64,000 nt of DNA. Source: an uncultured Pseudomonadota bacterium. GTDB lineage: Bacteria; Vulcanimicrobiota; Vulcanimicrobiia; Eremiobacterales; Eremiobacteraceae. The position numbers were made by a program, and so were the translations under genes. The stretch is taken from contig CAVTNB010000001.1 of assembly GCA_963736005.1 (NCBI GenBank), positions 32,001 to 96,000 of the forward strand, given 5' to 3'. How positions within the stretch are numbered: position 1 is the first letter of the stretch; the number at the start of each line of letters is the position of its first letter. Positions 1 to 64,000 of this stretch are shown here, in pieces. The notes beneath the pieces were generated by a model, which saw nothing but the letters and a program-made list of their open reading frames with translations, made no database searches and was not told the origin of the DNA.

Positions 1-1
1 C

Positions 2-985
2 TTTGCCGCTGCGTGCTCGGGCGGTTCGAGCGCACTCCCGGGGCCCCTGGGTCCCCAGCCGACGAGTCCTCCCAACGCAACGCCCACTCCAAGCTCCGCT
101 CCATCGCCGTCACCGACGCCCGTTGGTACGACACCCGCGGAGCCGATGATCGATAGCTGCCAGGTCTTTCCTTCGGATAATCCCTGGAACACGGATATCT
201 CAAATTACCCGGTGGACCCCAACTCTGCGAACTATCTCGCGAGCATGAATGCATCGACGAAGAACCTGCACCCAGATTTCGGATCGAATCCCACGTACGG
301 AATCCCATACATTACCGTGCCTGGAACGCAGCCGAAAGTGCCCATCAACTTCACGGAGTACGGCGATCAAAGCGACCCTGGCCCATATCCATTTCCGGCA
401 AACGCTCCGGTGGAAGGTGGTTCTGGTTCAACCGGTGACCGGCACGTGCTCGTCATCGACCGCGACAATTGCGTTCTCTACGAAACATATTACTCGTTCT
501 ACGTTGGTCCCGGCTGGAATGCGGGCTCGGGTGCGATCTTCCATTTTAACTCGGATGCGTTACGCCCCGACGGATGGACCTCAGCCGATGCTGCCGGCTT
601 GCCGATCTTCGCGGGCCTCGTCCGCTACTACGAAGTGCAGCAAGGGGCGATCGATCACGCACTGCGATTTACGGTTCATCAGACACAACAAGGATTTATT
701 CACCCGGCGACCCATTGGGCGAGTAGTTCGACGAATGCCAACCTCCCGCCGATGGGGCTTCGCGTGCGCCTCAAGGCAAGTTATGACATTTCGCACTTCA
801 CGGGCGAATCAAAAGTCGTGCTCGTTGCGTTGAAGAAGTATGGCATGATCGTGGCCGACAATGGCTCTGACTGGTTCATTACCGGCGAGACGAACACAAA
901 TTGGAACGACAACGACCTAGACCAGCTCAAGACGGTTCCCGGAAGTGCATTTGAGGTCGTCAAGACAGGCCCGATCATTCACTAG
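2..985 (+). CDS. Putative lipoprotein, conserved hypothetical (5' end outside window)
   Basis: Frame is open from base 2: FAAAC lipobox, Pro/Ser/Thr linker, then a globular domain (NPWNTDIS...DAAGLPIFAGLVRY...HALRFT). Confidence 0.75.
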   Translation, partial: FAAACSGGSSALPGPLGPQPTSPPNATPTPSSAPSPSPTPVGTTPAEPMIDSCQVFPSDNPWNTDISNYPVDPNSANYLASMNASTKNLHPDFGSNPTYGIPYITVPGTQPKVPINFTEYGDQSDPGPYPFPANAPVEGGSGSTGDRHVLVIDRDNCVLYETYYSFYVGPGWNAGSGAIFHFNSDALRPDGWTSADAAGLPIFAGLVRYYEVQQGAIDHALRFTVHQTQQGFIHPATHWASSSTNANLPPMGLRVRLKASYDISHFTGESKVVLVALKKYGMIVADNGSDWFITGETNTNWNDNDLDQLKTVPGSAFEVVKTGPIIH

Positions 986-1028
986 TCCGAATGAGCCCCG
1001 GACAGGGTGTGCCTCCGAGGTAGCATTC

Positions 1029-1574
1029 ATGAAATTTCCTTGGTTGTTGATTGGGGTCGCGGCCGGAGCCATAGCGGTTCTTGCCGTTGCAGGACCGGCG
1101 AGCGCGCTCTCCGTGGGAGACACGGCGCCCGATTTCACCGCTGACTCAACGCTAGGCGGCAAGGTGAGCTCGTTCAACCTCAAAGACGCACTGGCCAAGC
1201 ACGCCATCGTGCTGTATTTTTTTCCCAAAGCGTTTACCGCTGGCTGAACCATCGAGGCGAAAGCCTACGCCGCCAGGTTGGCGGATTTTGAAAAGCTCGG
1301 GGCCGAAGTGGTTGGTATTTCTCCAGATGACGTGAAGACGCTCGCCGATTTTCAAGAAAAAACACCCGCGCCGCAACGATTCGTCAGCGACGCGAACCGT
1401 ACGGTCATCAAAGCCTACGGGGTTGAAATCGGTGTTGGGTCCTTGACGCTCGCCAAACGTGAAACGTTTGTGATCGGCAAAGACGGTAAGATACTCTTTA
1501 GCTATTTCGATTGGAGTCCGTTGACCAACGTCAACAAGACATACGCATGGTTACAGCAACACCCGCAAAATTGA
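1029..1574 (+). CDS. Exported BCP/AhpC-TSA peroxiredoxin, probable selenoprotein (UGA at 1245-1247)
   Basis: ORFs 945-1247 and 1278-1574 are in the same frame. Read-through gives YFFPKAFTAG-U-TIEA, the PxxxTxxC peroxidatic motif. Signal peptide present; conserved Arg in KRETFVI. Confidence 0.85.
1270..1284 (+). promoter_or_regulatory. Candidate bacterial SECIS hairpin
   Basis: CCGCCA-GGT-TGGCGG stem-loop starting 22 nt after the UGA, with G-first apical loop similar to the E. coli fdhF SECIS. Confidence 0.6.
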
Positions 1575-1580
1575 GATATC

Positions 1581-1640
1581 GTGTCGTGAATTTACTCACG
1601 GCCACACGAAAATGTGGCGTCGTGAATTCATTCACGACGT
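1581..1640. repeat. REP-like palindrome doublet (GTGG variant)
   Basis: GTGGCCGTGAGTAAATTCACGAC on the minus strand and GTGGCGTCGTGAATTCATTCACGAC on the plus strand, in inverted arrangement. Confidence 0.55.
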
Positions 1641-2143
1641 TCTTGTGCTGCGCGGGGTTGATCGTGGCCTCGCTCGCGCTTGCAGCGCGTGTCTGGGCGG
1701 CGGCCCCACCACACGTGGGATCACCCGCGCCGGCCTTTTCGCTGCCTATCGTGGCGAATGGCGGTGGCACCGTTTCGCTCGATTCACTGAAAGGTCACGC
1801 CGTCTATCTCAACTTCTTTGCGACCTGGTGTCAGCCGTGCAAAGAAGAGGTGCCGTACATTTCAAAACTTTCGCAGCAATTCGCAAAGCGCAACGTGGTG
1901 GTCATCGGCGTGGACGAACTTGAATCCGCGGACAAAGTCAAGCAATTTGCGCAGCAGTATAAGCTTGCCTACAAATTGACGCTCGATAGCGGCGGCGACG
2001 TCGGTGGTAACTACGGGCTTTTGGGTCTGCCTTTGCACGTTTTTATAGCCCCAAACGGTACTGTGGCCGCGTATCGGGTGGGAGAGATGTCGGAGGCGCA
2101 GGTCCGCGCCGCGCTGCAGGCAGCAAGCTCTGCCCACACCTGA
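1622..2143 (+). CDS. TlpA/ResA-family thiol-disulfide oxidoreductase, exported
   Basis: LNFFATWCQPC motif, GLP cis-Pro loop, N-terminal hydrophobic segment. Start codon uncertain. Confidence 0.85.
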   Translation: MNSFTTFLCCAGLIVASLALAARVWAAAPPHVGSPAPAFSLPIVANGGGTVSLDSLKGHAVYLNFFATWCQPCKEEVPYISKLSQQFAKRNVVVIGVDELESADKVKQFAQQYKLAYKLTLDSGGDVGGNYGLLGLPLHVFIAPNGTVAAYRVGEMSEAQVRAALQAASSAHT

Positions 2144-2144
2144 T

Positions 2145-2169
2145 GTAGTCGCGCGAATTTATTCGCACG
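2145..2169 (+). repeat. GTAG-type REP palindrome
   Basis: GTAGTCGCGCGAATTTATTCGCACG. Confidence 0.7.
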
Positions 2170-2176
2170 TCACCGC

Positions 2177-2505
2177 ATGGCGCAAGAATATAATTTCTTA
2201 ACGCCATGGCGCTTCGATGGGGCAACAATCTTCGAAGTTGCTGACATCCTGGAGGATACGGCGTCCTTGCCGCGCTGGTGGCCTGATCTCTATGGGTCCA
2301 CGCTGACCTCGACCGGCGACCTCATCGGCACGGGGATCTGGCGACTCGCGGAACGAGACGGCGGCTGGAGAAGCCTTTGTTGCGGCTCATTTCGCCGCTC
2401 GTGCGTTCCTTTCTCGCGAACAATCACGAGTGGTCGATGCAGCGCGGCGAAGAAGGGTTGCGTCGCGAAATCTTCCGGCGGCGCAAAGTGCCCACGCGCG
2501 AATAA
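2177..2505 (+). pseudogene. Degenerate SRPBCC/polyketide-cyclase family gene
   Basis: N-terminus YNFLTPWRF...LPRWWP and, in another frame, C-terminus KPLLRLISPLVRSFLANNHEWSMQRGEEGLRRE*. The middle appears deleted. Confidence 0.65.
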
Positions 2506-2519
2506 ATTCGCGCGACTAC
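2495..2519 (-). repeat. GTAG-type REP palindrome
   Basis: Reverse complement is GTAGTCGCGCGAATTTATTCGCGCG; it overlaps the stop codons of both convergent genes. Confidence 0.7.
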
Positions 2520-2887
2520 ATTATCTTGAGCAGGCTGAGGACGACTGCGATGCCCAAAAGAGAGGTTGCCACGCCAACAATCAGATTGCTCGCAGCGCTT
2601 GGACGAAATTGGTCCTTCGTTAGATCGCGCGTCGTGGAGTAAAAGCGCCAGACCCCGAAGATCGCAAGCAGACATCCAAACACAGCAAAAGCCAATCCCA
2701 AACGCTCACTGCCTAAAGGCGACGACACTGTTGCTGCGCCAGGGAGGACCCGAAGGAACAGTCCAAACCGCGAGATGACAAACCCAAAGGCCATAACAGA
2801 AAGCGACGTTCTGACATATGCCAGAAACGTTCGTTCGTTTGCCAAAAAATCGGTTGGCCTCGAGGGCCCAAAGGGCGGCACGCTCAT
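2516..2887 (-). CDS. YidH/DUF202 family inner membrane protein
   Basis: DFLANERTFLAYVRTSL signature and three hydrophobic helices. Confidence 0.9.
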   Translation of the reverse strand: MSVPPFGPSRPTDFLANERTFLAYVRTSLSVMAFGFVISRFGLFLRVLPGAATVSSPLGSERLGLAFAVFGCLLAIFGVWRFYSTTRDLTKDQFRPSAASNLIVGVATSLLGIAVVLSLLKIM

Positions 2888-2991
2888 TCCTGGCGCGGTT
2901 CCATTTGTTTCGTCTTGAATCCCGGCTGTTCGACAAGGCACAGCAGCGGCGTGCGCACAACTATTCTCCGGTGCAGCTGGCGGTAAGGGGA

Positions 2992-5277
2992 ATGCAGTTT
3001 CTCGTGGCAGCGCTTGTGTTGCTGTCACCGAGCACATCGCTGCTCGCCGCCTCGAGCGTCATGCTACCAAACGGCTGGCATGTGACGCCGGCTGGCTCGA
3101 TCGCACCGCTCGGCACGCTGCCTCTCCATATGGTTGAAGATCCCTCTGGTCGATGGCTCGCCATCACGACTGGAGGTTACGGAGCGGTGGCCATCTCTTT
3201 GGTCGACGAGCAAACCGGCAGAGTCGTCTCGAGTGTGCCGGTCCCTGGGGCCTTCTATGGACTCGCGTTTTCGGGGCAATTGCTGTATGCATCCACGGCA
3301 AACGGCAACACCATCGAGCGCTACAAGATCGCACGAGATACGGGGGCTCTTTCAAGCGCGGGATCCATCACGCTCGGCACGGGCGATCTTTGGATTTCCG
3401 GGCTGGCGGCAACCAGCGGCATGCTATATGCTGCCGAGCTCGATGCCGATCAGCTCGTCGCCATCGATGCGGGCCGAGGCAACCAAGTCTGGTCGACCAA
3501 GGTCGGCAAGGCCCCATATGCTGTCGTGCTATCGCCCGACAACCAGACACTCTACGTTAGCAATTGGGCGTCGTCTTCGGTTTCGGTTGTGAACGCACGG
3601 AGTGGAAAACTCGAGAAAGAAATTACCGTCGGCGCACACCCCAATGCCGAATTATTGTCTCGCGATGGCGAGCAGCTCTACGTTGCGTGCGCCAACAGCG
3701 ATACCGTCGCCGAGATCGACACAAAGAAGCAGGCCCTGCACGCGACCATCGACGCGAACATCTATCCCCACGCACTCGAAGGCGCAACGCCAAACGGTCT
3801 CGCCCTGTCGCCATACGGCAGGACGCTTTTTGTGGCGGACGCGGGCGACAACGCAATCGTCGCAGTGGATCTGACGACCAGCACCCCTACCGCATTCGGT
3901 GCGATTCCGACAGGTTGGTATCCGACAGACGTCACTGTGTCAAGGGATGGCCAGAAAATTTACGTTCTCGATGGGAAGGGCGTGTCAGGCCACCCAAATC
4001 CGTTCTATGCGCATTCCGACGTCATCGCGCATGGCGCCCCTCGAGATGACCGTTACTACGTGGCTGCGCTTGCCACCGGCGATCTCGAAATGCTGCCCTT
4101 GTCAAATCACGCGAGCCTGGTCGCGGGGCTCGCTGCCGTCCGACTGAACTCGCCTTACAAACCAAAATTGCCGATGACCGTCGAGTTGCCAAAGAACGTG
4201 CACGTTATCTACATCATTAAGGAAAATCGGACCTACGATGAAGTGCTGGGTGACGATCCTCGTGGCAATGGGGATTCGGATCTGACGATTTTCGGCAGGC
4301 GCGTCACGCCGAATATTCACCGGCTTGCGCAGTCGTTTGTCCTGTTGGATAATTTCGACACGGACGCCGCCGTCAGCGCAGATGGCCATAACTGGAGCAC
4401 GGCCGCCTACGCGAGCGATTGGGTTGAGAAGTTCTGGCCCCCCGAATACTCCGGCCGACGGCCGACCTACGACTTCGAGGAACGCGGCCCGGCATCGCCT
4501 CAAGCAGGATATCTTTGGAACGATGCGATCGAGCACGGCGTGACCTTTCGCGATTATGGCGAATTTCTCAAACTGGGCGGCGATGCGCCGTTTGCCCCTT
4601 CCGATCCGTCGCTAGATGGTTGGATCGACCCGAATTACCGAGGATTCGATCTGCACCACTCGGATCAAGAGCGGATAGAAGAATGGCTGCGCGAGTTTCG
4701 CCAGTTCGTCGCAGACGGGAAGTTGCCACAACTGGAAATCGTTCGACTGCCGAGCGATCATACCGCGGCGACCAGGCCCGGCTATAAGACACCGTATGCC
4801 ATGCTGGCGGACAATGACTATGCGGTCGGGCGTCTGGTGGACGCCGTGAGCCACAGCTCATATTGGGCGAATACCATCATTTTCAGTGTGGAGGACGATG
4901 CACAAGCCGGACCGGATCACGTCAGCGACCACCGCGCCGAAGCGTTGATTGTCGGCGGTCCTATTAAGCGGGGCCTCGTCGATCACACGCATTACACGAC
5001 CTCAAGCGTCTTGCGGACGATCGAGTTGCTCTTGGGTCTCCCGCCGATGAGCCAATTCGACGCTGGAGCAACCCCGATGACCTTTGACTTTGCGAACCAG
5101 GGGAACGCGGAACCGTGGACCGCCTCGAAACCGCTCATCGATCTTACGAGTGTGAATTCCGGCAGCAATCCGGACGCAAAGACATCGCAATCGTTGAATC
5201 TGAACGAAGCCGATGCCGCCGATCCGTCAACGCTCACCGCAATCTTGTTTCGCTTCGCCAAGGCGCACAAACACTAG
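2992..5277 (+). CDS. Secreted YVTN/YncE beta-propeller plus phosphoesterase (alkaline-phosphatase-like) fusion
   Basis: Signal peptide, repeated VG..P....SPD...LYV blades, and HVIYIIKENRTYD, SADGHNW, EDDAQAGPDHV motifs. Confidence 0.85.
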   Translation: MQFLVAALVLLSPSTSLLAASSVMLPNGWHVTPAGSIAPLGTLPLHMVEDPSGRWLAITTGGYGAVAISLVDEQTGRVVSSVPVPGAFYGLAFSGQLLYASTANGNTIERYKIARDTGALSSAGSITLGTGDLWISGLAATSGMLYAAELDADQLVAIDAGRGNQVWSTKVGKAPYAVVLSPDNQTLYVSNWASSSVSVVNARSGKLEKEITVGAHPNAELLSRDGEQLYVACANSDTVAEIDTKKQALHATIDANIYPHALEGATPNGLALSPYGRTLFVADAGDNAIVAVDLTTSTPTAFGAIPTGWYPTDVTVSRDGQKIYVLDGKGVSGHPNPFYAHSDVIAHGAPRDDRYYVAALATGDLEMLPLSNHASLVAGLAAVRLNSPYKPKLPMTVELPKNVHVIYIIKENRTYDEVLGDDPRGNGDSDLTIFGRRVTPNIHRLAQSFVLLDNFDTDAAVSADGHNWSTAAYASDWVEKFWPPEYSGRRPTYDFEERGPASPQAGYLWNDAIEHGVTFRDYGEFLKLGGDAPFAPSDPSLDGWIDPNYRGFDLHHSDQERIEEWLREFRQFVADGKLPQLEIVRLPSDHTAATRPGYKTPYAMLADNDYAVGRLVDAVSHSSYWANTIIFSVEDDAQAGPDHVSDHRAEALIVGGPIKRGLVDHTHYTTSSVLRTIELLLGLPPMSQFDAGATPMTFDFANQGNAEPWTASKPLIDLTSVNSGSNPDAKTSQSLNLNEADAADPSTLTAILFRFAKAHKH

Positions 5278-5459
5278 TTTTTTCTCTTTCGTTCTCATCA
5301 AGCTTTAAGAAATCTCCGAGATTCTCAGGAACTCGTAGCACCTATGGTTGCGTTAGGTCAACAGTGTGCGAGTTCTCACATAATTTTCACGCTAGAACAT
5401 GGCTGTCGGGATACTATCTTAGTAGACTGAATCCGAATACCACTGTGAGGCCTTTCGAA

Positions 5460-7268
5460 ATGCAAAACAAATATATAAAGAGCAATTGGAAAATCTTCCC
5501 GCTTTCTTTGAGTTTGTTTATCGCCCTTGGGTGCTGCGCCACATTGTCAACGCAAGCAAAAGCGGATGACACGACCGATGCCGGCAGCAGCGTTGCAAGG
5601 ATCAGCGTCCTGCACGGCAACGTCACGATGCAGCGCGGCGATTCAGGCGACACAGTGGCAGCAAGCATTAACGCGCCGGTGAACGTTGGCGACTATCTCT
5701 CCACGCCAGCTGGCGATTCGCGCGCCGAAGTACAGCTCGATGCGAACGATTTCGTTCGCGTGGGCGCCAACTCGCAGCTGCGCTTCACGCAGCTCGATGC
5801 GAACAACGAGACGTTGCAGCTGGCTGCCGGCACGATCGAGTTGCGCATGTTCAAATACGTCGCCGATCCACAAGTGGACACCCCGTCGATTAGCATTCGG
5901 CCGAACGTCGCGGGCCAGTACCGCGTTTCTGTCGCGAGCGATGGGAGCACGACGTTTACCGTTCGCTCGGGTAGCGCGGATCTTTTAGCGCCGCAGGGCA
6001 GGCAGACGATCGGCGCCGGACTTACAGTCGTCATTAGCGGAACGTCGTCCAACCCGGTCATTCGACCAGTCGCGGTCGTTGCGTACGATGATTTTGATTC
6101 ATGGAACGCGCAACGCGATCAATATGCGCAGCAAGCCTACAGCGATCAGTACATCAACCCCGACATGGTTGGCGCAGACGATCTGAATGCAGACGGCCAT
6201 TGGGTATGGGAACCGGACTATGGCAACGTTTGGGTTCCCTACGGGGTCGCGCCAGGTTGGGCTCCCTATCATGACGGTCGTTGGGCTTGGGAGCCGTATT
6301 ACGGTTGGACCTGGGTTGGCTACGAGCCATGGGGTTGGGCGCCCTACCACTATGGTCGCTGGTTGTACACCGGTGGCTACGGGTGGGCTTGGTATCCTGG
6401 TCCCGTGTACGTTCGCCCCGTGTACCGGCCAGCGCTGGTTGCGTTCTTCGGTTTCGGCAGCGGTGGATCAAGCTTCAGCCTCGCCTTTGGCAACGTCGGC
6501 TGGGTGCCGCTTGCGCCATACGAACCCTTCCATCCATGGTGGGGTCCGACGATCGTTAATCGCACGGTTATCAACATCACCAACGTGAACGTCACGAACG
6601 TCAACGTCACTCACATCTATCGCAACGCGCTCGTAAGGAATGGTGTAGCTGTCGTGTCGCATGCGAACTTCACCGATGGGACGTCGTATCACTATGTGGC
6701 GGTCCGTCCTGAGGATCTCCGTTCAGTGTCGCTCGTCAAGAGCGCGGTGCCGATAGTGCCAACCCGGCAAAATCTGTCGTTCACGAAAGTCGAGCCGGGC
6801 CACGCAGTCGTCGCGGCGCCGGTCTCCCCGCACTTTGCGCGACTCTCGGCGCCGACCAAGCTACCACCGTCCTTCGATTCGCAACAAAAGGCAATCGAAG
6901 CATCAACCACGCGCGACTATCACGCAAACGGAGCGTCACCGAAGCTCCCGGCTGGCAATGGAATCCAGACGAAGTCCACCACTGGCAGCGCACCATCGCA
7001 AGGAGGGGCTCCGTCCTCCGCATGGGGTCGGTTCAATGCCAACCGAGGGACTGCGGCGCACGTCGATGCACCGGCAGGAGCAGCGGCAGGGGCGGGCGCG
7101 CCTTCTAACCCGGGCTTAAAGGATCGCTGGACCAAGTTTGCTCCCGCAAACAACGTCTACACTGCCAATCCTGGTGGCGCGACCCATCATCCCCAGAGCG
7201 TCAACCCGCACCACGGTGCCACAAAACAAAAGAAGCCAACCGGTTCAAAGAAGCCCGGTGGCGGCTAA
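5460..7268 (+). CDS. Secreted FecR-like plus DUF6600 domain protein with low-complexity tail
   Basis: Signal peptide, FecR-like beta region (RAEVQLD...LAAGTIEL), W/Y/G/P repeats (GWAPYHDGRW, WGWAPYHYGRW). Confidence 0.8.
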   Translation: MQNKYIKSNWKIFPLSLSLFIALGCCATLSTQAKADDTTDAGSSVARISVLHGNVTMQRGDSGDTVAASINAPVNVGDYLSTPAGDSRAEVQLDANDFVRVGANSQLRFTQLDANNETLQLAAGTIELRMFKYVADPQVDTPSISIRPNVAGQYRVSVASDGSTTFTVRSGSADLLAPQGRQTIGAGLTVVISGTSSNPVIRPVAVVAYDDFDSWNAQRDQYAQQAYSDQYINPDMVGADDLNADGHWVWEPDYGNVWVPYGVAPGWAPYHDGRWAWEPYYGWTWVGYEPWGWAPYHYGRWLYTGGYGWAWYPGPVYVRPVYRPALVAFFGFGSGGSSFSLAFGNVGWVPLAPYEPFHPWWGPTIVNRTVINITNVNVTNVNVTHIYRNALVRNGVAVVSHANFTDGTSYHYVAVRPEDLRSVSLVKSAVPIVPTRQNLSFTKVEPGHAVVAAPVSPHFARLSAPTKLPPSFDSQQKAIEASTTRDYHANGASPKLPAGNGIQTKSTTGSAPSQGGAPSSAWGRFNANRGTAAHVDAPAGAAAGAGAPSNPGLKDRWTKFAPANNVYTANPGGATHHPQSVNPHHGATKQKKPTGSKKPGGG

Positions 7269-7288
7269 CCCGTAGAGGAGCGATACCG

Positions 7289-7312
7289 GGTCGGGCACTG
7301 CGCCCGGCCCGA
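7289..7312. terminator. GC-rich hairpin between convergent genes
   Basis: GGTCGGGC-ACTGC-GCCCGGCC followed by a T-rich stretch. Confidence 0.45.
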
Positions 7313-7319
7313 TTTGTAT

Positions 7320-8093
7320 TTAGTGGCCCGCCGCAGCGGCGCGCGTGTCAGAAACCAGATCGAATCGAAGCGTCAGCATTCGATCTCTCGACGTCTGAGA
7401 AGCGGCTAGGTTTTCTGTCGCCGCACCGTTCGTCGATGAACTCATCCTTTTGGTTACGCGCCCGGACAGGGGGACGAGGGTGGTTGCCTCATATTGGATT
7501 GTGCCTTCCGTGTATACGTCATAATTCTTAATCGTCTGCTTCTTTTGAATGGTGACGATGCTCCCGTTCACGGCGCTGACGGAGTAATCAGTCGTCACGT
7601 TGCCGTTCATATACGGCTGATTCGTTTGCCAGCGCGTGGAAGTGTCGAGACCATCGGATGGAGCGAACTTTGTGCCGAAATACGAAAGCAGTTCTCGCGT
7701 CACGTCGTGGATCGTCGACTGCGGGAACTGAACGGTGCCATCGGGCGCAACGGCGCCATCAAAGGTTAAGGGGCGGGCGATGCCATTCCACTGCTCGGTG
7801 ACCTGGATGCCTAACGTGCCGTCGGGCGCCACGGCCATGATGTCGACGGTGACGGTCCCGGTGTTGCCGGTCGAGCCGCTGGAGCCCGGCGGCGCCGCAT
7901 TATAACTGCCGATGACCCCAGACGGGTCTGGATTAAAGCCGCCATACGATTCGCTCGTGTCGTTGATCTGCAGATTTGCAACCACTTTGTACACGACTTC
8001 ACGCAATGGCTTGTAAGTGGGCTGGCCCGCTGACGGGGCGGGCGTCGATGTTGCCACCGCAGTCACGGCTGCCAAAACAATTGCAGCAAGCAT
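7320..8093 (-). CDS. Secreted hypothetical protein
   Basis: Signal-like N-terminus MLAAIVLAAVTAVA, beta-rich body, dominant ORF in the region. Confidence 0.7.
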   Translation of the reverse strand: MLAAIVLAAVTAVATSTPAPSAGQPTYKPLREVVYKVVANLQINDTSESYGGFNPDPSGVIGSYNAAPPGSSGSTGNTGTVTVDIMAVAPDGTLGIQVTEQWNGIARPLTFDGAVAPDGTVQFPQSTIHDVTRELLSYFGTKFAPSDGLDTSTRWQTNQPYMNGNVTTDYSVSAVNGSIVTIQKKQTIKNYDVYTEGTIQYEATTLVPLSGRVTKRMSSSTNGAATENLAASQTSRDRMLTLRFDLVSDTRAAAAGH

Positions 8094-8227
8094 TGGATTC
8101 ACTCCGGATTTCTCTAACGAATTCTCTTGCGGCGCCTGATGTTCGATGCCGCTCAAAAAGACCGTTAGACGACCAATGCGCGGCTCCTTGGCCCTGCCGT
8201 CAAACCGAGTCCCAGCTGGCCTAGCGC

Positions 8228-9751
8228 TTAGGGTTGCCAGCGCTCTGCGTGATAGTACGGGGTTTCCAAACTAGGTCCGAATCCGCGCATGCCAGCAGGG
8301 ATGGCTTCGATCTCGCGCAGTTGCGCGATGGCCACGAAGGGAACGTCGCGTGCCACCGCATCTTGCACTGAAGCGTAGTCGCGAATACGCCGCAGGCGGT
8401 CGTTCGTGACTAACGCATCGTTCAGAGCCCGATCGACTTGAGGTTCGCAAAAGCGCGTCACGTTATACCCGGCAGGCGGTATCTGCGAGCAGGCGAGCAG
8501 CCAGGAGGTTTCCGGATCCGCGCCCGTGAGGATCTCGTGCAACGCGAGTTGATAGTTGCCAGACGCCAGCGGTCCGGCGTCAGTTGAGGTGGCTTCAAAC
8601 TGCTGCGCGGAATAGGTCCGAATCGCGAGCGCAACTCCCGCGCGACGTGCCTCTTGCTGCATGATCACCGCCAGCGTGCGCTCCAGTTGGCGCGTGCCAT
8701 CGATCGAGATCGTGAGGCTGGAAGGTAAGCTGGCAAAAGACGCAGGCGCGCTCCTTGACACGTAGGCCCACGTGAAGAGACCTCGCGCCGCTTCGTGGGA
8801 GTCAAGGATGCCGTGTGACGCGAGCGCGACATCGCGCCCGAAATCAAACGCATGCGCAATGGTCCGGCGCACGGGGGCATCGCGCAAAGCTGCATCGCGT
8901 GTTTGCATGCTCAAACACAGAAAGCCATAGATCGGCACGATCCGAAGCTGCAGTCGCCGATTAGCGCGCAATTGCGCCAGCACGAAGGGATCGGCGGCGA
9001 GATACGCGTTCGCCTCACCAGTCTGCAAGCGCAGCACGATGGTTTGCTGACTCGGCACGAATTGAATGCGCAAGCGTGCGATCTTCGGCGCGCCGCCGAA
9101 GTAGTCGGCGTTGGCCGCTAACTGTAAACTGTCAGCTCGGTGCCACGCCTCGACGCGAAACGGTCCGGTGCCGATCGGCGTGGCGTCGAAAATAGAGCCG
9201 CTCAGGGAATGGATCCGTGCGAGCACGTGCGCTGGGAGAATTGGATAATTCTCGGTTTCAAAAAAATAGGTGAGAAATGGGGCGAAGCGTCCGCGCAACT
9301 GCACGCGTAAGGTTGTTGCATCGAGCGCCCGGATGTCGGCGACCTGGTCGAAACCGAGACGCGTTGGCACGGGATTGCGGGGATCCATGACCGCGCGAAA
9401 GGTCGCGACGACATCCGCTGCGGTAAACGGCGCTCCATCTTGCCAGCGCACGCCGCGGCGCAAGTGGTAGAGAATCGTCTTTCCGTCGGGGGAGATGTCA
9501 CCGTTCGCGCTGGTCGGAACCCGCGCCGCGAGGTCGGGCTCGAGTTGCCCATGCGAGTCTATTCGAACGAGGTAGGAGTAGACGAGCGATCCTATTTGTT
9601 CGGCTGTGGGGCCGCTCGCAAGCAGCGGGTCGAGGGTGCGCGGTTCGGACGTTTGCGCGATGACAAAGGTCGGCGGGCCGCCGGGGGCGACGGTGCGCGC
9701 GCACCCAGCGAACTGCACCGCAACGAGTGCAGCCAAGGCCAGAGCTCGCAA
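8228..9751 (-). CDS. Peptide/nickel ABC transporter substrate-binding lipoprotein (SBP family 5)
   Basis: FAGC lipobox, LRRGVRWQDGAPFTAADV and PIGTGPF motifs. TTG start inferred. Confidence 0.85.
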   Translation of the reverse strand: MRALALAALVAVQFAGCARTVAPGGPPTFVIAQTSEPRTLDPLLASGPTAEQIGSLVYSYLVRIDSHGQLEPDLAARVPTSANGDISPDGKTILYHLRRGVRWQDGAPFTAADVVATFRAVMDPRNPVPTRLGFDQVADIRALDATTLRVQLRGRFAPFLTYFFETENYPILPAHVLARIHSLSGSIFDATPIGTGPFRVEAWHRADSLQLAANADYFGGAPKIARLRIQFVPSQQTIVLRLQTGEANAYLAADPFVLAQLRANRRLQLRIVPIYGFLCLSMQTRDAALRDAPVRRTIAHAFDFGRDVALASHGILDSHEAARGLFTWAYVSRSAPASFASLPSSLTISIDGTRQLERTLAVIMQQEARRAGVALAIRTYSAQQFEATSTDAGPLASGNYQLALHEILTGADPETSWLLACSQIPPAGYNVTRFCEPQVDRALNDALVTNDRLRRIRDYASVQDAVARDVPFVAIAQLREIEAIPAGMRGFGPSLETPYYHAERWQP

Positions 9752-9758
9752 TTGCGCA

Positions 9759-9783
9759 CGCGCGAATGAATTCGCGCGACTAC
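9759..9783 (-). repeat. GTAG-type REP palindrome
   Basis: Reverse complement is GTAGTCGCGCGAATTCATTCGCGCG, intergenic. Confidence 0.7.
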
Positions 9784-9813
9784 ATTTTAAAGCGCAGGTG
9801 GCGTCAGGTGTGC

Positions 9814-12800
9814 TTACAGCTTCACCTGGAGCGTCACATATGCTTGAAACGGAATCTTCGTCCCCAAGAATTGCGTATTGTTGTTTCCGTTTTGCACCGT
9901 GTAGGGAAACGCGTAGTTCGGATCTCCGGCTGCGCTGGAGAACGTGCTCGAATTGGGCGCCACGCTGAACGGGAGCGTTGTGTACGTGCAAAAGTCTGCG
10001 CGATCCCAAGGGTAACCGCGCTGATGGCACGCGTCGACAAGGCCGGTCATCGCCAGGGTGAGTTGTGCGGCGTTCGTCAGTGCATAGCCGAGTTGCAGGT
10101 TAGCGGTAATACGCGAGGGCTGCATGAATGCGCCCATATTGTCGAACTTGCCGGTGAAGTCGTCGGGAATTGGGATCGTCGACGAGTTAGCGGTTGCGGG
10201 ATCGCTGCCGATCATGGCAAGCGGTGCCCCGTAAAACGTGCCTGAGGTAAACGTGACCGAAGGCGTTGCCGTGAAGCGTGCATGCTTGTATTGTGCAAGC
10301 AGCGTCGTGGTGATCGGCGGCCCGAAGCCATTGCCTGCGGCGAGCGGTTCTTCAGGCAACACATCATAAGGAACATACGATCCGTTCGGGTCGAAGAGCG
10401 GTTGCACGGGTCTGTTCCAATACGGGTTAGGGGTATCGCCGCCAGCGCAACTTGGGTCCGGGGCGCCGCCCGGCGTGAAGCACTTGGCCGCCCCAGCGCC
10501 CGTGCTCGTGCTGCCGCACACAGCGCTTCCAAATTGCAACTGACCCGCTGCGCTGCCGCCCGCACCGCACGCAGACGTGTAGGCGTTGTACTGTTGCACC
10601 TGATGATTGATGAGGTCGAGCAAATTGAAACCGCTGGCGAACTTAGCGTAGTGGAAACGGCTGTAGTCGTAGGTGAACGCCAAGAGCCCGGAGACTCCGT
10701 CGCTTTGGAAATTGCCTTTCTGAAGCGCGAGTTCAACGCCGAACGATTTCTCGCTCCCCACGTTCACGCCCGATTCGTTGCCGCTCGTGTCGAGCAGGAT
10801 GTTCTCGAATTGTCCCATGGTCCCGCGATAGTACGGCGTCAGCTTGAAGCTCATGTCCGTTCCGTGAAGACGTTGCTCCCACGAAAAATCAACGTTGTGC
10901 GACACATCCGGAACTAAGTCGTGCTGAGGCGAGGTGAAGCCGTACGGAATAAATTTTTGTGCCATGGCCGTTGCGATATCTTGTTGCACCGTTCCGTACT
11001 GCACCCACGAAGCATTCGGCGGTCGAGCATACGTCCCGTACGATGCGCGCAGCGTCGTATCGCCCGAAAGCTGGTACGTTGCGGCCAAACGCGGTTCGAA
11101 GACCGAGTTCGATTCGGTCGAATCGCTCGCCAAGCTGAGCTGGATCGGGCCGCTTCCCGCCGGACACGCACTCGCCGCGCCAGTCGCGGGATCGATGGTT
11201 CGCTGCTGGATCGTAAGATTGGCTGAGGTAACGCAAAACTCGTGGTTCCAAGCATCGATCCAAAACTGACGCGCCGGATAACCATCGGCTTCGTTCACGA
11301 GCCTGTCATCGTAGCGTTCGACGCGCGCGCCTGCGTCCAGCGTCAGCCGATCGTTGGGGCGAAACCGGTCGGCGACCGAAAAGGCAGTAAGGATGGGACT
11401 GACTTGGTTGATGAGGCCGCCCAACCCATTTTCGGTTACGATCCAACGGGCGCCGTTTGTTGCGGCCGGCGTTCCAGCACCCGCGGTGGTGAACGGATCG
11501 AAAACTCCCGAGTTGACGTTCAGGGTCGCCTGCGAGGCCGATGAAAAACAGCTCGTGTACGCCCCGCTCGATTGGTCGTAGCAGTGTATGCCGTCCGTGT
11601 AGCTTCCAATCAAGACGCTGCCGAGAAAATTGCCACCGATCTGTCCGTTAGCTGTCGTTCCGCCACCGAGCAAGAAGTCGAAGCCCGAAGAGTAGCGGTA
11701 CTCTTTCGAACTGGCGATTGACGTCGACAGCGTGAGGAGATGCTTGTCGCTGAGTTGATCCGCCAAGGCGATGCTTCCGCCGAACGTGATTTCAGGCAAA
11801 ATGTATTGCAGGGTTGAGGGTACGGGAATGGGGTCTTCGATGAACCAGTTTGAATACGAACTAAAACCCAAGATGCGCAAGTACGCGTGCGTGCCGATGT
11901 TATGCTGATACTGCAGCTTCGTAAGACTGAACCCATTGTCTGCAACCGCGCGAAGGTTAAGACTGACCGTGCTTTGGAAGCTTCGCATGGCATCTGGCGT
12001 GTCGGGAAAGAGGTACTGACCGACCGCCGCGGTGTTCAGGGGCGCGAAGACCTGACCCGTGTAGATGTATTGATCCGGATACGCAAACGTCGTGCCGAAG
12101 GTTGCTTTCCCACCGAAATCACCAAATGATCCGTACGTAAAGGTGTGCAGGTCGCTTTCAACGTGGAGGAGTTGGAGGTCATCGCTTCCGCTGTCGCTGC
12201 TGTGCGGGATTGCGTAGTGGAGATTGATGACCGATTCGCGATCGCGCGTCTGCGATGCGCCCAGCGTCGTGCCGGGGAGATCAATGGGAGCGCCACTCGC
12301 AGTGAACTGAAATGACGGAAAAAAGAAGCCCGATTGGTTGAGACTCGCGCCGTTGAACGGATCGACGAAGCGATATGACTGATAGGCTAAGGCGCTTGCG
12401 ATGTAATAGGTGAAGCGGTCGTTGGGTGAAGCTCCGCCGTATTCCAACGCGCCTTTTTGGTATCCCGCCGGGAAACCGAAACCGTACGTCAGAGAGCCGA
12501 ACGGTATGCGCGTTCCGGTCTTGACAACCTGATTCACGTAGCCGCTGATGCCTTGGCCATCCGAGCTTGCCGTTGCGCCGCCCGTGTACACTTGCAATTC
12601 TTGCTGACCGAGGTTAGTCAGGAGCGCCTCGGGTGCATTGTCGTAGGAACGGTTCACGGGAACGCCGTCAAACTCATATCCGATTTGGTCTTGATCGCCG
12701 CCGCGGATAAAGATCGGCTGATACCATCCCTGCTGACCTTGCGGAACGTAAACGCCAGGCACTGCAGCAAGCGCGCTGTAGGCTTGATCAACACCGCCCG

Positions 12801-13272
12801 GTCCGGCAAGCGGCAACGCGGCCTTTGCAGCTTCTGGCGTCACCGAGTAAAGATCGATAGTCTGGCCTGGGCGCACCAAACCAATCCCTGTTCGCGCGAC
12901 CACTCGTCCAAGCGATTTCACCTCAGACATCATGGTGATGTTGAGGTTGAGCTGCACGTCGGCTTGAATCGTCACCCCGGTTTGCGAATATGGCTGATAG
13001 CCGTCCTTCGTGGCGCTCAACGTGTATGTATCGGGAGAAAGCGAAAGGAACGTATAGCGACCCCGCGCATCGGTCATCGTGCCGGCGGAGCCCGAAGGGG
13101 CGATCATGTGAACTTGGACGCCGGAAAGCGGCGCCGCTGTCGTCGCATCATCGATGCGACCACTAATGCCGCCGGTGGTTCCGCCAAGAATCGGTATGCA
13201 CCAAGCAAAGATGGCGGCGCCCGCCACGAAGGAGACAATAAGACGCACTGCGCGGCTCGCTTTGGATTGCAT
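9814..13272 (-). CDS. TonB-dependent receptor with N-terminal carboxypeptidase-regulatory-like domain
   Basis: GTTGGISG...LSPDTYTLSATKDGY, plug motif IRGGDQDQIGYEFDGVPVN, beta-barrel ending in a hydrophobic strand; 1152 aa. Confidence 0.85.
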   Translation of the reverse strand: MQSKASRAVRLIVSFVAGAAIFAWCIPILGGTTGGISGRIDDATTAAPLSGVQVHMIAPSGSAGTMTDARGRYTFLSLSPDTYTLSATKDGYQPYSQTGVTIQADVQLNLNITMMSEVKSLGRVVARTGIGLVRPGQTIDLYSVTPEAAKAALPLAGPGGVDQAYSALAAVPGVYVPQGQQGWYQPIFIRGGDQDQIGYEFDGVPVNRSYDNAPEALLTNLGQQELQVYTGGATASSDGQGISGYVNQVVKTGTRIPFGSLTYGFGFPAGYQKGALEYGGASPNDRFTYYIASALAYQSYRFVDPFNGASLNQSGFFFPSFQFTASGAPIDLPGTTLGASQTRDRESVINLHYAIPHSSDSGSDDLQLLHVESDLHTFTYGSFGDFGGKATFGTTFAYPDQYIYTGQVFAPLNTAAVGQYLFPDTPDAMRSFQSTVSLNLRAVADNGFSLTKLQYQHNIGTHAYLRILGFSSYSNWFIEDPIPVPSTLQYILPEITFGGSIALADQLSDKHLLTLSTSIASSKEYRYSSGFDFLLGGGTTANGQIGGNFLGSVLIGSYTDGIHCYDQSSGAYTSCFSSASQATLNVNSGVFDPFTTAGAGTPAATNGARWIVTENGLGGLINQVSPILTAFSVADRFRPNDRLTLDAGARVERYDDRLVNEADGYPARQFWIDAWNHEFCVTSANLTIQQRTIDPATGAASACPAGSGPIQLSLASDSTESNSVFEPRLAATYQLSGDTTLRASYGTYARPPNASWVQYGTVQQDIATAMAQKFIPYGFTSPQHDLVPDVSHNVDFSWEQRLHGTDMSFKLTPYYRGTMGQFENILLDTSGNESGVNVGSEKSFGVELALQKGNFQSDGVSGLLAFTYDYSRFHYAKFASGFNLLDLINHQVQQYNAYTSACGAGGSAAGQLQFGSAVCGSTSTGAGAAKCFTPGGAPDPSCAGGDTPNPYWNRPVQPLFDPNGSYVPYDVLPEEPLAAGNGFGPPITTTLLAQYKHARFTATPSVTFTSGTFYGAPLAMIGSDPATANSSTIPIPDDFTGKFDNMGAFMQPSRITANLQLGYALTNAAQLTLAMTGLVDACHQRGYPWDRADFCTYTTLPFSVAPNSSTFSSAAGDPNYAFPYTVQNGNNNTQFLGTKIPFQAYVTLQVKL

Positions 13273-13361
13273 GAAGCCTCCTCGCTGATACGGTGCAGAA
13301 GTTTGACAAGACTGAACGAATCTACTACCATTGCACTTATCATCGCCGGAGATAGCTACGC

Positions 13362-14732
13362 ATGCCGACCATCGCTTCGGAACGAGGCGCGAAGAAGCTC
13401 CCCCAGCGGTCCGTTGAAGGGGTCCAGGTAGCTCAAGAGATCGTGTGCCGCGTCTTCGCGGGCGTGCATGCCGGCATATCGGTCGTCCTTGCCGACGGCA
13501 CGGTTCTGCGCGAGCCGGATGAGCCTCTTGAGGCTACGATCGTCCTCAATCACCCAGCCGTCCTGCGAGCGCTGCTCAGACGAACCTCTGATCTCGGGGC
13601 CGGCGAAGCGGTCGCGCGCGGCGATCTCGACGTCGAGGGTGATATCGAGCGCGGACTCGCGGCGATGGACATCGTCGCCGATACGCGTACGCCCAAAGAG
13701 TGGATAGCGATCGCAGCGCTCGCGACGAAGCTGCCGGCGCCTCCACGCGAACCGGTGATCCGAGATGGCCGTCGCCCCGCGCGGCTTCGCGGTCGGGTAC
13801 ATTCGCTCCAGCGGGATCGCGAGGCGATCGCCTACCACTACGATGTCTCGAACGACTTCTATGCGCTGTGGCTCGATGAGAGTATGACGTACTCGTGCGC
13901 GTACTTCCAAGATCAGGCTGATACGCTCGACCGCGCGCAACGCAATAAGCACGACCTCATCTGCCGAAAACTCCGCCTCCGCAGCGGCGAGCGTCTGCTT
14001 GACGTTGGTTGTGGTTGGGGAGGCCTTGCGAGATTCGCGGCGCGAGAGTACGGCGTCAGCGTCGTTGGCGTCACCTTGAGCCGAAGGCAGGCCGAATACG
14101 CACAGGCTCGCAACGCCCGAGAAGGTCTCGAGCGGCGGTGTCGGATTGAGCTGCTGGATTATCGCGAGCTTGCCGCCCTTGGAGCGTTTAATAAAGCGGC
14201 GAGCGTCGGCATGGTCGAGCATGTGGGCGACGCCAACTTGGGCGAGTACTTCGACGCGGTGTTTTGTGCCCTCGTGCCCGGGGGACTCTTCCTCAATCAT
14301 GGCATCATCACGCAGCAGGCGAAAGCCACAGGCGTGCGAGCGTTTGCCGAGCGTTTTTTCCCGCGTCGGTCGCGTTTTACAGAAAGCTACGTGTTCCCCG
14401 ACGGTGAAATGCCTCACTTGCCCGTGATGGCTGAGGCTGCGCAACGCGCCGGCTTCGAACTGAGAGACGTCGAGAACCTCCGCGAACACTATGCGCAGAC
14501 GCTTCGTCATTGGGCACAGCGCCTTGCTGCGAGGGAGGCCGCAGCGCGATCTATCGTCGGTGACTCCACCTACAACGTCTGGCGCTTCTGGCTCGCAGGG
14601 TCTGCGCACAGCTTCGCAATAGGCCGCCTTGGGGTGGTGCAGATGCTGCTTGCAAAGTGGACGGCGGACGCGCGGGCGCATGTACCCGCGACACGCGCCG
14701 ACATCTACGCCGGCCCTCTCGCCGGAAAATAA
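13362..14732 (+). CDS. cfa: Cyclopropane-fatty-acyl-phospholipid synthase family SAM methyltransferase
   Basis: IAYHYDVSNDFY, MTYSCAYF, LLDVGCGWGG, SVGMVEHVG, HYAQTL motifs. Confidence 0.9.
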   Translation: MPTIASERGAKKLPQRSVEGVQVAQEIVCRVFAGVHAGISVVLADGTVLREPDEPLEATIVLNHPAVLRALLRRTSDLGAGEAVARGDLDVEGDIERGLAAMDIVADTRTPKEWIAIAALATKLPAPPREPVIRDGRRPARLRGRVHSLQRDREAIAYHYDVSNDFYALWLDESMTYSCAYFQDQADTLDRAQRNKHDLICRKLRLRSGERLLDVGCGWGGLARFAAREYGVSVVGVTLSRRQAEYAQARNAREGLERRCRIELLDYRELAALGAFNKAASVGMVEHVGDANLGEYFDAVFCALVPGGLFLNHGIITQQAKATGVRAFAERFFPRRSRFTESYVFPDGEMPHLPVMAEAAQRAGFELRDVENLREHYAQTLRHWAQRLAAREAAARSIVGDSTYNVWRFWLAGSAHSFAIGRLGVVQMLLAKWTADARAHVPATRADIYAGPLAGK

Positions 14733-14796
14733 CGACCGGTGGCGGGTCCGAGCTAGAGCGCAGTCGAAAGCCCTCGTCGCTATGGCTGCTGAAGTA

Positions 14797-16248
14797 ATGA
14801 AGACGCTGTTTTTGAATCCGCCGAGCTATGAGGGTTTTGACGGCGGGGCCGGCGCGCGCTACCAGGCGCGGCGTGAGATTCAAGTCGTTCTGGTATCCGA
14901 CTTGGCTGGCGCAGCCCGCCGCGATGGTTCCCGGCAGCCGGCTGATCGATGCGCCGCCCGATGGGCTTACCGTGGATCAAGTGGCTCCGCTGGCCAAGGA
15001 TTACGAACTGGCCGTGCTGCACACCAGCACGCCGTCGTTTCCCAACGACGCGAAATTTGCCGCGCACCTAAGGAAGTAGAATCCCAAGATCATGGTCGGC
15101 ATGGTCGGCGCGCACGTCGGCGTGCTGCCGCTGCAGTCCATGAACGCCGCGCCGGCGGTGGATTGGGTGGCGGTCGGCGAGTTCGATTATATCTGCGCGG
15201 ACATTGCCGCGCGCAAGCCGCTGCAAGGATGTTGGCGGCATCGCCTATCGCGATAACGGGCGCGTCGACGTTCACGCCGCCGCGGCCCACGATTGAGAAC
15301 ATGGATGAGCTGCCGTTCGTCGATGGACGTCTACAAGCGCGACCTGACGATTGAAAACTATTTCATCGGCTATTTGCAGCATCCCTACGTGTCGCTCTAT
15401 ACGGGGCGCGGATGCCGGTCGAAGTGCACGTTCTGCCTGTGGCCGCAGACGCTGGGCGGGCATCGCTATCGCGTGCGCAGCGCGGACAACGTGGCAGCGG
15501 AAATGGCGCTGGCGAAGAAATATTTCCCGCAGGTGCGCGAATTTTTCTTCGACGACGATACGTTCACCGACGATCTGCCGCGCGCCGAAGAAATCGCGCG
15601 GCGACTCGGGCAAGCTGGGCCTGACCTGGTCGTGCAACGCGAAGGCCAACGTGCCGCGCAAGACGCTCGAAATCATGAAGGACAACGGGCTGCGCCTGCT
15701 GCTGGTTGGCTACGAATCCGGGAACCAGCAGATTCTGATCAACATCAAGAAAGGCGTGCGCCTGGATATCGCGCGCGAGTTTTCGCGCAACGCGAAGGAA
15801 CTGGGAATCAAGATTCACGGCACGTTCATCCTCGGACTTCCCGGCGAGACGCCGGAGACGATCCGCGAGACCATCCGGTTTGCGTGCGACATCGATCCGG
15901 AAACGATTCAGGTTTCGCTCGCCGCGCCCTATCCGGGCACCGAACTCTACCGCCAGGCGCAGGAGCAGGGCTGGCTGCAGAATGCAGAGCGGCGAACTGG
16001 TGGATCACGCACGGCATTCAGACCGCGGCGATGAATTATCCGGGCCTGAGCTCGACGGTGATTTTCAATTCGCGTCGAGGAGTTTTACCGGAAGTTTTAT
16101 TTCCGCCCGCGCAAGATGTTCTCGCTGTTCGGCGGAATGCTGCGCGATCCGCGAAGTGATGAAGCGGCGGCTGCGCGAGGGCGTCGAATTCTTCAAGTTC
16201 CTGCGCGAACGAAAAGACGAGCGTCCGTCCGTGAAGCTGGGCGCGTAG
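14797..16248 (+). pseudogene. hpnJ: Hopanoid-associated radical SAM protein HpnJ, with multiple frameshifts
   Basis: MKTLFLNPPSYEGFDGGAGARYQ, SFWYPTWLAQPAA, GRGCRSKCTFC (CxxxCxxC), FFDDDTF. The pieces lie in all three frames, with an in-frame TAG at 15077. Confidence 0.85.
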
Positions 16249-16250
16249 CG

Positions 16251-17060
16251 CTACTCCGTGTAACCGAGCATGTAGATTCCAAGCGCCATAGCGAAAAAAG
16301 TCCACAGCGTCGCGCCCAGACGACCCTTTAAGATTCCCCCATCCGCCAGAAGTTTCGCCGCCGCAAATCCCAAGCCCACAACGGAAAACCACAGGTGCTC
16401 GTGCTTGACCTCGCTCATGGAGGCCATCAAGGTCTTCATAACGGGGTTGGAGGACATTGCCGCATTAGACATGTGCTGCATTAATTGTTGCGTTTCTGGT
16501 CCACCATGCTTGTGGAAGAAAAGGAAGATGGCGCCAAAAACCGCGAGGCTCGGAACAGCATAGACCCGCAGCAAGGGCGGCAGGCGGTCCGCCGCGCGAA
16601 GTAATTCGATAATCGCGAGCAACAGCAGGAGAAGCACAAAAGCGCGGTGCTGTTGCACCGAAGGGTCGGCAAAACTGATCCAAAACCCGTAGGGGCCATT
16701 CGGCCAAGTCTTCGGGTCGTTGCGCAGAACCAGGAATTCTACCAATCCGAACAACATGAGCGGCGGCACAAAACGTACCCATGTGCGGCGCGGCCACTGC
16801 AAACCGGCGAACAGCGCGGTCAATCCCCACAAGAACAGAAAAAAACCGGCGCCCCGGTGATTGAACACCGACCACTGTGTGCCCGAGACAGGCGTTGCCG
16901 GAAGCATCTCTGGGTTCTGCATGGTCTGGCTGGATTGCATGGTACCCATTGGCGTGGGAGTCGGCGTCGAGTCGCCCTTGGCGGCGGACAAAGAGAAATA
17001 TCCAAAAAAAATGCAGGGAAGTATGAGGGCGACCGTTATTACGCGACCGCATCGGATCAT
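16251..17060 (-). CDS. Multi-pass membrane protein with His residues at helix ends, function unknown
   Basis: Signal-like N-terminus, about 6 hydrophobic helices, NHRGAG/QQHRAF/FHKH/KHEHLW motifs, Met-rich loops. Confidence 0.7.
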   Translation of the reverse strand: MIRCGRVITVALILPCIFFGYFSLSAAKGDSTPTPTPMGTMQSSQTMQNPEMLPATPVSGTQWSVFNHRGAGFFLFLWGLTALFAGLQWPRRTWVRFVPPLMLFGLVEFLVLRNDPKTWPNGPYGFWISFADPSVQQHRAFVLLLLLLAIIELLRAADRLPPLLRVYAVPSLAVFGAIFLFFHKHGGPETQQLMQHMSNAAMSSNPVMKTLMASMSEVKHEHLWFSVVGLGFAAAKLLADGGILKGRLGATLWTFFAMALGIYMLGYTE

Positions 17061-17102
17061 CAGTGACTCCTTGATTAAGACGAAGCCGAGCTTGCCGTAC
17101 AG

Positions 17103-17828
17103 TTACTGTTGTGGAAATCCCTTTTCAGAACAGGTTTCGCAACCTTCGTGCGTCGGAGCAATACCTGGCAGGCGAACGGTAAAACTAGCCCCATGCGAGC
17201 TTGAGGCGGCAGCGGTGACCAAGCCGCCGTGCGCTTCGACGAGTTGCTTGACGATCGCGAGTCCGTAGCCCGAACCGTCGGTGTCAGCGCTCGCTAACCC
17301 TCGGACACCGGCTTCGAATACCTCGTTGACCTCGCTTTCGCGTATGCCCGGTCCGCTGTCGGAAATGCGGACCTGCAACTGATCGCCTGGGTGGTCGCAG
17401 TCCACAGACACGGTGCCGCCCCGCGGCGTGTAGCGGACGGCGTTGAGCAAAATATTTTTGACGATTTGCCCGATGCGGGCTGGGTCGCCGTAAAACTGCG
17501 CGCACCTCGCCGACGGCATCGCACAGCGATGAATGGAGACCTTTATGTCCTTGGCGCGCGCGACTGCCTCGATTGCGGCGTATTCGTGGTCGAGGAGCTC
17601 GCAGACGTTCATGAGGGTCGGGTGCAGCGACATCTGTACCTTTGGGCCAATGTCACCCAGGTCGTCGATAAGCGAATCGAGCTGGCTGAGCGCTTGAAGG
17701 ATGCCGAGCAGCCGCTCGGGAGTGGGAGCGAATTTGCCGTCGATGAGACCTTCCAGATTCGCCTTCGCCACTGCGAGCTCGTTGCGCATTTCGTGGATCA
17801 ATTCCGCGAGCTGTGTTGGTGCTTTCAT
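17103..17828 (-). CDS. Histidine kinase (HisKA plus HATPase) without TM or sensor domain
   Basis: HEMRNEL H-box, NILLNAVRY N-box, DSGPGI and GYGLAIV G-boxes. Confidence 0.9.
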   Translation of the reverse strand: MKAPTQLAELIHEMRNELAVAKANLEGLIDGKFAPTPERLLGILQALSQLDSLIDDLGDIGPKVQMSLHPTLMNVCELLDHEYAAIEAVARAKDIKVSIHRCAMPSARCAQFYGDPARIGQIVKNILLNAVRYTPRGGTVSVDCDHPGDQLQVRISDSGPGIRESEVNEVFEAGVRGLASADTDGSGYGLAIVKQLVEAHGGLVTAAASSSHGASFTVRLPGIAPTHEGCETCSEKGFPQQ

Positions 17829-17838
17829 CGTGTATCCC

Positions 17839-18579
17839 TCAAGCCTGCGGGTTCTTCGCCATCTTGTAGCCCACTCCAAACACCGTCAAGACGTACTTCG
17901 GATTCGCGGGTTCGACCTCGACTTTATGCCGCAGATTTGCGATGTGACGGTCAAGCGTGCGGTCAAACACTTCGAGATCATCTGCCCTGGTGGCATCGAG
18001 GAGTTGCGAGCGCGTGAAAGTCCGCCCAGGATGCGTGGCCAGGGCTTCGAGGATGCGAAATTCTGTTGGCGTCAGCGAAACTTCCTGACCGCCAATCCAC
18101 ACCTCATGGTTTTCGGGATCGATACGAAGGTCGCCGATGACGAGCAGCGGCGCGTTCTGTTGCCCCGCATTCGTCAGCGCGCTGTTATGCGTCGGGGGTG
18201 GCTGAGAGTTTCCGGAGCGCCGCAGGACGGCCTTGACTCGTGCGACCACTTCGCGCGGACTGAAGGGCTTGGTGATGTAGTCGTCAGCACCAAGCTCGAG
18301 ACCGATGATTCTATCGATCTCATCCGTCCGCGATGTGAGCATGAGAATCGGCGTATCAGCCTCGGCCCGCATGAGACGGAACACATCGAGGCCCGACATT
18401 TCCGGCAGCTTGAGATCCAAGATCACGAGGTCCGGCCGGTGCGAATTGAACGTTTCCACTGCCTGGCTTCCGTCATGGGCCTTGCTGACAATGAACCCCT
18501 CGTCGGTGAGATACCGTTCCAGCACCTCGACGATCTTGGGTTCATCGTCCACCAGGAGTATTTTTTTAGCCTCGGCCAC
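17839..18579 (-). CDS. OmpR/PhoB-family response regulator
   Basis: LLVDDE, LDLKLP, GADDYITKPF and winged helix ending TVFGVGY. Confidence 0.95.
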   Translation of the reverse strand: MAEAKKILLVDDEPKIVEVLERYLTDEGFIVSKAHDGSQAVETFNSHRPDLVILDLKLPEMSGLDVFRLMRAEADTPILMLTSRTDEIDRIIGLELGADDYITKPFSPREVVARVKAVLRRSGNSQPPPTHNSALTNAGQQNAPLLVIGDLRIDPENHEVWIGGQEVSLTPTEFRILEALATHPGRTFTRSQLLDATRADDLEVFDRTLDRHIANLRHKVEVEPANPKYVLTVFGVGYKMAKNPQA

Positions 18580-18614
18580 GAGTGTTCATTCGTGGCCGAG
18601 GACGGGTTCCACTA

Positions 18615-19778
18615 CTAGTGCAGCGCACCAATCGTCGTGGCGTACCATAGCTGGCCCTGAAACGTCGGAGTTGCCCCTTGATTCAGAGATGCCTGGAGGT
18701 TGAAGATCAAGCCGTTGGCGTTTCTGTCGGTGACGTGATGATTCACAAACCACACGGCGTTGACGTAGTTATAGTGCGTTGAGGTTCCCAGCCCATCGTT
18801 CGTATACTCGTTGCGATAGGATAGGATCACCTGATTGTTCAGCACCGGTTCCCAGGCTTCCGCGGTATAGGCCGTTGACGTCGCGGCTCCTAAACCAGCG
18901 CCAGCGTGGCCATCATAGCCGCGCTGGTAGACAACCAGTGCGCCAGGGAATCCCCGGGTAGGATCCACTTCGGCATAACCCGCCGCGCCGTTGTAGCGGT
19001 CGATTTGTCCATCGGAAGTTTGAAACGTTCCGGTGCCGCCATAAGCGCCGATCTCAACCGGTTTGTATCCTTGCGCGTCGACCACTCGCCATTGGACGGT
19101 TTTTTCGGTGCTCGAACTCCAATCAAGCGCGCCGTTGGTACCACCAATGTCTCCGCTGGGTCCCAGATAACCAATTTCGGCTGTCAACCAGTCATGCGTG
19201 TACGCGAGCTTGCTTCCCCATCGATTGGTGGAGAAGGGCCACACGTGCTCTCCAACGGTGATCGCCGGCGTATTGAATGCCGCTAGGTCGAAGAACTGAC
19301 TGTATGGCGACGGTGCTGGCGCTTCGATCTTGCCGACAAACAAGTGGCCATCACGATGCAACAGATTGTTGTACGTCACCCACATCGTATCGTAGAAGCC
19401 GGAGCCGTCGTGCGATTGGATCCAGCCATGGAAGTGATAGGTCCAATCATCGCCGATGTAGCCAGCCCCGTGCACCGAGAGGTTACCCCATATAAGTGAA
19501 TGCGGTTCCGTCGGATCTCCGGTATCGTAGGTTACCTGCTCGCCGACCCAGATCGGCATAGCGTGGCGGATCGTTGCGGAATCCAGCGACGCGTACCCGG
19601 TTCGTTGGACGTAACGGCCATAGGCGTTTAGCGCGGGGACGACGGTATGGCAGACCTGGCAATCCATACCGTACGCCTGCGCAAAAGGCGGCATAGCCTG
19701 GGTGGGCCGCACCGCCTCAATCACCCAGGTTAGCGCGAAGAGCCAGGCGATCAGAATGGTCGCGCGCCGGAACTTCAT
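18615..19778 (-). CDS. Cyc2-like outer-membrane monoheme cytochrome c-porin fusion
   Basis: Signal peptide, then MPPFAQAYGMDCQVCHTVVPALNAYGRYVQRTGY (Cyc2-type heme motif), followed by amphipathic aromatic-rich beta strands. Confidence 0.75.
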   Translation of the reverse strand: MKFRRATILIAWLFALTWVIEAVRPTQAMPPFAQAYGMDCQVCHTVVPALNAYGRYVQRTGYASLDSATIRHAMPIWVGEQVTYDTGDPTEPHSLIWGNLSVHGAGYIGDDWTYHFHGWIQSHDGSGFYDTMWVTYNNLLHRDGHLFVGKIEAPAPSPYSQFFDLAAFNTPAITVGEHVWPFSTNRWGSKLAYTHDWLTAEIGYLGPSGDIGGTNGALDWSSSTEKTVQWRVVDAQGYKPVEIGAYGGTGTFQTSDGQIDRYNGAAGYAEVDPTRGFPGALVVYQRGYDGHAGAGLGAATSTAYTAEAWEPVLNNQVILSYRNEYTNDGLGTSTHYNYVNAVWFVNHHVTDRNANGLIFNLQASLNQGATPTFQGQLWYATTIGALH

Positions 19779-20140
19779 GGCGTGACAACAACGGTCAGCG
19801 TCATATCAGCATGACCGGGCCCACACACCACCGCGCAATGCAGAACGTACGTTCCGGGCTTGGTTGGCGTGAAGGTAACGAGCTCAAAGCCGCTCGGGGA
19901 GATGGTCGTTTTTGCAATGCCAAGATCGTTTGACTCAAGACCATGGACCCCGGATGAAGAAGTCAGACGAAGCGTGGTCGGCTCGTTGACGGGGATGGTA
20001 ATCTTCGCCGGGGTAAACTTCCAATTCGATGCCACAATGTCGATGGTTGGATGCGCAAGTGCTATGCTCGCAGCGACCACCACCACACCGACGCTCGCGA
20101 CGAGCGCCCAGATAACCTTATGAAATGCTCGATTCGTCAT
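19775..20140 (-). CDS. Exported cupredoxin with CuA-type ligand set
   Basis: Signal peptide, VHG...CAVVCGPGHADM (H...CxxxCxxxHxxM), AAGGAG RBS. Confidence 0.85.
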   Translation of the reverse strand: MTNRAFHKVIWALVASVGVVVVAASIALAHPTIDIVASNWKFTPAKITIPVNEPTTLRLTSSSGVHGLESNDLGIAKTTISPSGFELVTFTPTKPGTYVLHCAVVCGPGHADMTLTVVVTP

Positions 20141-20227
20141 TTTCCGGTATCTCCTTATAGTCATTAACTTAACGAACGTTCTTGATAAAAGTGTCGGCCC
20201 AAGCATGCCATAAGGCGGTCCAGGGGG

Positions 20228-20244
20228 TGTGAATTGGATATGAA
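20228..20244 (-). promoter_or_regulatory. Candidate OmpR/PhoB-type direct-repeat box
   Basis: TTCATA-N5-TTCACA (11-bp period) upstream of the cupredoxin gene. Confidence 0.35.
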
Positions 20245-20273
20245 GGCACGAGAAAAGTCGCCGTTCCTTCACA

Positions 20274-21905
20274 TCACCACGTTCTCATACCTGGCGCGCC
20301 GTAGGGATGGGCGGCGATGAGGTCGTGGACCGGGCCGGCATAGGCAAGGAACGCGAACACCACGGCAACCACGGCCCAGACGCCAATTCGATCCAGGAGG
20401 GGAGAGGTTACGAGCGCCTCGGGTTCGACCGTTGCGAAAACGATGGGATCTGTCTCCGTCTTTGGCGTGAAGAGCGTGCCCACGGCCACTGCGACAAACA
20501 TCAGAATACTCAAGAACAGAATGGAACCGCCGATTGCGGCCCAGTGCATTTCGGGCATCCACGCGGCCGCAGTGGTCGAGCCAAAGTAACTGACCTCATC
20601 CGTGCGTCGAGGCGATCCCAAGATGCCGGCCCAGTGCATGGCAGTCGACATGATCATCATGCCGATGAACCACGCATACGTTTGCGCAAGCGCCAAGCCC
20701 GGCGCCCATAACTTGCGCCCGGTGAGCCGTGGGATCAGCCAGTACGACACCCCGAGAAAAGACAATGCCACTGGACCACCCACCGTCACGTGAAAATGCC
20801 CGACAATCCACATCGTGTTATGCACGATCGTGTCCATGGCGTACGACGCGTTGATCACCCCGCCGAGACCGCCAAAAATGAAGAGCAGCATCCCTAAGGC
20901 AGGGCCGCTGAACGCGGGGTTCTTCCACGGCAGCCAAGCGATCGTCGCAAAGAATCCTTTGACGCCGCCACGCTGGGCTGCGAGTTCGAACGACGCGAAC
21001 ACGGCAAAGGCAGTGAGAATCGACGGGATGACGACGCCATAGGTCGTCATGGTGTGCACCCACTTCCAGTCTGAGGAGATTCCCGGCTCCATGAACTCGT
21101 GGTGCAGACCAACCGGCGTTGACAGCAAGAGCAGAAGAATGAACGTGAGTCTGGTCAATGAATCGCTAAAAACTCTTCCGTTGTAGAGTCGGGGCACGAT
21201 GTTGTACCAGATCAAATACGCACCCATGATCCAGAAGTAGACGAGCGGATGTCCAAAATACCAAAACAGCATGCGCGTGAACATAACGTTCACGGTTGGC
21301 ACCAAGTTGAGCGACCACGGGATGAGGAAAAAGAGCATCTCCGCCGCGACGCCTAGCGTTGCGATGAACCACATCACAAATGTGGTCACCGAACCATGAA
21401 CCACCAGCGGCAGTCGCTCGCCTGGGTGATTTCGCCCAAACCATAACGCATTGCCAGCCAGATCGATGAGCACGATCCAGGTTCCAACGACAAGCAGCGT
21501 GGCGCCGATATAAAACCACGGGCTGGCCTTCAGTGGGGCGTAAAAGGTGTAGAGTACGCTGGCGCTGCCGGAGAGAATCGCGATGGCAGCCATCGCGGAG
21601 CCAATGGCCATGACCCAAAAGGCGAGCCACCCGATGGTGAGGGAGCGGTTGCGCGGGATGGCGCGGTACACCATGAGCGTTGCGAGACCGCAGATGAAGA
21701 ACGTGGTGAAGACAATAGCGTTGAGCACGCCGTGGGCCGTGAGCATGCGATAATAGTCAAACCAGGAGGGCAGACGCAGCCAACTCGCCCGCGAGAGCGC
21801 TTGGAACAAGCCGAAGCTCGCGCCGACCATAAGGGCGATCGTCGCAAAGTAGATGTGGGCGATAATAAGCCGATTCTCACGTTGTACGAGCGGCTGATCC
21901 ATCAT
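20274..21905 (-). CDS. cbaA: ba3-type (family B) heme-copper oxidase subunit I
   Basis: YYRMLTAHGVLNA, FWYFGHPLVY, GLHHEF, HNTMWIVGHFH motifs. Confidence 0.92.
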   Translation of the reverse strand: MMDQPLVQRENRLIIAHIYFATIALMVGASFGLFQALSRASWLRLPSWFDYYRMLTAHGVLNAIVFTTFFICGLATLMVYRAIPRNRSLTIGWLAFWVMAIGSAMAAIAILSGSASVLYTFYAPLKASPWFYIGATLLVVGTWIVLIDLAGNALWFGRNHPGERLPLVVHGSVTTFVMWFIATLGVAAEMLFFLIPWSLNLVPTVNVMFTRMLFWYFGHPLVYFWIMGAYLIWYNIVPRLYNGRVFSDSLTRLTFILLLLLSTPVGLHHEFMEPGISSDWKWVHTMTTYGVVIPSILTAFAVFASFELAAQRGGVKGFFATIAWLPWKNPAFSGPALGMLLFIFGGLGGVINASYAMDTIVHNTMWIVGHFHVTVGGPVALSFLGVSYWLIPRLTGRKLWAPGLALAQTYAWFIGMMIMSTAMHWAGILGSPRRTDEVSYFGSTTAAAWMPEMHWAAIGGSILFLSILMFVAVAVGTLFTPKTETDPIVFATVEPEALVTSPLLDRIGVWAVVAVVFAFLAYAGPVHDLIAAHPYGAPGMRTW

Positions 21906-22363
21906 TGCACCGCGACCGAGCCGTACATGAAATGATGCCCCGCGCCACAGTATTCATTGCAGAGCAACAAATACGTGCCAGCCGTGCGGAACGTATGCGT
22001 CGCTTCACTGACCCATCCCGGAATCACCATGAGGTTGACCGCAGTGTTCGGGATAAAGAATCCATGCACGACATCCGGACTCGTCGCATAAAACGTCACC
22101 GTCGAGCCGACGGGAACCGCGATCGTTGACGGTTGGAATGAAAAGATGTGCGCGATCACATAGTCGTCGTATTGGTGCGCGCCCGTTTGGTGCAGGCCAG
22201 GCTTGTCAAAAGGCGCTGTCTGAGCCACTTTCGTTGGATCGATAATCTGCATGTGGCTCGGCGGTGCGATGTCGTCGTGCAAGGCCGCGACCCCCATGAT
22301 GCCCAGAAAAACCACCAGCGTGACGATGCCAAAAATCATCCACGCGCGCTCTGATTTGTGCAT
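21902..22363 (-). CDS. cbaB: ba3-type oxidase subunit II (CuA)
   Basis: Single TM helix, DVVHGF, CNEYCGAGHHFM. Confidence 0.92.
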   Translation of the reverse strand: MHKSERAWMIFGIVTLVVFLGIMGVAALHDDIAPPSHMQIIDPTKVAQTAPFDKPGLHQTGAHQYDDYVIAHIFSFQPSTIAVPVGSTVTFYATSPDVVHGFFIPNTAVNLMVIPGWVSEATHTFRTAGTYLLLCNEYCGAGHHFMYGSVAVQ

Positions 22364-22375
22364 GCTTCTCCCGGC

Positions 22376-22501
22376 CTACCAGCGTTGCAGCAGCAAGTGG
22401 AACATAAGCAACCAGACGATCACAAGCGCGGCGCCCAGAATGCTGACAAACTTGATTGTGGCCGGCAATGAAAATTGACCCGGCTCCGGGGTATTTTTCA
22501 T
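22376..22501 (-). CDS. cbaD: ba3-type oxidase small subunit IIa (41 aa, absent from the ORF track)
   Basis: MKNTPEPGQFSLPATIKFVSILGAALVIVWLLMFHLLLQRW; a single TM helix directly upstream of cbaB. Confidence 0.7.
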   Translation of the reverse strand: MKNTPEPGQFSLPATIKFVSILGAALVIVWLLMFHLLLQRW

Positions 22502-22504
22502 GCT

Positions 22505-23014
22505 CTAGATAATAGTCCGCTGGATTTCGCGCTCCTCTTTTCTGACATAGCTCGTCTGTTTATGGGGATGCTCAGCCGGTGCGGCATGGCAGACAAGCAC
22601 CGGAATGTGCGAGCGGCGCAAGATGCCTTCTGCGACGCTGCCGAGGAATGCCCGCGGGATGCCGCTTCTGCCATGACTGCCGATGACGATGAGATCCGCA
22701 TTGCGCTGACGCGCCAATTGGAGCACGGAAGAAACGCACTCGTCCTCGGGCTGCTCAAAAGATGCTTGGACATTGGCTTTTTCGGCCCAAGCTCGAGCAT
22801 CGTCTAAGATAGCGCTCCCAGCTTTGCACGCCGCGTCGATTGCCAAACCTGGATCTATCCCCCCCGGTCCGGTCATTGCGACCACTTTGTTTAACTCCAC
22901 AGCATGGACGAAAACAACCTCTGCCCTATTCTCACGCGCAATTCGCAGCGCGAGTTCAATAGCGGCGTCCGAGGGTTTCGATCCGTCAATCGGCACGAGT
23001 ATCTTGCTAAACAT
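22505..23014 (-). CDS. Universal stress protein (UspA family)
   Basis: KILVPIDGS...ADLIVIGSHGRSG...LGSVAEGILR...PVLV. Confidence 0.92.
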   Translation of the reverse strand: MFSKILVPIDGSKPSDAAIELALRIARENRAEVVFVHAVELNKVVAMTGPGGIDPGLAIDAACKAGSAILDDARAWAEKANVQASFEQPEDECVSSVLQLARQRNADLIVIGSHGRSGIPRAFLGSVAEGILRRSHIPVLVCHAAPAEHPHKQTSYVRKEEREIQRTII

Positions 23015-23152
23015 GGCGTTCCTCGCTCTCCAGAACACATAACTTCGTATCGCGTGGCTTTAGTATGCGTCCCACATATCCAGATCGAGCGAACGAGAGA
23101 TGAAGAAGGACGATTTCGAAGGGCGGAACGGTCAAGGCGGGTCTTGATTTTC

Positions 23153-23179
23153 CACTTACTTTGTGGTACAAAGTAAGTG
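23153..23179. promoter_or_regulatory. Perfect 12-bp inverted repeat, operator-like
   Basis: CACTTACTTTGT-GGT-ACAAAGTAAGTG overlapping the start of the downstream gene. Confidence 0.6.
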
Positions 23180-23479
23180 ATGTTCGACCGCAATCGTGGA
23201 CAGAAAATCCACCGTGTCAGCGGCGTGGTACTCATCGTCCTTTCGCTGATAGCATTGCTCTGCGTCCTTCCCTGGGGCGGCTTTGGGCCGCCTCAACCGG
23301 ATGAGGGCCCGCCGGCACATATTTTTCAGCTGTCAATCGTAGCGCTCGTACCGACAATCTTGCTCTTCCTGACGACGCTGGATTGGAAGCAGCCGCTACG
23401 AAGTATGCGACCGTTGATATTTGCTGGCGCCGCTTTAGTTCTCGCGTTTAGCATCCTGTATCACGTTGAGCATCCTTGA
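23177..23479 (+). CDS. Small three-TM membrane protein
   Basis: Hydrophobic helices around PQPDEGPPAHIFQL. Confidence 0.7.
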   Translation: MMFDRNRGQKIHRVSGVVLIVLSLIALLCVLPWGGFGPPQPDEGPPAHIFQLSIVALVPTILLFLTTLDWKQPLRSMRPLIFAGAALVLAFSILYHVEHP

Positions 23480-23697
23480 CAGCGTTGCGTCGATCCATCA
23501 TTTCACGACTCCCTCCTGATTTTGGACGCCAAAGTTTTGGGTCGCTGACGTGAGACGAGATTTCAGAAGCAACTAAGTTAGGACGCTCCTGCGCACATGG
23601 CAGGCGTGACGTCTGCAATAGGTCAAGGCCTTGCTTGAGGCTAGCATCCGCCTCACGCCAGAGGAGGCGCCCCCGCTAGGCCGAAGCGCCAATCGCT

Positions 23698-25182
23698 ATG
23701 AAAGCGGTCACGTGCTGCATTGTTGTGGCCGGTGCGCTCGCGCTCCTCGGTTTCGGTCCGGCCAGCGCTCACCAAGTGAATCCATCTGACCCGGGCGTAA
23801 AAAAGGCCTCCGCTCTCGATGCCCGACGACCGCTTGCTGCCGAGCTCAAAATGAGTGTGGTCGATGGATTCACGCTCACCACAGTCGGAGATCTCATCAT
23901 CTCGCGGCCGCTTTCCCAATATGCGGATCGAGAGCCAGGTTTCAAATCCGTGCTGGATATCCTCAATCAAGGCGATGCGCTCTACGGCAACATGGAAACA
24001 CCAATTCTCGACTTGCGAAATTTTAAGGGGTATCCATATTCGTTTGCCGGAGACTGGACGTTGAGCGCACTGCCCGCGGTCGCAAAAGATCTCAGAAAGA
24101 TGGGCTTCGATCTCGTCTCCCGCGCAAATAACCACGCTGAGGACTGGGGCATCGAAGGCATGCGCGAGACAAGCCGGTGGCTCGACGACGCCGACATCGT
24201 ATGGGCCGGTGTAGGAGAAGACCGGGGCCTTGCGCGTGCGCCTGCATTCTTCGAGAGTCGAAAAGGACGCATCGCGATCGTCTCGTTTGCCTCGACCTAC
24301 CTTCCCACCGCGGCGGCCCTTCCCGCAGAGGGTGCGGCCTCCGGGCGTCCGGGCGTAAGCGCACTCACCGTCACGCAATACGTCGATGTACCACGCCATC
24401 TTATGAGCGCGCTCGCCGACGCTTCATGCCGCTTGCAAAAACTCAACTGCGGCAAGGTGCCTCAGTCGCTCTCACTCTTTGCACAGAACTTCAAGCTCGC
24501 TAATTCATTCGGCTATGAGTACGCGATGGATCCTGAGGATCAGGCGGAGATCTACCACAACATACGAGAGGGCAAACAAAACGCGGACTTTCTCGTTGCT
24601 ACCATCCACTCACACGAATGCTCGCTGGACTGCGACGATCCGAACAAACCTGAACTCCCAGCCGGATTCCTGCGTACCCTTGCGCATAATGCTATCGATT
24701 CCGGCGCGGATGAGTTTATCACGACTGGCATTCATAATCTAGGGCCGATCGAGATTTACAAAGGGCGACCTATTTTTTATGGACTATCAAACTTCTTTTG
24801 GAGCGACATCCAGCTGCCGCTCTCTCACGATCTGTATCAGCAAAACCGGGCAGTATTAAATGAGGTCTTCGAACATCCTGAGCGAGCCACGAGTTGGGAT
24901 CTCTCTTCCCCACTCGATGTGTCGGGGGGCTTTGCGGAGCCGTTTATTTTTCAAACTGTTATCGCACAGACGGTGTTCGCCGGCGGCAGCCTGCAAAGAA
25001 TAAAGCTCTACGCCGTTGATCTTGGGTATGGCAAGAAGCTCACCGAGAGTGGTATTCCCAAGCTCGCCGATGCATCGGAGGCGCAAGTCATTTTCAAGCG
25101 CATCGCAGACGCAACAGCTCAATTCGGTTTGCCGCCCCTCAAGATGGCGATTGCTGGCAGCGTAGCCACTATCGAACCATGA
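23698..25182 (+). CDS. CapA/PGA_cap family metallophosphoesterase, exported
   Basis: VGDLI, GNMET, ANNHAEDWG, IHSHE, IEIYKGRPIFYGLSNF motifs. Confidence 0.88.
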   Translation: MKAVTCCIVVAGALALLGFGPASAHQVNPSDPGVKKASALDARRPLAAELKMSVVDGFTLTTVGDLIISRPLSQYADREPGFKSVLDILNQGDALYGNMETPILDLRNFKGYPYSFAGDWTLSALPAVAKDLRKMGFDLVSRANNHAEDWGIEGMRETSRWLDDADIVWAGVGEDRGLARAPAFFESRKGRIAIVSFASTYLPTAAALPAEGAASGRPGVSALTVTQYVDVPRHLMSALADASCRLQKLNCGKVPQSLSLFAQNFKLANSFGYEYAMDPEDQAEIYHNIREGKQNADFLVATIHSHECSLDCDDPNKPELPAGFLRTLAHNAIDSGADEFITTGIHNLGPIEIYKGRPIFYGLSNFFWSDIQLPLSHDLYQQNRAVLNEVFEHPERATSWDLSSPLDVSGGFAEPFIFQTVIAQTVFAGGSLQRIKLYAVDLGYGKKLTESGIPKLADASEAQVIFKRIADATAQFGLPPLKMAIAGSVATIEP

Positions 25183-25187
25183 GGTCT

Positions 25188-25215
25188 TCCACCGCGACGG
25201 TGACGTCGCGGTGGA
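25188..25215. terminator. 12-bp perfect hairpin between convergent genes
   Basis: TCCACCGCGACG-GTGA-CGTCGCGGTGGA. Confidence 0.6.
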
Positions 25216-25228
25216 GCTCGCATCCCTC

Positions 25229-26083
25229 CTAAGTCGCTACGAGAGTCTTAGACTGTTCGGCGACCGTGGTTGCGAATGCCAAAAGATCATCGTTGACTCG
25301 GTCCTTCATGGTGGAGCACAGACCGTGTGGGCCTCCCTTGTAGATCTTGAGTTCCGCATTCTTGATCAGTTTCGAAGAAAGCATCGCCGAAGCTGCAATG
25401 GGAACGATCTGATCGTCGTCTCCATGGATGATGAGCGTTGGAACGTCGATTTTCTTGAGATCTTCGGTGAAGTCGGTTTCGGAGAACTGCTTGATACAGT
25501 CATACGCGGCTGGGAAACCACAGAGCATTCCCTGAAGCCAAAAGGAATCCCGAAGGCCTTGCGACACCTTGGCGTCTGGGCGGTTGGCGCCGTAGAACGG
25601 CGCGCTAAGATCCTTAAAGAACTGCGAGCGGTCGGAGTGAACGCTGGAACGCAGGCCATCGAACACCTCGAGCGGCGTACCTTCGGGATTGGCGGCGGTC
25701 TTTAACATAAGCGGTGGAACGGCGCCGATCAACACAGCCGCGGCCACACGTTTTGAGCCGTGGCGGCGGATGTACCGGGTGACTTCGCCGCCTCCTGTGG
25801 AATGACCGACATGTATCGCATTCTTTAGATCAAGTGCCTCAACGAGCTCCGCGACATCGTCCGCGTACGTGTCCATATCATTTCCATCCCACGGCTGGCT
25901 TGACCGCCCGTGGCCGCGGCGATCATGAGCGACGCAGCGATATCCGTGAGATGAGAGAAAGAACATCTGGTCTTCAAAGGCATCAGCACTTAGTGGCCAG
26001 CCGTGACTAAAGACGATGGGTTGTCCAGTTCCCCAATCTTTGAAGTAGATTTCCGTCTTGTCATGCGTTTTAAGAATCGGCAT
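25229..26083 (-). CDS. cpo: Non-heme chloroperoxidase / arylesterase (alpha/beta hydrolase)
   Basis: [33 protein letters not shown] motifs. Confidence 0.9.
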
Positions 26084-26284
26084 TGCTCATTCTCCTTTTT
26101 GAAAGAGCGTTGACGCCTACTTGCCGTTCGTCTTTTAATGTCCTCGCGGTCCACCAACTAGGCATACGTGTGTTCGCAATCGGGAAAGTAACTCGAACCC
26201 CACGATGAACATAGTCTCCGAGCAGATGACTCAGAACCTGTTTGACAGGGCCGCCTCATCGGGCGTGCCAATACACACGGCCTT

Positions 26285-27205
26285 ATGAGCACGCCTCAGG
26301 CGGGTATCTTCGCGTTAGGCGATCCGTCGCATAGCTTCATGGAACTCACCCTGCATAGCGACGCGTCAGCGAGTAACGCAGTTCGGGCAGTCGCAGATCT
26401 GCACGATCCCCGGAAGACCATCGAGGGTGTCAATCTCGTGGTCGGTTTTCGGCCCGAGTTATGGCGAAAGGTTGCCCCCGGCGATACGCCAGCTGATACG
26501 AAAGGCTTCGATCAGGCTATCGTGGGTTTCGACGGCTACACGATGCCAGCAACGCAAGCTGATATTTTCCTCTGGATTGCGGGCGCAGCTTACGATAACG
26601 TTTTCGACGTCGGGACCGCCATCGTCCAACGCCTCGGTTTGTTCTCGACGCTCGTACGCGAAGTCACCGGTTGGACATATCAACACAATCGCGATCTCAC
26701 TGGCTTTCAGGACGGAACCGAGAATCCCGATCTTGTCGCGGCGCCGGACGTTGTCCTCATCCCTGAAGGCGAACCGGGGGCCGGTGGAAGCATTGTGCTC
26801 GTTCAGCAATGGAAGCACAAGAGCGAGATATGGTTTGCACTTGAGGTCAGTGAGCAAGAGCGCGTCATCGGCCGAACGAAGGCCGACAGCATCGAATTCC
26901 CTGAAGATCGCATGCCGGCTGACTCACACGTGACGCGTACGACGCTGGTAGAGAATGGAGAAGAGCTCAAGATCTTTCGTCGCAACATGCCTTATGGCGG
27001 AGTTGGCGATCACGGCACGGTCTTCGTAGGCTTTGCCAAGCAGCAGCACCGCCTACAGCGAATGCTCGAACGCATGGCGGGCATCGGAGACGGAGTGCGC
27101 GATGGGCTTACACTTTACACGGTTCCGCTCAGCGGCTCGTACTATTTTGTACCGGCACTCTCAACACTTGCGACCCTAGCCACACCCGTTCTTGCATCAT
27201 CCTAA
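26285..27205 (+). CDS. Dyp-type peroxidase
   Basis: RDLTGFQDGTENP (GxxDG), SHV, IFRRNMPYG motifs. Confidence 0.92.
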   Translation: MSTPQAGIFALGDPSHSFMELTLHSDASASNAVRAVADLHDPRKTIEGVNLVVGFRPELWRKVAPGDTPADTKGFDQAIVGFDGYTMPATQADIFLWIAGAAYDNVFDVGTAIVQRLGLFSTLVREVTGWTYQHNRDLTGFQDGTENPDLVAAPDVVLIPEGEPGAGGSIVLVQQWKHKSEIWFALEVSEQERVIGRTKADSIEFPEDRMPADSHVTRTTLVENGEELKIFRRNMPYGGVGDHGTVFVGFAKQQHRLQRMLERMAGIGDGVRDGLTLYTVPLSGSYYFVPALSTLATLATPVLASS

Positions 27206-27275
27206 AGCGTTGCACAAACATCAAATGGCGGCCGCTGGGCAGAAAGATTGATTCAAGCCTCGGCAAAACGCGAAG

Positions 27276-27309
27276 TCGAACCGAGGCTCGGAATCGAGCC
27301 TCGGTTCGA
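27276..27309. terminator. 15-bp perfect hairpin between convergent genes
   Basis: TCGAACCGAGGCTCG-GAAT-CGAGCCTCGGTTCGA. Confidence 0.65.
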
Positions 27310-27317
27310 TTGGCGGG

Positions 27318-30300
27318 CTACAGACTAATCTTCGCCGTGAAGACCGCCTGCAGGGGCGATAGGAGCGGGTTTGGTTGGTACGGGAACTCGACCATTGGCT
27401 GGAACGTCGAGCCCGGATTGTAGATGTTCGCACCGTATTTCAGCGGTGCGCCGTAGCCTGGTAGATTGTAACCGCCTGAGCCAGTGGCTGAACCTCCACC
27501 CGCGCAACTCTTCGGCGCGCCAACTGTCCATGGTTCGGCGCTTCCGCCGAAGCAGGTATTGACAATGTTGGCCACATTCATCGCAAATGAGATGCGCGAC
27601 GAGGCTTGGTACGAGAGCTGGGCATGTAATAGTAGTTGGTTGGGCTGATGGAATGCACCGATACTGTCGAAGACGTGCGTGTAGGGATCGGGTATCGCAA
27701 CGGTACCTGTGCACTGGGTCGCATCGAAGGGCGTGCCCGTGCCACCGTATGGATAGCGCGGATCGCCGCTCACCGATGATGTAAGACCTGCCGGACAATC
27801 GGCGGGGTTGACGCCGTAGCCGCTCAGTGGGTCGCCGTAGTTGCCTCCCGACAGGAATTGCAACTGCGGCGAGATGGCCCATCTGTTGACCTTGTAGTTG
27901 AGCACGAGCGCGATTGTGTTCGGCACTTCGTACCCGTTTGCGGCGGCTTCAATGCCGCCTGGAATTGTGGCGAACGGGACGTAGCTTGCGCTCGGATCGA
28001 GTCGCGCTTGCACCGGTGCATTGAAATACGGGTTCGCCACGCCAGACGCTTCTGTCGCGATGGCGTTGGTTCCACCGAACGTTCCGCACAAGCTCGTCGT
28101 GCTCGAGTTGGCTGCGACACCTTGGCAGGCTTTTGTGAACGAGTTGTACTGCTGGATCGCGATATTGATCGTGTCGAGCACCGTACCACCCGTGCCAAGA
28201 GGTTTGAACTTGATGGTGCTGTGGTTGTACGTGTAGGCGAGCAACGCGGACAAGCCGTTTTGATTGAAGTTCCCCAAGTTGAGCTGGAACTCCACGCCGT
28301 CGGACGTCTGCTGACCAACGTTGAGGCCTGACACGAAGTTCGTCTTTTGGTTGAGGTAGAAGTTCTGGATCTGGTTCTGGGTGGTCCGGTAGTACGGCGT
28401 CAGCTTAAAGCTGGCTTGCGTCCCCTGGAACTGGTGTTCCCATGACAGATCGTAGTTGTCCGACGTCGGCGGGTAGATCGTATGCGTCGTCGTCGTGAAG
28501 CCGATCGGCCAGAAGTTGTTGGCCAGATAGGCGGGCAGGTCTTGTTGTAGCAAATTGTACTGTTCGAACGCGGTGTTGGGTGCCTGATCGTACCGGCCGG
28601 CGCTAAAGCGGAACACGTTGTCTTGGTTCGCCGTGAACGTCGCGCCGAGACGCGGCTGGAAAACCCAGAACCTCTCCGTGTCGTTCGGCAGGTTCGTCAT
28701 GGTCGCAGGCGTCGATTGAACTCCGTTGACCAGCGGACATGCTTGACCCACTCCGGCGTCGTTTGCGCTATTGTAGAACGGCACTTGACCGCCGCCAGGC
28801 AATACGCAATACGAGTTGTTCCATGCGTTGAACCAGAACGGGCGGGCGAGCGTCGCTGGAGACCCCGCAACCGCGTTCGTATCTGATAGTCCGTAGAAGA
28901 ACCTATCGTACCGAAGGCCGAGGTTGATAAACCATTGGCTGCTCGGTTTGATCTGGTCAGTCACAACGAACGATCCGAAGTTCGGCTGCGCGGAGTTGCC
29001 GCCACCGTAGCGGCCGTTCTCCGCTACCCACCACTCGCACGGTCCCGACCCGCATGACGCGGGAAGCGCAGGCAGTGGGGCGCCAGCGTGTGCCGCTGCC
29101 AAACCGAGCGCCAACGCGTTTGCCGAGTAGCAGCTTACCGCTGCGCCTGCAGCATTGTAGCAGATACCAGCACTTGGATTCTTCGCATTCACCGCGTATG
29201 CAAATGAATCGGCTCCGGTGTTCGGGTTGAGTCCGACCAGCTCGTTGATCATTGTCTCGTCGTTCGCACGATAGTCGATCGCGGCGAAGTCGGAGAGCTG
29301 GACGGTCAAGAGGTTCTTGTCGTTCAGCTGATCGCCGTATTGCATGCTGCCGCCGTTCGTGTTCGTCTTCACGTAATAGTTGAACGGGCAGTAGCCGATG
29401 AAGTTTGACGCCAGTGTGATGGGGCACGTCTGAGGCCATTCCGAGTAGTTTGAGAAGCCATAGATCGCGGAAGTACGCTTGGGAGCCGAAGTTGTGTTGA
29501 TACTGCAGTTTGAGAATGTTGTTTGGGTTGGCTGTTCCATCACGCTGGTTAAAGGGGATGGTCAACAAGCCGGTGCCGATGCTATTCGGGTTATACGCGA
29601 AGTAGACCGGTTCGTCATTTGCCTGTAGTCTGCCACAAGTGGTTCGCCCACAGAGCCAAGGTACTGAAAGCCTAACCCAAGACTGCCCGAAAGATAGGGA
29701 AACGCCGGCGCTCCGAATGCCGCCTGATAAGCCGGATTCGAGAATCCCCAGTCTGAGGACGAGCTATAGTAGAATTGGTTGAGATACGAAGTGTCGTAGA
29801 GCAACTGGATGTCGTCTTTGCCCGCGTCATTTCTGTGCGGGATGCCAAAGTGCAAGTTGATGACGTTCTCTCGGTCGTAGGAACTTGCCACGGTGTTCGC
29901 GTCGCCGCTATCCTGCGGAGGACCTAGCAGGTATCCACCAGGACCGATACCCGTCGCATAGCACGACGCGAAGTTCTGTTGCACAGCCAACGAAGCGGTC
30001 GCGCAACCTCCGGCCGGCGTGAGTTTTGCGAACGGTGCACCCCACTCGGATTGAAGGCTCGCGCCGTTGTTCTGATCAACAAACCTGAAGCCTTGGGCAG
30101 TATTTGTGCTCGCAACGTAATACGAGAAGTTGCGGTCAGGCGTCGCCCCGCCTACCTCGAAATTGTAGCCGTTATACAGGGTCGGCGTGCCGATGCCCAT
30201 GCTGAGCGTCGAGAATCCGGGATACGTTCCAGACTTAATGACCTGGTTGATATATCCCGATAGACCTTGGCCTTGCGCGTCTGCAGGCGCGGCCCCCGTA

Positions 30301-30974
30301 TAGACCTGGAGCTCCTGCTGGCCAAGCGTGTTGGCCGTGGTAGTCGGATAGTTGTCATACGAACGCAGCACAGGAACACCATCAAACTCGTAGCCGACTT
30401 GGTCGTAGTCTCCGCCTCGGATGTGGATGGTTTGGAACCATCCGTTCTGACCCGGAGAGACCGAGACGCCGGGCGTAGCCGCCAGCGCGGAATACGCTTG
30501 GTTGAGGCTTCCGCCGCCACCGAGCGAGGCGATTTTGGCTGAGGTCGCCGAGTTCACCGAGTACACGTCGGCGGTCGTGCCAGGCTTGACGAGCTCGCCC
30601 GCGGCCCGGGTGGTCACCACGCCAAGAGTCTTCACACTCGTTTGCATCGTGATGGTGACCGTTCGGGTGTTGTCCGCGAGGACCGTGATCCCAGCCTGGC
30701 TGACGGATTCGTAGCCATCTTTGGTCGCGGTTAACGTGTATGTGTCTGGGACTAGCGAGACAAACGCGAAGTGACCGCGTGCATCCGTGTCTGACGTAGC
30801 AGTTTGTGAGGTCGCGGAAGCGGTGACTTTGGCGCCCGCGACTGGCGCGCCTGATTGAACGACCACATAGCCGGTCAGCGCACCGGTCGTTCCTGCGAGT
30901 GTCCCTGTTGCCTGCGCAGAAATGACCAGCAGCGCGATGAGCGCCATGCGGAGGATCATTCTGTTCATTGACAT
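27318..30974 (-). CDS. TonB-dependent receptor, paralog of 9814-13272; two frameshifts (about 29615 and 29468)
   Basis: Shared motifs IRGGDYDQVGYEFDGVPV, LKLQYQHN and SFKLTPYYR are spread over three ORFs. Confidence 0.85.
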
Positions 30975-31139
30975 CCTCCTTAGGAAGTTTCATTGTGAGA
31001 AGAACCCAGTCAGCCGCCAGGGTTTCGTCCTCGCTGGTGATTGGGTCTCACTTGTAAGGGTAGCAAAAGATAGGAGACTGGTCGCGCACGTTCGGCTGTA
31101 AACGAGGATAGGATGACGATTGCGGCTATCGGTGTATAC

Positions 31140-31171
31140 AAAAAAACCGACCTGAGCTTTCTGCCCAGGTC
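31140..31171 (-). terminator. Rho-independent terminator downstream of araC-like gene
   Basis: Minus strand GACCTGGGC-AGAAA-GCTCAGGTC-GG-TTTTTTT. Confidence 0.65.
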
Positions 31172-31201
31172 AGCGTGGTGTCAAGCCTATCAAGTACTGG
31201 A

Positions 31202-32038
31202 TTAGCTCGCGTTTCTCTTCACTTCCGCCGGTGTCAAGCCAATAACGCGCCGCATGCAACGCGCCATATGACTTTGATCTGCGAATCCCGATTTTAACGC
31301 TACTTCGCTAGTCTTTACTCCGCGGTTCGAAAGCAGTTCTACGGCGCGTTCAACGCGACACTTGATGACGTACTTGTGCACGGGCAAACCAATACTCTGC
31401 TTAAACAGCACCCTGAAGTGAGAAGGGCTGATGCCGGTGATCGACGCGATTTGTAAAGCGAAAGATCCTTTACAAGGTGTTCGAGTATATAATCCCTTAC
31501 GCTTTGCAATTGCTTATGCGTCAATCCGCGCTTGACGCCGTTTGACCGTCCTCGTCCGTATCTTCTCAGCAGGTGGACGGCCAACGCCAATCCCAACCCC
31601 TCTGCGTATATTCGATCGTGCGCGTCCTGTTCTTCAAGTTCTGCTTTTATCGCGAGAGCAATATGCTCGATCTTTTCGTCTCGCAACTGCATTTGGGGTG
31701 GCAAAGTAAAACAATCGAAGTTCAAATGCATTTCATCGGCAGCCAACCGCATGAGCGATGGCGTCAAGCTGATTCCTACGTATCGGGTCGGCCCGTCATC
31801 TTCCCAAGCGGGAAGGAACTCAGCCATAGGCACGATGTGTATGTCGCCTGAAACTTGAAGCCGGCGATGGGTCAGGCCATCATGAGACCAGGTGGTCATT
31901 ACAGGTGCACCGATGTGCATTCCCACGTTGTACCGTGGCGCCGCGGAGTGTTGTATCGGCCGCCGCCGTATCGATTAAGTCAGCGTCGAGACCAGACCAA
32001 CCTCTACCTCGGCTTGAGGCTCGGAGCAAGTAGTGCAT
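31202..32038 (-). pseudogene. AraC-family transcriptional regulator, two frameshifts
   Basis: SSRGRGWSGL, GDIHIVP, YAEGLGLALAVHLLRRY, FKQSIG...GFADQSH in three frames. The start could be 32119. Confidence 0.8.
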
Positions 32039-32538
32039 GTTGGCCCCGCCGTCCTTAGCCGTCACCGTATTCTGTGCTCCTGCCGTGCTTTGGTTTCCAT
32101 TCGTAATTTTCTCTTGCATTTGATTGAGCTCGGCCGTTTTGCTTGTTAGAGTAAATAGTACTTGCTTTACGCAACTATATCCCGCTTTTTCTCATGCAAT
32201 CGCCAACTCGCAACAGAACGTTGGTCGATTTGTACTCTGATTCGTCCAAAAGTACATGCTTCATGCCGGGTGCCTGACGCTATTAGATGCGTTAGGGCGG
32301 CCCATCCGAACATCTTTTTACGCCAACGATGAATACGCGTATCATTGGCAAGGTGTGAGCGAGCCTGTGGGTTATCATCGTTTGGGAACCAGTAAGACGA
32401 AGATGCAGTCGGCGATTTGGGCAAATCCGCACCCCAAATTCGGCCATCCACCTTGCTGAAGGAGTCGTGAACGAGAGTAACAGAACCCGCGGTTCGTGCG
32501 TTGGGATACGACGGAAGAGATCTGTGGAGGTTCTAGAG

Positions 32539-33234
32539 ATGATCCTGGTTCGCGTTTGCGTCCTCTTGGCCGGCGTTTTTGCGCTTGCGGCGACTGCCGG
32601 AAACGATACGATGGCCCCGCTTTCCCAGTATCTGATGAGCCCTCAGGCCGAGATCGCGCTCGCGCGCAGCGCAGCGCCGGCGGTGATTTCGAAGCGTGCG
32701 ACGATCATGGTTCTCGGGGCGCGCGGCTATGCCGTCGCGCAGAAGGGCCAGAACGGCTTCACGTGCATCGTCGAGCGGGGCTGGATGCAACCGTTCGGCG
32801 CCCCAAACTTCTGGAGCGTTAAGATGCGCGCCCCCATCTGCTACAACGCGGCGGCGGCGCGTACCGTGCTTGTTTACACCTTCAAACGAACGGAAATGGC
32901 CCTGGCGGGAGCGAGCAAATCGCAGATCCAGGACCGCATCGTAGCGGCGATCGCCGCCAACGCGTTGCCGACGCCGGCGCCCAGCTCGATGGCGTACATG
33001 ATGTCGAAGTCGCAGTACTTGAACGACGACGCCAAAGCGTGGTATCCGCACGTGATGATTTTCACGCCTATGGATGACAGCGCGAATGCGGGAGCGAGCT
33101 GGGGCGCCGATCGCCGCCTCTCGCCCGTCGTCTTTGACGCGCAGGACAAGATGCCGGAGCCGTGGACGTGCTTCTTCATTCCCGTCGCGCACTGGTCCGA
33201 TGGGACGCCCGCGCCACTATATTCGGGAACGTAG
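32539..33234 (+). CDS. Secreted conserved hypothetical protein
   Basis: GGAGG RBS, signal peptide, ALARSAAP...GFTCIVER...PICYN...WYPHVM. Confidence 0.75.
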   Translation: MILVRVCVLLAGVFALAATAGNDTMAPLSQYLMSPQAEIALARSAAPAVISKRATIMVLGARGYAVAQKGQNGFTCIVERGWMQPFGAPNFWSVKMRAPICYNAAAARTVLVYTFKRTEMALAGASKSQIQDRIVAAIAANALPTPAPSSMAYMMSKSQYLNDDAKAWYPHVMIFTPMDDSANAGASWGADRRLSPVVFDAQDKMPEPWTCFFIPVAHWSDGTPAPLYSGT

Positions 33235-33605
33235 TGACGCTCAGCAGTGGGGATTTCGGCGGGTCCTTTTCCTCGCTGAACTTTGTATGCGTTGGCCAGA
33301 GCATTTTGTTGTAGGATTAGTAAGAAGTCGATAACGCGGAGCGTGACCTGCCGCTTTCACTGAAGCACTTCAACTATGACTCCGTTGGCGAAGACCTCGT
33401 GCGCCCTGGTTTTTGAGAGCCTGCTTGCCGTGCAAGCGCTCCTGATTGCGGCGAGCAGATCCTGCTGACGTGACACATTTCGATCGGGGCTTTCACGGAG
33501 AGTTCCGTTGGGCGCTTGCTTTTTGCACCATTGTGCATAAGAATGGACGCAAATACATATAAGGAAGAACGAAGTGTTACGGCAAACCCTTACTAGACAA
33601 GACGT

Positions 33606-33683
33606 GGCGCTGTAGCTCAGTTGGTTTAGAGCGCCTGCCTGTCACGCAGGAGGTCGTGGGTTCGAGCCCCATCAGCGTCGCCA
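33606..33683 (+). tRNA. tRNA-Asp (GTC)
   Basis: Full cloverleaf: TAGCTCAGTTGG D-arm, CCTGC-CTGTCAC-GCAGG anticodon arm, GGTTCGAGCC T-arm, encoded CCA. Confidence 0.97.
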
Positions 33684-33685
33684 TT

Positions 33686-33714
33686 AAGCCCGTGAAATAA
33701 GACTTCACGGGCTT
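33686..33714 (+). terminator. Hairpin following the tRNA
   Basis: AAGCCCGTGAA-ATAAGAC-TTCACGGGCTT. Confidence 0.6.
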
Positions 33715-34506
33715 TACCTTCTCGACACATTTGCGTGGTGTAGCATAACAGACGGACATCCGCGGACGGAAGCCAATAGGGCGCGCATGTAGTGGTCGTG
33801 CTGACCAGGGCAGGCGATTCCAATCTTGTCAAAATCGTGGATAACCATGGGTTAAGCTGGGTACCATGAGCCCGAGGCCTCCAGGGAAACCTATGTCTTG
33901 GGGCCTCAACAGTGAGGTGAGCCGCCGGGCTCTTAGTTCCTCAAAACCAACAGGTTCAGGGTGGCAGCGTCTACGGCGAGATTAATCATGCAACTTCAAG
34001 TCGTCGAATTTACGGCGTATAGATCCTTACGCAGTCGCTGGCGATGGTGGTATCGGCCATGAGTTCTGAACTCGCATCCGACGAACGCCCGAAAGACCAG
34101 AAAGGTCCGAATCCGATGTAGCTTTGGGTAGGTCGATCGAATGATTATTGGAGTGAAGAACAACTTCAGAGTAGGGCAAGCGTCAGTGTCGTCAGGCCTG
34201 TCAGATCTTCCTATCGGGCTTGCTAAGTCTGACGGCTCTGACAGGTCTGACGGGCAGCAGAAGGTCGCAGGATAATTTTGCGCCGCCAGTTTCGGGTGAG
34301 GGCGTTCAAGGCCGGCGTCCGAGCTGACGATGCCAGTGCAAAGCAAAACTCCTGGTGCTTGGCGTCGGCCGGGAGGACGGGTGGGATAGCGCCTGTGACT
34401 TGCTGTGCGATGCGTCGCAGGAGTGCCGGTACTTAGCCGCGTGTGTACATAGCCACGTCAATGGTGCATTACGGCGGGAAGGTTCGCCGTTCCACCTGGT
34501 TGAAAT

Positions 34507-34524
34507 TGTCAACCATGGTTAACA
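34507..34524. promoter_or_regulatory. Candidate MntR/DtxR-family operator
   Basis: TGTCAACCATGGTTAACA, an 18-bp palindrome with 1 mismatch, touching the regulator start codon. Confidence 0.5.
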
Positions 34525-35204
34525 TGGCTAGCGATCGTTCCCCCGAACGCGCTCGCGAGGATTACGTCAAGGCGATTTATCAGTTGAGCGAGCGGAGTTC
34601 GGTACGCAGCGTGGAGCTGGCGCGTCACCTGGGAGTAACGCGCGCGTCGGTCAGCAAGTTTAAGCGGATGCTGGAGCGCGAGCATCTGCTCGAGCCGTCA
34701 AGCGGTCGGACGGGCCCGCTGGTTTTGACGAGGAAGGGGCGACAACTGGCGGTGCGGATGGTCCGGCGGCACCGCTTGGTTGAAACGTTCTTGCACACTA
34801 CCCTGCATGTGCCGCTCGAACGCGTGCATTCGGAGGCGGAGCGCATCGAACACGCGATTTCCGATGATGTGTCGGGGCGTTTGGCGCGCTTTTTACACAA
34901 CCCGGTCTCCGATCCACATGGCCACAGAATCCCCGGCGGCTCCGCGCATCCCCGCGGAGACGAGAGAATCCTCGCCTCCCTCGAGGCAACGCAGAAGGTC
35001 GTCGTCAGTAGCGTTGGAGACCGCGACGAAAACATTGTCCGTCGCCTCGCGGCCCTCGGCGTCCTCCCCGGCCTTTACGGCGAGATCGTAGGGAAAGACT
35101 CCGTTGGTGTGCACCTCAGGTGCAAGAAACGAGTGATCACGTTGCCGCTCGAAACGGCAGCCGACGTGCGATGTCGCCTGCTGTCGCGACGGAAGGCCGC
35201 GTAA
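34524..35204 (+). CDS. mntR: DtxR/MntR-family metal-dependent repressor with FeoA-like domain
   Basis: EDYVKAIY, RRHRLVETFL, EAERIEHAIS, DPHGHRIP motifs. Confidence 0.9.
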   Translation: MASDRSPERAREDYVKAIYQLSERSSVRSVELARHLGVTRASVSKFKRMLEREHLLEPSSGRTGPLVLTRKGRQLAVRMVRRHRLVETFLHTTLHVPLERVHSEAERIEHAISDDVSGRLARFLHNPVSDPHGHRIPGGSAHPRGDERILASLEATQKVVVSSVGDRDENIVRRLAALGVLPGLYGEIVGKDSVGVHLRCKKRVITLPLETAADVRCRLLSRRKAA

Positions 35205-35206
35205 AC

Positions 35207-36535
35207 ATGCCGGCGCTGGGCGTAGATGCCATCCTTGACCCGAGTTCGTCCAGCGAGCGTACGAGGCGCGCGGCTCGCCAAGTGCTCGAAGGGCGGCGAA
35301 AAGGCTGGAGCGCGTTGCTTCCCTTTGCGGGGCCCGCTTTCATCGCCTCGATCGCGTACATGGATCCCGGCAACTTCGCGACCAACGTGCAAGGCGGGTC
35401 GTTATTCGGTTATAATCTGCTCTGGGTGGTGGTGTTCGCCAACCTCACCGCGATGCTGTTCCAAGCAATGTCGGCCAAGCTCGGTATTGTCACCGGCAAG
35501 AACCTGCCGGAGGTGTGCCGCGACAGCTTTTCGAGGCCGGTTTCACTGAGTATGTGGGCAGTCAGCGAAATCGCCGCCATGGCCACCGACCTAGCGGAAT
35601 TCTTAGGAGCGACCATTGGCCTCGCATTGCTCTTCAATTTACCCTTGCTTGTGGGCGCGATCATTACTGGAATCGTTACGTACGCAATCTTGATCATGCA
35701 GAATCGAGGCTTTCGCAAGATTGAGGTGCTGATTATCGCGTTTGTCGGCGTTATTTTGCTTTGCTACGTCGTCGAGACCATTTTGGCTCGCCCGAATTGG
35801 GGATTGATCGCCTACCATTCGCTTGTGCCTTGGCTCGGAGGCCCGGACTCAATCATCTTGGCTGTCGGAATCATTGGCGCAACCGTGATGCCTCACGCGA
35901 TTTATCTTCATTCCAGCCTGACTCAGGATCGCATCGTCCCGCGAAGCAGAGTTGAGGCCAAAACGGTCGTGCGGTTTTCGAACATCGACGTTCTCATCGC
36001 GCTTGGGATTGCCGGCGTCATCAATATGGCGATGATGTACATGTCGGCAGCAGTGTTTCATTTTGGCGGTCACCCGGAAGTAGCCAGCATTCAGTCCGCA
36101 TATAAGACCTTAGTGCCCCTGTTGGGCTCGGCAGCCGCCGCCATCTTTTTGCTCTCCCTTATGGCGTCGGGCATATCCAGTTCGGTCGTGGGAACCATGG
36201 CAGGCCAGGTGATCATGCAGGGATTCGTGGGATTTTCCATCCCGCTATGGTTGCGGCGTGTCGTCACCATGATTCCGACGGTCGTGGTTATCGGTCTTGG
36301 GGTTAACACGACGCAGGCGCTGGTCATCAGTCAAGTGGTGCTCAGTCTAGTACTGCCGTTGCCGGTCATCGTTTTGCTAGTCTTCACCGGCAAGCGCTCG
36401 ATCATGGGCGACCTGGTCAACAAACCGCTTGCGAAGTTTCTTGGAATTGCTGCAGCAACGGTCGTAATCGGGCTGAATTTCGTGCTCCTGTGGCAAACCA
36501 TCGGTTTGCCGATGCCCAAATTCCTAGGCGGTTGA
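35207..36535 (+). CDS. mntH: Nramp Mn2+/Fe2+ transporter
   Basis: AYMDPGN and GATVMPHAIYLHS signatures. Confidence 0.95.
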   Translation: MPALGVDAILDPSSSSERTRRAARQVLEGRRKGWSALLPFAGPAFIASIAYMDPGNFATNVQGGSLFGYNLLWVVVFANLTAMLFQAMSAKLGIVTGKNLPEVCRDSFSRPVSLSMWAVSEIAAMATDLAEFLGATIGLALLFNLPLLVGAIITGIVTYAILIMQNRGFRKIEVLIIAFVGVILLCYVVETILARPNWGLIAYHSLVPWLGGPDSIILAVGIIGATVMPHAIYLHSSLTQDRIVPRSRVEAKTVVRFSNIDVLIALGIAGVINMAMMYMSAAVFHFGGHPEVASIQSAYKTLVPLLGSAAAAIFLLSLMASGISSSVVGTMAGQVIMQGFVGFSIPLWLRRVVTMIPTVVVIGLGVNTTQALVISQVVLSLVLPLPVIVLLVFTGKRSIMGDLVNKPLAKFLGIAAATVVIGLNFVLLWQTIGLPMPKFLGG

Positions 36536-36558
36536 TGGGGCGCATCCTCTCGAACCTG

Positions 36559-36815
36559 CCTATTGCTAGGTAGGCAACTCGACTGGAGATCAGCAGATGC
36601 TCGAGTATGCACAGTCCGGTGGCGGGGCTCGCTTGATGATGCTGGTGCTGCACGACGACACCAAACGCGAGTATGCGTATGGCCCCGCCACCGGACTACC
36701 GGACACGAAAGTCGGGACCTTCACGCAGGCGCTGTACGACGAGGCGAAAGCTCGAAGCTGGTCGGTCATTAGCATGAAGAGCGACTGGAAACGTCTTTTT
36801 GCCTTCGAACCTTAA
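36559..36815 (+). pseudogene. 3' fragment of a HAD-family hydrolase
   Basis: GNSTGDQQMLEY...HDDTKREYAY...WSVISMKSDWK with no N-terminal part. Confidence 0.65.
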
Positions 36816-36848
36816 GCCCGAATCTTGAGTCAACGATCAAGCCAACCG

Positions 36849-36870
36849 GTGTAGCATAAGTGTAGCATAA
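36849..36870 (+). repeat. Tandem 11-bp GTGTAGCATAA repeat (arm-type site candidate)
   Basis: Two exact tandem copies; the motif also occurs at 33738, 44921/44932, 45073 and 45759/45770. Confidence 0.75.
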
Positions 36871-36985
36871 GGAGCGGATATCCACAGACTTCTACGGACG
36901 TTGGCAGAACGGACACCCCTCCTCAGAACACCGTAAGACGGACGCTTGCAGACGTCCACGGACAACTGTGAAATCAATCTGAACA

Positions 36986-37033
36986 TGCCTGTCACGCAGG
37001 AGGTCGTGGGTTCGAGCCCCATCAGCGTCGCCA
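36986..37033 (+). repeat. att-like duplicate 1 of the tRNA-Asp 3' part
   Basis: TGCCTGTCACGCAGG...CAGCGTCGCCA identical to 33636-33683. Confidence 0.92.
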
Positions 37034-37508
37034 GTAAAAATGCCGTCAAATAAAGATTTGGCGGCATTTTTGTTAAGAGAGGCGTTACGCAGTGCGAGAC
37101 AACTTCCCCTAAAATACACCGAATGTCGTCAGCGAGACCGTACTTTAACCGTACAACCAGAGCAAACATCAGTTTAGGGCGAAGTAAACAGCCAGTCGTA
37201 GATAACGATCTACTTCGCGACTTTCGTGGCACGGCTACTTGTCGAAGTGTAAATTGGCAGACGTGCTTTTTGGAGCTTGCAAATTATCATGGATGATCTC
37301 GGCTTTTACGACCCACCAACTCCACAGTTCTGTCGGCGCTGTGGCAAGTTGCTAGCTGCTGATAACGACGCCGATGGCTGGTGCTTCGCGTGTGCCAGCG
37401 AAATGGCGACGAACAAGAAGAGCATAAGACCCCGACGAACCGAAAAGTAAACTGTAACTACACTGTAAACTCGACGCAGATACCGATGAACACTAGGCGA
37501 TCTGACTG

Positions 37509-37766
37509 TTAAGCCAATATGGTGCGTCGACGACGACTTCCACTCTCCAAACATTGTGAAGAATGCCTCTCCAGAAGACCACGTACTACGTGCACCTCTA
37601 GACGGTCCACCGGTGGTATATCTAGTGTGACAAACGTACCGTCACTACTTGTCTCGATATCACACTGGCTAAACGTTTCACGAAACAAAGACAACAGCTC
37701 TTTAGCAACGTTCTGCTTTCCATTCTCTATGTATAGCTTGAATGTTGAGTAGCCATCGCGCTCCAT
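37509..37766 (-). pseudogene. Possible DUF4265-like C-terminal fragment
   Basis: GYSTFKL...CDIE...VTLDIPP resemblance only. Confidence 0.3.
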
Positions 37767-37808
37767 GAATACGAATTCGACATGCGCAAGGGGGCACTTG
37801 TTGCTAAA

Positions 37809-38102
37809 TTAGATTTTCAGACCGTCGACAAAAACTACCCAATCAGTCTTGGCAGAGACAGCCCGAATCTTGCGGGGAAGTCTATACTCTTCCGACTCGA
37901 AGAACTGTTTCGCTGCATCGAGGGATGGAAACTCAACAATTGCCAATTGCGTGGGCGCGCCTTCCCCCTCGACAATTGTGACCGGCCCGAATGCAAGATA
38001 GCTTCCCCCGTACTGTTTGAGGACATTCTGTACAAGCTTCAAGTAGCGTTCGGGTCCGTGCGCTTCTTCCCACCTGATTTGAGCCACTGTGTACGCGGCC
38101 AT
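37809..38102 (-). CDS. DUF1330 family protein
   Basis: QYGGSYLA...VEG...IVEFPSLDAAKQFFESEEY; AGGAGG RBS. Confidence 0.85.
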   Translation of the reverse strand: MAAYTVAQIRWEEAHGPERYLKLVQNVLKQYGGSYLAFGPVTIVEGEGAPTQLAIVEFPSLDAAKQFFESEEYRLPRKIRAVSAKTDWVVFVDGLKI

Positions 38103-38238
38103 GCGTTTAGACCTCCTTGACGATTAGCTCGTGCCTTAGTGTTATTCTACCCAGGTGACATGCCTTTATGGACCAGTGGTTTCACTAGTTGTAACACAAA
38201 TGAACTCACGGGAGGCGCATTCGGAATTGTAGGTATTT

Positions 38239-38463
38239 ATGAAAGATGATGAGGTAAAGAATTTCGCTGATAAGGTCCGGACAAGTAAGGTCTATTTGAA
38301 AAGCGGCGGCATGCTAGATGGACACCTGTCGACGGCAGGCGATGGGATTTATAACGTCACTCAAACACCCAGCAAGTCAGGGGTCATTGAGGGCGGACTA
38401 TTCGGACCCCGGGGCTTGAAGGCGCGGCGTAATCTGGACCGCGCTGCGCCGGACTCCCATTGA
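38239..38463 (+). CDS. Small hypothetical protein (may be a remnant)
   Basis: ORF with AGGT RBS-like sequence; no family recognised. Confidence 0.35.
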   Translation: MKDDEVKNFADKVRTSKVYLKSGGMLDGHLSTAGDGIYNVTQTPSKSGVIEGGLFGPRGLKARRNLDRAAPDSH

Positions 38464-38619
38464 AGGGCTTGAGGCACTCAATCGTGCCTTGTGGTCCATG
38501 GTCATTTCGATACCCAGGTTTCTTCTTCGAGTATACCGTGTTGACGCATGATCGAGAGTGGTAAGCTAAGAGGGCGATTGCATCGGTGATGCTCGCTCAC
38601 AAAAGTGAAGGAGACTGAA

Positions 38620-39129
38620 ATGCGCGTTCGTTATTTCGTCATTACCCTTTCACTCACAGCGTTGATGCTCTGTTTTGCCTCGTTACCGGCTAAGGCCGAA
38701 GGGCCGATTAAAGTTCTTAACTGCGATCCCGAGGTATCTGCGACCGCACTCCCAGGCTATGTTTCCGGTTATTTTCCCGGGTCTCCGTACTTCTGGTGGG
38801 ACGTGTACGGCGACCGTTTTGTCCAGCCCGCCTTTGTGGCAGCCAAACCAACGCTTAACATTGACTACATGAACCTTGGCCCGATAGCCGCACATGTCGT
38901 CGAGTTCGGTTTAGTTGCACGCGGAGATTTGGTTGCAGAAGTCCGCGATGTAGGCACGTTCTCACCGAACGTGGAGATTAAGCACTCGTTCGGCCTCGAT
39001 CCAAACGTGTTTCCATTGGGCAGCGGATTGCCGATATGTGCGCCGCTGCGGGTCGTATTTGTCGATCACACGGTCTGGATCAACCCGAATCTACCAAGGT
39101 TGGCGAGCACGCTCTTCCCACACGACTGA
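38620..39129 (+). CDS. Secreted hypothetical protein
   Basis: AAGGAG RBS, signal peptide, VEFGLVARGDLVAEVRDVGTFSP, two Cys. Confidence 0.75.
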   Translation: MRVRYFVITLSLTALMLCFASLPAKAEGPIKVLNCDPEVSATALPGYVSGYFPGSPYFWWDVYGDRFVQPAFVAAKPTLNIDYMNLGPIAAHVVEFGLVARGDLVAEVRDVGTFSPNVEIKHSFGLDPNVFPLGSGLPICAPLRVVFVDHTVWINPNLPRLASTLFPHD

Positions 39130-39137
39130 CTTCGCTC

Positions 39138-39174
39138 ATGAGCAAGGGCGAGTAAACAACTCGACCTTGCTCAT
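39138..39174 (+). terminator. Long hairpin after the secreted protein gene
   Basis: ATGAGCAAGG-G-CGAGT-AAACA-ACTCG-A-CCTTGCTCAT. Confidence 0.5.
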
Positions 39175-39416
39175 TCCACTGGATTTGGACATTGTTTCGA
39201 AAAGTTTAGCGATCTAGCCTGACGACATTGAGGTGTTCCGCATTTCCAGGATCAACGGACTAGTAGACTATTGAGCGTTAGCACGACGGTACCGGGCGGG
39301 GTTACAACCACCAAGGCAATCGAAACTCAGTATTAGCGTTGTGTCTCTTCATTATATACGCGGTGCCATTCCAGGCGCGCTGCAATCACGTTTTAGCCCC
39401 AGTCAAAACGACTTCA

Positions 39417-40636
39417 TCACGCTCTTTTTGTGTTGCGGATCTTCTCACCGATCCGATGGTAGAAAGCAGGTGATGACAGGTAGCCGAAGTGTGCAAGATG
39501 GACCGGTAGATTGCTTTCAAAGCATTCGTCATCAGCTCCGTCGAAAGATCGGGGCCGTCGTATAGCTAAGGATGTCGTGCGGATCCCAAACATTGTACCA
39601 GTGGCCCACGTGCGGGTGCGGCAGCGCGACCTTATGCGGCGCGCGGGTCGCGGGGTCGCTGCGTTTGAATAGCTTCATCTCTTCAAATAGGCCCACTTGA
39701 GAGCCCGCTGACACCCAAAAATCTATCCTATGTTCGAATACTTGGCGCTGTGTGGAATGTAATAGGTGGCGCAATCGTAGACGATCTGCCCGCCCATACT
39801 ATGGCTGAGCACGACGAGCGCTTCCGCCGGCTGCATCCGCGCAGCTTCGACAAGAACATCCAAAAAATCGGTGATGATCGGCCCCGGTGTGTCCGCGTCG
39901 CCGCGTTTCGAGAGATACACGAAAACATCGCCGATGAAGTTCGTTATGATAGCGTCGATAGCTGGGCGCCAACGCAGGAAGACGTTTGTGGTGAAGAAGC
40001 TCAACTGGTCGCTTGCAGATCGCCGCGCTCGCTTGGTCAGGTCAGAAACCGGCAGAAGGCCCGAGGATCGGTGCTGATTGGCGGCAACGCCTCGTCCGGT
40101 GTCCCCGCTGTGCGCGATTGTTGCAAGCAGTTGCCTGGCCTGGGTCGCGATATGATCCAGGAGCGCCGCATCGACCCGAGGCGGGACTCCTTTGGGCATC
40201 GCTTGGCGTACAGCCGAATCCAGGGCTGTCGCCTGGCTGGCATACTCGCCATAAGTCAATCCGATTTGTTTGAGGGCGGCGGACAGCACCGAGCTAAGTT
40301 GATCAGCGGATAAGGACCAAACCATCGGCGTGTCAGCATTCGTGGCTGCGTCTGTGGTTGGCTGCGTCGCCTCAACCTGCTTGAGCAAGTGGATCGCAAG
40401 CGCCGGCAATCGTTGCTGGCTGTTGAGGTCCGCCTCGCTGCGCACGGGACGCTCGCGTGATTCCACGCGAAGTTCACTGCATCTCCGCCCCATTGGGCTG
40501 CAAAGACTTGGACTCGATCAGGATCTTTGGGGTCAGGCGAAAGCGCAGGCGCTACGTAGTGTCGCAAAAAGGAGGTGATCATCGGCAGGTGGCTCCGGTC
40601 GCGAATGGCGACGCCGTGGAGGTACACAATTGGCAC
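39417..40636 (-). pseudogene. Alpha/beta-hydrolase-like gene, several frameshifts
   Basis: IVYLHGV, FIGDVFVYL, SHSMGGQIVYD, WYNVWDPHDILSY and AHFGY lie in different frames. Confidence 0.7.
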
Positions 40637-40946
40637 AATCTCGACGTTTTAGGCCAAGCCAATAGCCACACCCTGCAAAGCAAAGGCCCGCCTTGGAAGA
40701 CACTCTTGGAATTCACGGACGACGACAAGGATAATGCCCGGACAGCAAATGCTTTGGAAACGCAGTAACCAATGTTCTGGCTAACGCGTCATTCCGCGCT
40801 CGAGGCAGCATTTGACTCACAACCTACGCGAACGCAGGAGCAGCCGTGTAGGTAATCCTATTTGCACGAATACCCATGTGAAACAGGTCGACGCTCTCAT
40901 GAAAGTTCACGCCCATTTGGCGCCCTTTCTCATACACATTCCGTGT

Positions 40947-43345
40947 TTACTTTTCTGCAATCATTTCACCTAGCGCTTCTGGCGGCGATGGTTTCCCGAA
41001 GTAGTACCCCTGCAAGTAATCACAACCCAGATCGCCCAGGATTCGTGCCTGCGCCTCGGTCTCTACTCCCTCAGCTACCACCTGCATTCGCAGTCCGCGA
41101 GCAATGCTGACAATCGCGCTAGAAATCAAAACATCGGCTGGGTTTTTCTCCACCAATTGGACAAACGATTTATCAATCTTTAGTGAATTAATCGGCAAGC
41201 GTTTGAGATAGGCGAGCGATGAATAGCCAGTACCGAAATCATCGACAGATAGGTGAACGCCGAGGGCCTTAAGGCGCTCGAGCGTCGGTAATGTTGCCTC
41301 CGTCATAAGCACGGACTCAGTAATTTCCAGTACCAGATACTTGGGAGGCATTTGTGCATCGCGCAGCGCGTTTTCCACCATTTCCACAAAATCAAAGCGT
41401 TCAAGTTGCTTACCTGAAATATTGGCGGCCAGATGGATGTGCCGTGCTCCATCGTCGCGCCACGATCGCCACTGGGCACAGGCCGATCGCAGTACCCATT
41501 CCCCTATACTGGCAATTAAGCCAGATTGTTCGGCGATCTGGATGAAGTGAGCTGGGAGAATTTCCAGCGTGTTCTTAGGCTGCCAGCGAACGAGCGCTTC
41601 TGCCGCGACTACCAATCCCGACCCAGTTTGGATGATCGGTTGATATCGCAGCAGCAGCTCGTTTCGCTTGACCGCATAGCGTAAACCCTGCTCGATGGAT
41701 TGACGGTGGACTGCGTGCTCATGAATAGGCTCGCTAAAAAACTGGAACAAAGTTCGCGCCTTAGTCTTTCCTTGATACATTGCCATGTCAGCGTCGCGAA
41801 TCAGCTGGGTTGCATCGCCACCATCGTGGGGATAGACACTTATCCCCATTGTTGCCGTGAAAAAGAGTTCGCGTTCGCCGACCGTGAGAGACTGTTCAAA
41901 GATGCGCAGAATGTGCTGGGCGGCGTTGACTATGTCCGACACATCTTGCATGTTGGGTATGACGATGATAAACTCGTCGCCACCGATCCGCGACACCGTA
42001 TCACCTGGACGTACACACCCTCGAATCCTTTGTGCCATGATTCTTAGCACGTCGTCGCCGATCGACTGGCCTAATGCGTCATTAACCCACTTGAATCGAT
42101 CAACATCTAAATGGGCGATCGCAACCATTCGTCCAACGCGTTTACTCTGATGAACGGCTCGACGCAATCGATCCGAAAGCATCGAGTAATTGGGCAAACC
42201 TGTAAGCCAATCGTGCTTGGCCAAGTACTTGATGCGCTCTTCTGCATGTTTTCGTCGGTGATCTCCAACACTGTACCGACGAAACGCATCGGTAGACCGG
42301 CGTCATCGTAAGAATACTGGCCTTGTTCTTGTACCCAACGCGTCTTGCCATCTCGGCGAATGATCCGATGGTCGAGTTTGTACGGAACCCGGAGGGTTCG
42401 AGCCTGAGCGATAAGGATTCTTACTCTATCCGTGTCGTCGGGATGGTCATGTTTCCACAACTTGTCGGGTTGAGGCACATCTATGCCGGGGTTCATTCCG
42501 TAGATCTCATACAGTTCCGGCGACCACTCGCAACGACCGGTCACGAGATCCAAATCCCAACTTCCAAGGCGAGCGATCTGTTGAGCGCGTGCGAGCGCCT
42601 CGCTGCGACGCCGCAATTCATCTTCCAGTGCCCTTCGGTCGCTAACATCGGTGACTATTCCCGTCACCCGGATTGGTTTTGTTTGCTCATCGAGTTCAGG
42701 TACGGCGAAACCAAGGATTATGCGCTCGGACCCATCAGGCCGTATGATTCTGCACTCGATTTCATACGGCTCACCGGAGGCTAGTGCACCGGTTAGCGCA
42801 GTCTCGAATCTTGTCCGGTCTTGAGCGTGGATTTGAAGTACGAATTCGGCAAACCCGATCGAAGCTTGCGGTTCATGCCCAAAGATTTTGTATACTTCAT
42901 CTGTACATGACAACTTGTTGGTTGCGATTTCCCACTCGAAAACTCCGGTCTTTGCGAATGTAAGAACCCTCGAAAGTGTTGAACGCGTCCTGACATGTTC
43001 AGTAACGTCTTCAACCACTGCAAATATAGCATCTATTCCCCTCCAGCGTATCGGCGCTATGGCCACATGGACATCAATAAGTTTACCATCGCGCTTGCGG
43101 TGGGTTGATGAATAGAGCTCCTGCGCACCTTTTGGAAGATTACCTAGTCGTCGCCATAGCTCTTCCTCAGATCCTACGCGAATATTCGTAACAAGCATAT
43201 CCAAGAATTCGTCGCGCGTGTAACCGTAGAGGCTGGTAGCTGCTCGATTTACATCGACAAAACGAAGCGATTCAGGATCATGGACGAACATCGGGAACGG
43301 TGCCTCGTCAAAAAGAACAGACTCACTTCCCGAAGGCATAGTCAT
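40947..43345 (-). CDS. PAS-PAS-PAS-GGDEF-EAL c-di-GMP enzyme, frameshift near 42245
   Basis: Three PAS/PAC repeats, HDWLTGLPN, RIGGDEF, AEALVRW, DDFGTGYSSL. Confidence 0.88.
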
Positions 43346-43783
43346 TTAGTGTAAACTTTGAAATTGTAGCTTATTATGATCCATTTCACTGAGTGCTGAA
43401 TCGAAATGGTCGAACCGAGGGCGAGCTGATGTAGTGCAGCAGCTCCAGCCACCCGAAACTCTTAGGGAGTCATGCCATAACGTGGATCGAACGTTACTCC
43501 CCACCTCGATGCTATCTTGATATGCGCATTCTGTGGTAACGGCTCGGTCAAAGTCTATACCGTTGAGAGCTAGATTGCTGACACGCACGGGAAATTCGTC
43601 GGCGTCGAGCCGTTTGACAAGAAAATCGGTTGCGCCGAGCCTAAATGCTTTGAACCTTACATCTATAGAATCGCACGCTTCCGTAGCTGTTACAAAGTAG
43701 ACGAATGCCAAACCGTTGATCCGCTTGAGCATCTGCTTGTAATGCTCATGATTACATCGATCACCATCGACTGCGAGTATCAT
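43346..43783 (-). pseudogene. Degenerate response-regulator receiver remnant
   Basis: ILAVDGD...AFRLGATDFLVK, but the central receiver segment is missing. Confidence 0.5.
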
Positions 43784-43894
43784 TTATCGAGACCACACCT
43801 TCTCTAATGCCGCTCGGCCGCCCAGGGCCCGGTTATCAGAGTCGCGAAAGCTGTACAATTCTAACGATTATAGAAATGCTCGCTCGTGCGACTA

Positions 43895-43910
43895 TGTAAG
43901 CAATCTTACA
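43895..43910. promoter_or_regulatory. CRP/FNR-family-like box
   Basis: TGTAAG-CAAT-CTTACA perfect palindrome (TGTAA-N6-TTACA) in a divergent intergenic region. Confidence 0.55.
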
Positions 43911-43985
43911 AAACGTAAAGCCGCTGCTACTTTTCTCGGTCCGCTGACCTCCTAGCTACAGCACAGCGCGTTGGAGGACTATGCC

Positions 43986-44728
43986 GTGATCGACCGCGAT
44001 AATCCATCCTCCAATAAAGTTTGGTGCGTCCAGCACACGCTTCTAGAGGCAATGTCTGCTAAGGAAAAAGCTGACGCAGCCCCCCTGTTTGCCACCATGC
44101 AACCTACGCGCCAAAATCAATGATATTTACACCTGACGAGCACGCCGACCGGATCTACCTCATTATGTCTGGCCACGTACGTCTTTACATGATTCACGAG
44201 GGGGGTAAAGAAATATCACTCGCTCTATTGGGCCCGGGCGATATATTTGGAGAATTGGCTTTATTCGTCGAGGTACAACGAACACGATTTGCTCAAGCCT
44301 TTGACACAGTCGTGCTGCAATTTGCCCCCACCGACAAATTTCTCGAAAACATTAAGGATCGTCCCGACCTGATAATGGAAATCGCGGCGATCATCAGCCG
44401 TAGAGTCATCAGAGCGGAAATGCAAATTGAGAATCTCGCCTACACTAGCGTCCCAGGCCGTCTCCATGCCGTGCTTCTCGAACTCGTCAATCGCTTTGGT
44501 GAGCCCTCTGATGAGGGGATGATAATCCCGCTGCGGTTATCACAACAAGAACTTGCCAGCTTCGCCGGAACAACACGCGAGTCGTGCTCGGTCGCCCTTC
44601 GCAAACTTGTGCGCAATGGCACGATTAAATTGACGAAGGACCGTCGCATCATCGTCACAGATCGTGGTCGTTTACGAGCAGGCATGGGTGATCGATTGCG
44701 CGCGGCATTCAGAATCCGATCTGCCTAA
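43986..44728 (+). CDS. CRP/FNR-family regulator, frameshift near 44105
   Basis: GGAGG plus GTG start; cNMP domain LGPGDIFGELAL; HTH LSQQELASFAGTTRES. Confidence 0.85.
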
Positions 44729-44968
44729 CCTGGATCGCAACCGAGTAGGACGCGATGTCGTGGGAAGCAATGACAACCATCGCTTTGCAACAGCGACATC
44801 TCCGGCAGTCGATTTTAAGATGCCGCCAGTTGTTACGTCGCTCCACGAATTGGACGAGTTGCTATCCGCTCGCGGTTCATCGGCCGATAGAGAGGTCACG
44901 TGAATGCGGAAGATTACCCGGTGTAGCATAAGTGTAGCATAAGGGGCGTATATCGGCAGACATCTAGC

Positions 44969-45014
44969 CCTGTCACGCAGGAGGTCGTGGGTTCGAGCCC
45001 CATCAGCGTCGCCA
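44969..45014 (+). repeat. att-like duplicate 2 of the tRNA-Asp 3' part
   Basis: CCTGTCACGCAGG...GTCGCCA, 46 bp identical to the tRNA. Confidence 0.92.
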
Positions 45015-45089
45015 CTCAAAAGCCCATGAAATTTTACTTCATGGGCTTCATCATTTTGCTCACCATCCACCGGTGTAGCATAAGGGGCG

Positions 45090-45480
45090 GACATTTGTTC
45101 ACGGAACAGGTCTTCAAGTGCCTCCGTGGCTTTCTCTCTGCATCGAAGGCACAACATGTCCGTGTGGATCGAGCGTGATGCGGATAAAACGGCCAAGGCG
45201 CTCGGAAACGATCTTCGCGTTCACCCGGCGCTAAAGAGCAGGGTAGCGTGGGTGTGGCACTGGTCGTGTAGTCGCATGTGGGGCAGCTTGCAATCTCGAG
45301 AATCTTATTGAAGGACCGTTGGCGAAGATTGTCTCTCGAATTGGCCCGCCGTCGGAGTCAGTAAACACGAAGGATCCAAGCTTGCCGTTTGCCTCCAGCG
45401 CATCGCGGTAGTCGCCCAACTGAGAGAGGATGCTGGGCCGCACGTCGATGCGGCGCCGAGCCCGAACCTTAGGGTGGAGG
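45090..45480 (-). pseudogene. Tyrosine integrase C-terminal remnant
   Basis: Frameshifted pieces FVFTDSDGGP / LPHMRLHDQCHTHATLLFSAG / NAKIVSERLGR..ITLDPHGHVVPSMQRE, a decayed HDLRH...LGH...Y pattern. Confidence 0.8.
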
Positions 45481-45503
45481 ACTGAGTGTTCTTTGGCCTC
45501 GTT

Positions 45504-45713
45504 TTAGCGTCGCGCTCTCGCTAGGATTTCAGCAAAGTACGAATCGGAAACCGTATGCAGCGGCCCCGGACCGATATCGTGTCGAAAAAACAGTTCTTCC
45601 TCCATCGACAGCCATGCAGCCTCAGCCTGCTCTGGTGAGCACCCCTTATGCGCCTTGATGTATTCCGCGATAAAGGCCGCGTAGATCTCTCTCATGTGTA
45701 AGCGTTTGGACAT
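45504..45713 (-). CDS. Small hypothetical protein
   Basis: Plausible 69-aa ORF inside island 3. Confidence 0.4.
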   Translation of the reverse strand: MSKRLHMREIYAAFIAEYIKAHKGCSPEQAEAAWLSMEEELFFRHDIGPGPLHTVSDSYFAEILARARR

Positions 45714-45798
45714 AAGCTATGCTGCCATAATTCTTACAGGAGCTGAATCAGCCCCAAGGTGTAGCATAAGCGTAGCATTAGGCGCGGATATCGGCGGA

Positions 45799-45831
45799 AG
45801 GTCGTGGGTTCGAGTCGCATTAGCGTCGCCA
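45799..45831 (+). repeat. Degenerate att-like duplicate 3 of the tRNA-Asp 3' end
   Basis: AGGTCGTGGGTTCGAGTCGCATTAGCGTCGCCA, 3 mismatches to the tRNA. Confidence 0.8.
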
Positions 45832-45945
45832 GTCGAAGGCCCATGAGTCCCACTCATGGGTCTTCATTATATAGGGTTACTACGTCCGCTCCCGGTCGGC
45901 GATCGGACAGGTCCCGCAAAGCGGGCAGGCGAAATCTTCAACCGA

Positions 45946-48714
45946 ATGGCAGCTGAAAGCGGCGCCGAGCAAATAAAGAGCCCGGCCTCCTTACCTACTG
46001 GCACCGTCACCTTTTTGTTTTCTGACATAGAAGGCTCCAGCCAGCGCTGGGAGCAGCATCGCGAGGCAATGAAAGCCGCCGTCGCCCGTCAGGAACAGCT
46101 GATGAACGCGGCGATTACATCCCACGCCGGTTACGTCTTCAAAACGATGGGCGATGCCTTCTGCGCCGCATTTCCGACTGCCCCTCAAGCTGTCAGTGCG
46201 GCGATCTATGCGCAGCGCTCACTTGCCAAGCAAGACTTCTCAAGCATCGGTGGGCTGGGTGTACGCATGGGCCTGCACACCGGATATGCAGACGAACGCA
46301 ACGCCGATTACTTTGGACCCGCTGTTAACCGGGTTGCGCGACTTATGTCGATCGGTCACGGCGGTCAGGTACTCTTATCTGGAAGCACCCGTGAGCTGGC
46401 CCATAGCGATCTTCCCACCGGCGTATCGTTGATCGACCTCGGCTCCCATCGGCTTAGGGACCTCACCGAACCCGAAGAAGTATGGCAGCTGAAGATCGAT
46501 GGTGTGCCGGCAGACTTTCCTCCGCTTCGGTCGCTTGATGCGCTGCCTAACAATCTGCCCATTCAGCGGACAACTTTCATCGGTCGCGACCAGGATGTTG
46601 CCGCAGTCAAACAGCTCGTCAGCCGTCATCGCTTGCTCACGCTGGTTGGATCCGGTGGCGTAGGCAAGACACGCGTTGCCTTACAAGTCGGAGCCGATCT
46701 GCTCGATCAGTATCCGGATGGAGTCTGGTTCGCAGACTTCGCACCGATAACCGACCCCGAACTCGTCTCCAGCGTCATCGCCCAAGTGCTGGGTATGAGC
46801 CAGCACGAAGGCAAGCGGATTGACGAATCGATTCCACCCTGGCTCAAGCGAAAGAAGCTCGTACTCATCCTCGACAACTGCGAGCACGTGCTCGAGCCAG
46901 TTGCTGCACTCGCAGCTGCCATCATCGGCACGGCTCCGGACGTACGAATCGTGAACACCTCGCGTCAAGTGCTCGACATCAGCGGCGAAGAGGTCTTCCG
47001 TGTTCCCTCGCTCGACGTGCCACATTCGATCGCCGACCTCACGCCAGCTGGGGTTGCGCAGTTCGGAGCCGTGGCGCTCTTTGTCGATCGAGCGAGGTCG
47101 GTGGATAAGTCCTTCACGCTCACGGACGACACAGCACCTATTGTCGCCGATATCTGTCGCCGGTTGGATGGTATCCCACTTGCGATCGAGCTTGCCGCGG
47201 CTCGCGTAAAGGTCCTTTCAGTTCCCAATCTCGCTCAGCGGCTCAACGAACGATTTAAGCTCCTCACGGGTGGAAGCCGAGACGTTCTGCCGCGCCAAAA
47301 AACGTTAGTCGCTCTCATCGATTGGAGTTACGATCTGCTGACCCCGCAAGAGCAGATGCTATTCTTGCGGCTGGGAATTTTTGCAGGCGGGTTTGCGTTG
47401 GAGGCGGCAACACGAGTGTGCGGCGGTGGCGGCCTTGATGAGATCGAGATCTTGGACTTGCTTGCCTCATTGACGGACAAGTCGCTGGTGGTCGCCGACA
47501 CCTCGGGGAAGCAGGAGCGCTATCATCTGCTGGAGTCCACGCGCGCATATGCCCTGGAGAAGCTCGACACGGCCGAGCGCGAACGCTTGGCCCGCGCCCA
47601 TGCCGAGTATTTCAGCGCGCTGGCGCACGAAGCGGACGGACGCTACGGCACGGGCTCGACGTTCGGCTGGCTGGCGGATGTGGAACGAGAGCTTGACAAT
47701 TTCAGGGCAGCGCTGGAGTGGGGACTGACGCAGGGACACGACGCGGTGCTTGTCGCTGCCATCGCCGGCGGGCTGGAACAATTCTGGTATCGGAACGGTC
47801 TTGCCGTCGAGGGCCGGTATTGGATCGAGCGGGCGCTCGAGCGTACGGAGAGCGCTGGACAGCCGCTCATCGTGGCAAGACTCCTGTACGCACAGTCATG
47901 GCTTGTACCGGCCAAGCGAGCCCTTGAGGCTGCTAAACGAGCTGTCAATCTCTATGAATCTGGAGGTGACCGCCGAGGCGCCGCGCATGCGCGAGCGACA
48001 TTAGCATTCAGCCTGAATCAGGCTGGACGGTTAGACGAGGCGGACGAAGCGATAACGCAGGCGCTCGCAGTGATGCAAGAATATAAGGATAAGCACGGTA
48101 TCGCCAAGTGTTGGCGATACAAAGGCGCCATCACAGGTACCAGAGGTGCAAGGGCCGAGGCGCGAGACTTCTATGACAAGTCACTTGCTATCCTGAGGGA
48201 GATCGGGGATGAAATCGGGCTGAGCCTTGTTCACGCCAACGTTGGAGAGATCGAGTTTGCAGAAGGGCACGCTCAGGAAGCACTGCAGGCGGCGACCGAT
48301 GCGCTTGCGTTGCGTCGCGCATTAGACAAGGACGCCTCAGCTACTTCCAATGCCAACAGAGCCGCCTATCAGATCGCGCTCAATAACTTAACGGGAGCGC
48401 ACGCATCGGCGCGAGAGTCTCTTCGCCTTTCACGCGAAGTTCAAAACGCGTATACGACCGCGATCTCGCTGCAACATTTTGCCTCGCTCGGGGCCCTCCA
48501 GGGAAAGATTCAAAGCGCCGCACAGCTCTTGGGCTACGTCGATGTGCAGTACAAAGAGCTTGGCGCTACGCGCGAACCTACTGAGAAGTGGTGCTACGAT
48601 AAGACAGTGGTTGCGCTACGCGAACATCTCAGCGACGCGGAGATAGAGAAACTCTCGACGGAGGGTGCGGCGTGGTCAGAAGATCAGGCGGTCGAAGAAG
48701 CGCTCAAGGCGTAG
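45946..48714 (+). CDS. Class III nucleotide cyclase plus STAND (NB-ARC-like) NTPase plus TPR protein
   Basis: TFLFSDIEGS, KTMGDAF, GPAVNRVARL; Walker A GSGGVGKT; LILDNCEH; LDGIPLAIELAA; helical repeats. Confidence 0.92.
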   Translation: MAAESGAEQIKSPASLPTGTVTFLFSDIEGSSQRWEQHREAMKAAVARQEQLMNAAITSHAGYVFKTMGDAFCAAFPTAPQAVSAAIYAQRSLAKQDFSSIGGLGVRMGLHTGYADERNADYFGPAVNRVARLMSIGHGGQVLLSGSTRELAHSDLPTGVSLIDLGSHRLRDLTEPEEVWQLKIDGVPADFPPLRSLDALPNNLPIQRTTFIGRDQDVAAVKQLVSRHRLLTLVGSGGVGKTRVALQVGADLLDQYPDGVWFADFAPITDPELVSSVIAQVLGMSQHEGKRIDESIPPWLKRKKLVLILDNCEHVLEPVAALAAAIIGTAPDVRIVNTSRQVLDISGEEVFRVPSLDVPHSIADLTPAGVAQFGAVALFVDRARSVDKSFTLTDDTAPIVADICRRLDGIPLAIELAAARVKVLSVPNLAQRLNERFKLLTGGSRDVLPRQKTLVALIDWSYDLLTPQEQMLFLRLGIFAGGFALEAATRVCGGGGLDEIEILDLLASLTDKSLVVADTSGKQERYHLLESTRAYALEKLDTAERERLARAHAEYFSALAHEADGRYGTGSTFGWLADVERELDNFRAALEWGLTQGHDAVLVAAIAGGLEQFWYRNGLAVEGRYWIERALERTESAGQPLIVARLLYAQSWLVPAKRALEAAKRAVNLYESGGDRRGAAHARATLAFSLNQAGRLDEADEAITQALAVMQEYKDKHGIAKCWRYKGAITGTRGARAEARDFYDKSLAILREIGDEIGLSLVHANVGEIEFAEGHAQEALQAATDALALRRALDKDASATSNANRAAYQIALNNLTGAHASARESLRLSREVQNAYTTAISLQHFASLGALQGKIQSAAQLLGYVDVQYKELGATREPTEKWCYDKTVVALREHLSDAEIEKLSTEGAAWSEDQAVEEALKA

Positions 48715-48726
48715 CATAAGGAAAAT

Positions 48727-49137
48727 ATGAACGCCTCCAAACAGATCGATAAGTTGATCCGGGACACTGCTGACTGGCGCGGCGAAGTGTTAGCTAAACT
48801 TCGAAAGGTCATTCTAGGTGCTGACGCTGGGATCGTCGAGGAGTGGAAGTGGATGGGCACGCCGACGTACTATAAGAACAGCGTGATCTGCATTATGAAT
48901 CCGCATAAGGGTAAGGTGAAGCTCGTCTTCTCTGACGGCGCGGCGTTTCGAGACCCTGATAAGCTTTTCAACTCAATGCTCGAGGGCAACAAGTGGCGAG
49001 CGATCGACTTTTTCGAGGGCGACAGGATCAACGAGCGCGCTCTGAAAGCCCTCCTTAAAGAAGCCCTTGCGTGCGACGAGTCGAAAGCGAAGAAGTCAGC
49101 GAGCAAAGCAAAATCCAAGCCTCGAAGGTCAAAGTAG
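48727..49137 (+). CDS. DUF1801 (YdhG-like) protein
   Basis: DWRGEVL...EEWKWMGTP...DPDKLFN...RAID. Confidence 0.85.
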   Translation: MNASKQIDKLIRDTADWRGEVLAKLRKVILGADAGIVEEWKWMGTPTYYKNSVICIMNPHKGKVKLVFSDGAAFRDPDKLFNSMLEGNKWRAIDFFEGDRINERALKALLKEALACDESKAKKSASKAKSKPRRSK

Positions 49138-49207
49138 ATTGAGGTTGTATCGCGAAGAATTTCGCCCCGGGATATTCTTCTCCGGTCACGATACCTCCAT
49201 CATCGCA

Positions 49208-49456
49208 TCAAGACTCAGCGTGGTCCCTACTCAAGCGATCGTGCTCGACGCGATTTTGAGTTGAGGCGCGGCGCACGCTATCCGCAAGAAGAATCGCGAG
49301 ACCCATGAACAGAACAATCGGGCGCACGCTGGCGTTGGCGACGTGTGGGAGCACGAACCACACGAGCAACAACCAGACGCAGATCGATAGCGACAATGCA
49401 CCGTCTTCAACGAACAGTCCGTAGATCTGTCTCGATACGCTCGTGAACCAGGTCAT
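49208..49456 (-). CDS. Small membrane protein
   Basis: GLFVEDGAL, two TM helices, coupled to the upstream gene by a 4-bp overlap. Confidence 0.7.
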   Translation of the reverse strand: MTWFTSVSRQIYGLFVEDGALSLSICVWLLLVWFVLPHVANASVRPIVLFMGLAILLADSVRRASTQNRVEHDRLSRDHAES

Positions 49457-50223
49457 GTCGCTGAAACTGGCGCTCTGCGCTGTGGCCGTGGCTGCGACCG
49501 CCGGCAGAGCACAATCGTGACCAACGAAGTGAAGAGATAGCCCACGACGAGGCCGACGATGGCTACGTCCTTACCGATCCATTTCAAGCCTAGCCCCTCG
49601 CCGAACCAGAAGGTGCCGAATGCGGAAAGCAAGATCCCTACGGCGAACTTGAGGCCGTTTTCGGGCACGTGCGAGAGCGGACGCTGCAACACGGCGCCTG
49701 CCGTTACCACTAAAACTCCGGCGACCGCGGCCCCCACGCTCGCCGGTATGAGCGCGTTGGCCGTGGCGCCGACCGCGATCACAATGAATACCACTTCGAG
49801 GCCCTCAAGGGTCACCGATTTGAATGATGCTAGAAACCCGATGACGTCCAGACCTCTTGGACTCCCGCCGTTCGCGGCCTGCAATTCCCGCTTCTCCTGC
49901 TCGAACGCACTTGTTTCGTCGTGCATACCAATCGCGCCGCTCGCCCGGAGTATCGCTTTGCGCAACCAACGCATGCCGAAGAGAATGAGCAACCAACCGA
50001 CGGCAATCTGCAGCCACGTGATTGGGAATCGGCTCAGCAGTGGGCCGAAGATCAGCACGAGCAATCCGAGCAGCGCGATCGCCGCGGCCGAACCAATGAG
50101 CGCCGACCGCCAGCCTCGCGTAATACCGACCGCGAGTACAACCGTTAACGCCTCGACGAACTCGACCATGGAAGCCAAGAACGCGGGCAGCGTCGCGGTC
50201 CAGACCTGCGTCATAGGATGCAT
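49453..50223 (-). CDS. COG4280-like membrane protein (possible metal transporter)
   Basis: Duplicated acidic motifs VEFVEALTVVLAVG and LEGLEVVFIVIAVG; VPENGLKF. Confidence 0.75.
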   Translation of the reverse strand: MHPMTQVWTATLPAFLASMVEFVEALTVVLAVGITRGWRSALIGSAAAIALLGLLVLIFGPLLSRFPITWLQIAVGWLLILFGMRWLRKAILRASGAIGMHDETSAFEQEKRELQAANGGSPRGLDVIGFLASFKSVTLEGLEVVFIVIAVGATANALIPASVGAAVAGVLVVTAGAVLQRPLSHVPENGLKFAVGILLSAFGTFWFGEGLGLKWIGKDVAIVGLVVGYLFTSLVTIVLCRRSQPRPQRRAPVSAT

Positions 50224-50286
50224 AATTTAGTCTCTCCCAGCCAGCTACTGCCTAGGCGCCCAGCGTGCCGCGATAAACTGTTGCTT

Positions 50287-50688
50287 TCATATTTTACCTA
50301 AATATTGCCCGTCGCTGACTTTCTCTAACCAGTCGACGTTCTTGCCGTCGAGCTTCTCTTGGATGGCGATATGCGTCATCGCAGTGGTCGGTGTCGCACC
50401 ATGCCAATGTTTCTCATTAGGCGCAATCAACACAACGTCGCCCGGGCGAATTTCCTCGATAGGGCCGTCCCAGCGCTGTACGCGGCCGCAACCGGTCGTC
50501 ACGATCAGGGTTTGTCCCAGCGGATGCGTGTGCCACGCGGTTCGAGCGCAGGGCTCAAACGTGACGCTCGCACCGGTGGCTCGGGCTGGATCATCCCTAT
50601 CAAAGAGGGGATCGACTCGGACGGTGCCAGTGAAATACGCTGCCGGCCCCTGCCCCGACGGCTGCGAGCCAACGCGTTTGATTTCCAT
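50287..50688 (-). CDS. Cupin domain protein
   Basis: [12 protein letters not shown]...EKHWHGA...MTHIAIQE. Confidence 0.9.
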
Positions 50689-50707
50689 TGTAAATTCCTT
50701 TGGTTGA

Positions 50708-51370
50708 TTACCTCGATCCCGAGACGGTAAAGTTCTCGTTGTTTTTCCCGCGCAAAGATTTGCCGTCGGGCGACATTACAAGCGTATCGACATAGTGCCC
50801 TACCGTGTTGTCACCGAAGTCCCAGGTCACGGTGTATGCGCCTCCTCGACGAACCCAGCTTGCAGCGTGTCCACCTCCTCCGCTGACCTGACCGTTCGCA
50901 TAAAACGTGACCGCGCTTCCGTTGAACCACCTCCAGGTGCCAACGATGGGATCCGAATGGCTCGATGGGATCGGCGTGACCACGAGGACAGTGGCGGGGT
51001 TACAGGGCGCGAGCTTGACGACTTGATCGGGTTGATCGCTATGATATTTGCTGAACTGGCTGATCGCCGCATCGACAGCACCCTTCGAACGTTCGGTCCG
51101 TACGAGCCGGTAGTTCGGGTTGTGGTCGTATCGCGACGGCCGAGCGGAACCGACGTATTGGATGTTGCACGGCAACCAATCACCTGGGCCGATGCGGTAC
51201 GCCCAGACGCCGTAGCTCGTCTGCACCTGCGTGCTCGCCGACGCGCAACATGCCGACCATAACAGCATGATGACGACCCCTGCGTTAACCAAGGGGCTGC
51301 CTGCCGCTCGATGAATCGGCGGAGCAGTGGACATAAGTTGAGTAGCCCTTGCGAAACGTTGTTCAGCCAT
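50708..51370 (-). CDS. Hypothetical, probably secreted protein
   Basis: Hydrophobic segment followed by IVGTWRW beta domain; start uncertain. Confidence 0.55.
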
Positions 51371-51450
51371 TAATCACCTGTGCCTTCTGGTTCGGTTAAG
51401 GGTTCAGACTAACTCTAACATAAATGTCGGTTAAGCTAAAGAAAAAGCGA

Positions 51451-52764
51451 ATGGAATTCACGCAAACAAACTCTGCTTCTTCCAGGCCAGACGCGATCGT
51501 CATCGGCGCGGGGATGGCAGGTGTCACTGCGGCGCGAGCACTTACGCGCGCAGGGCTGCGCGTTCTCATCCTCGAGGCCAGGCGCAGACTTGGCGGACGC
51601 GTCTACACGCTACGCGATTTTTGCAGTGCACCGGTCGAAGCGGGTGCAGAATTCATCCACGGAAGAACGGCGCAGACTTGGCCGGACGTGCGAGCGGCAA
51701 ATCTTGGCGTGCGACCCAGCCCTCACAAGCGCGACGTGATGATGAACGTCGGCGATGGGGCGCGCTGGCTGCCCGCTGTTTTGGTAAGCCCCGAGGTGTG
51801 GCCGGCGTTTAGCATCCTGCGCCAGCTGGCTCACGCCGCATCCGAACACGATGACCTTTCAGCGGCGCAGTTCATCAAGCGACAAGGGTATCGAGGGCGG
51901 GCTCGCACGCTTGCGGAGATGGTCCTCTCCTCCCACTTGCCAGGAGACCTGGAGGACATTGGCATCCACGGCTTTGTGGCCGATGGCGTGCTTAAGCTCG
52001 AGACAGGCAACGACTACCGCATCGGCGCCGGATACGATCGCCTGGTCGAGCACATTGCTCAGGGGCTCAAGATTGAATATGGTTTCGTGGTGAGCGCAAT
52101 TGAGTGGTCAACGGAGGGTGTGACGGTCGGGTCGACGGATGGCCGCACGGTCGCGGCGGGCGCCGCTGTCTTGACGCTGCCAGTCGGCGTACTGCAAGCA
52201 GGCTCGATCCGGTTCACTCCCAATCTGCCTACGTGCAAAAGCCTGGCGCTCGAAGGCGTCATCATGGGATCAGTCGTCAAGGTGCTGCTCCTTTTCGAGG
52301 AGTCATTTTGGCCGCGGCGGTTGTCGGCGCTGTTCTGTGGCATTGGACCGGTGACGCTCTATTGGAATGTCTTCTACGCGTCGACATCGGGATCGCCGGT
52401 CCTGTGTGCGTACTGCACTGGTTCCCGCGCCGTGGCCCTCAGCCGGGTGAGCGAAGAAGAAGCGGTCAATCGTATCATCGGGGATTTGCGCAACAGCTTC
52501 CCCAAAGCAGCGCCTCGGCTTGCCGCTTGGCGCCGCATCGATTGGGGCAACGACCCTTTCGCACGCGGCGGGTATTCATTCTTACGCCCAGGCGCCGCTG
52601 GAGCGCGGGCTCAACTTGCTGCCGCGTCTACTGGGAACCTTTTCTGGGCTGGTTCGGAGACGGCCACGCTGCCGATCGCCGCTACCGTTGAAGGGGCCTT
52701 TACGAGCGGGCTGCGAGCTGCCGAGGATGTGTTGCGAGCTTTTGGTGAACGTTTGAAATGCTGA
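51451..52764 (+). CDS. Flavin monoamine oxidase family oxidoreductase
   Basis: IVIGAGMAG, EARRRLGGR, EAGAEFIHG, TVEGAFTSGLRAA motifs. Confidence 0.9.
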   Translation: MEFTQTNSASSRPDAIVIGAGMAGVTAARALTRAGLRVLILEARRRLGGRVYTLRDFCSAPVEAGAEFIHGRTAQTWPDVRAANLGVRPSPHKRDVMMNVGDGARWLPAVLVSPEVWPAFSILRQLAHAASEHDDLSAAQFIKRQGYRGRARTLAEMVLSSHLPGDLEDIGIHGFVADGVLKLETGNDYRIGAGYDRLVEHIAQGLKIEYGFVVSAIEWSTEGVTVGSTDGRTVAAGAAVLTLPVGVLQAGSIRFTPNLPTCKSLALEGVIMGSVVKVLLLFEESFWPRRLSALFCGIGPVTLYWNVFYASTSGSPVLCAYCTGSRAVALSRVSEEEAVNRIIGDLRNSFPKAAPRLAAWRRIDWGNDPFARGGYSFLRPGAAGARAQLAAASTGNLFWAGSETATLPIAATVEGAFTSGLRAAEDVLRAFGERLKC

Positions 52765-52790
52765 GCGAAGGATGCTCGTGATGGAGAAAG

Positions 52791-53234
52791 ATGCCGACTG
52801 ACTTTCGAGATGGAAAGACATTCCCGCGCCGAGGTCGAGAGGCGCTCGGCGAGTTCTTATGGTTGGCTCGAGTCTTCGATAAGGCGCGGGCCAAGATGAA
52901 CCGAACGCACGACGGCTACATCTACCCATGTCCTATGGATCGCGCGATGATGCGGCGCTGGCGCATCAGGCCGAGCGAATTCACTGCCGCAATCGATGAG
53001 CGCCCAACCGACGAACTCATCCTCGCATGGCTGTCCCAACGCGTCACTTCGGACAAGATTCGAGAGGCCAACGACTGGCTGTTGCGCCAAAAGTTTGCAC
53101 TGGATCGACAGGACGCGGAGGAAGGCGTACCAGGCGCGGTCGCGCCCAAAGTACCGTCGGAAATCATCGTCGGTCTTGTCGTCGCTATGCTGATGCTGTT
53201 GGCAGCTTGGCTCGCGCGGGTATTGCACGGCTAA
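52791..53234 (+). CDS. DUF5069-like protein with C-terminal TM anchor
   Basis: WLARVFDKARA...YIYPCPMD. Confidence 0.7.
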   Translation: MPTDFRDGKTFPRRGREALGEFLWLARVFDKARAKMNRTHDGYIYPCPMDRAMMRRWRIRPSEFTAAIDERPTDELILAWLSQRVTSDKIREANDWLLRQKFALDRQDAEEGVPGAVAPKVPSEIIVGLVVAMLMLLAAWLARVLHG

Positions 53235-53254
53235 GCGAGCAAAGAGAGCTACAC

Positions 53255-53770
53255 ATGGACGTCTTCGAGGAGAAGCCAGAAACGGAGCTCGGGCGCGCGC
53301 TCTTTGAAGAGCTGGTTTGGATCCATGGTGTGATCCGCCGAGATCTTGCAACCGTGCGCCAGCTCGCAGCCGACGTGGTGACAAACATGCCCGCGCACCA
53401 AGTGTCCGCCGAAATCAAAGACCTCAAACGGGATAGCAAGCTATGGCAGCTCAAGGTGGGATGTCTTCGCTATTGCCGATTTGTTCACTCGCACCACAAC
53501 ATTGAAGACGCTGCCTTTTTCCCGTCTCTGCGAGCAGCCAATCCGGTGCTCAATCCAGTGGTTGACAAACTAGAGGACGACCATCGCAAGGTTTCCGACT
53601 TATTGGATGCCGTAGAAGAAGGTGCTGACGTGCTCACTAAAATTGACAGCGATGCGGTGCGGCGCAGCCTCGCCGACACGTTGACCGTGCTCGGCGAACG
53701 TCTCCTCGAGCATCTCGACTATGAGGAACTGAACGTAGGTCCGACATTGCGTCGGATGCAAGGAATCTAA
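53255..53770 (+). CDS. Hemerythrin/HHE domain protein
   Basis: IHGVIRRDL, HSHHNIED, LEDDH, EHLDYEE motifs. Confidence 0.85.
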   Translation: MDVFEEKPETELGRALFEELVWIHGVIRRDLATVRQLAADVVTNMPAHQVSAEIKDLKRDSKLWQLKVGCLRYCRFVHSHHNIEDAAFFPSLRAANPVLNPVVDKLEDDHRKVSDLLDAVEEGADVLTKIDSDAVRRSLADTLTVLGERLLEHLDYEELNVGPTLRRMQGI

Positions 53771-53900
53771 ACCGCCAAACGACTCGCCGAGAAATACAGG
53801 TGGCCATCCGGGCGCGTCGAAATCGCCCGCCTCCTGGAAGGCGAACCGGCACATTCTAGCACCGGTCGTCATCTTAACTGTCCGAGAAGGAAGGCAGATC

Positions 53901-54206
53901 ATGCCCATAACTGTGCAAGACTCAGTGGCCGTAGCTCCGCATATTTACAGGGTCCTCTTCGAAAACGAGCGAGTCCGTTTGCTCGAAGTGCGGATGAAGC
54001 CGGGCGACAGTTCAGCGATGCATACGCACCCCGCGTACGCCATATATCCACTCAGCGACGCCAAAGCAACGTTTACTTCCCCGGATGGGGAAAGCGTGGA
54101 AGTGGAGATGAAAGCCGGCGAAACGCTCTGGCACGAGGCGGAATCACACGCTGTTGAAAACCATGGGCCCAGCGAAGCCCGAGTAATTCTGTTTGAGCTA
54201 AAGTAA
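53901..54206 (+). CDS. Small cupin protein
   Basis: FENERVRLLE, MHTHP, SHAVEN motifs. Confidence 0.85.
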   Translation: MPITVQDSVAVAPHIYRVLFENERVRLLEVRMKPGDSSAMHTHPAYAIYPLSDAKATFTSPDGESVEVEMKAGETLWHEAESHAVENHGPSEARVILFELK

Positions 54207-54255
54207 CGACACATCGTGCCTCGAGGAGACGATCGGAAACGGTCGTCTCCCTATT

Positions 54256-55811
54256 TTGGCGTTGAGCGATACAACCCGGCCCGAGAGCGATCGTCTCGCG
54301 GCACTAGGCTACCGGCAAGAACTCTCGAGAGTGCTCTCACTCTTCGACAACTTCTCCGTTGCCTTCAGCTACCTGAGCCCGATGGTCGGGATCTACTCGC
54401 TCTATACGTTGGGTCTAGGCACCGGCGGACCGCGTTACATCTGGACGATTCCCCTCGTCGTCTGCCTGATGATGCTGGTCGCCTTGGTGTTCGGCGAGCT
54501 TTCCAGCGAATATCCGCTCTCGGGCGCGCTCTATCAATACGGCAAGTACAACGTCGGGCCGCGCTACGGCTGGTTCATCGGTTGGATCTACGGCTTTGCG
54601 CTGCTTGCGACCGTGGCGTCCGTCGATTCGGGCGCCGTCGGATACGTTGCGTCGCTCTCGAATATTTGTTTCAGGACGCACCTGGACCCCGCGAAGCACA
54701 TGACGATCTTCGTCATCACTGGCGCTATCATCGTCCTCTCGGCGATCTTGAACTCCGTCGGTGCCAAAATCATGGGTCAGGTCGCGCGCTTCGGCGTGTA
54801 CGTAGAGACGATCGGCACTTTCGGCGTGTTCATCGCGCTGGCGATCGCCGGCTTTCACCAGGGTTTGGGTTTCATCTTCTCGTCGCAGAACGTCGAGTAT
54901 CTCAAAAACAACCCACTGGGCGTGAACTTCGGCAGGAGACTGGTGGACGGGTGCGGCGCTCGTTGCGGTGCTCGCCAACGTCTACATCTTCTACGGCTTC
55001 GAATCGGCTGGTGACATCTCCGAGGAGACCGTCGACGCGCAGCGTCAGGTTCCCAAGGCCATGCGCAACGCGCTGCTGTATGGCGGCATCGCGTCGTTCG
55101 TCTTGGTGCTTGGCTTGCTTCTGGCGACGCCGGCGTCCGGGATCGGCGGTGTCGTGTCCGGCGGCATCAACGTCATTCTCTCGGTCCTGCCGGGTTGGCT
55201 CCAGGACTTTTTCCTCGTCATGGTCATCGTCGCGTTCTTCAGTTGCGGCACCGCCGTTCAGGGTGCCGGTTCCCGCGTGGCGTTCGCACTCGCTCGCGAC
55301 GGAGCGCTGCCGTTCAGCGATAAGATAAAGAAGATCTCGGAGCGCTGGCACACACCGGCCAACGCGATTTTGGTGGGAACGATCGTTCCGTTTCTTTTCT
55401 TGCTGCTCGTCCTTGTGAATCCAAATAAGGTCGGTTCACATCTTGTGGTTCGACTATCCGGCAAACGTCAACGCGCTCTACGCCCTGGTCTCGTTCGCTA
55501 CCTCGGGCATTTACCTCGCCTTTTTCCTTACGGTCTTCGGAGCGTTTCTCGCCCGGCGTCGGGGATGGAAGCCGAGCGGCAGCTTCACGCTCGGTACATG
55601 GGGCATGCCGGTAACCATCGCCGGTGCCCTGTACTTGCTGCTGATGCTGGCGAACATCGTCTGGCCGAGCTCGCTTGCGAGCGGCCGCGCAATTTTCAAT
55701 TACGGCTGGGTGACGCTCTTGGTCATGGCGGTCATTGTAGCCATAGGAGCCACGTACGAGGCAATCGCACGACCCGACCGAAATGTCGCGCAACACCGGA
55801 TCGAGAGGTAA
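54256..55811 (+). CDS. APC-family amino acid permease, two frameshifts (about 54935 and 55430)
   Basis: LGYRQELSR, ELSSEYPLSG, YGFESAGDISEET, ARDGALPFS across three frames. Confidence 0.85.
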
Positions 55812-55835
55812 GGCCAGCATCGGCCGGATTGGAGG

Positions 55836-56144
55836 ATGGTCATGAAAACGACATGGAAGCCGCACGAGAAGCACGGGCGACTGACAAAGCAAAGCGACTT
55901 GCCCGACAGCGTGTTCGCTTTCCCCAAACAACGCAAGGAACCCATGACTGATGCGACCCACGTGCGCACGGCCATGGCCCGCATGGATCAGGTGAAAGAC
56001 GTTTCAGCCGCTGATCGCGATCTTGCGTTCGCCAATATCAAGAAAGCCGCCGAGTATTACGGCATCAAGTTGTCCGAAACGTCGTGGCGTGACGTCGGCG
56101 TGCATCCGCAAACCATCACAGCCGCGAGAAAAAAGCGCAGGTAG
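55836..56144 (+). CDS. DUF6582-like small protein
   Basis: LPDSVFAFPKQRKEPMTDATHVR...IKKAAEYYGI; GGAGG RBS. Confidence 0.75.
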   Translation: MVMKTTWKPHEKHGRLTKQSDLPDSVFAFPKQRKEPMTDATHVRTAMARMDQVKDVSAADRDLAFANIKKAAEYYGIKLSETSWRDVGVHPQTITAARKKRR

Positions 56145-56148
56145 GGAT

Positions 56149-56835
56149 TTACGTTGTCTTCATGATCGCACCAAAGGTGCGGACGAGTTCGTAGAGCTCG
56201 TAGGGATCACCGGTTTGGCCAACGGGTCCTATTGTCTGCATTGCCGCTGCGGACTCGCGAAACGCGGTCAAGCTGTCCTTGTGGTCCCAGCGATGCATGA
56301 GATAGCTGCGGAGTCCATCATCCATGACGAACAAGGCCGCACCGACAAATCCATCCGGCCGCGTTTTCTCGATGAGGGTCAATACTTCGGCAGCTCTTGA
56401 GGCGCTGAGGTTGAGTCTCTCGATTGCCAAGACGGTATGCGATCCTGGGGTGATCGTCGGATCGCCCCTAATGGCGGTGACACGGCATAAGGAGAGATCG
56501 CGCTTTTCCACGGCTTCGCGATGTTCGCGTTCGAGATGATGCTCATCCCAGGCATGCTGGAGCTTAGCGTACGCGTCATGCCCCGTGATCCAAACAAACG
56601 TCGCAACGCGGCGTTTGTGTCGCGATACGAAGATCGCAGCTGCTTGCACGTCCACTTCTTTGCCGAGCAACTCGATCAGCGTCTCGCTGGCGGCGATAGC
56701 AGCATCAGCACGATCGCTTCGCACGTGGATGAGTTCAACTGCCGTCCATTCGGTCGGCCCTGCGCGCAGCACCAGCGGTGGACCACCTGCTCGGTGGTCG
56801 ACTGGCGTATGTGCGCGCGTCTTTCGGCTACTCAT
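56149..56835 (-). CDS. Hypothetical protein, possible ABM-like dimeric alpha/beta barrel
   Basis: Two repeats of beta-alpha-beta with (G)FVGAALF...RW pattern. Confidence 0.5.
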   Translation of the reverse strand: MSSRKTRAHTPVDHRAGGPPLVLRAGPTEWTAVELIHVRSDRADAAIAASETLIELLGKEVDVQAAAIFVSRHKRRVATFVWITGHDAYAKLQHAWDEHHLEREHREAVEKRDLSLCRVTAIRGDPTITPGSHTVLAIERLNLSASRAAEVLTLIEKTRPDGFVGAALFVMDDGLRSYLMHRWDHKDSLTAFRESAAAMQTIGPVGQTGDPYELYELVRTFGAIMKTT

Positions 56836-56848
56836 GAGTCTCCCTGCC

Positions 56849-57937
56849 CTAGCGTGCCAGCGCCAACCGTTGCAGTAGTCCCTCGCGCGTGATGAAACCT
56901 ACGACTGCGCCCGTCTTGTCAATGATCGGAAGCTGATGATAACCACTCTGCGCCAGAACACTCAGTGCCTGCATCGAATCGCTCTCCGGTGAGACACTCT
57001 TGATCTTTTCGACCGTCGTCATCAGCGAAGCCACAGGTGCGTCGGGAGAGCTCGCGTGAGCGCGCGCGAGATCCGTAAGCGTGATGATGCCGAGCAGCCG
57101 GCCATTTTGTACCACTGCCGCCGCACGCTGCCCGCTGCGCAACAGCTCTTCAGTGGCAGCGCGCGCGCTCGTGTCTGGTGAGAGCGGTGGAGGCGGTGCG
57201 GTCGCGACCGCACCGGCCGTCTGACCACCCAGCGTCATGCCGAGTTCGGACTGATACGCCTCTGCCCGCCCTGCTTGGTAGAGGAACCAGCCGATCAGCG
57301 CAATCCACAGGCCGTTGAAGAAACCACCACTGAACGACATGAAGATTCCAAGGACGACCATAAAGAGCGCGATGGTCTGGCCGATCGCGACCGCTACCCG
57401 GGTTGCGCGGCGACGATCGCCGGTTGCGCGCCAGATGAGCGAGTGGAGCACCTTGCCGCCATCGAGCGGGTACGCGGGCACAAGATTGAAGATCGCGAGG
57501 ACTCCATTCGCCCACGCGAGATAGCCGGCTGCGAGGCCCGTCGCCGAATGCGTGCCGAGGGCTTGAGCGACGAAATAGAAGAGCGCTGAGATAGCGAGAC
57601 TGGTAAGTGGTCCAACAAACGCGATCCATCCCTCGCCGGTTGCGCTCTCGAAATCACCGCCAATCTGCGAAACGCCGCCGAAGATGAACAACGTGATGCG
57701 CGAGACCGGTAACCCACGCATGCGCGCCGTCACCGAGTGTGCCAACTCATGCGCGAGCACGCTCGCAAAAAACAACAACGTGGTGAGGATGCCGAGCGCC
57801 GCGCGCTCGCCCGCAGATAAACCGGCTGACCTCAGCGGGCCGACGTCGCTGCTGAGCAGCCACGCGACGAGCACGAAGATGAGGAACCAGCTCGGGTCGA
57901 TGTAGATGTCGATGCCGAAGATGCGAGCAACGCGCAT
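56849..57937 (-). CDS. Site-2 protease (M50) with CBS pair
   Basis: AHELAH, FNLVPAYPLDGG, C-terminal CBS domains. Confidence 0.92.
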   Translation of the reverse strand: MRVARIFGIDIYIDPSWFLIFVLVAWLLSSDVGPLRSAGLSAGERAALGILTTLLFFASVLAHELAHSVTARMRGLPVSRITLFIFGGVSQIGGDFESATGEGWIAFVGPLTSLAISALFYFVAQALGTHSATGLAAGYLAWANGVLAIFNLVPAYPLDGGKVLHSLIWRATGDRRRATRVAVAIGQTIALFMVVLGIFMSFSGGFFNGLWIALIGWFLYQAGRAEAYQSELGMTLGGQTAGAVATAPPPPLSPDTSARAATEELLRSGQRAAAVVQNGRLLGIITLTDLARAHASSPDAPVASLMTTVEKIKSVSPESDSMQALSVLAQSGYHQLPIIDKTGAVVGFITREGLLQRLALAR

Positions 57938-58088
57938 GCCCGGACAATTACATCCTTTGGGTTTTACTCCTAGGTCGCGCAAACATGAGCAAACAAGGGC
58001 TTCCTGGGGGGATTGACGGCTTTGCTAGCATAGAAGGTACTCACATTCGTCTGTTGGAGACTACCAATGACCGCTCAGCCGCAAAGTT

Positions 58089-58676
58089 GTGTCCAGGACA
58101 GAATCGATCATCCCCGGTTTGCAAGGCGGTAAAGCCATTCCAGCATCGCACGTTGTCGATTGGCGCTATTTTTTCCAGCTCGACAACGAGGTCGTTCCTC
58201 AAGCAAGTCGGCGCATTGGGCCGACCATGGCCCATGCGTTGCTTGACCTGCCCGAAGCCATGGTCGGTGCGGCAGAGGTGCCGGAATATCACTCGCTTGC
58301 GTGTCGCGATCTCCTTCGCGGGCGCGCTCTGAACTTGCCTTCGGGTGAAGCGGTCGCACGCTTCTTAGGTGTTCCGGTCCTTACGTCGGAACAAATCCAA
58401 CTAGATCGATTTGGTTGGAGAAACGAAACACCGCTGTGGTATTACATCTTAAGAGAGGCGGAAGTTCTGGCCAACGGCCAGCACCTGGGGCCAGTCGGCG
58501 GGCGCATAGTGGCAGAGGTGCTTGTGGGTCTCATTGATGACGATCCGCTGTCGTATCGAAAAGCAGATCCGAATTGGACGCCCGCGTTCGTGCGCTCCGC
58601 CTCGGACGATTTCACCATTGAGACCTTGATAAGGTTCACGCGACTGGCTCACGCTGGAACGAGGAGTCGGAATTGA
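58089..58676 (+). pseudogene. C-terminal fragment of an animal-heme-peroxidase-family gene
   Basis: DLLRGRALNLPSGE, TPLWYYILREAE, LGPVGGRIVAEV; N-terminal part absent. Confidence 0.75.
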
Positions 58677-59278
58677 TATCGCGCGGGTTTCTGGGCCGTC
58701 GCAGGCCGGCAGAAGTAGAGAACCGCCTCCCGCCGGGGCAGTATCTTGTCACCGATTTCCCTGTGCTTTCTGCGGGGCCAACGCCCCATACGCCACTCGA
58801 TCGATGGTCGTTCACGATGGAAGGGCTCGTTGAATCACCCGCGAGCTGGAGTTGGGAAGAGTTCCGCAAACTGCCCAAGCAGACTTTTACGGTCGACATT
58901 AGTTGCGTCACGAAATGGACCAAGCTGGACACGAGATGGCTGGGAGTTAGCCTCGACACGCTGCTCGAGGCGGTCAAGCTCAAGCCAAACGCCCGCTACG
59001 TGATGGCCTTCAGTGATGGCGGTTATACCACCAATATTCCGCTCGACGAAATGGTGAAAGGCCAAGCCTTTGTCGCTTATGTGTTCGACGACAAGGAGCT
59101 TGCGCCTGAACACGGTGGCCCTGCTCGGCTTGTTGTTCCTCACCTCTATTTCTGGAAGAGCGCGAAATGGGTCCGCGGTCTGCGCTTCATGGAACAGGAC
59201 AAAGCTGGGTTTTGGGAATCACTGGGCTACAACATGCATGGCGATCCCTGGAAAGAGGAGCGCTATAGCGGAGACTGA
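58673..59278 (+). CDS. Sulfite-oxidase-like molybdopterin oxidoreductase
   Basis: RLPPGQY, CVTKW, EHGGPARLVVPHLYFWKSAKW motifs. Confidence 0.9.
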   Translation: MISRGFLGRRRPAEVENRLPPGQYLVTDFPVLSAGPTPHTPLDRWSFTMEGLVESPASWSWEEFRKLPKQTFTVDISCVTKWTKLDTRWLGVSLDTLLEAVKLKPNARYVMAFSDGGYTTNIPLDEMVKGQAFVAYVFDDKELAPEHGGPARLVVPHLYFWKSAKWVRGLRFMEQDKAGFWESLGYNMHGDPWKEERYSGD

Positions 59279-59281
59279 CGG

Positions 59282-60022
59282 ATGCAGCCTCTTCTCGAAT
59301 GGCAGGTCGGCAAGGTCACAGCGATTCATCCTGAAACGTCGCAAACCAAAAGCTTGACGTTGATGCTTCCTAAGTGGATGGCGCACCAGCCGGGTCAGCA
59401 CTATGACGTTCGTCTGACGGCTCCGGATGGATACCGAACGGAGCGCAGCTATTCTGTGGCATCCGAGCCGGAGCGCGTGGGCGAGATCGAGTTGACCGTT
59501 GAGCGGATTTCAGACGGTGAGGTATCGCCCTATCTCGACGATGTCATTATGGTCGGCGACCAAATCGAAGTTCGCGGACCCATCGGCGGATATTTCGTCT
59601 GGAATGTTGCTCTTGGCGGCCCATTAATGCTCATCGGCGGAGGGTCGGGAATCGTGCCACTGATGGCGATGCTCCGTCATCGCTCAGCGCAGCAATCCAC
59701 GATTCCGACGCGCCTACTGTATAGCACGCGAACCCCGGACGACGTGATTTACAAAGGCGAACTCGACCGGCTGACAGATGGTGGCACCAATCTGGAGGTT
59801 GCATTCACGTTCACTCGCCAGGCGCCGGCGGGCTGGACCGGGTATCGTCGTCGAATCGATGCCGCGATGTTGAGCCAGGTCATGGGGCCACTTGGAGCAG
59901 ACGTGCGCACCTACGTTTGCGGACCGACACTGTTGGTCGAAGCAGTTGCCGATACGCTCGTTCAGATGGGGCTACAGCCACAACGTATTAGAACCGAGCG
60001 TTTTGGCCCGACGGGAAAGTGA
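59282..60022 (+). CDS. Ferredoxin-NADP reductase-like FAD/NAD-binding oxidoreductase
   Basis: RSYSVAS, GEVSPYL, GGGSGIVP, YVCGP, RTERFG motifs. Confidence 0.9.
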   Translation: MQPLLEWQVGKVTAIHPETSQTKSLTLMLPKWMAHQPGQHYDVRLTAPDGYRTERSYSVASEPERVGEIELTVERISDGEVSPYLDDVIMVGDQIEVRGPIGGYFVWNVALGGPLMLIGGGSGIVPLMAMLRHRSAQQSTIPTRLLYSTRTPDDVIYKGELDRLTDGGTNLEVAFTFTRQAPAGWTGYRRRIDAAMLSQVMGPLGADVRTYVCGPTLLVEAVADTLVQMGLQPQRIRTERFGPTGK

Positions 60023-60032
60023 GGAAAAGAAT

Positions 60033-60323
60033 ATGTATGAGGAAGACGCGGATATGAATACAGCCTTGATGCTGGACGGCAATGCGGTTGCAGGTGAGTT
60101 GCAGCAGATTTTTGGCCGAGATATGACGGTGGCCGTTGCGAGGTGCTCGGCATGCGCGACTGATGCCGACCTAGGAGCTCTAATGGCCTTTACGCGCGGG
60201 CCAGGCATCGTCTTGCGATGCCCGGTATGTGGAGCTGCGATTGTGCGAGTAGTCCAAACCCCCACCTCGCATTATGTCGACGCGCGCGGTGCCATGTATA
60301 TGCGCCTCGAACGCCTGCCTTAG
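60033..60323 (+). CDS. DUF6510-like zinc-ribbon protein
   Basis: LDGNAVAG, CSAC...CPVC. Confidence 0.75.
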   Translation: MYEEDADMNTALMLDGNAVAGELQQIFGRDMTVAVARCSACATDADLGALMAFTRGPGIVLRCPVCGAAIVRVVQTPTSHYVDARGAMYMRLERLP

Positions 60324-60333
60324 CCTACTGGCG

Positions 60334-60744
60334 TCATTTCAGTTCGCAATTGACCATCCAGTCGATGCCGTATTTGTCAGAGAGCATCCCAAACATGGCG
60401 CCCCAGAACGATTTCTCTAATGGCACTTCGATCTTACCGCCTTTGGACAGAGCATCGAACAGGCGCTTTGCCTCGTTCACATCTTTTGTTGCGAGGCAGA
60501 GTGAGATAGCGCCCATCCCATATTGCGTGGTCGGCTGAGCGTCAGATGCCATAAATTTGACTGCGGGCGCACTAAAGGTGGAGTGCATTATCCTCTCGCC
60601 CATCTCGGCTGGCAGGCCCATATCTCCCGGCGCATCCTTCCATCGCGTCACTTCGCTGATTTCACCACCGAAAATGCTCTTATAAAAATTGAGGGCCTCT
60701 TCGCATTTGCCGCCGGTAATAAAAAGATACGGCTCGAAATCCAT
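60334..60744 (-). CDS. VOC/PhnB-like protein
   Basis: EPYL...EEALNFY...IMHS...FWGAMFGMLSDKYGIDWMVN. Confidence 0.9.
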   Translation of the reverse strand: MDFEPYLFITGGKCEEALNFYKSIFGGEISEVTRWKDAPGDMGLPAEMGERIMHSTFSAPAVKFMASDAQPTTQYGMGAISLCLATKDVNEAKRLFDALSKGGKIEVPLEKSFWGAMFGMLSDKYGIDWMVNCELK

Positions 60745-60896
60745 GATGTTCTCCCGTTGGACGAATTAAGGGACGAGCGGGTTCTGCGCCCCACCGGCGG
60801 TCGCCTCCCTGCGATTCCAACGCGACAACCCAAACCGCTGCCGACGCCAATTTTAACGGGGTGATCCAACCTGTGCGCCACAGCGTATAGAACACC

Positions 60897-61412
60897 ATGC
60901 GAAGTATTATCCTGACGTTAGCTACTCTTGTTTCGGTTGGTTGGCTCAGCGCGATCCAGTCGCCCGCGGGCGCAGGTGGATCCGATCTCGCGCCGCTGTA
61001 CACTGCCGGCACTTGGCTCAATGGATCGGCGTCGCAGGCGTCGCTGAGCGGCAAAGTGGTCATTGTGGACGTGTTCACATTCGACTGCATCAACTGCAAA
61101 CATGTCGTTCCCAATTTGCGCCGCCTGAACGCCGAACAGAACCCACGCACCTTTGCCATCGTCGGCGTGCATGCGCCGGAGACGCCTTACGAAGCGAATC
61201 TAGAAAACGTCAAAACAAATCTTGTTGCTCAAGGAATCAGCTGGCCGGTCCGAATCGATAATGATTTCACCGTGTGGCATGACTATGGAATCGAATACTG
61301 GCCGACGCAGTTGATTTTCGATCGTCATGGGCGACTTCGCAAGACGGTGATTGGCGAGGGCCAAGACGATCTCGTTAACGCGACGGTTCAAAGCTTGCTG
61401 AACGAACGATGA
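60897..61412 (+). CDS. Exported redoxin (DipZ-like thioredoxin domain)
   Basis: FTFDCINC, VGVHAPE, YWPT motifs. Confidence 0.85.
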   Translation: MRSIILTLATLVSVGWLSAIQSPAGAGGSDLAPLYTAGTWLNGSASQASLSGKVVIVDVFTFDCINCKHVVPNLRRLNAEQNPRTFAIVGVHAPETPYEANLENVKTNLVAQGISWPVRIDNDFTVWHDYGIEYWPTQLIFDRHGRLRKTVIGEGQDDLVNATVQSLLNER

Positions 61413-62095
61413 GGTTCCGTGGCAGCATGCCCGCTGTTGTGCTGGCGGCCGGCCTCGCATTGGCTGGTGCGGTGCTTGCGGCGCCGCGAACTCAAACCGA
61501 GACGAAGTTGCAGCTTGTCGTCAGCAAGTGGGACTCAACCTTCGCCGCGGGAGGCAGCATTCCAAGCGCGCGCAAGTATTTGTTACGCATCCTTGGCAGG
61601 CCGGGCGAGTACGTAACGTTGAGCGCAGGAGGATTGGCGCGCGCCTGGGTTGTGTCGTTCTGCACGCCGACCGTCTGCGCGCCATTTCACCTATCGCTTC
61701 AACTGCCGCAAAGTGGTGAGTTTGATATCGAACTCCAAGTCATTCCGCCGGATTCGGCACGGCGCCTCAAGGCACAGGTAACTCTTGGCGCACTCGCTGC
61801 AAATTCGCGCGTGACGTTATTGGCGTCCACTTTGCCGAGTGACGCGCCTACGTTCTGCACGTGTCGCCGTACGTCATCATCGCTATCGCGATCATCGGCG
61901 TGGTGGTATCGTCGTTCATCGAGCGCAAGAGAGCACAGCCCGTCAACTAGCGGTCACCACGGGGCTGAATCATCTGGGTGGCTTCGGTCTCGTGAACCGC
62001 TCGACTTGATCGCCGCAACAAAAACCATCACAAACGCCAGGAACGCCTGTGCCGCAAACACACGCCCTACGAAGCCAAATTCGTTATGCCCATGA
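61409..62095 (+). CDS. Secreted hypothetical protein (C-terminal part doubtful)
   Basis: 4-bp overlap with the redoxin, signal peptide, SFCTPTVCAP. The tail overlaps an opposite-strand ORF. Confidence 0.55.
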   Translation: MRFRGSMPAVVLAAGLALAGAVLAAPRTQTETKLQLVVSKWDSTFAAGGSIPSARKYLLRILGRPGEYVTLSAGGLARAWVVSFCTPTVCAPFHLSLQLPQSGEFDIELQVIPPDSARRLKAQVTLGALAANSRVTLLASTLPSDAPTFCTCRRTSSSLSRSSAWWYRRSSSAREHSPSTSGHHGAESSGWLRSREPLDLIAATKTITNARNACAANTRPTKPNSLCP

Positions 62096-62193
62096 AGCCA
62101 GTTTACAAGACCCTCACCAACCACCATCAGCAGGGCGATCAGGAACAGGCACCCGGAAACTTCCGAAACTTTCGCCCAGTCTAACCGCGTCAA
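61954..62193 (-). CDS. Small two-TM membrane protein
   Basis: Two hydrophobic helices. Confidence 0.45.
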   Translation of the reverse strand: MTRLDWAKVSEVSGCLFLIALLMVVGEGLVNWLHGHNEFGFVGRVFAAQAFLAFVMVFVAAIKSSGSRDRSHPDDSAPW

Positions 62194-62284
62194 CCTTCAC
62201 CCTTATGGTACATCGCTACGTCTCCTATTGGCCAGGGGCCGAGCACGCAGAGGGTGATAAGGCGATGGTCCGCAATTCCATTGG

Positions 62285-64000
62285 ATGCCTACTTCGAAAG
62301 CTACCTCGGTCTGCCCGGTTGTGACGCGTGAAGAACTCCTGTACTTGCTCACCAGAGCGTCCGAACTTGAGCACGATCTGGCCTGCGTGTATCTGTACGC
62401 GGGCTACTCGCTGAAGAATCATATTAATGAGGGCGGGGTCACACCGGAAGAACTAGAGACCGTCCGCACGTGGAAGCGTAAACTTGCTGGAGTTGCCATC
62501 GAGGAAATGCTCCACCTAGCGCAGGTGTCTAACATCTTGACCGCAGTTGGCGGCGCTCCACATTTTGCTCGCTCGAATTTTCCTTTGCCGGCGTCGACCT
62601 TTCCCTTCGGTATCGCGCTGACGCTCGAGCCATTCTCGCAGGCACTCATCGAACGCTTCGTGTGTTACGAGTTACCCGAAGACGGCGTTTTGCCGAAAGA
62701 TCGCGCTGCCTTTTATGAAGCGATTCGCTCGCACATCGCGGTGAGCTTCGATCAAGTCGAAGCGATTCGGGTTCAGAACGCGTTGGAACCATTCGACATT
62801 GATTTTCGAACGGTCGGTGAATTCTATCACAAGATCGAGACAGCGTTCCACCGCATGCCCCAGGAGCGCCTGTTTATAGGACCACCCGAGGCGCAAGCGA
62901 ATCCGAAATATCTTGACCTTGCCGACGAACTGGTAGAAGTGACGGATGCCGCCTCTGCACTTCGCGCCATTGAAATGATTGTGGAGCAAGGGGAATCGCC
63001 AACCAGCGAACACCCAGACGCCCATTTCGTCGTCTTTGATTCCATCCGCGGAGAATACGAAGAACTGTGCTCGCGCGCAAAAGCACAGGGAAGAGTTTTC
63101 GATCCGGTTCGTCCCTTAATCAGCAATCCGACGACTCGCGGCTACGCTGATGCACCCGGTTCGAATCGTATCACTGGCGCCGTGGCCCAAGAGCTGGCGG
63201 AGCTTTTCAACGAGGCATACGATCTGATGCTGGTCATGCTCCTGAGATTTTTTGCGCATGAAGGTGAAACTGAAGAGCAATTTCGGTTGCTTGCACGAGG
63301 CACGTTGCGCATCATGGCTTCCGTGCTTCGGCCGCTCGGTGAAGCCCTCGCAAAGACCCCAGCCGGACCTGAGTATCCGGGAAAGATGGCCGGACCTGGT
63401 TTTGGATTCAATCGCAGCGTTCATCTCTTATCGCATCGGCAATCGGCATGGATATACTTTCTGGAGCGGCTCTACGATTTGGCAACTCGATTGACGCGAC
63501 TGGCGGACGAGTCGACGATACCGGCCGAAGTGCAAGAGGCGGCGGCTGCCCTCGAATCGGTGGCGGAGTATCTCACGCCATTCATTCCACCCAACTTTGC
63601 CCAAACGATTCGCGACAGCGCGAGCGCGCAGAACGCGCGCGCTACCATTCGCCCCGAGCTCAATGGGCCGCTGATCGTCCGCAATTTACAAAAAATCACC
63701 AATTCGAAAGGCGAGACTCTACGAACTCGCCCAGTCGTGGCGTTGTGTCGGTGTGGAGGATCGAACCTCAAACCGTATTGCGACGGTACGCATGCGCGCA
63801 ACGGCTTTGCGAGCGCCAAATCGCCAAATCGAACGCCGGATATCTTGGATAGCTATGAGGGGAATGGAATCACTGTCCGCGACAATCGGGGCACGTGCTG
63901 TCACTTTGGGAACTGCACCGATCATCTGCCGCAGGTGTTTCACGCGTCAGGCGAACCATTTGTCACGGCTTTGGGAGCGGATGCGGATAGTATCGAGCGT
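62285..64000 (+). CDS. Ferritin-like (VioB-type) plus CDGSH plus divergent 4Fe-4S domain protein (runs off window; absent from ORF track)
   Basis: REELLYLLTRASELEH...YLYAGYSLK, IEEMLHL, IVEQGE; LCRCGGSNLKPYCDGTH; NRGTCCHFGNCTDHLPQVF. Confidence 0.85.
   Translation, partial: MPTSKATSVCPVVTREELLYLLTRASELEHDLACVYLYAGYSLKNHINEGGVTPEELETVRTWKRKLAGVAIEEMLHLAQVSNILTAVGGAPHFARSNFPLPASTFPFGIALTLEPFSQALIERFVCYELPEDGVLPKDRAAFYEAIRSHIAVSFDQVEAIRVQNALEPFDIDFRTVGEFYHKIETAFHRMPQERLFIGPPEAQANPKYLDLADELVEVTDAASALRAIEMIVEQGESPTSEHPDAHFVVFDSIRGEYEELCSRAKAQGRVFDPVRPLISNPTTRGYADAPGSNRITGAVAQELAELFNEAYDLMLVMLLRFFAHEGETEEQFRLLARGTLRIMASVLRPLGEALAKTPAGPEYPGKMAGPGFGFNRSVHLLSHRQSAWIYFLERLYDLATRLTRLADESTIPAEVQEAAAALESVAEYLTPFIPPNFAQTIRDSASAQNARATIRPELNGPLIVRNLQKITNSKGETLRTRPVVALCRCGGSNLKPYCDGTHARNGFASAKSPNRTPDILDSYEGNGITVRDNRGTCCHFGNCTDHLPQVFHASGEPFVTALGADADSIER

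Follow-up and report, generated by a model that had tools for sequence, protein, structure and literature searches.

The window analysed here, a stretch of 64,000 nucleotides, contains a locus near its 5' end that raises the question of whether an in-frame TGA has broken a peroxiredoxin gene in two or is read as selenocysteine (Sec, U). Open reading frame calling with table 11 splits the locus into two frames (945/1029..1247 and 1278..1574). When followed from ATG 1029 to the stop codon at 1572-1574, the sequence forms a single frame, and its sole interruption is the TGA at 1245-1247, codon 73. From comparison with homologues, we consider it very probable that 1029-1574 is an intact selenoprotein gene encoding an exported 1-Sec enzyme of the BCP/PrxQ peroxiredoxin type, with Sec insertion directed by a hairpin 3' of the UGA (hairpin 2, Table 1) and with recycling of the enzyme by a TlpA-like protein.

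Table 1 Features of the peroxiredoxin locus, in window coordinates
Feature	Position	Strand	Remarks
Putative Shine-Dalgarno-like motif, GAGG, 8 nt 5' of the ATG	1017..1020	+	read from the sequence
Peroxiredoxin gene, BCP/PrxQ type, with predicted Sec	1029..1574	+	181 codons, then TGA stop; P66xxxT70xxU73, R144
Predicted signal peptide, residues 1-26	1029..1106	+	hydrophobic segment, then AxA-like motif; predicted cleavage after ASA26
UGA probably read as selenocysteine (U73), predicted peroxidatic residue	1245..1247	+	TGA in 24 homologues, TGC/TGT in 85 others; Sec machinery present
Hairpin 1, AGGC-GAAA-GCCT, 4-bp stem, putative accessory or spacer element	1255..1266	+	kept in 22 of 24 TGA forms
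Hairpin 2, bSECIS candidate, CCGCCA-GGU-UGGCGG, 6 bp, loop 1276-1278	1270..1284	+	28 nt after the UGA; -8.6 kcal/mol
TlpA/ResA-like thiol:disulfide oxidoreductase, WCQPC, N-terminal hydrophobic anchor	1547..2143	+	start uncertain

Reading frame and predicted export

A preliminary description of this DNA had proposed a frame broken only by the TGA at codon 73, in the context FPKAFTAG-U-TIEA, and both were recovered when the sequence was read again. With TGA translated as U, the product runs MKFPWLL...FFPKAFTAG-U-TIEAKAYAARL..., and this translation agrees with the same description in that the 181-residue protein contains no Cys at all. Contigs from two sequencing runs (X1 record 1 and X5 record 15) span the UGA, and among the differences listed for them none falls at 1245-1247.

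The N-terminus consists of MKF followed by 19 hydrophobic residues and PASA|L, and resembles a type I signal peptide when judged by eye and with a hydropathy script. A signal peptide had also been proposed in the preliminary description. With the hydropathy script, the same arrangement of a hydrophobic N-terminus and an AxA-like site after it was found in 35 of 35 homologues, Sec and Cys forms alike, and the whole clade thus looks exported.

A scan for promoters and terminators returned no promoter-like site. It did return one terminator-like hairpin with a T-run (AGCACGCCATCGTGCT GTATTTTTTT), located within the peroxiredoxin gene at 1198-1213, 32 nt 5' of the UGA; this is a consensus match only, and the single terminator-like site compares with 3.4 in shuffled sequences, i.e. 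fewer than in the shuffles.

Relationship to BCP/PrxQ peroxiredoxins

The read-through product was matched by the Pfam family AhpC-TSA (PF00578) across the TGA (residues 29-155, E 4.7e-30, 104.5 bits against a cut-off of 26). The active-site motif PxxxTxxC, as defined in PMC3322552, is present together with the conserved Arg, with Sec replacing Cys. The closest solved structures are BCP/PrxQ enzymes, namely 3drn (E 4.5e-17), 2cx3, 5iiz and others with E-values up to 2e-13, and the top 10 PDB matches are all of this type. The TGA had been assigned to the peroxidatic Cys position of BCP; in the alignment with 3drn, U73 indeed falls on the peroxidatic position, and R144 falls on the conserved Arg. 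The correspondence extends across 3drn, 2cx3 and 5iiz, with the active-site Pro, Thr, Cys position and Arg all aligning. In contrast to the predicted window protein, those enzymes are cytoplasmic and Cys-based, and most possess a resolving Cys.

Among NCBIfam models, the BCP thiol peroxidase (NF006960) scores best, but its 73.8 bits lie below the equivalog cut-off of 140. The PrxU model (NF040737) yields 51.8 bits against an equivalog cut-off of 270. Judged by sequence, the window protein is a member of a divergent, predicted exported clade as opposed to an equivalog of E. coli BCP.

Sec and Cys forms among homologues

A six-frame search of 41 related genomes yielded 21 strong matches in family f1, of which 20 contain exactly one TGA and one (in G014) contains none, as well as 14 matches in the sister family f2, none with a stop. 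In an alignment of 35 homologues, all 20 TGA codons occupy the U73 column, and the other 15 sequences have TGC (13) or TGT (2) at this point. A wider survey of the phylum covered 201 genomes and gave matches at E <= 1e-25 in 124 of these. One TGA was found in 12 of 13 f1 rows and in both rows of family f3, compared to 0 of the 109 f2 genomes with a match; in the remaining 18 families, no match was obtained at E <= 1e-25. The TGA of the f3 genes (n = 2) is located in the U73 column too. The best 80 loci of a genome collection divide into 10 with TGA and 70 with TGC/TGT. The 10 TGA loci are titled mostly as Eremiobacteraeota/Vulcanimicrobiota metagenome-assembled genomes (3 are titled otherwise), and the 70 Cys loci belong mostly to Alpha- and Betaproteobacteria.

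Taken together, there are 24 distinct TGA sequences from 23 loci in two Eremiobacterota families. Alternation of Cys and UGA at this column had been put forward as a check on the selenoprotein reading, and the alignments reveal it clearly, with 24 TGA sequences set against 15 TGC/TGT sequences from the same phylum and 70 that are mostly proteobacterial. The TGA is retained across the 24 sequences down to 42% protein identity, and the C-terminal half beyond the UGA is conserved among the TGA forms, indicating purifying selection past this codon. Four of the 24 TGA rows (L027, L055, L028 and L029) belong to genomes marked as unpublished (G008, G011 and G013), and 20 remain without them; the post-TGA sequences of the public-titled records L060 and L061 are the same as those of L027 and L028, respectively.

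Some contigs carrying a TGA form with the same hairpin bear the titles 'uncultured proteobacterium', 'Candidatus Acidiferrales' and 'Candidatus Binatus' (L056, L057 and L065), although these titles may be mislabelled. The contig coordinates of L056 coincide with those of the same-genus genome G002. At the L027/L055 locus (G008; public-titled L060), tandem copies of the Sec peroxiredoxin occur, each with a TGA and a hairpin, followed by a TlpA-like gene; the second copy forms a long branch in the tree described below.

In a quick, unrooted maximum likelihood tree of 63 sequences, the 24 Sec forms and L035 make up one group (SH-aLRT 99). Within it, L035, which has Cys, falls inside a Sec genus; the Cys forms of f2 cluster with their proteobacterial counterparts. 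As the tree is unrooted, the direction from Cys to Sec was taken from the wider, Cys-based family. With this direction assumed, the tree would require two state changes, the first at the origin of the Sec clade, the second a reversal in L035.

A second conserved Cys (the ...SECRS... column), presumably with the resolving role, occurs in the 14 f2 Cys forms but in neither the 20 Sec forms nor L035, and the aligned portions of the f3 pair did not show one either. Throughout the mature peroxiredoxin domain, the Sec forms are devoid of Cys. Full-length 1-Cys forms of the clade are present in the protein collection at 47-56% identity. The helix following the active site varies in these 1-Cys forms (YSARLADF, FAVKYADF, YGAKLDDF), in contrast to the constant A-K-A-Y-A-A-[R/S]-L-A of the f1 Sec forms. 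This constancy fits an RNA constraint acting upon the protein sequence.

Selenocysteine machinery and other UGA-containing genes

The genome that holds the window (2.84 Mb in 6 contigs, 84% complete) was searched for the components of Sec biosynthesis and insertion. A tRNA-Sec was found (71.6 bits), which ARAGORN calls as tRNA-SeC with anticodon tca. selA (520 bits) and selB (302.6 bits) are located near each other on contig 2, and selD scores 367 bits, each above its curated cut-off. All four genes named in the preliminary description as a check on its proposal are therefore present. selB is also found above cut-off in 27 of the 31 genomes of the same family, including 20 of the 20 genomes with a TGA form.

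Two further genes of this genome contain an in-frame TGA. The first is selD itself (locus L018, G000:C1:2000550-2001494, minus strand), with the TGA in SSCAG-U-ASK and a 6-bp GC-rich hairpin with a CGUG loop 20 nt 3' of the UGA; by its sequence, the product would be a Sec-containing selenophosphate synthetase. The other encodes a second BCP-type peroxiredoxin with a predicted Sec (locus L021, G000:C3:225623-225952, minus strand; YPKDATSG-U-TVEA). This cytoplasmic BCP lacks a signal segment, and an 8-bp GC-rich hairpin with a GUC loop is located 29 nt 3' of its UGA. TGA-bearing homologues of the L021 protein occur in most of the related genomes of the 41-genome search.

Hairpins 3' of the UGA

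Both hairpins previously noted just downstream of the UGA were located at the positions given in Table 1, but only the second fits the spacing expected of a bSECIS. The published bSECIS model specifies a loop of 3-9 nt, a stem of 4-16 bp, a G in the first two loop positions, a UGA-loop distance of 16-37 nt and an MFE of <= -7.5 (as given in the legend to Fig. 2 of PMC13188914). When set beside these published values, hairpin 2 agrees on every count (loop of 3 nt starting with GG, stem of 6 bp, spacing of 28 nt and MFE of -8.6). In hairpin 1, the distance from UGA to loop is 11 nt, short of the 16-37 nt that the model allows.

Hairpin 2 is present in 24 of 24 TGA forms and is never broken, whereas no Cys form has it, L035 of f1 included. 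In all 22 f1 TGA forms it reads CCGCCA-G[G/U][U/C]-UGGCGG, such that only the last two loop bases vary and synonymous positions are included in the invariance. The f3 TGA forms (n = 2) have the hairpin in register with a CGUGC loop, one of them by way of a C-G to U-A double change. The same 15 nt give -8.6 kcal/mol in 22 of the 24 Sec forms, compared with a mean of -1.3 in 15 Cys forms. The minimum of third-codon-position entropy for the gene falls at codons 80-85 (0.25 bits versus a gene mean of 1.27, across 20 Sec forms); the corresponding value in the Cys forms is 1.0 bits. Pairing is observed in 98.3% of cells, as opposed to no more than 41% on shifting the partner column. Hairpin 1 retains all four pairs in 22 of the 24 TGA forms, with one pair broken in L026 and L029. 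It occurs in both f3 forms with other loops (GCGC and CCAG) and is absent from the Cys forms.

Covariation amounts to one compensatory double change in one sequence, a level reached by 23 of 500 shuffles, and the remaining pairs are invariant. Because the stem hardly varies, this support is thin and covariation is close to uninformative, so we turned to the entropy of synonymous sites and to the difference between Sec and Cys forms. For the 66 nt 3' of the UGA, the folding energy is unremarkable given the base composition (z 0.04), and the case for the hairpins therefore rests on the comparison of homologues and not on energy. As the hairpin 2 region also encodes part of helix alpha2, conservation in this region is partly at the protein level; yet the synonymous sites are frozen too. 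An Rfam scan of 900-2300 with E-values up to 10 gave a single, chance-level match (17.7 bits against a gathering score of 39), and no model fits the element.

Like the fdhF-type SECIS of E. coli and the bSECISearch consensus, hairpin 2 is an intragenic stem-loop 3' of the UGA, with a small loop in which a first G is followed by G or U and a spacing of 16-37 nt. It differs from the fdhF-type element in having a simple 6-bp stem and a 3-nt loop, and in being preceded by a second small conserved hairpin. We know of no sequence similarity between the window element and fdhF.

A TlpA/ResA-like gene adjoins the peroxiredoxin gene

Downstream of the peroxiredoxin lies a gene for a TlpA/ResA-like protein. 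Candidate starts for this gene are ATG 1547, which would create a 28-nt overlap with the peroxiredoxin 3' end, and TTG 1511, which is also open. Of the NCBIfam models, ResA gives E 6.3e-30 and 104.4 bits (cut-off 170) and TlpA gives 47.8 bits (cut-off 230), placing the protein below both cut-offs.

A TlpA-like homologue is found downstream on the same strand in 17 of the 23 distinct Sec loci, 4-130 nt past the aligned part of the peroxiredoxin. This compares with 0 of 70 proteobacterial-type Cys loci (inspected with 3-kb flanks), in a comparison that excludes the 14 f2 Cys loci, for which only about 200 nt of flank was available. In one locus, the TlpA-like gene comes after a tandem second copy of the Sec peroxiredoxin. 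The exceptions comprise one genus (three Sec loci, with a PaaI-like thioesterase), the two f3 loci and one contig end (L029). Across L030, L033, L034 and L035, all from that one genus, a PaaI/hotdog-like thioesterase and not a TlpA-like gene follows the peroxiredoxin. The same genus also contains the sole f1 genome with Cys (TGC) instead of Sec among the genomes searched.

In two genomes of one genus (L038 and L039), the Sec peroxiredoxin and the TlpA-like protein form a single frame of at least 332 aa with one TGA (L038, 1054-2052 on the minus strand; L039, a plus-strand ORF ending at 2403). Both have SWC[GA]PC in the TlpA-like domain, and Pfam recognises two AhpC/Redoxin stretches in the fusion. 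In two other genomes of this genus (L037 and L138), the two genes are separate. Two DsbD_TM homologues are found elsewhere in the genome; no CcdA/DsbD gene adjoins the peroxiredoxin-TlpA pair.

A precedent for such a pairing exists in Caulobacter, where, according to PMC3322552, ScsB reduces TlpA and TlpA in turn reduces PprX, a periplasmic PrxQ-type peroxiredoxin; the gamma domain of E. coli DsbD was also able to reduce PprX. By analogy, the adjacency and the fusions point to a Sec version of this known periplasmic PprX-TlpA peroxide pathway, with the assignment of the partner being based on gene order and the fusions. Shared with the PprX-TlpA-ScsB system of Caulobacter crescentus are a signal-bearing peroxiredoxin of the PrxQ/BCP type, a TlpA-type reductant and feeding by the DsbD family, which for the window locus are predicted only. 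PprX (CC1673) possesses a peroxidatic and a resolving Cys, in contrast to the window protein with its predicted Sec and no resolving residue. The window locus also differs in that the partner gene is adjacent or fused and in the lack of an adjacent ScsB/DsbD gene.

Proposed mechanism and alternatives

We propose that when a ribosome reaches UGA73, hairpin 2, with its G-first triloop 28 nt on, would recruit SelB with Sec-tRNA(Sec), leading to insertion of selenocysteine instead of termination, as the comparison of homologues suggests. The N-terminal signal peptide, recognised from sequence features, would direct the product via the Sec translocon to the cell envelope. There, by what is known of the family, the U73 selenolate in the PxxxTxxU/Arg site is expected to reduce H2O2 or organic peroxides, becoming a selenenic acid. 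Gene order and the two fusions suggest that the oxidised Sec would be reduced directly by the CxxC of the downstream TlpA/ResA-like protein, which could itself be recharged by a membrane electron transporter of the CcdA/DsbD type. Reduction of U73 by this CxxC, fed by such a transporter, would constitute a selenium version of the Caulobacter ScsB-TlpA-PprX pathway.

A bolder version of this proposal, for and against which we see the balance as even, is that the locus represents the first selenium-dependent module for peroxide reduction in a bacterial cell envelope. It would comprise an exported 1-Sec PrxQ that has given up the resolving Cys and passes its selenenic acid straight to a dedicated CxxC partner of the TlpA-like kind, encoded by the neighbouring gene in most genomes and joined to the peroxiredoxin in two. 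Only one Eremiobacterota clade would possess the module, and a two-hairpin SECIS would have frozen helix alpha2 (AKAYAA[R/S]LA) in the f1 Sec forms, with the related Cys forms varying.

That the TGA simply terminates translation, leaving a pseudogene or a true split with dead halves or separate products, is extremely improbable. It agrees with the two ORFs given by table 11 and with the presence in databases of only C-terminal fragments of the TGA forms, but it sits poorly with a TGA kept in 24 sequences of two families down to 42% protein identity, with protein-level conservation of the sequence that follows and with the presence of the Sec machinery. Furthermore, the TGA occupies the position of the family's catalytic Cys, and half a peroxiredoxin has no fold. 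It is also very unlikely that UGA is read through as Cys or Trp, either by near-cognate decoding or through a reassigned code. Cys does function at this position in homologues, including L035 nested within the Sec clade; however, TGA serves as the stop codon of the gene itself and of 14 of 20 TGA-form homologues, which shows that the codon is not reassigned, and the conserved TGA-only hairpin and the complete Sec pathway favour SelB-dependent insertion. The reading of the locus in the preliminary description as an exported 1-Sec peroxiredoxin is thus supported by the Sec/Cys alternation, the Sec machinery and a bSECIS-type hairpin confined to TGA forms, at the level of sequence prediction.

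Two alternatives accept a selenoprotein but differ in its details. SelB might bind hairpin 1, or both hairpins, and not hairpin 2 alone, which we judge unlikely. In favour of hairpin 1 are its loop, which likewise starts with G, its retention in 22 of the 24 TGA forms, both f3 forms with their altered loops included, and its absence in Cys forms. Against this stand its loop position, too close to the UGA for the 16-37 nt range, and the broken pair in L026 and L029 where hairpin 2 is never broken; the other two Sec genes of the genome, moreover, have a single hairpin each, at 20 and 29 nt. Rather unlikely, too, is the proposal that the reductant is another thioredoxin-fold protein of the envelope, a DsbD domain or a small thiol, with the adjacency reflecting a different shared function. 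Such a reductant would be in keeping with the 6 of 23 Sec loci that have no TlpA-like gene downstream (L029 being a contig end) and with the reduction of PprX by the gamma domain of E. coli DsbD (PMC3322552), but the TlpA-like protein is favoured by its in-frame fusion to the peroxiredoxin in two genomes and by the position of its gene next to the peroxiredoxin in 17 of 23 Sec loci versus 0 of 70 Cys loci.

Known Sec peroxiredoxins and database records

Peroxiredoxins containing Sec (PF00578, TxxU) have been a known selenoprotein family since 2001-2005, and include PrxU of Eubacterium acidaminophilum and COG1225-type peroxiredoxin selenoproteins of the Sargasso Sea, as described in PMC13188914 and PMC1088965. 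The features shared with this family (PMC13188914 and PMC1088965) are the AhpC/TSA fold, Sec at the peroxidatic position in PxxxTxxU, a bSECIS directly after the UGA and widespread Cys homologues. The window protein is not a PrxU orthologue, and differs from PrxU and the known Sec peroxiredoxins in its predicted signal peptide, the lack of any other Cys and the TlpA-like gene that is paired or fused with it. Among the papers listed by full-text searches outside subscription journals, none dealt with an exported Sec peroxiredoxin or with selenocysteine in Eremiobacterota. Neither Sec peroxiredoxins nor periplasmic PrxQ-TlpA pathways are new in themselves; possibly only their combination is.

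Among 5.8 billion proteins, the best full-length match is 56% identical and is a Cys form, while orthologues at 94%, 81% and 70% identity are present as DNA. The Sec forms are represented in this protein set only by C-terminal pieces of 102-107 aa that begin just past the UGA. As the databases hold only these fragments, it follows that gene callers split the Sec gene, as the preliminary description had anticipated. The recording of the Sec forms of this clade as mere fragments constitutes a systematic annotation error that is corrected here, and as a consequence of it, peroxide defence of the envelope is under-counted in the Eremiobacterota, a widespread, largely uncultured and little studied soil phylum.

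The 1-Sec forms, the nested 1-Cys forms and the 2-Cys forms of the sister family provide a natural comparison set. With it, one could examine what a peroxiredoxin gains from Sec, and whether a resolving Cys becomes dispensable in its presence. The in-frame fusions provide a predicted exported selenoenzyme with a testable partner, and the putative envelope location and the coupling or fusion to TlpA appear to be the parts most worth following.

Neighbouring features

A 25-nt direct repeat is located at 1576-1600 and 1612-1636, the two copies being 80% identical and each containing a palindrome of the GTCGTGAAT..ATTCACGAC type, with perfect arms (10 + 10 nt) at 1618-1639. Should translation of the TlpA-like gene begin at ATG 1547, the repeat would fall within its N-terminal coding region; otherwise it separates the peroxiredoxin stop from the TlpA-like anchor. 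A single copy is present in L022, the nearest relative, whereas L023 and L024 lack the repeat altogether. The repeat with its palindrome could be an operator or an RNA hairpin.

Upstream of the peroxiredoxin, a 327-aa open frame (2-985, plus strand) has no match in Pfam. Other neighbours are a DUF202 membrane protein (2516-3037, minus strand) and an 819-aa protein combining a beta-propeller with a phosphoesterase-family region (2818-5277, plus strand).

Follow-up and report, generated by a model that had tools for sequence, protein, structure and literature searches.

The 64,000-nucleotide stretch of DNA analyzed here (the window; positions 32,001 to 96,000 of contig CAVTNB010000001.1) belongs to a member of the Vulcanimicrobiota (Eremiobacterota). 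We confirmed that a nine-gene cluster flagged in a preliminary description of the window is real, with all nine minus-strand open reading frames present between positions 16251 and 23014. A second contig from a different public run spans positions 16075–23300 with identical gene order and ∼96% identity (295 differing letters and 6 gaps), which rules out an assembly chimera for the cluster. The locus contains the following features:

22505..23014, minus strand: universal stress protein, usp (Pfam Usp, E-value 7e-29)
22376..22501, minus strand: cbaD, likely subunit IIa of the ba3 enzyme, 41 aa with a single hydrophobic helix (identified solely from its size, this helix, and its position)
21902..22363, minus strand: cbaB, CuA-containing subunit II of a B-family oxidase (Pfam COX2, E-value 2e-10; CNEYCGAGHHFM motif)
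20274..21905, minus strand: cbaA, subunit I of a B-family (ba3-type) heme-copper O2 reductase (matches to ba3-type chains)
20228..20247, minus strand: direct repeat with an 11-bp period in a 133-bp gap, a putative response-regulator box for an internal promoter
19775..20140, minus strand: stand-alone periplasmic CuA cupredoxin, 121 aa (CuA-domain PDB matches, ligand set)
18615..19778, minus strand: 387-aa fusion of a Cyc2-like monoheme cytochrome with a 16-strand porin (AF2 model, hhalign)
17839..18579, minus strand: OmpR/PhoB-family response regulator (Pfam; 32 of 80 loci have a close ortholog)
17103..17828, minus strand: cytoplasmic histidine kinase lacking both a sensor and a membrane domain (no hydrophobic segment; found in 20 of 80 loci)
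16251..17060, minus strand: membrane protein with no assigned family (unnamed Atlas clusters only)

Pfam supports the Usp, COX2, COX1, Cupredoxin_1/COX2, Response_reg plus Trans_reg_C, and HATPase_c assignments, and neither Pfam nor NCBIfam returned a match for the porin or the last membrane protein. The genes had been described as separated by short gaps or overlaps; this applies to the cupredoxin and porin genes, which overlap by 4 bp, but not to the 133-bp gap between cbaA and the cupredoxin. The last gene had been called His-rich, yet it encodes 7 histidines in 269 aa; it recurs in 1 of 80 related loci and is probably peripheral, outside the conserved module. Homologs of usp are common neighbors in relatives, at variable positions. 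Scans for sigma-70 promoters and terminators returned matches at chance level only, and no carrier of the locus was listed among public runs in RNA data.

The conserved core of the locus is the porin together with the stand-alone CuA cupredoxin. The AF2 model of the porin (pLDDT 89.9) reveals 16 barrel strands and matches OprP best (PDB ID 2o4v; Z 24.5, r.m.s.d. is 3.5 comparing 291 aligned residues), with OprO (PDB ID 4rjw) among the Foldseek matches. The preliminary description had called for a structure prediction of a barrel with a heme plug, and the model bears this out, with the CxxCH domain at the N terminus. A hydrophobic segment (residues 5–23) corresponds to a signal peptide with a putative cleavage site; Cys-40, Cys-43, and His-44 of the single N-terminal CXXCH are invariant in 119 of 119 sequences, Pro-48 and Leu-50 of the PXL motif are invariant too, and the length of 387 aa compares with the at least 365 aa required of Cyc2 proteins. 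In the barrel, four histidines (His-103, His-115, His-145, and His-178) and four aspartates (Asp-130, Asp-260, Asp-272, and Asp-289) are invariant or near-invariant.

A PDB sequence search with the porin returned nothing below an E-value of 0.5. Alignment by hhalign with seven plasmid proteins, which we judged Cyc2-like by motif and context and none of which is a characterized enzyme, gave a probability of 95.6 and an E-value of 1.1e-8 over 233 columns. The match reaches beyond the heme motif and is in agreement with the suggested kinship, the porin being remotely homologous to Cyc2-like proteins. The Cyc2 family definition, as set out in PMC8406198, comprises AXPXFAR[Q/K][T/Y] before CXXCH, PXL after it, and an OprO/OprP-like 16-strand barrel. 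The porin motif AMPPFAQAY occurs exactly as previously quoted, and its Ala, Pro, Phe, Ala, and Tyr residues and their spacing fit this definition, but the Arg and Gln/Lys positions do not, and the strict motif is matched by none of 120 homologs. Some of the plasmid references likewise deviate from it. Because the reference Cyc2 tree was assembled with a motif filter that the clade does not pass, the clade is probably absent from that tree. Keffer et al. caution that function is uncertain for distant Cyc2 homologs.

The best PDB matches of the cupredoxin are CuA domains (E-value 5e-9). The protein has a predicted cleavable signal peptide and the full His...CxxxCxxxHxxM set of CuA ligands (His-66, Cys-102, Cys-106, His-110, and Met-113), in keeping with its identification as a soluble CuA protein. 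The ligands are invariant in 67 of 67 aligned sequences, four of the five, all except His-66, having served to select the set; the backbone-ligand position is Ile or Val in 62 of 66 sequences and not Glu or Gln. No part of the alignment is sufficiently conserved for scanning a collection. CuA normally forms part of an oxidase or of N2O reductase, and a free CuA protein acting as a respiratory shuttle would thus be unusual.

A CuA gene lies directly upstream of 66 of the 83 porin genes examined (67 counting locus L061, whose cupredoxin keeps the motif and has no start codon) and in 76 of 80 porin loci of a named set overlapping the 83. The same CuA domain is fused to the barrel C terminus in P0122, L084, and L089, and a cytochrome c is fused there in ten others (P0121, P0125, P0136, P0141, P0148, P0162, P0168, P0184, L069, and L088); the two fused forms are sisters in the quick tree on which our phylogeny figures rest. 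A triheme cytochrome c is encoded near 19 of the 83 porin genes, and in 8 of these cases a CuA gene is missing upstream. The periplasmic carrier thus appears interchangeable, and the conserved porin-CuA linkage is supported by synteny, including gene fusions. For the second Cyc2-like paralog of the genome, the upstream gene encodes a type-1 cupredoxin at all 14 of 14 loci. A complex prediction of porin, heme, and cupredoxin scored 0.27 versus a mark of 0.32, and a single-sequence fold of the fused protein P0122 reached a pLDDT of 34.

CbaA aligns with ba3-type cytochrome c oxidase chains over residues 15–543 (E-value about 1e-118). It retains the active-site residues His-58, His-219, Tyr-223 (H219-x3-Y223), His-268, His-269, His-370, and His-372, and its K-channel-region residues Tyr-230, Tyr-234, Ser-247, Ser-295, and Thr-298 are the same as in the aligned ba3 chain. 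The cross-linking tyrosine separates O2 from NO reductases (PMC11214002). With the six histidines, the tyrosine, the K-channel residues, and a CuA subunit II all present, the enzyme is a true B-family O2 reductase, as proposed. CbaD has no PDB match and a tblastn match in 1 of 80 loci.

Linkage of porin and oxidase, scored in fetched stretches of up to about 9 kb on each side of the porin, is found at 16 of 19 loci in the porin family of the window, most of which share a tight cbaB-cbaA-CuA-porin tandem, but in only 30 of 83 porin genes overall; the proposed link is therefore upheld by the synteny survey within the family and is not obligatory. It is seen in several separate clades of the quick tree, with variable ba3 orientation. 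Among 120 genomes, kin that are not independent, 54 contain both porin and ba3, 22 the porin only, 11 ba3 only, and 33 neither; the 22 without a ba3 match are counted among 76 genomes with a full-length porin. Where positions of both are listed (45 genomes), the genes are far apart in 7 and on different contigs in 13.

The 133-bp gap before the cupredoxin gene holds a conserved direct repeat of the CTTCNCA-N4-YTTC type, present in 22 of 47 upstream regions compared with a mean of 2.5 (maximum 7) in shuffled sequences. The window copy, which was in the training set, is the top-scoring of four intergenic gene-upstream matches listed for the genome, and the scan of this genome returned no convincing regulon. 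A search for a palindrome upstream of the cupredoxin found none. The kinase carries a C-terminal CxxC and four cysteines (Cys-76, Cys-102, Cys-109, and Cys-144), the latter kept by 18 of 21 aligned orthologs; the other 3 orthologs are truncated.

The porin family spans most of a class of soil heterotrophs, a spread wider than iron-rich habitats would suggest. This genome, 84% complete, yielded neither RuBisCO nor NiFe hydrogenase, and autotrophic iron oxidation is therefore not supported. We considered whether heme c maturation might be absent, as ccsA is missing here, and rejected this: all 120 of 120 near-complete relatives carry ccsA, the heme c attachment gene, and resB is cut off by the end of contig C2.

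Taken together, we consider it somewhat probable that the porin and the CuA protein form an outer-membrane-to-periplasm conduit, through which electrons flow inward to O2 at low oxygen. A dissolved reductant would enter the modeled barrel and reduce the N-terminal heme c; the likeliest donor would be Fe(II), a plausible candidate, or an organic complex of it, and reduced humics are another possibility. The heme may then pass electrons to the soluble CuA protein, or to cytochrome c where carriers are swapped, as the near-constant adjacency and the fusions suggest. Partial linkage points to a CuA-bearing terminal oxidase as the next acceptor, here the adjacent, high-affinity ba3 enzyme, whose turnover would generate proton-motive force as an energy supplement for a heterotroph. 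The linked response regulator may bind the direct repeat before the cupredoxin gene under control of the cysteine-bearing cytoplasmic kinase. Of the earlier interpretation, the barrel, the Cyc2 homology, the CuA protein, the B-family oxidase, and the porin-CuA linkage stand; the oxidase linkage is partial, and the strict motif and an unreported lineage are not upheld. More tentatively, and with some doubt, we propose that such uptake, from a divergent Cyc2 clade through stand-alone or tethered CuA to high-affinity ba3, may be lineage-wide in the Vulcanimicrobiia (Eremiobacteria), which are abundant in acidic soils and peat.

The direction of electron flow is not given by gene context. Under O2 limitation, complex III might load CuA, which would feed either ba3 or the porin heme, with extracellular Fe(III) or humics serving as an overflow sink. 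The host looks heterotrophic, and the porin-CuA pair of relatives sits in a low-oxygen-like context of Usp, HSP20, and PNPOx-like genes, with phosphoketolase and acetate kinase as further neighbors (read by eye); moreover, Acidiphilium cryptum, an Fe(III) reducer, has a Cyc2-like gene on a plasmid. We nevertheless regard outward flow as unlikely, as the characterized Cyc2 homologs in the papers considered are described as Fe(II) oxidases, and the shared orientation with an O2 reductase is more simply explained by uptake. The CuA potential, near +250 mV, would also restrict acceptors to those of high potential, for example Fe(III) in acidic conditions. Mn(II) oxidation through a center of that potential looks unfavorable.

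The conserved barrel histidines and aspartates could also mean that the heme-porin reduces or gates copper (or iron) for uptake and that the cupredoxin serves as a copper carrier or store for oxidase assembly upon ba3 induction. The mature cupredoxin begins with His in 45 of 67 sequences, reminiscent of CopC, and the Cys-rich kinase could sense metal. Such a role is quite improbable in our view: the CuA ligand set is complete, a cytochrome c takes the place of the cupredoxin in the same fused position, which indicates electron rather than copper transfer, and no Cop, Sco, or FTR1-type gene was recognized among the 45 most recurrent neighbor clusters (a partial scan by eye). That the porin-CuA pair has its own upstream repeat, and that many genomes have ba3 elsewhere or not at all, with variable orientation, could also mean that porin and CuA perform an unrelated redox task and neighbor ba3 only as fellow low-oxygen genes. 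We find this similarly improbable given the tight tandem in most of the window's family, the ba3 linkage in several separate tree clades, and the skewed co-occurrence, even with kin not independent.

To us, the porin-CuA group, widespread in soil bacteria, looks like a wire for breathing with outside electrons, with the donor a matter of inference. If electrons are taken up, a common soil class gains an unrecognized energy source; if not, it offers a plain example of a Cyc2 homolog that does something else, with consequences for the use of cyc2 as an iron-oxidation marker. Uptake throughout the Vulcanimicrobiia would make them overlooked microaerobic oxidizers of Fe(II) or reduced humics, and the gene fusions would reveal which periplasmic protein natively accepts electrons from a Cyc2-type protein. 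The fusions and near-constant adjacency name a partner for the porin, and a two-protein chain can therefore be reconstituted and tested. PMC13692758 describes the periplasmic partner of neutrophilic Cyc2 as unidentified.

The preliminary description knew of no such chain in this lineage, but Cyc2-like genes and Fe(II) oxidation predicted from gene presence are reported for Eremiobacterota MAGs in the accessible parts of PMC8357290 and PMC13594681. These sequences, from the same phylum, may represent this clade or another paralog; the same parts mention neither a partner protein nor an operon, a fusion, or a survey across the class, and a term search of the supplementary Cyc2 tree of PMC8357290 gave no cluster for them. 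B-family oxidases in Eremiobacterota have been noted and tied to phototrophs (PMC6664022). Unlike Cyc2 in Eremiobacterota, the CuA partner, the fusions, and the class-wide spread were not found in print by our literature searches.

The native donor of Thermus-type ba3 oxidase is cytochrome c552. The window oxidase resembles this type (cbaDBA; PDB ID 1ehk and related) in a subunit I that aligns end to end, the active-site tyrosine, the K-channel, a CuA subunit II, and a small upstream subunit, but a free CuA protein is encoded beside it. As in the Acidithiobacillus rus operon (cyc2-cyc1-cup-coxBACD-rus; PMC10654088), a single cluster brings together a heme-copper oxidase, a copper protein, and a cytochrome-porin of the outer membrane; in contrast to it, the window cluster has no cytochrome c4 (cyc1), rusticyanin, or aa3 oxidase, its oxidase is a B-family ba3 enzyme, a dinuclear CuA motif marks its carrier, it comes with a two-component system, and no carbon fixation was found in the host. 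Cyc2 of Ca. Manganitrophaceae and Nitrospirales (PMC9040806) likewise occurs in hosts not known as iron oxidizers, with a different donor proposed, but the window system lies in a different phylum and has different partners. With the Cyc2 family as delineated in PMC8406198 (Acidithiobacillus ferrooxidans Cyc2, Cyc2 PV-1, and Cyt572), the porin shares the signal peptide, one CxxCH, PxL, an OprO/OprP-like 16-strand barrel, and a length >365 aa, with profile homology running about 240 residues into the barrel. It differs in AMPxFAQAY, in an invariant Met at the predicted mature N terminus, in its shorter length, and in its about 18% identity to the plasmid Cyc2-like references; and whereas the family's partners are c4, rusticyanin, and Cyt579, that of the window clade is CuA, and C-terminal carrier fusions occur.

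All nine co-oriented minus-strand genes proposed in the preliminary description are present at 16251..23014 of the window, and Pfam backs the Usp, COX2, COX1, cupredoxin, response regulator and kinase assignments; Pfam and NCBIfam return no match for the porin or for the last gene, which encodes a membrane protein. From usp to the membrane protein, the junctions measure 3, 12, -4, 133, -4, 35, 10 and 42 bp, and the short gaps or overlaps described earlier thus hold for seven of them, the cbaA-cupredoxin junction (133 bp) being the sole real gap. A 17.9-kb contig from another run matches 16075-23300 at ∼96% identity with unchanged gene order. The membrane protein had been called His-rich but contains 7 histidines in 269 residues; it was found again in 1 of 80 related loci, and we treat it as probably peripheral to the module.

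The porin (window 18615-19778, 387 aa) was modeled with AlphaFold2 from 119 homologs (pLDDT 89.9), and the model contains the anticipated barrel, with 16 strands, and a small N-terminal heme domain. Its top structural match is OprP (Z is 24.5, r.m.s.d. is 3.5, 291 aligned), with other 16-strand porins close behind. A heme domain joined to a 16-strand OprP-like barrel is also how Cyc2 is defined in the sections of Keffer et al. available to us (PMC8406198). Profile comparison of the porin family with seven uncharacterised plasmid-borne Cyc2-like proteins gave a probability of 95.6 (E 1e-8, 233 columns, 18% identity). The strict Cyc2 motif AXPXFAR[Q/K][T/Y], to which the porin had been likened, occurs in 0 of 120 homologs, and FAQAY is present in 96 of 120. 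Since the Cyc2 tree of Keffer et al. was filtered by this motif, as stated in the same sections (PMC8406198), the present clade was probably left out of it. Met-29 (the predicted first mature residue), His-115, His-145, His-178, Asp-130, Asp-260 and Asp-289 are invariant in 119/119 homologs; the distal heme ligand and a metal site may be among them. The clade is divergent and Cyc2-like.

Our synteny sample comprises 80 loci from 77 genomes, none marked unpublished, which were top-ranked with long contigs and are non-random. Of the 83 porin genes that these loci contain, 66 have a small CuA-motif cupredoxin ending directly upstream, and one more upstream cupredoxin, at locus L061, keeps the motif and has no start codon. 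Upstream CuA is found in 76/80 of an overlapping set of named loci. The best PDB matches of the cupredoxin are CuA domains, and its ligands His-66, Cys-102, Cys-106, His-110 and Met-113 are invariant in 67/67 sequences, four of the five having been selection criteria. Among the 16 porin genes lacking upstream CuA, two carry CuA fused C-terminally, two a fused cytochrome c, eight have a triheme cytochrome c nearby and one adjoins a small cytochrome c; no carrier was seen at the other three. A wider search returned a porin-CuA fusion cluster with seven members (P0122) and, among 16 long matches scanned, seven porin-cytochrome c fusions; fusion P0125 is approximately the same protein as that of locus L088. 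Fused-CuA and fused-cytochrome porins are sisters in a quick tree. Because both barrel termini are expected in the periplasm (PMC13692758, in the part accessible), the fusions would bring a one-electron carrier of exchangeable type next to the heme, and they are the strongest evidence that the porin-CuA pair transfers electrons. The triheme protein lies near 19 of the 83 porin genes, sometimes beside CuA and sometimes in its stead:

L086:9991-11037, triheme cytochrome c with three c-type repeats

At four loci (L059, L062, L066 and L092) two units, cupredoxin-porin or carrier-porin, stand in tandem, and their porins are divergent. A carrier-less porin gene lies between two genes identified by eye as mutS and mutL (L093:6499-11975); related housekeeping genes recur in ∼10 of 80 loci.

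A second, distant Cyc2-like porin of the host genome (C1:936872) shares 36% identity across the first 89 residues only. A type-1 cupredoxin, which looks like a lipoprotein, lies upstream in 14/14 loci (two belong to unpublished genomes):

G000:C1:936334-938026 (L131:8335-10027), second Cyc2-like porin and upstream type-1 cupredoxin

Plasmid Cyc2-like genes (L219-L223, L137) occur in Burkholderiales, Methylocystis, Polymorphobacter and Acidithiobacillus; c-type cytochrome genes lie within ∼2 kb, joined at one of them by a HiPIP gene, a further display of carrier diversity.

The alignment of CbaA with ba3-type subunit I runs from end to end (E ∼1e-118), and the active-site tyrosine, six histidines and K-channel-region residues are all conserved. 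By the criteria telling O2 from NO reductases in the portion of PMC11214002 at hand, cbaA therefore encodes an O2 reductase rather than an NO reductase. Within the stretches fetched, the oxidase gene accompanies the porin at 16 of the 19 loci belonging to the window's family and at 14 of 64 other porin genes. Across 120 genomes, whose kin are not independent, 54 have porin and ba3, 22 the porin only, 11 ba3 only and 33 neither; where both positions are listed (45 genomes), 25 pairs lie within 25 kb, 7 are far apart and 13 are on separate contigs. The linkage is real but optional. The host genome encodes three heme-copper oxidase subunit I genes and heme A synthase. In another subunit I, a candidate tyrosine-less NO reductase that we take to be sNOR-like, H-S-I-A-N replaces the His-x3-Tyr of O2 reductases:

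G000:C1:1509195-1512272 (L132:6196-9273), small multicopper oxidase/NirK-like gene, CuA subunit II and Tyr-less subunit I

Upstream of the cupredoxin start, a direct repeat of 11-bp period, picked after inspection of the data, occurs in 22 of 47 anchorable regions (of 67) versus 2.5 in shuffles (maximum 7):

window 20228-20247, 11-bp-period direct repeat in the cbaA-cupredoxin gap

OmpR/PhoB regulators typically use such repeats. The response regulator has a close ortholog in 32/80 loci. The kinase lacks both a membrane and a sensor domain; four of its cysteines, retained in 18/21 orthologs, suggest a possible role in thiol or metal sensing. Usp, HSP20 and PNPOx-like genes are seen repeatedly at porin loci and suggest low-oxygen stress. 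A protein without a Pfam match belongs to a cluster present in 31/80 porin loci, often in several copies:

L041:3146-3646, 166-aa protein

A porin match (E 1e-5) was found in 316/401 genomes of the phylum, nearly all from three families of one class, a figure that takes in weak N-terminal matches to other paralogs. Matches at E 1e-60 or better occur in 76/120 near-complete genomes; the genome-wide porin, ba3, ccsA and second-paralog tallies include at most nine genomes marked unpublished. Named homologs belong to Eremiobacterota/Vulcanimicrobiota. Further homologs (L169, L216, L217, P0290) come from records titled Binatus, Acidiferrales, Rhodospirillales and Dormibacteraeota; the names may have been given by submitters, or the contigs may be mis-binned. 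In the host genome (2.84 Mb, 84% complete) we found no RuBisCO, NiFe hydrogenase or ccsA. As contig C2 ends within resB and ccsA is present in 120/120 near-complete class members, heme attachment in the host is not in doubt. Four window genes are split across frames, probably by assembly indel errors:

window 14629-16159, radical SAM enzyme
window 27318-30974, TonB-dependent receptor
window 40947-43345, PAS/GGDEF/EAL protein (identified by eye)
window 54256-55951, amino-acid permease (identified by eye)

Metal or redox genes outside the cluster are:

window 26285-27205, DyP peroxidase
window 34443-36535, DtxR-type repressor and NRAMP
window 49453-50223, OFeT-like permease
window 53027-53770, hemerythrin domain
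window 58673-60022, molybdopterin oxidoreductase and flavin reductase

Our best reading, in which we have moderate confidence, is that an external reductant would reduce the porin heme c, which would pass electrons to the CuA protein and from there to ba3 and O2. CuA has a potential near +250 mV. The Fe(II)/Fe(III) couple lies at 770 mV at pH 2 and ∼0 mV at pH 7 (PMC8406198, available sections). On these values, Fe(II) at mildly acidic to neutral pH, Fe(II) in organic complexes or reduced humics suit a CuA shuttle, and pH-2 iron or Mn(II) does not; Fe(II) specifically as the donor is a tentative assignment. Several points weigh against our best reading: the optional oxidase linkage, the departure from the strict motif, the wide occurrence among soil heterotrophs and the caution on the function of distant Cyc2 homologs urged in the sections of Keffer et al. 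consulted (PMC8406198). Outward electron flow to Fe(III) or humics is unlikely, metal uptake is improbable, and it is about as improbable that porin-CuA and ba3 are separate, co-regulated units.

The lineage had been thought to lack a prior description, but a Cyc2-like gene is noted in one Eremiobacterota MAG (PMC8357290) and iron oxidation is predicted for Baltobacteraceae MAGs (PMC13594681), each in the text accessible to us. B-family oxidases and an outer membrane are described for the phylum in part of PMC6664022, and the passages of PMC9758169 on the cultured representative do not mention iron oxidation. In the literature covered, which leaves out most subscription papers, the module did not turn up in searches that combined cyc2 with cupredoxin, ba3 or CuA, or that looked for Vulcanimicrobi- porins or soluble CuA carriers. 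The module is real and conserved: a Cyc2-like clade with a stand-alone or fused CuA partner, optionally wired to ba3. It resembles the Acidithiobacillus rus chain in its outline of working, but the cluster is no rus operon, and iron oxidation is only a candidate role here.
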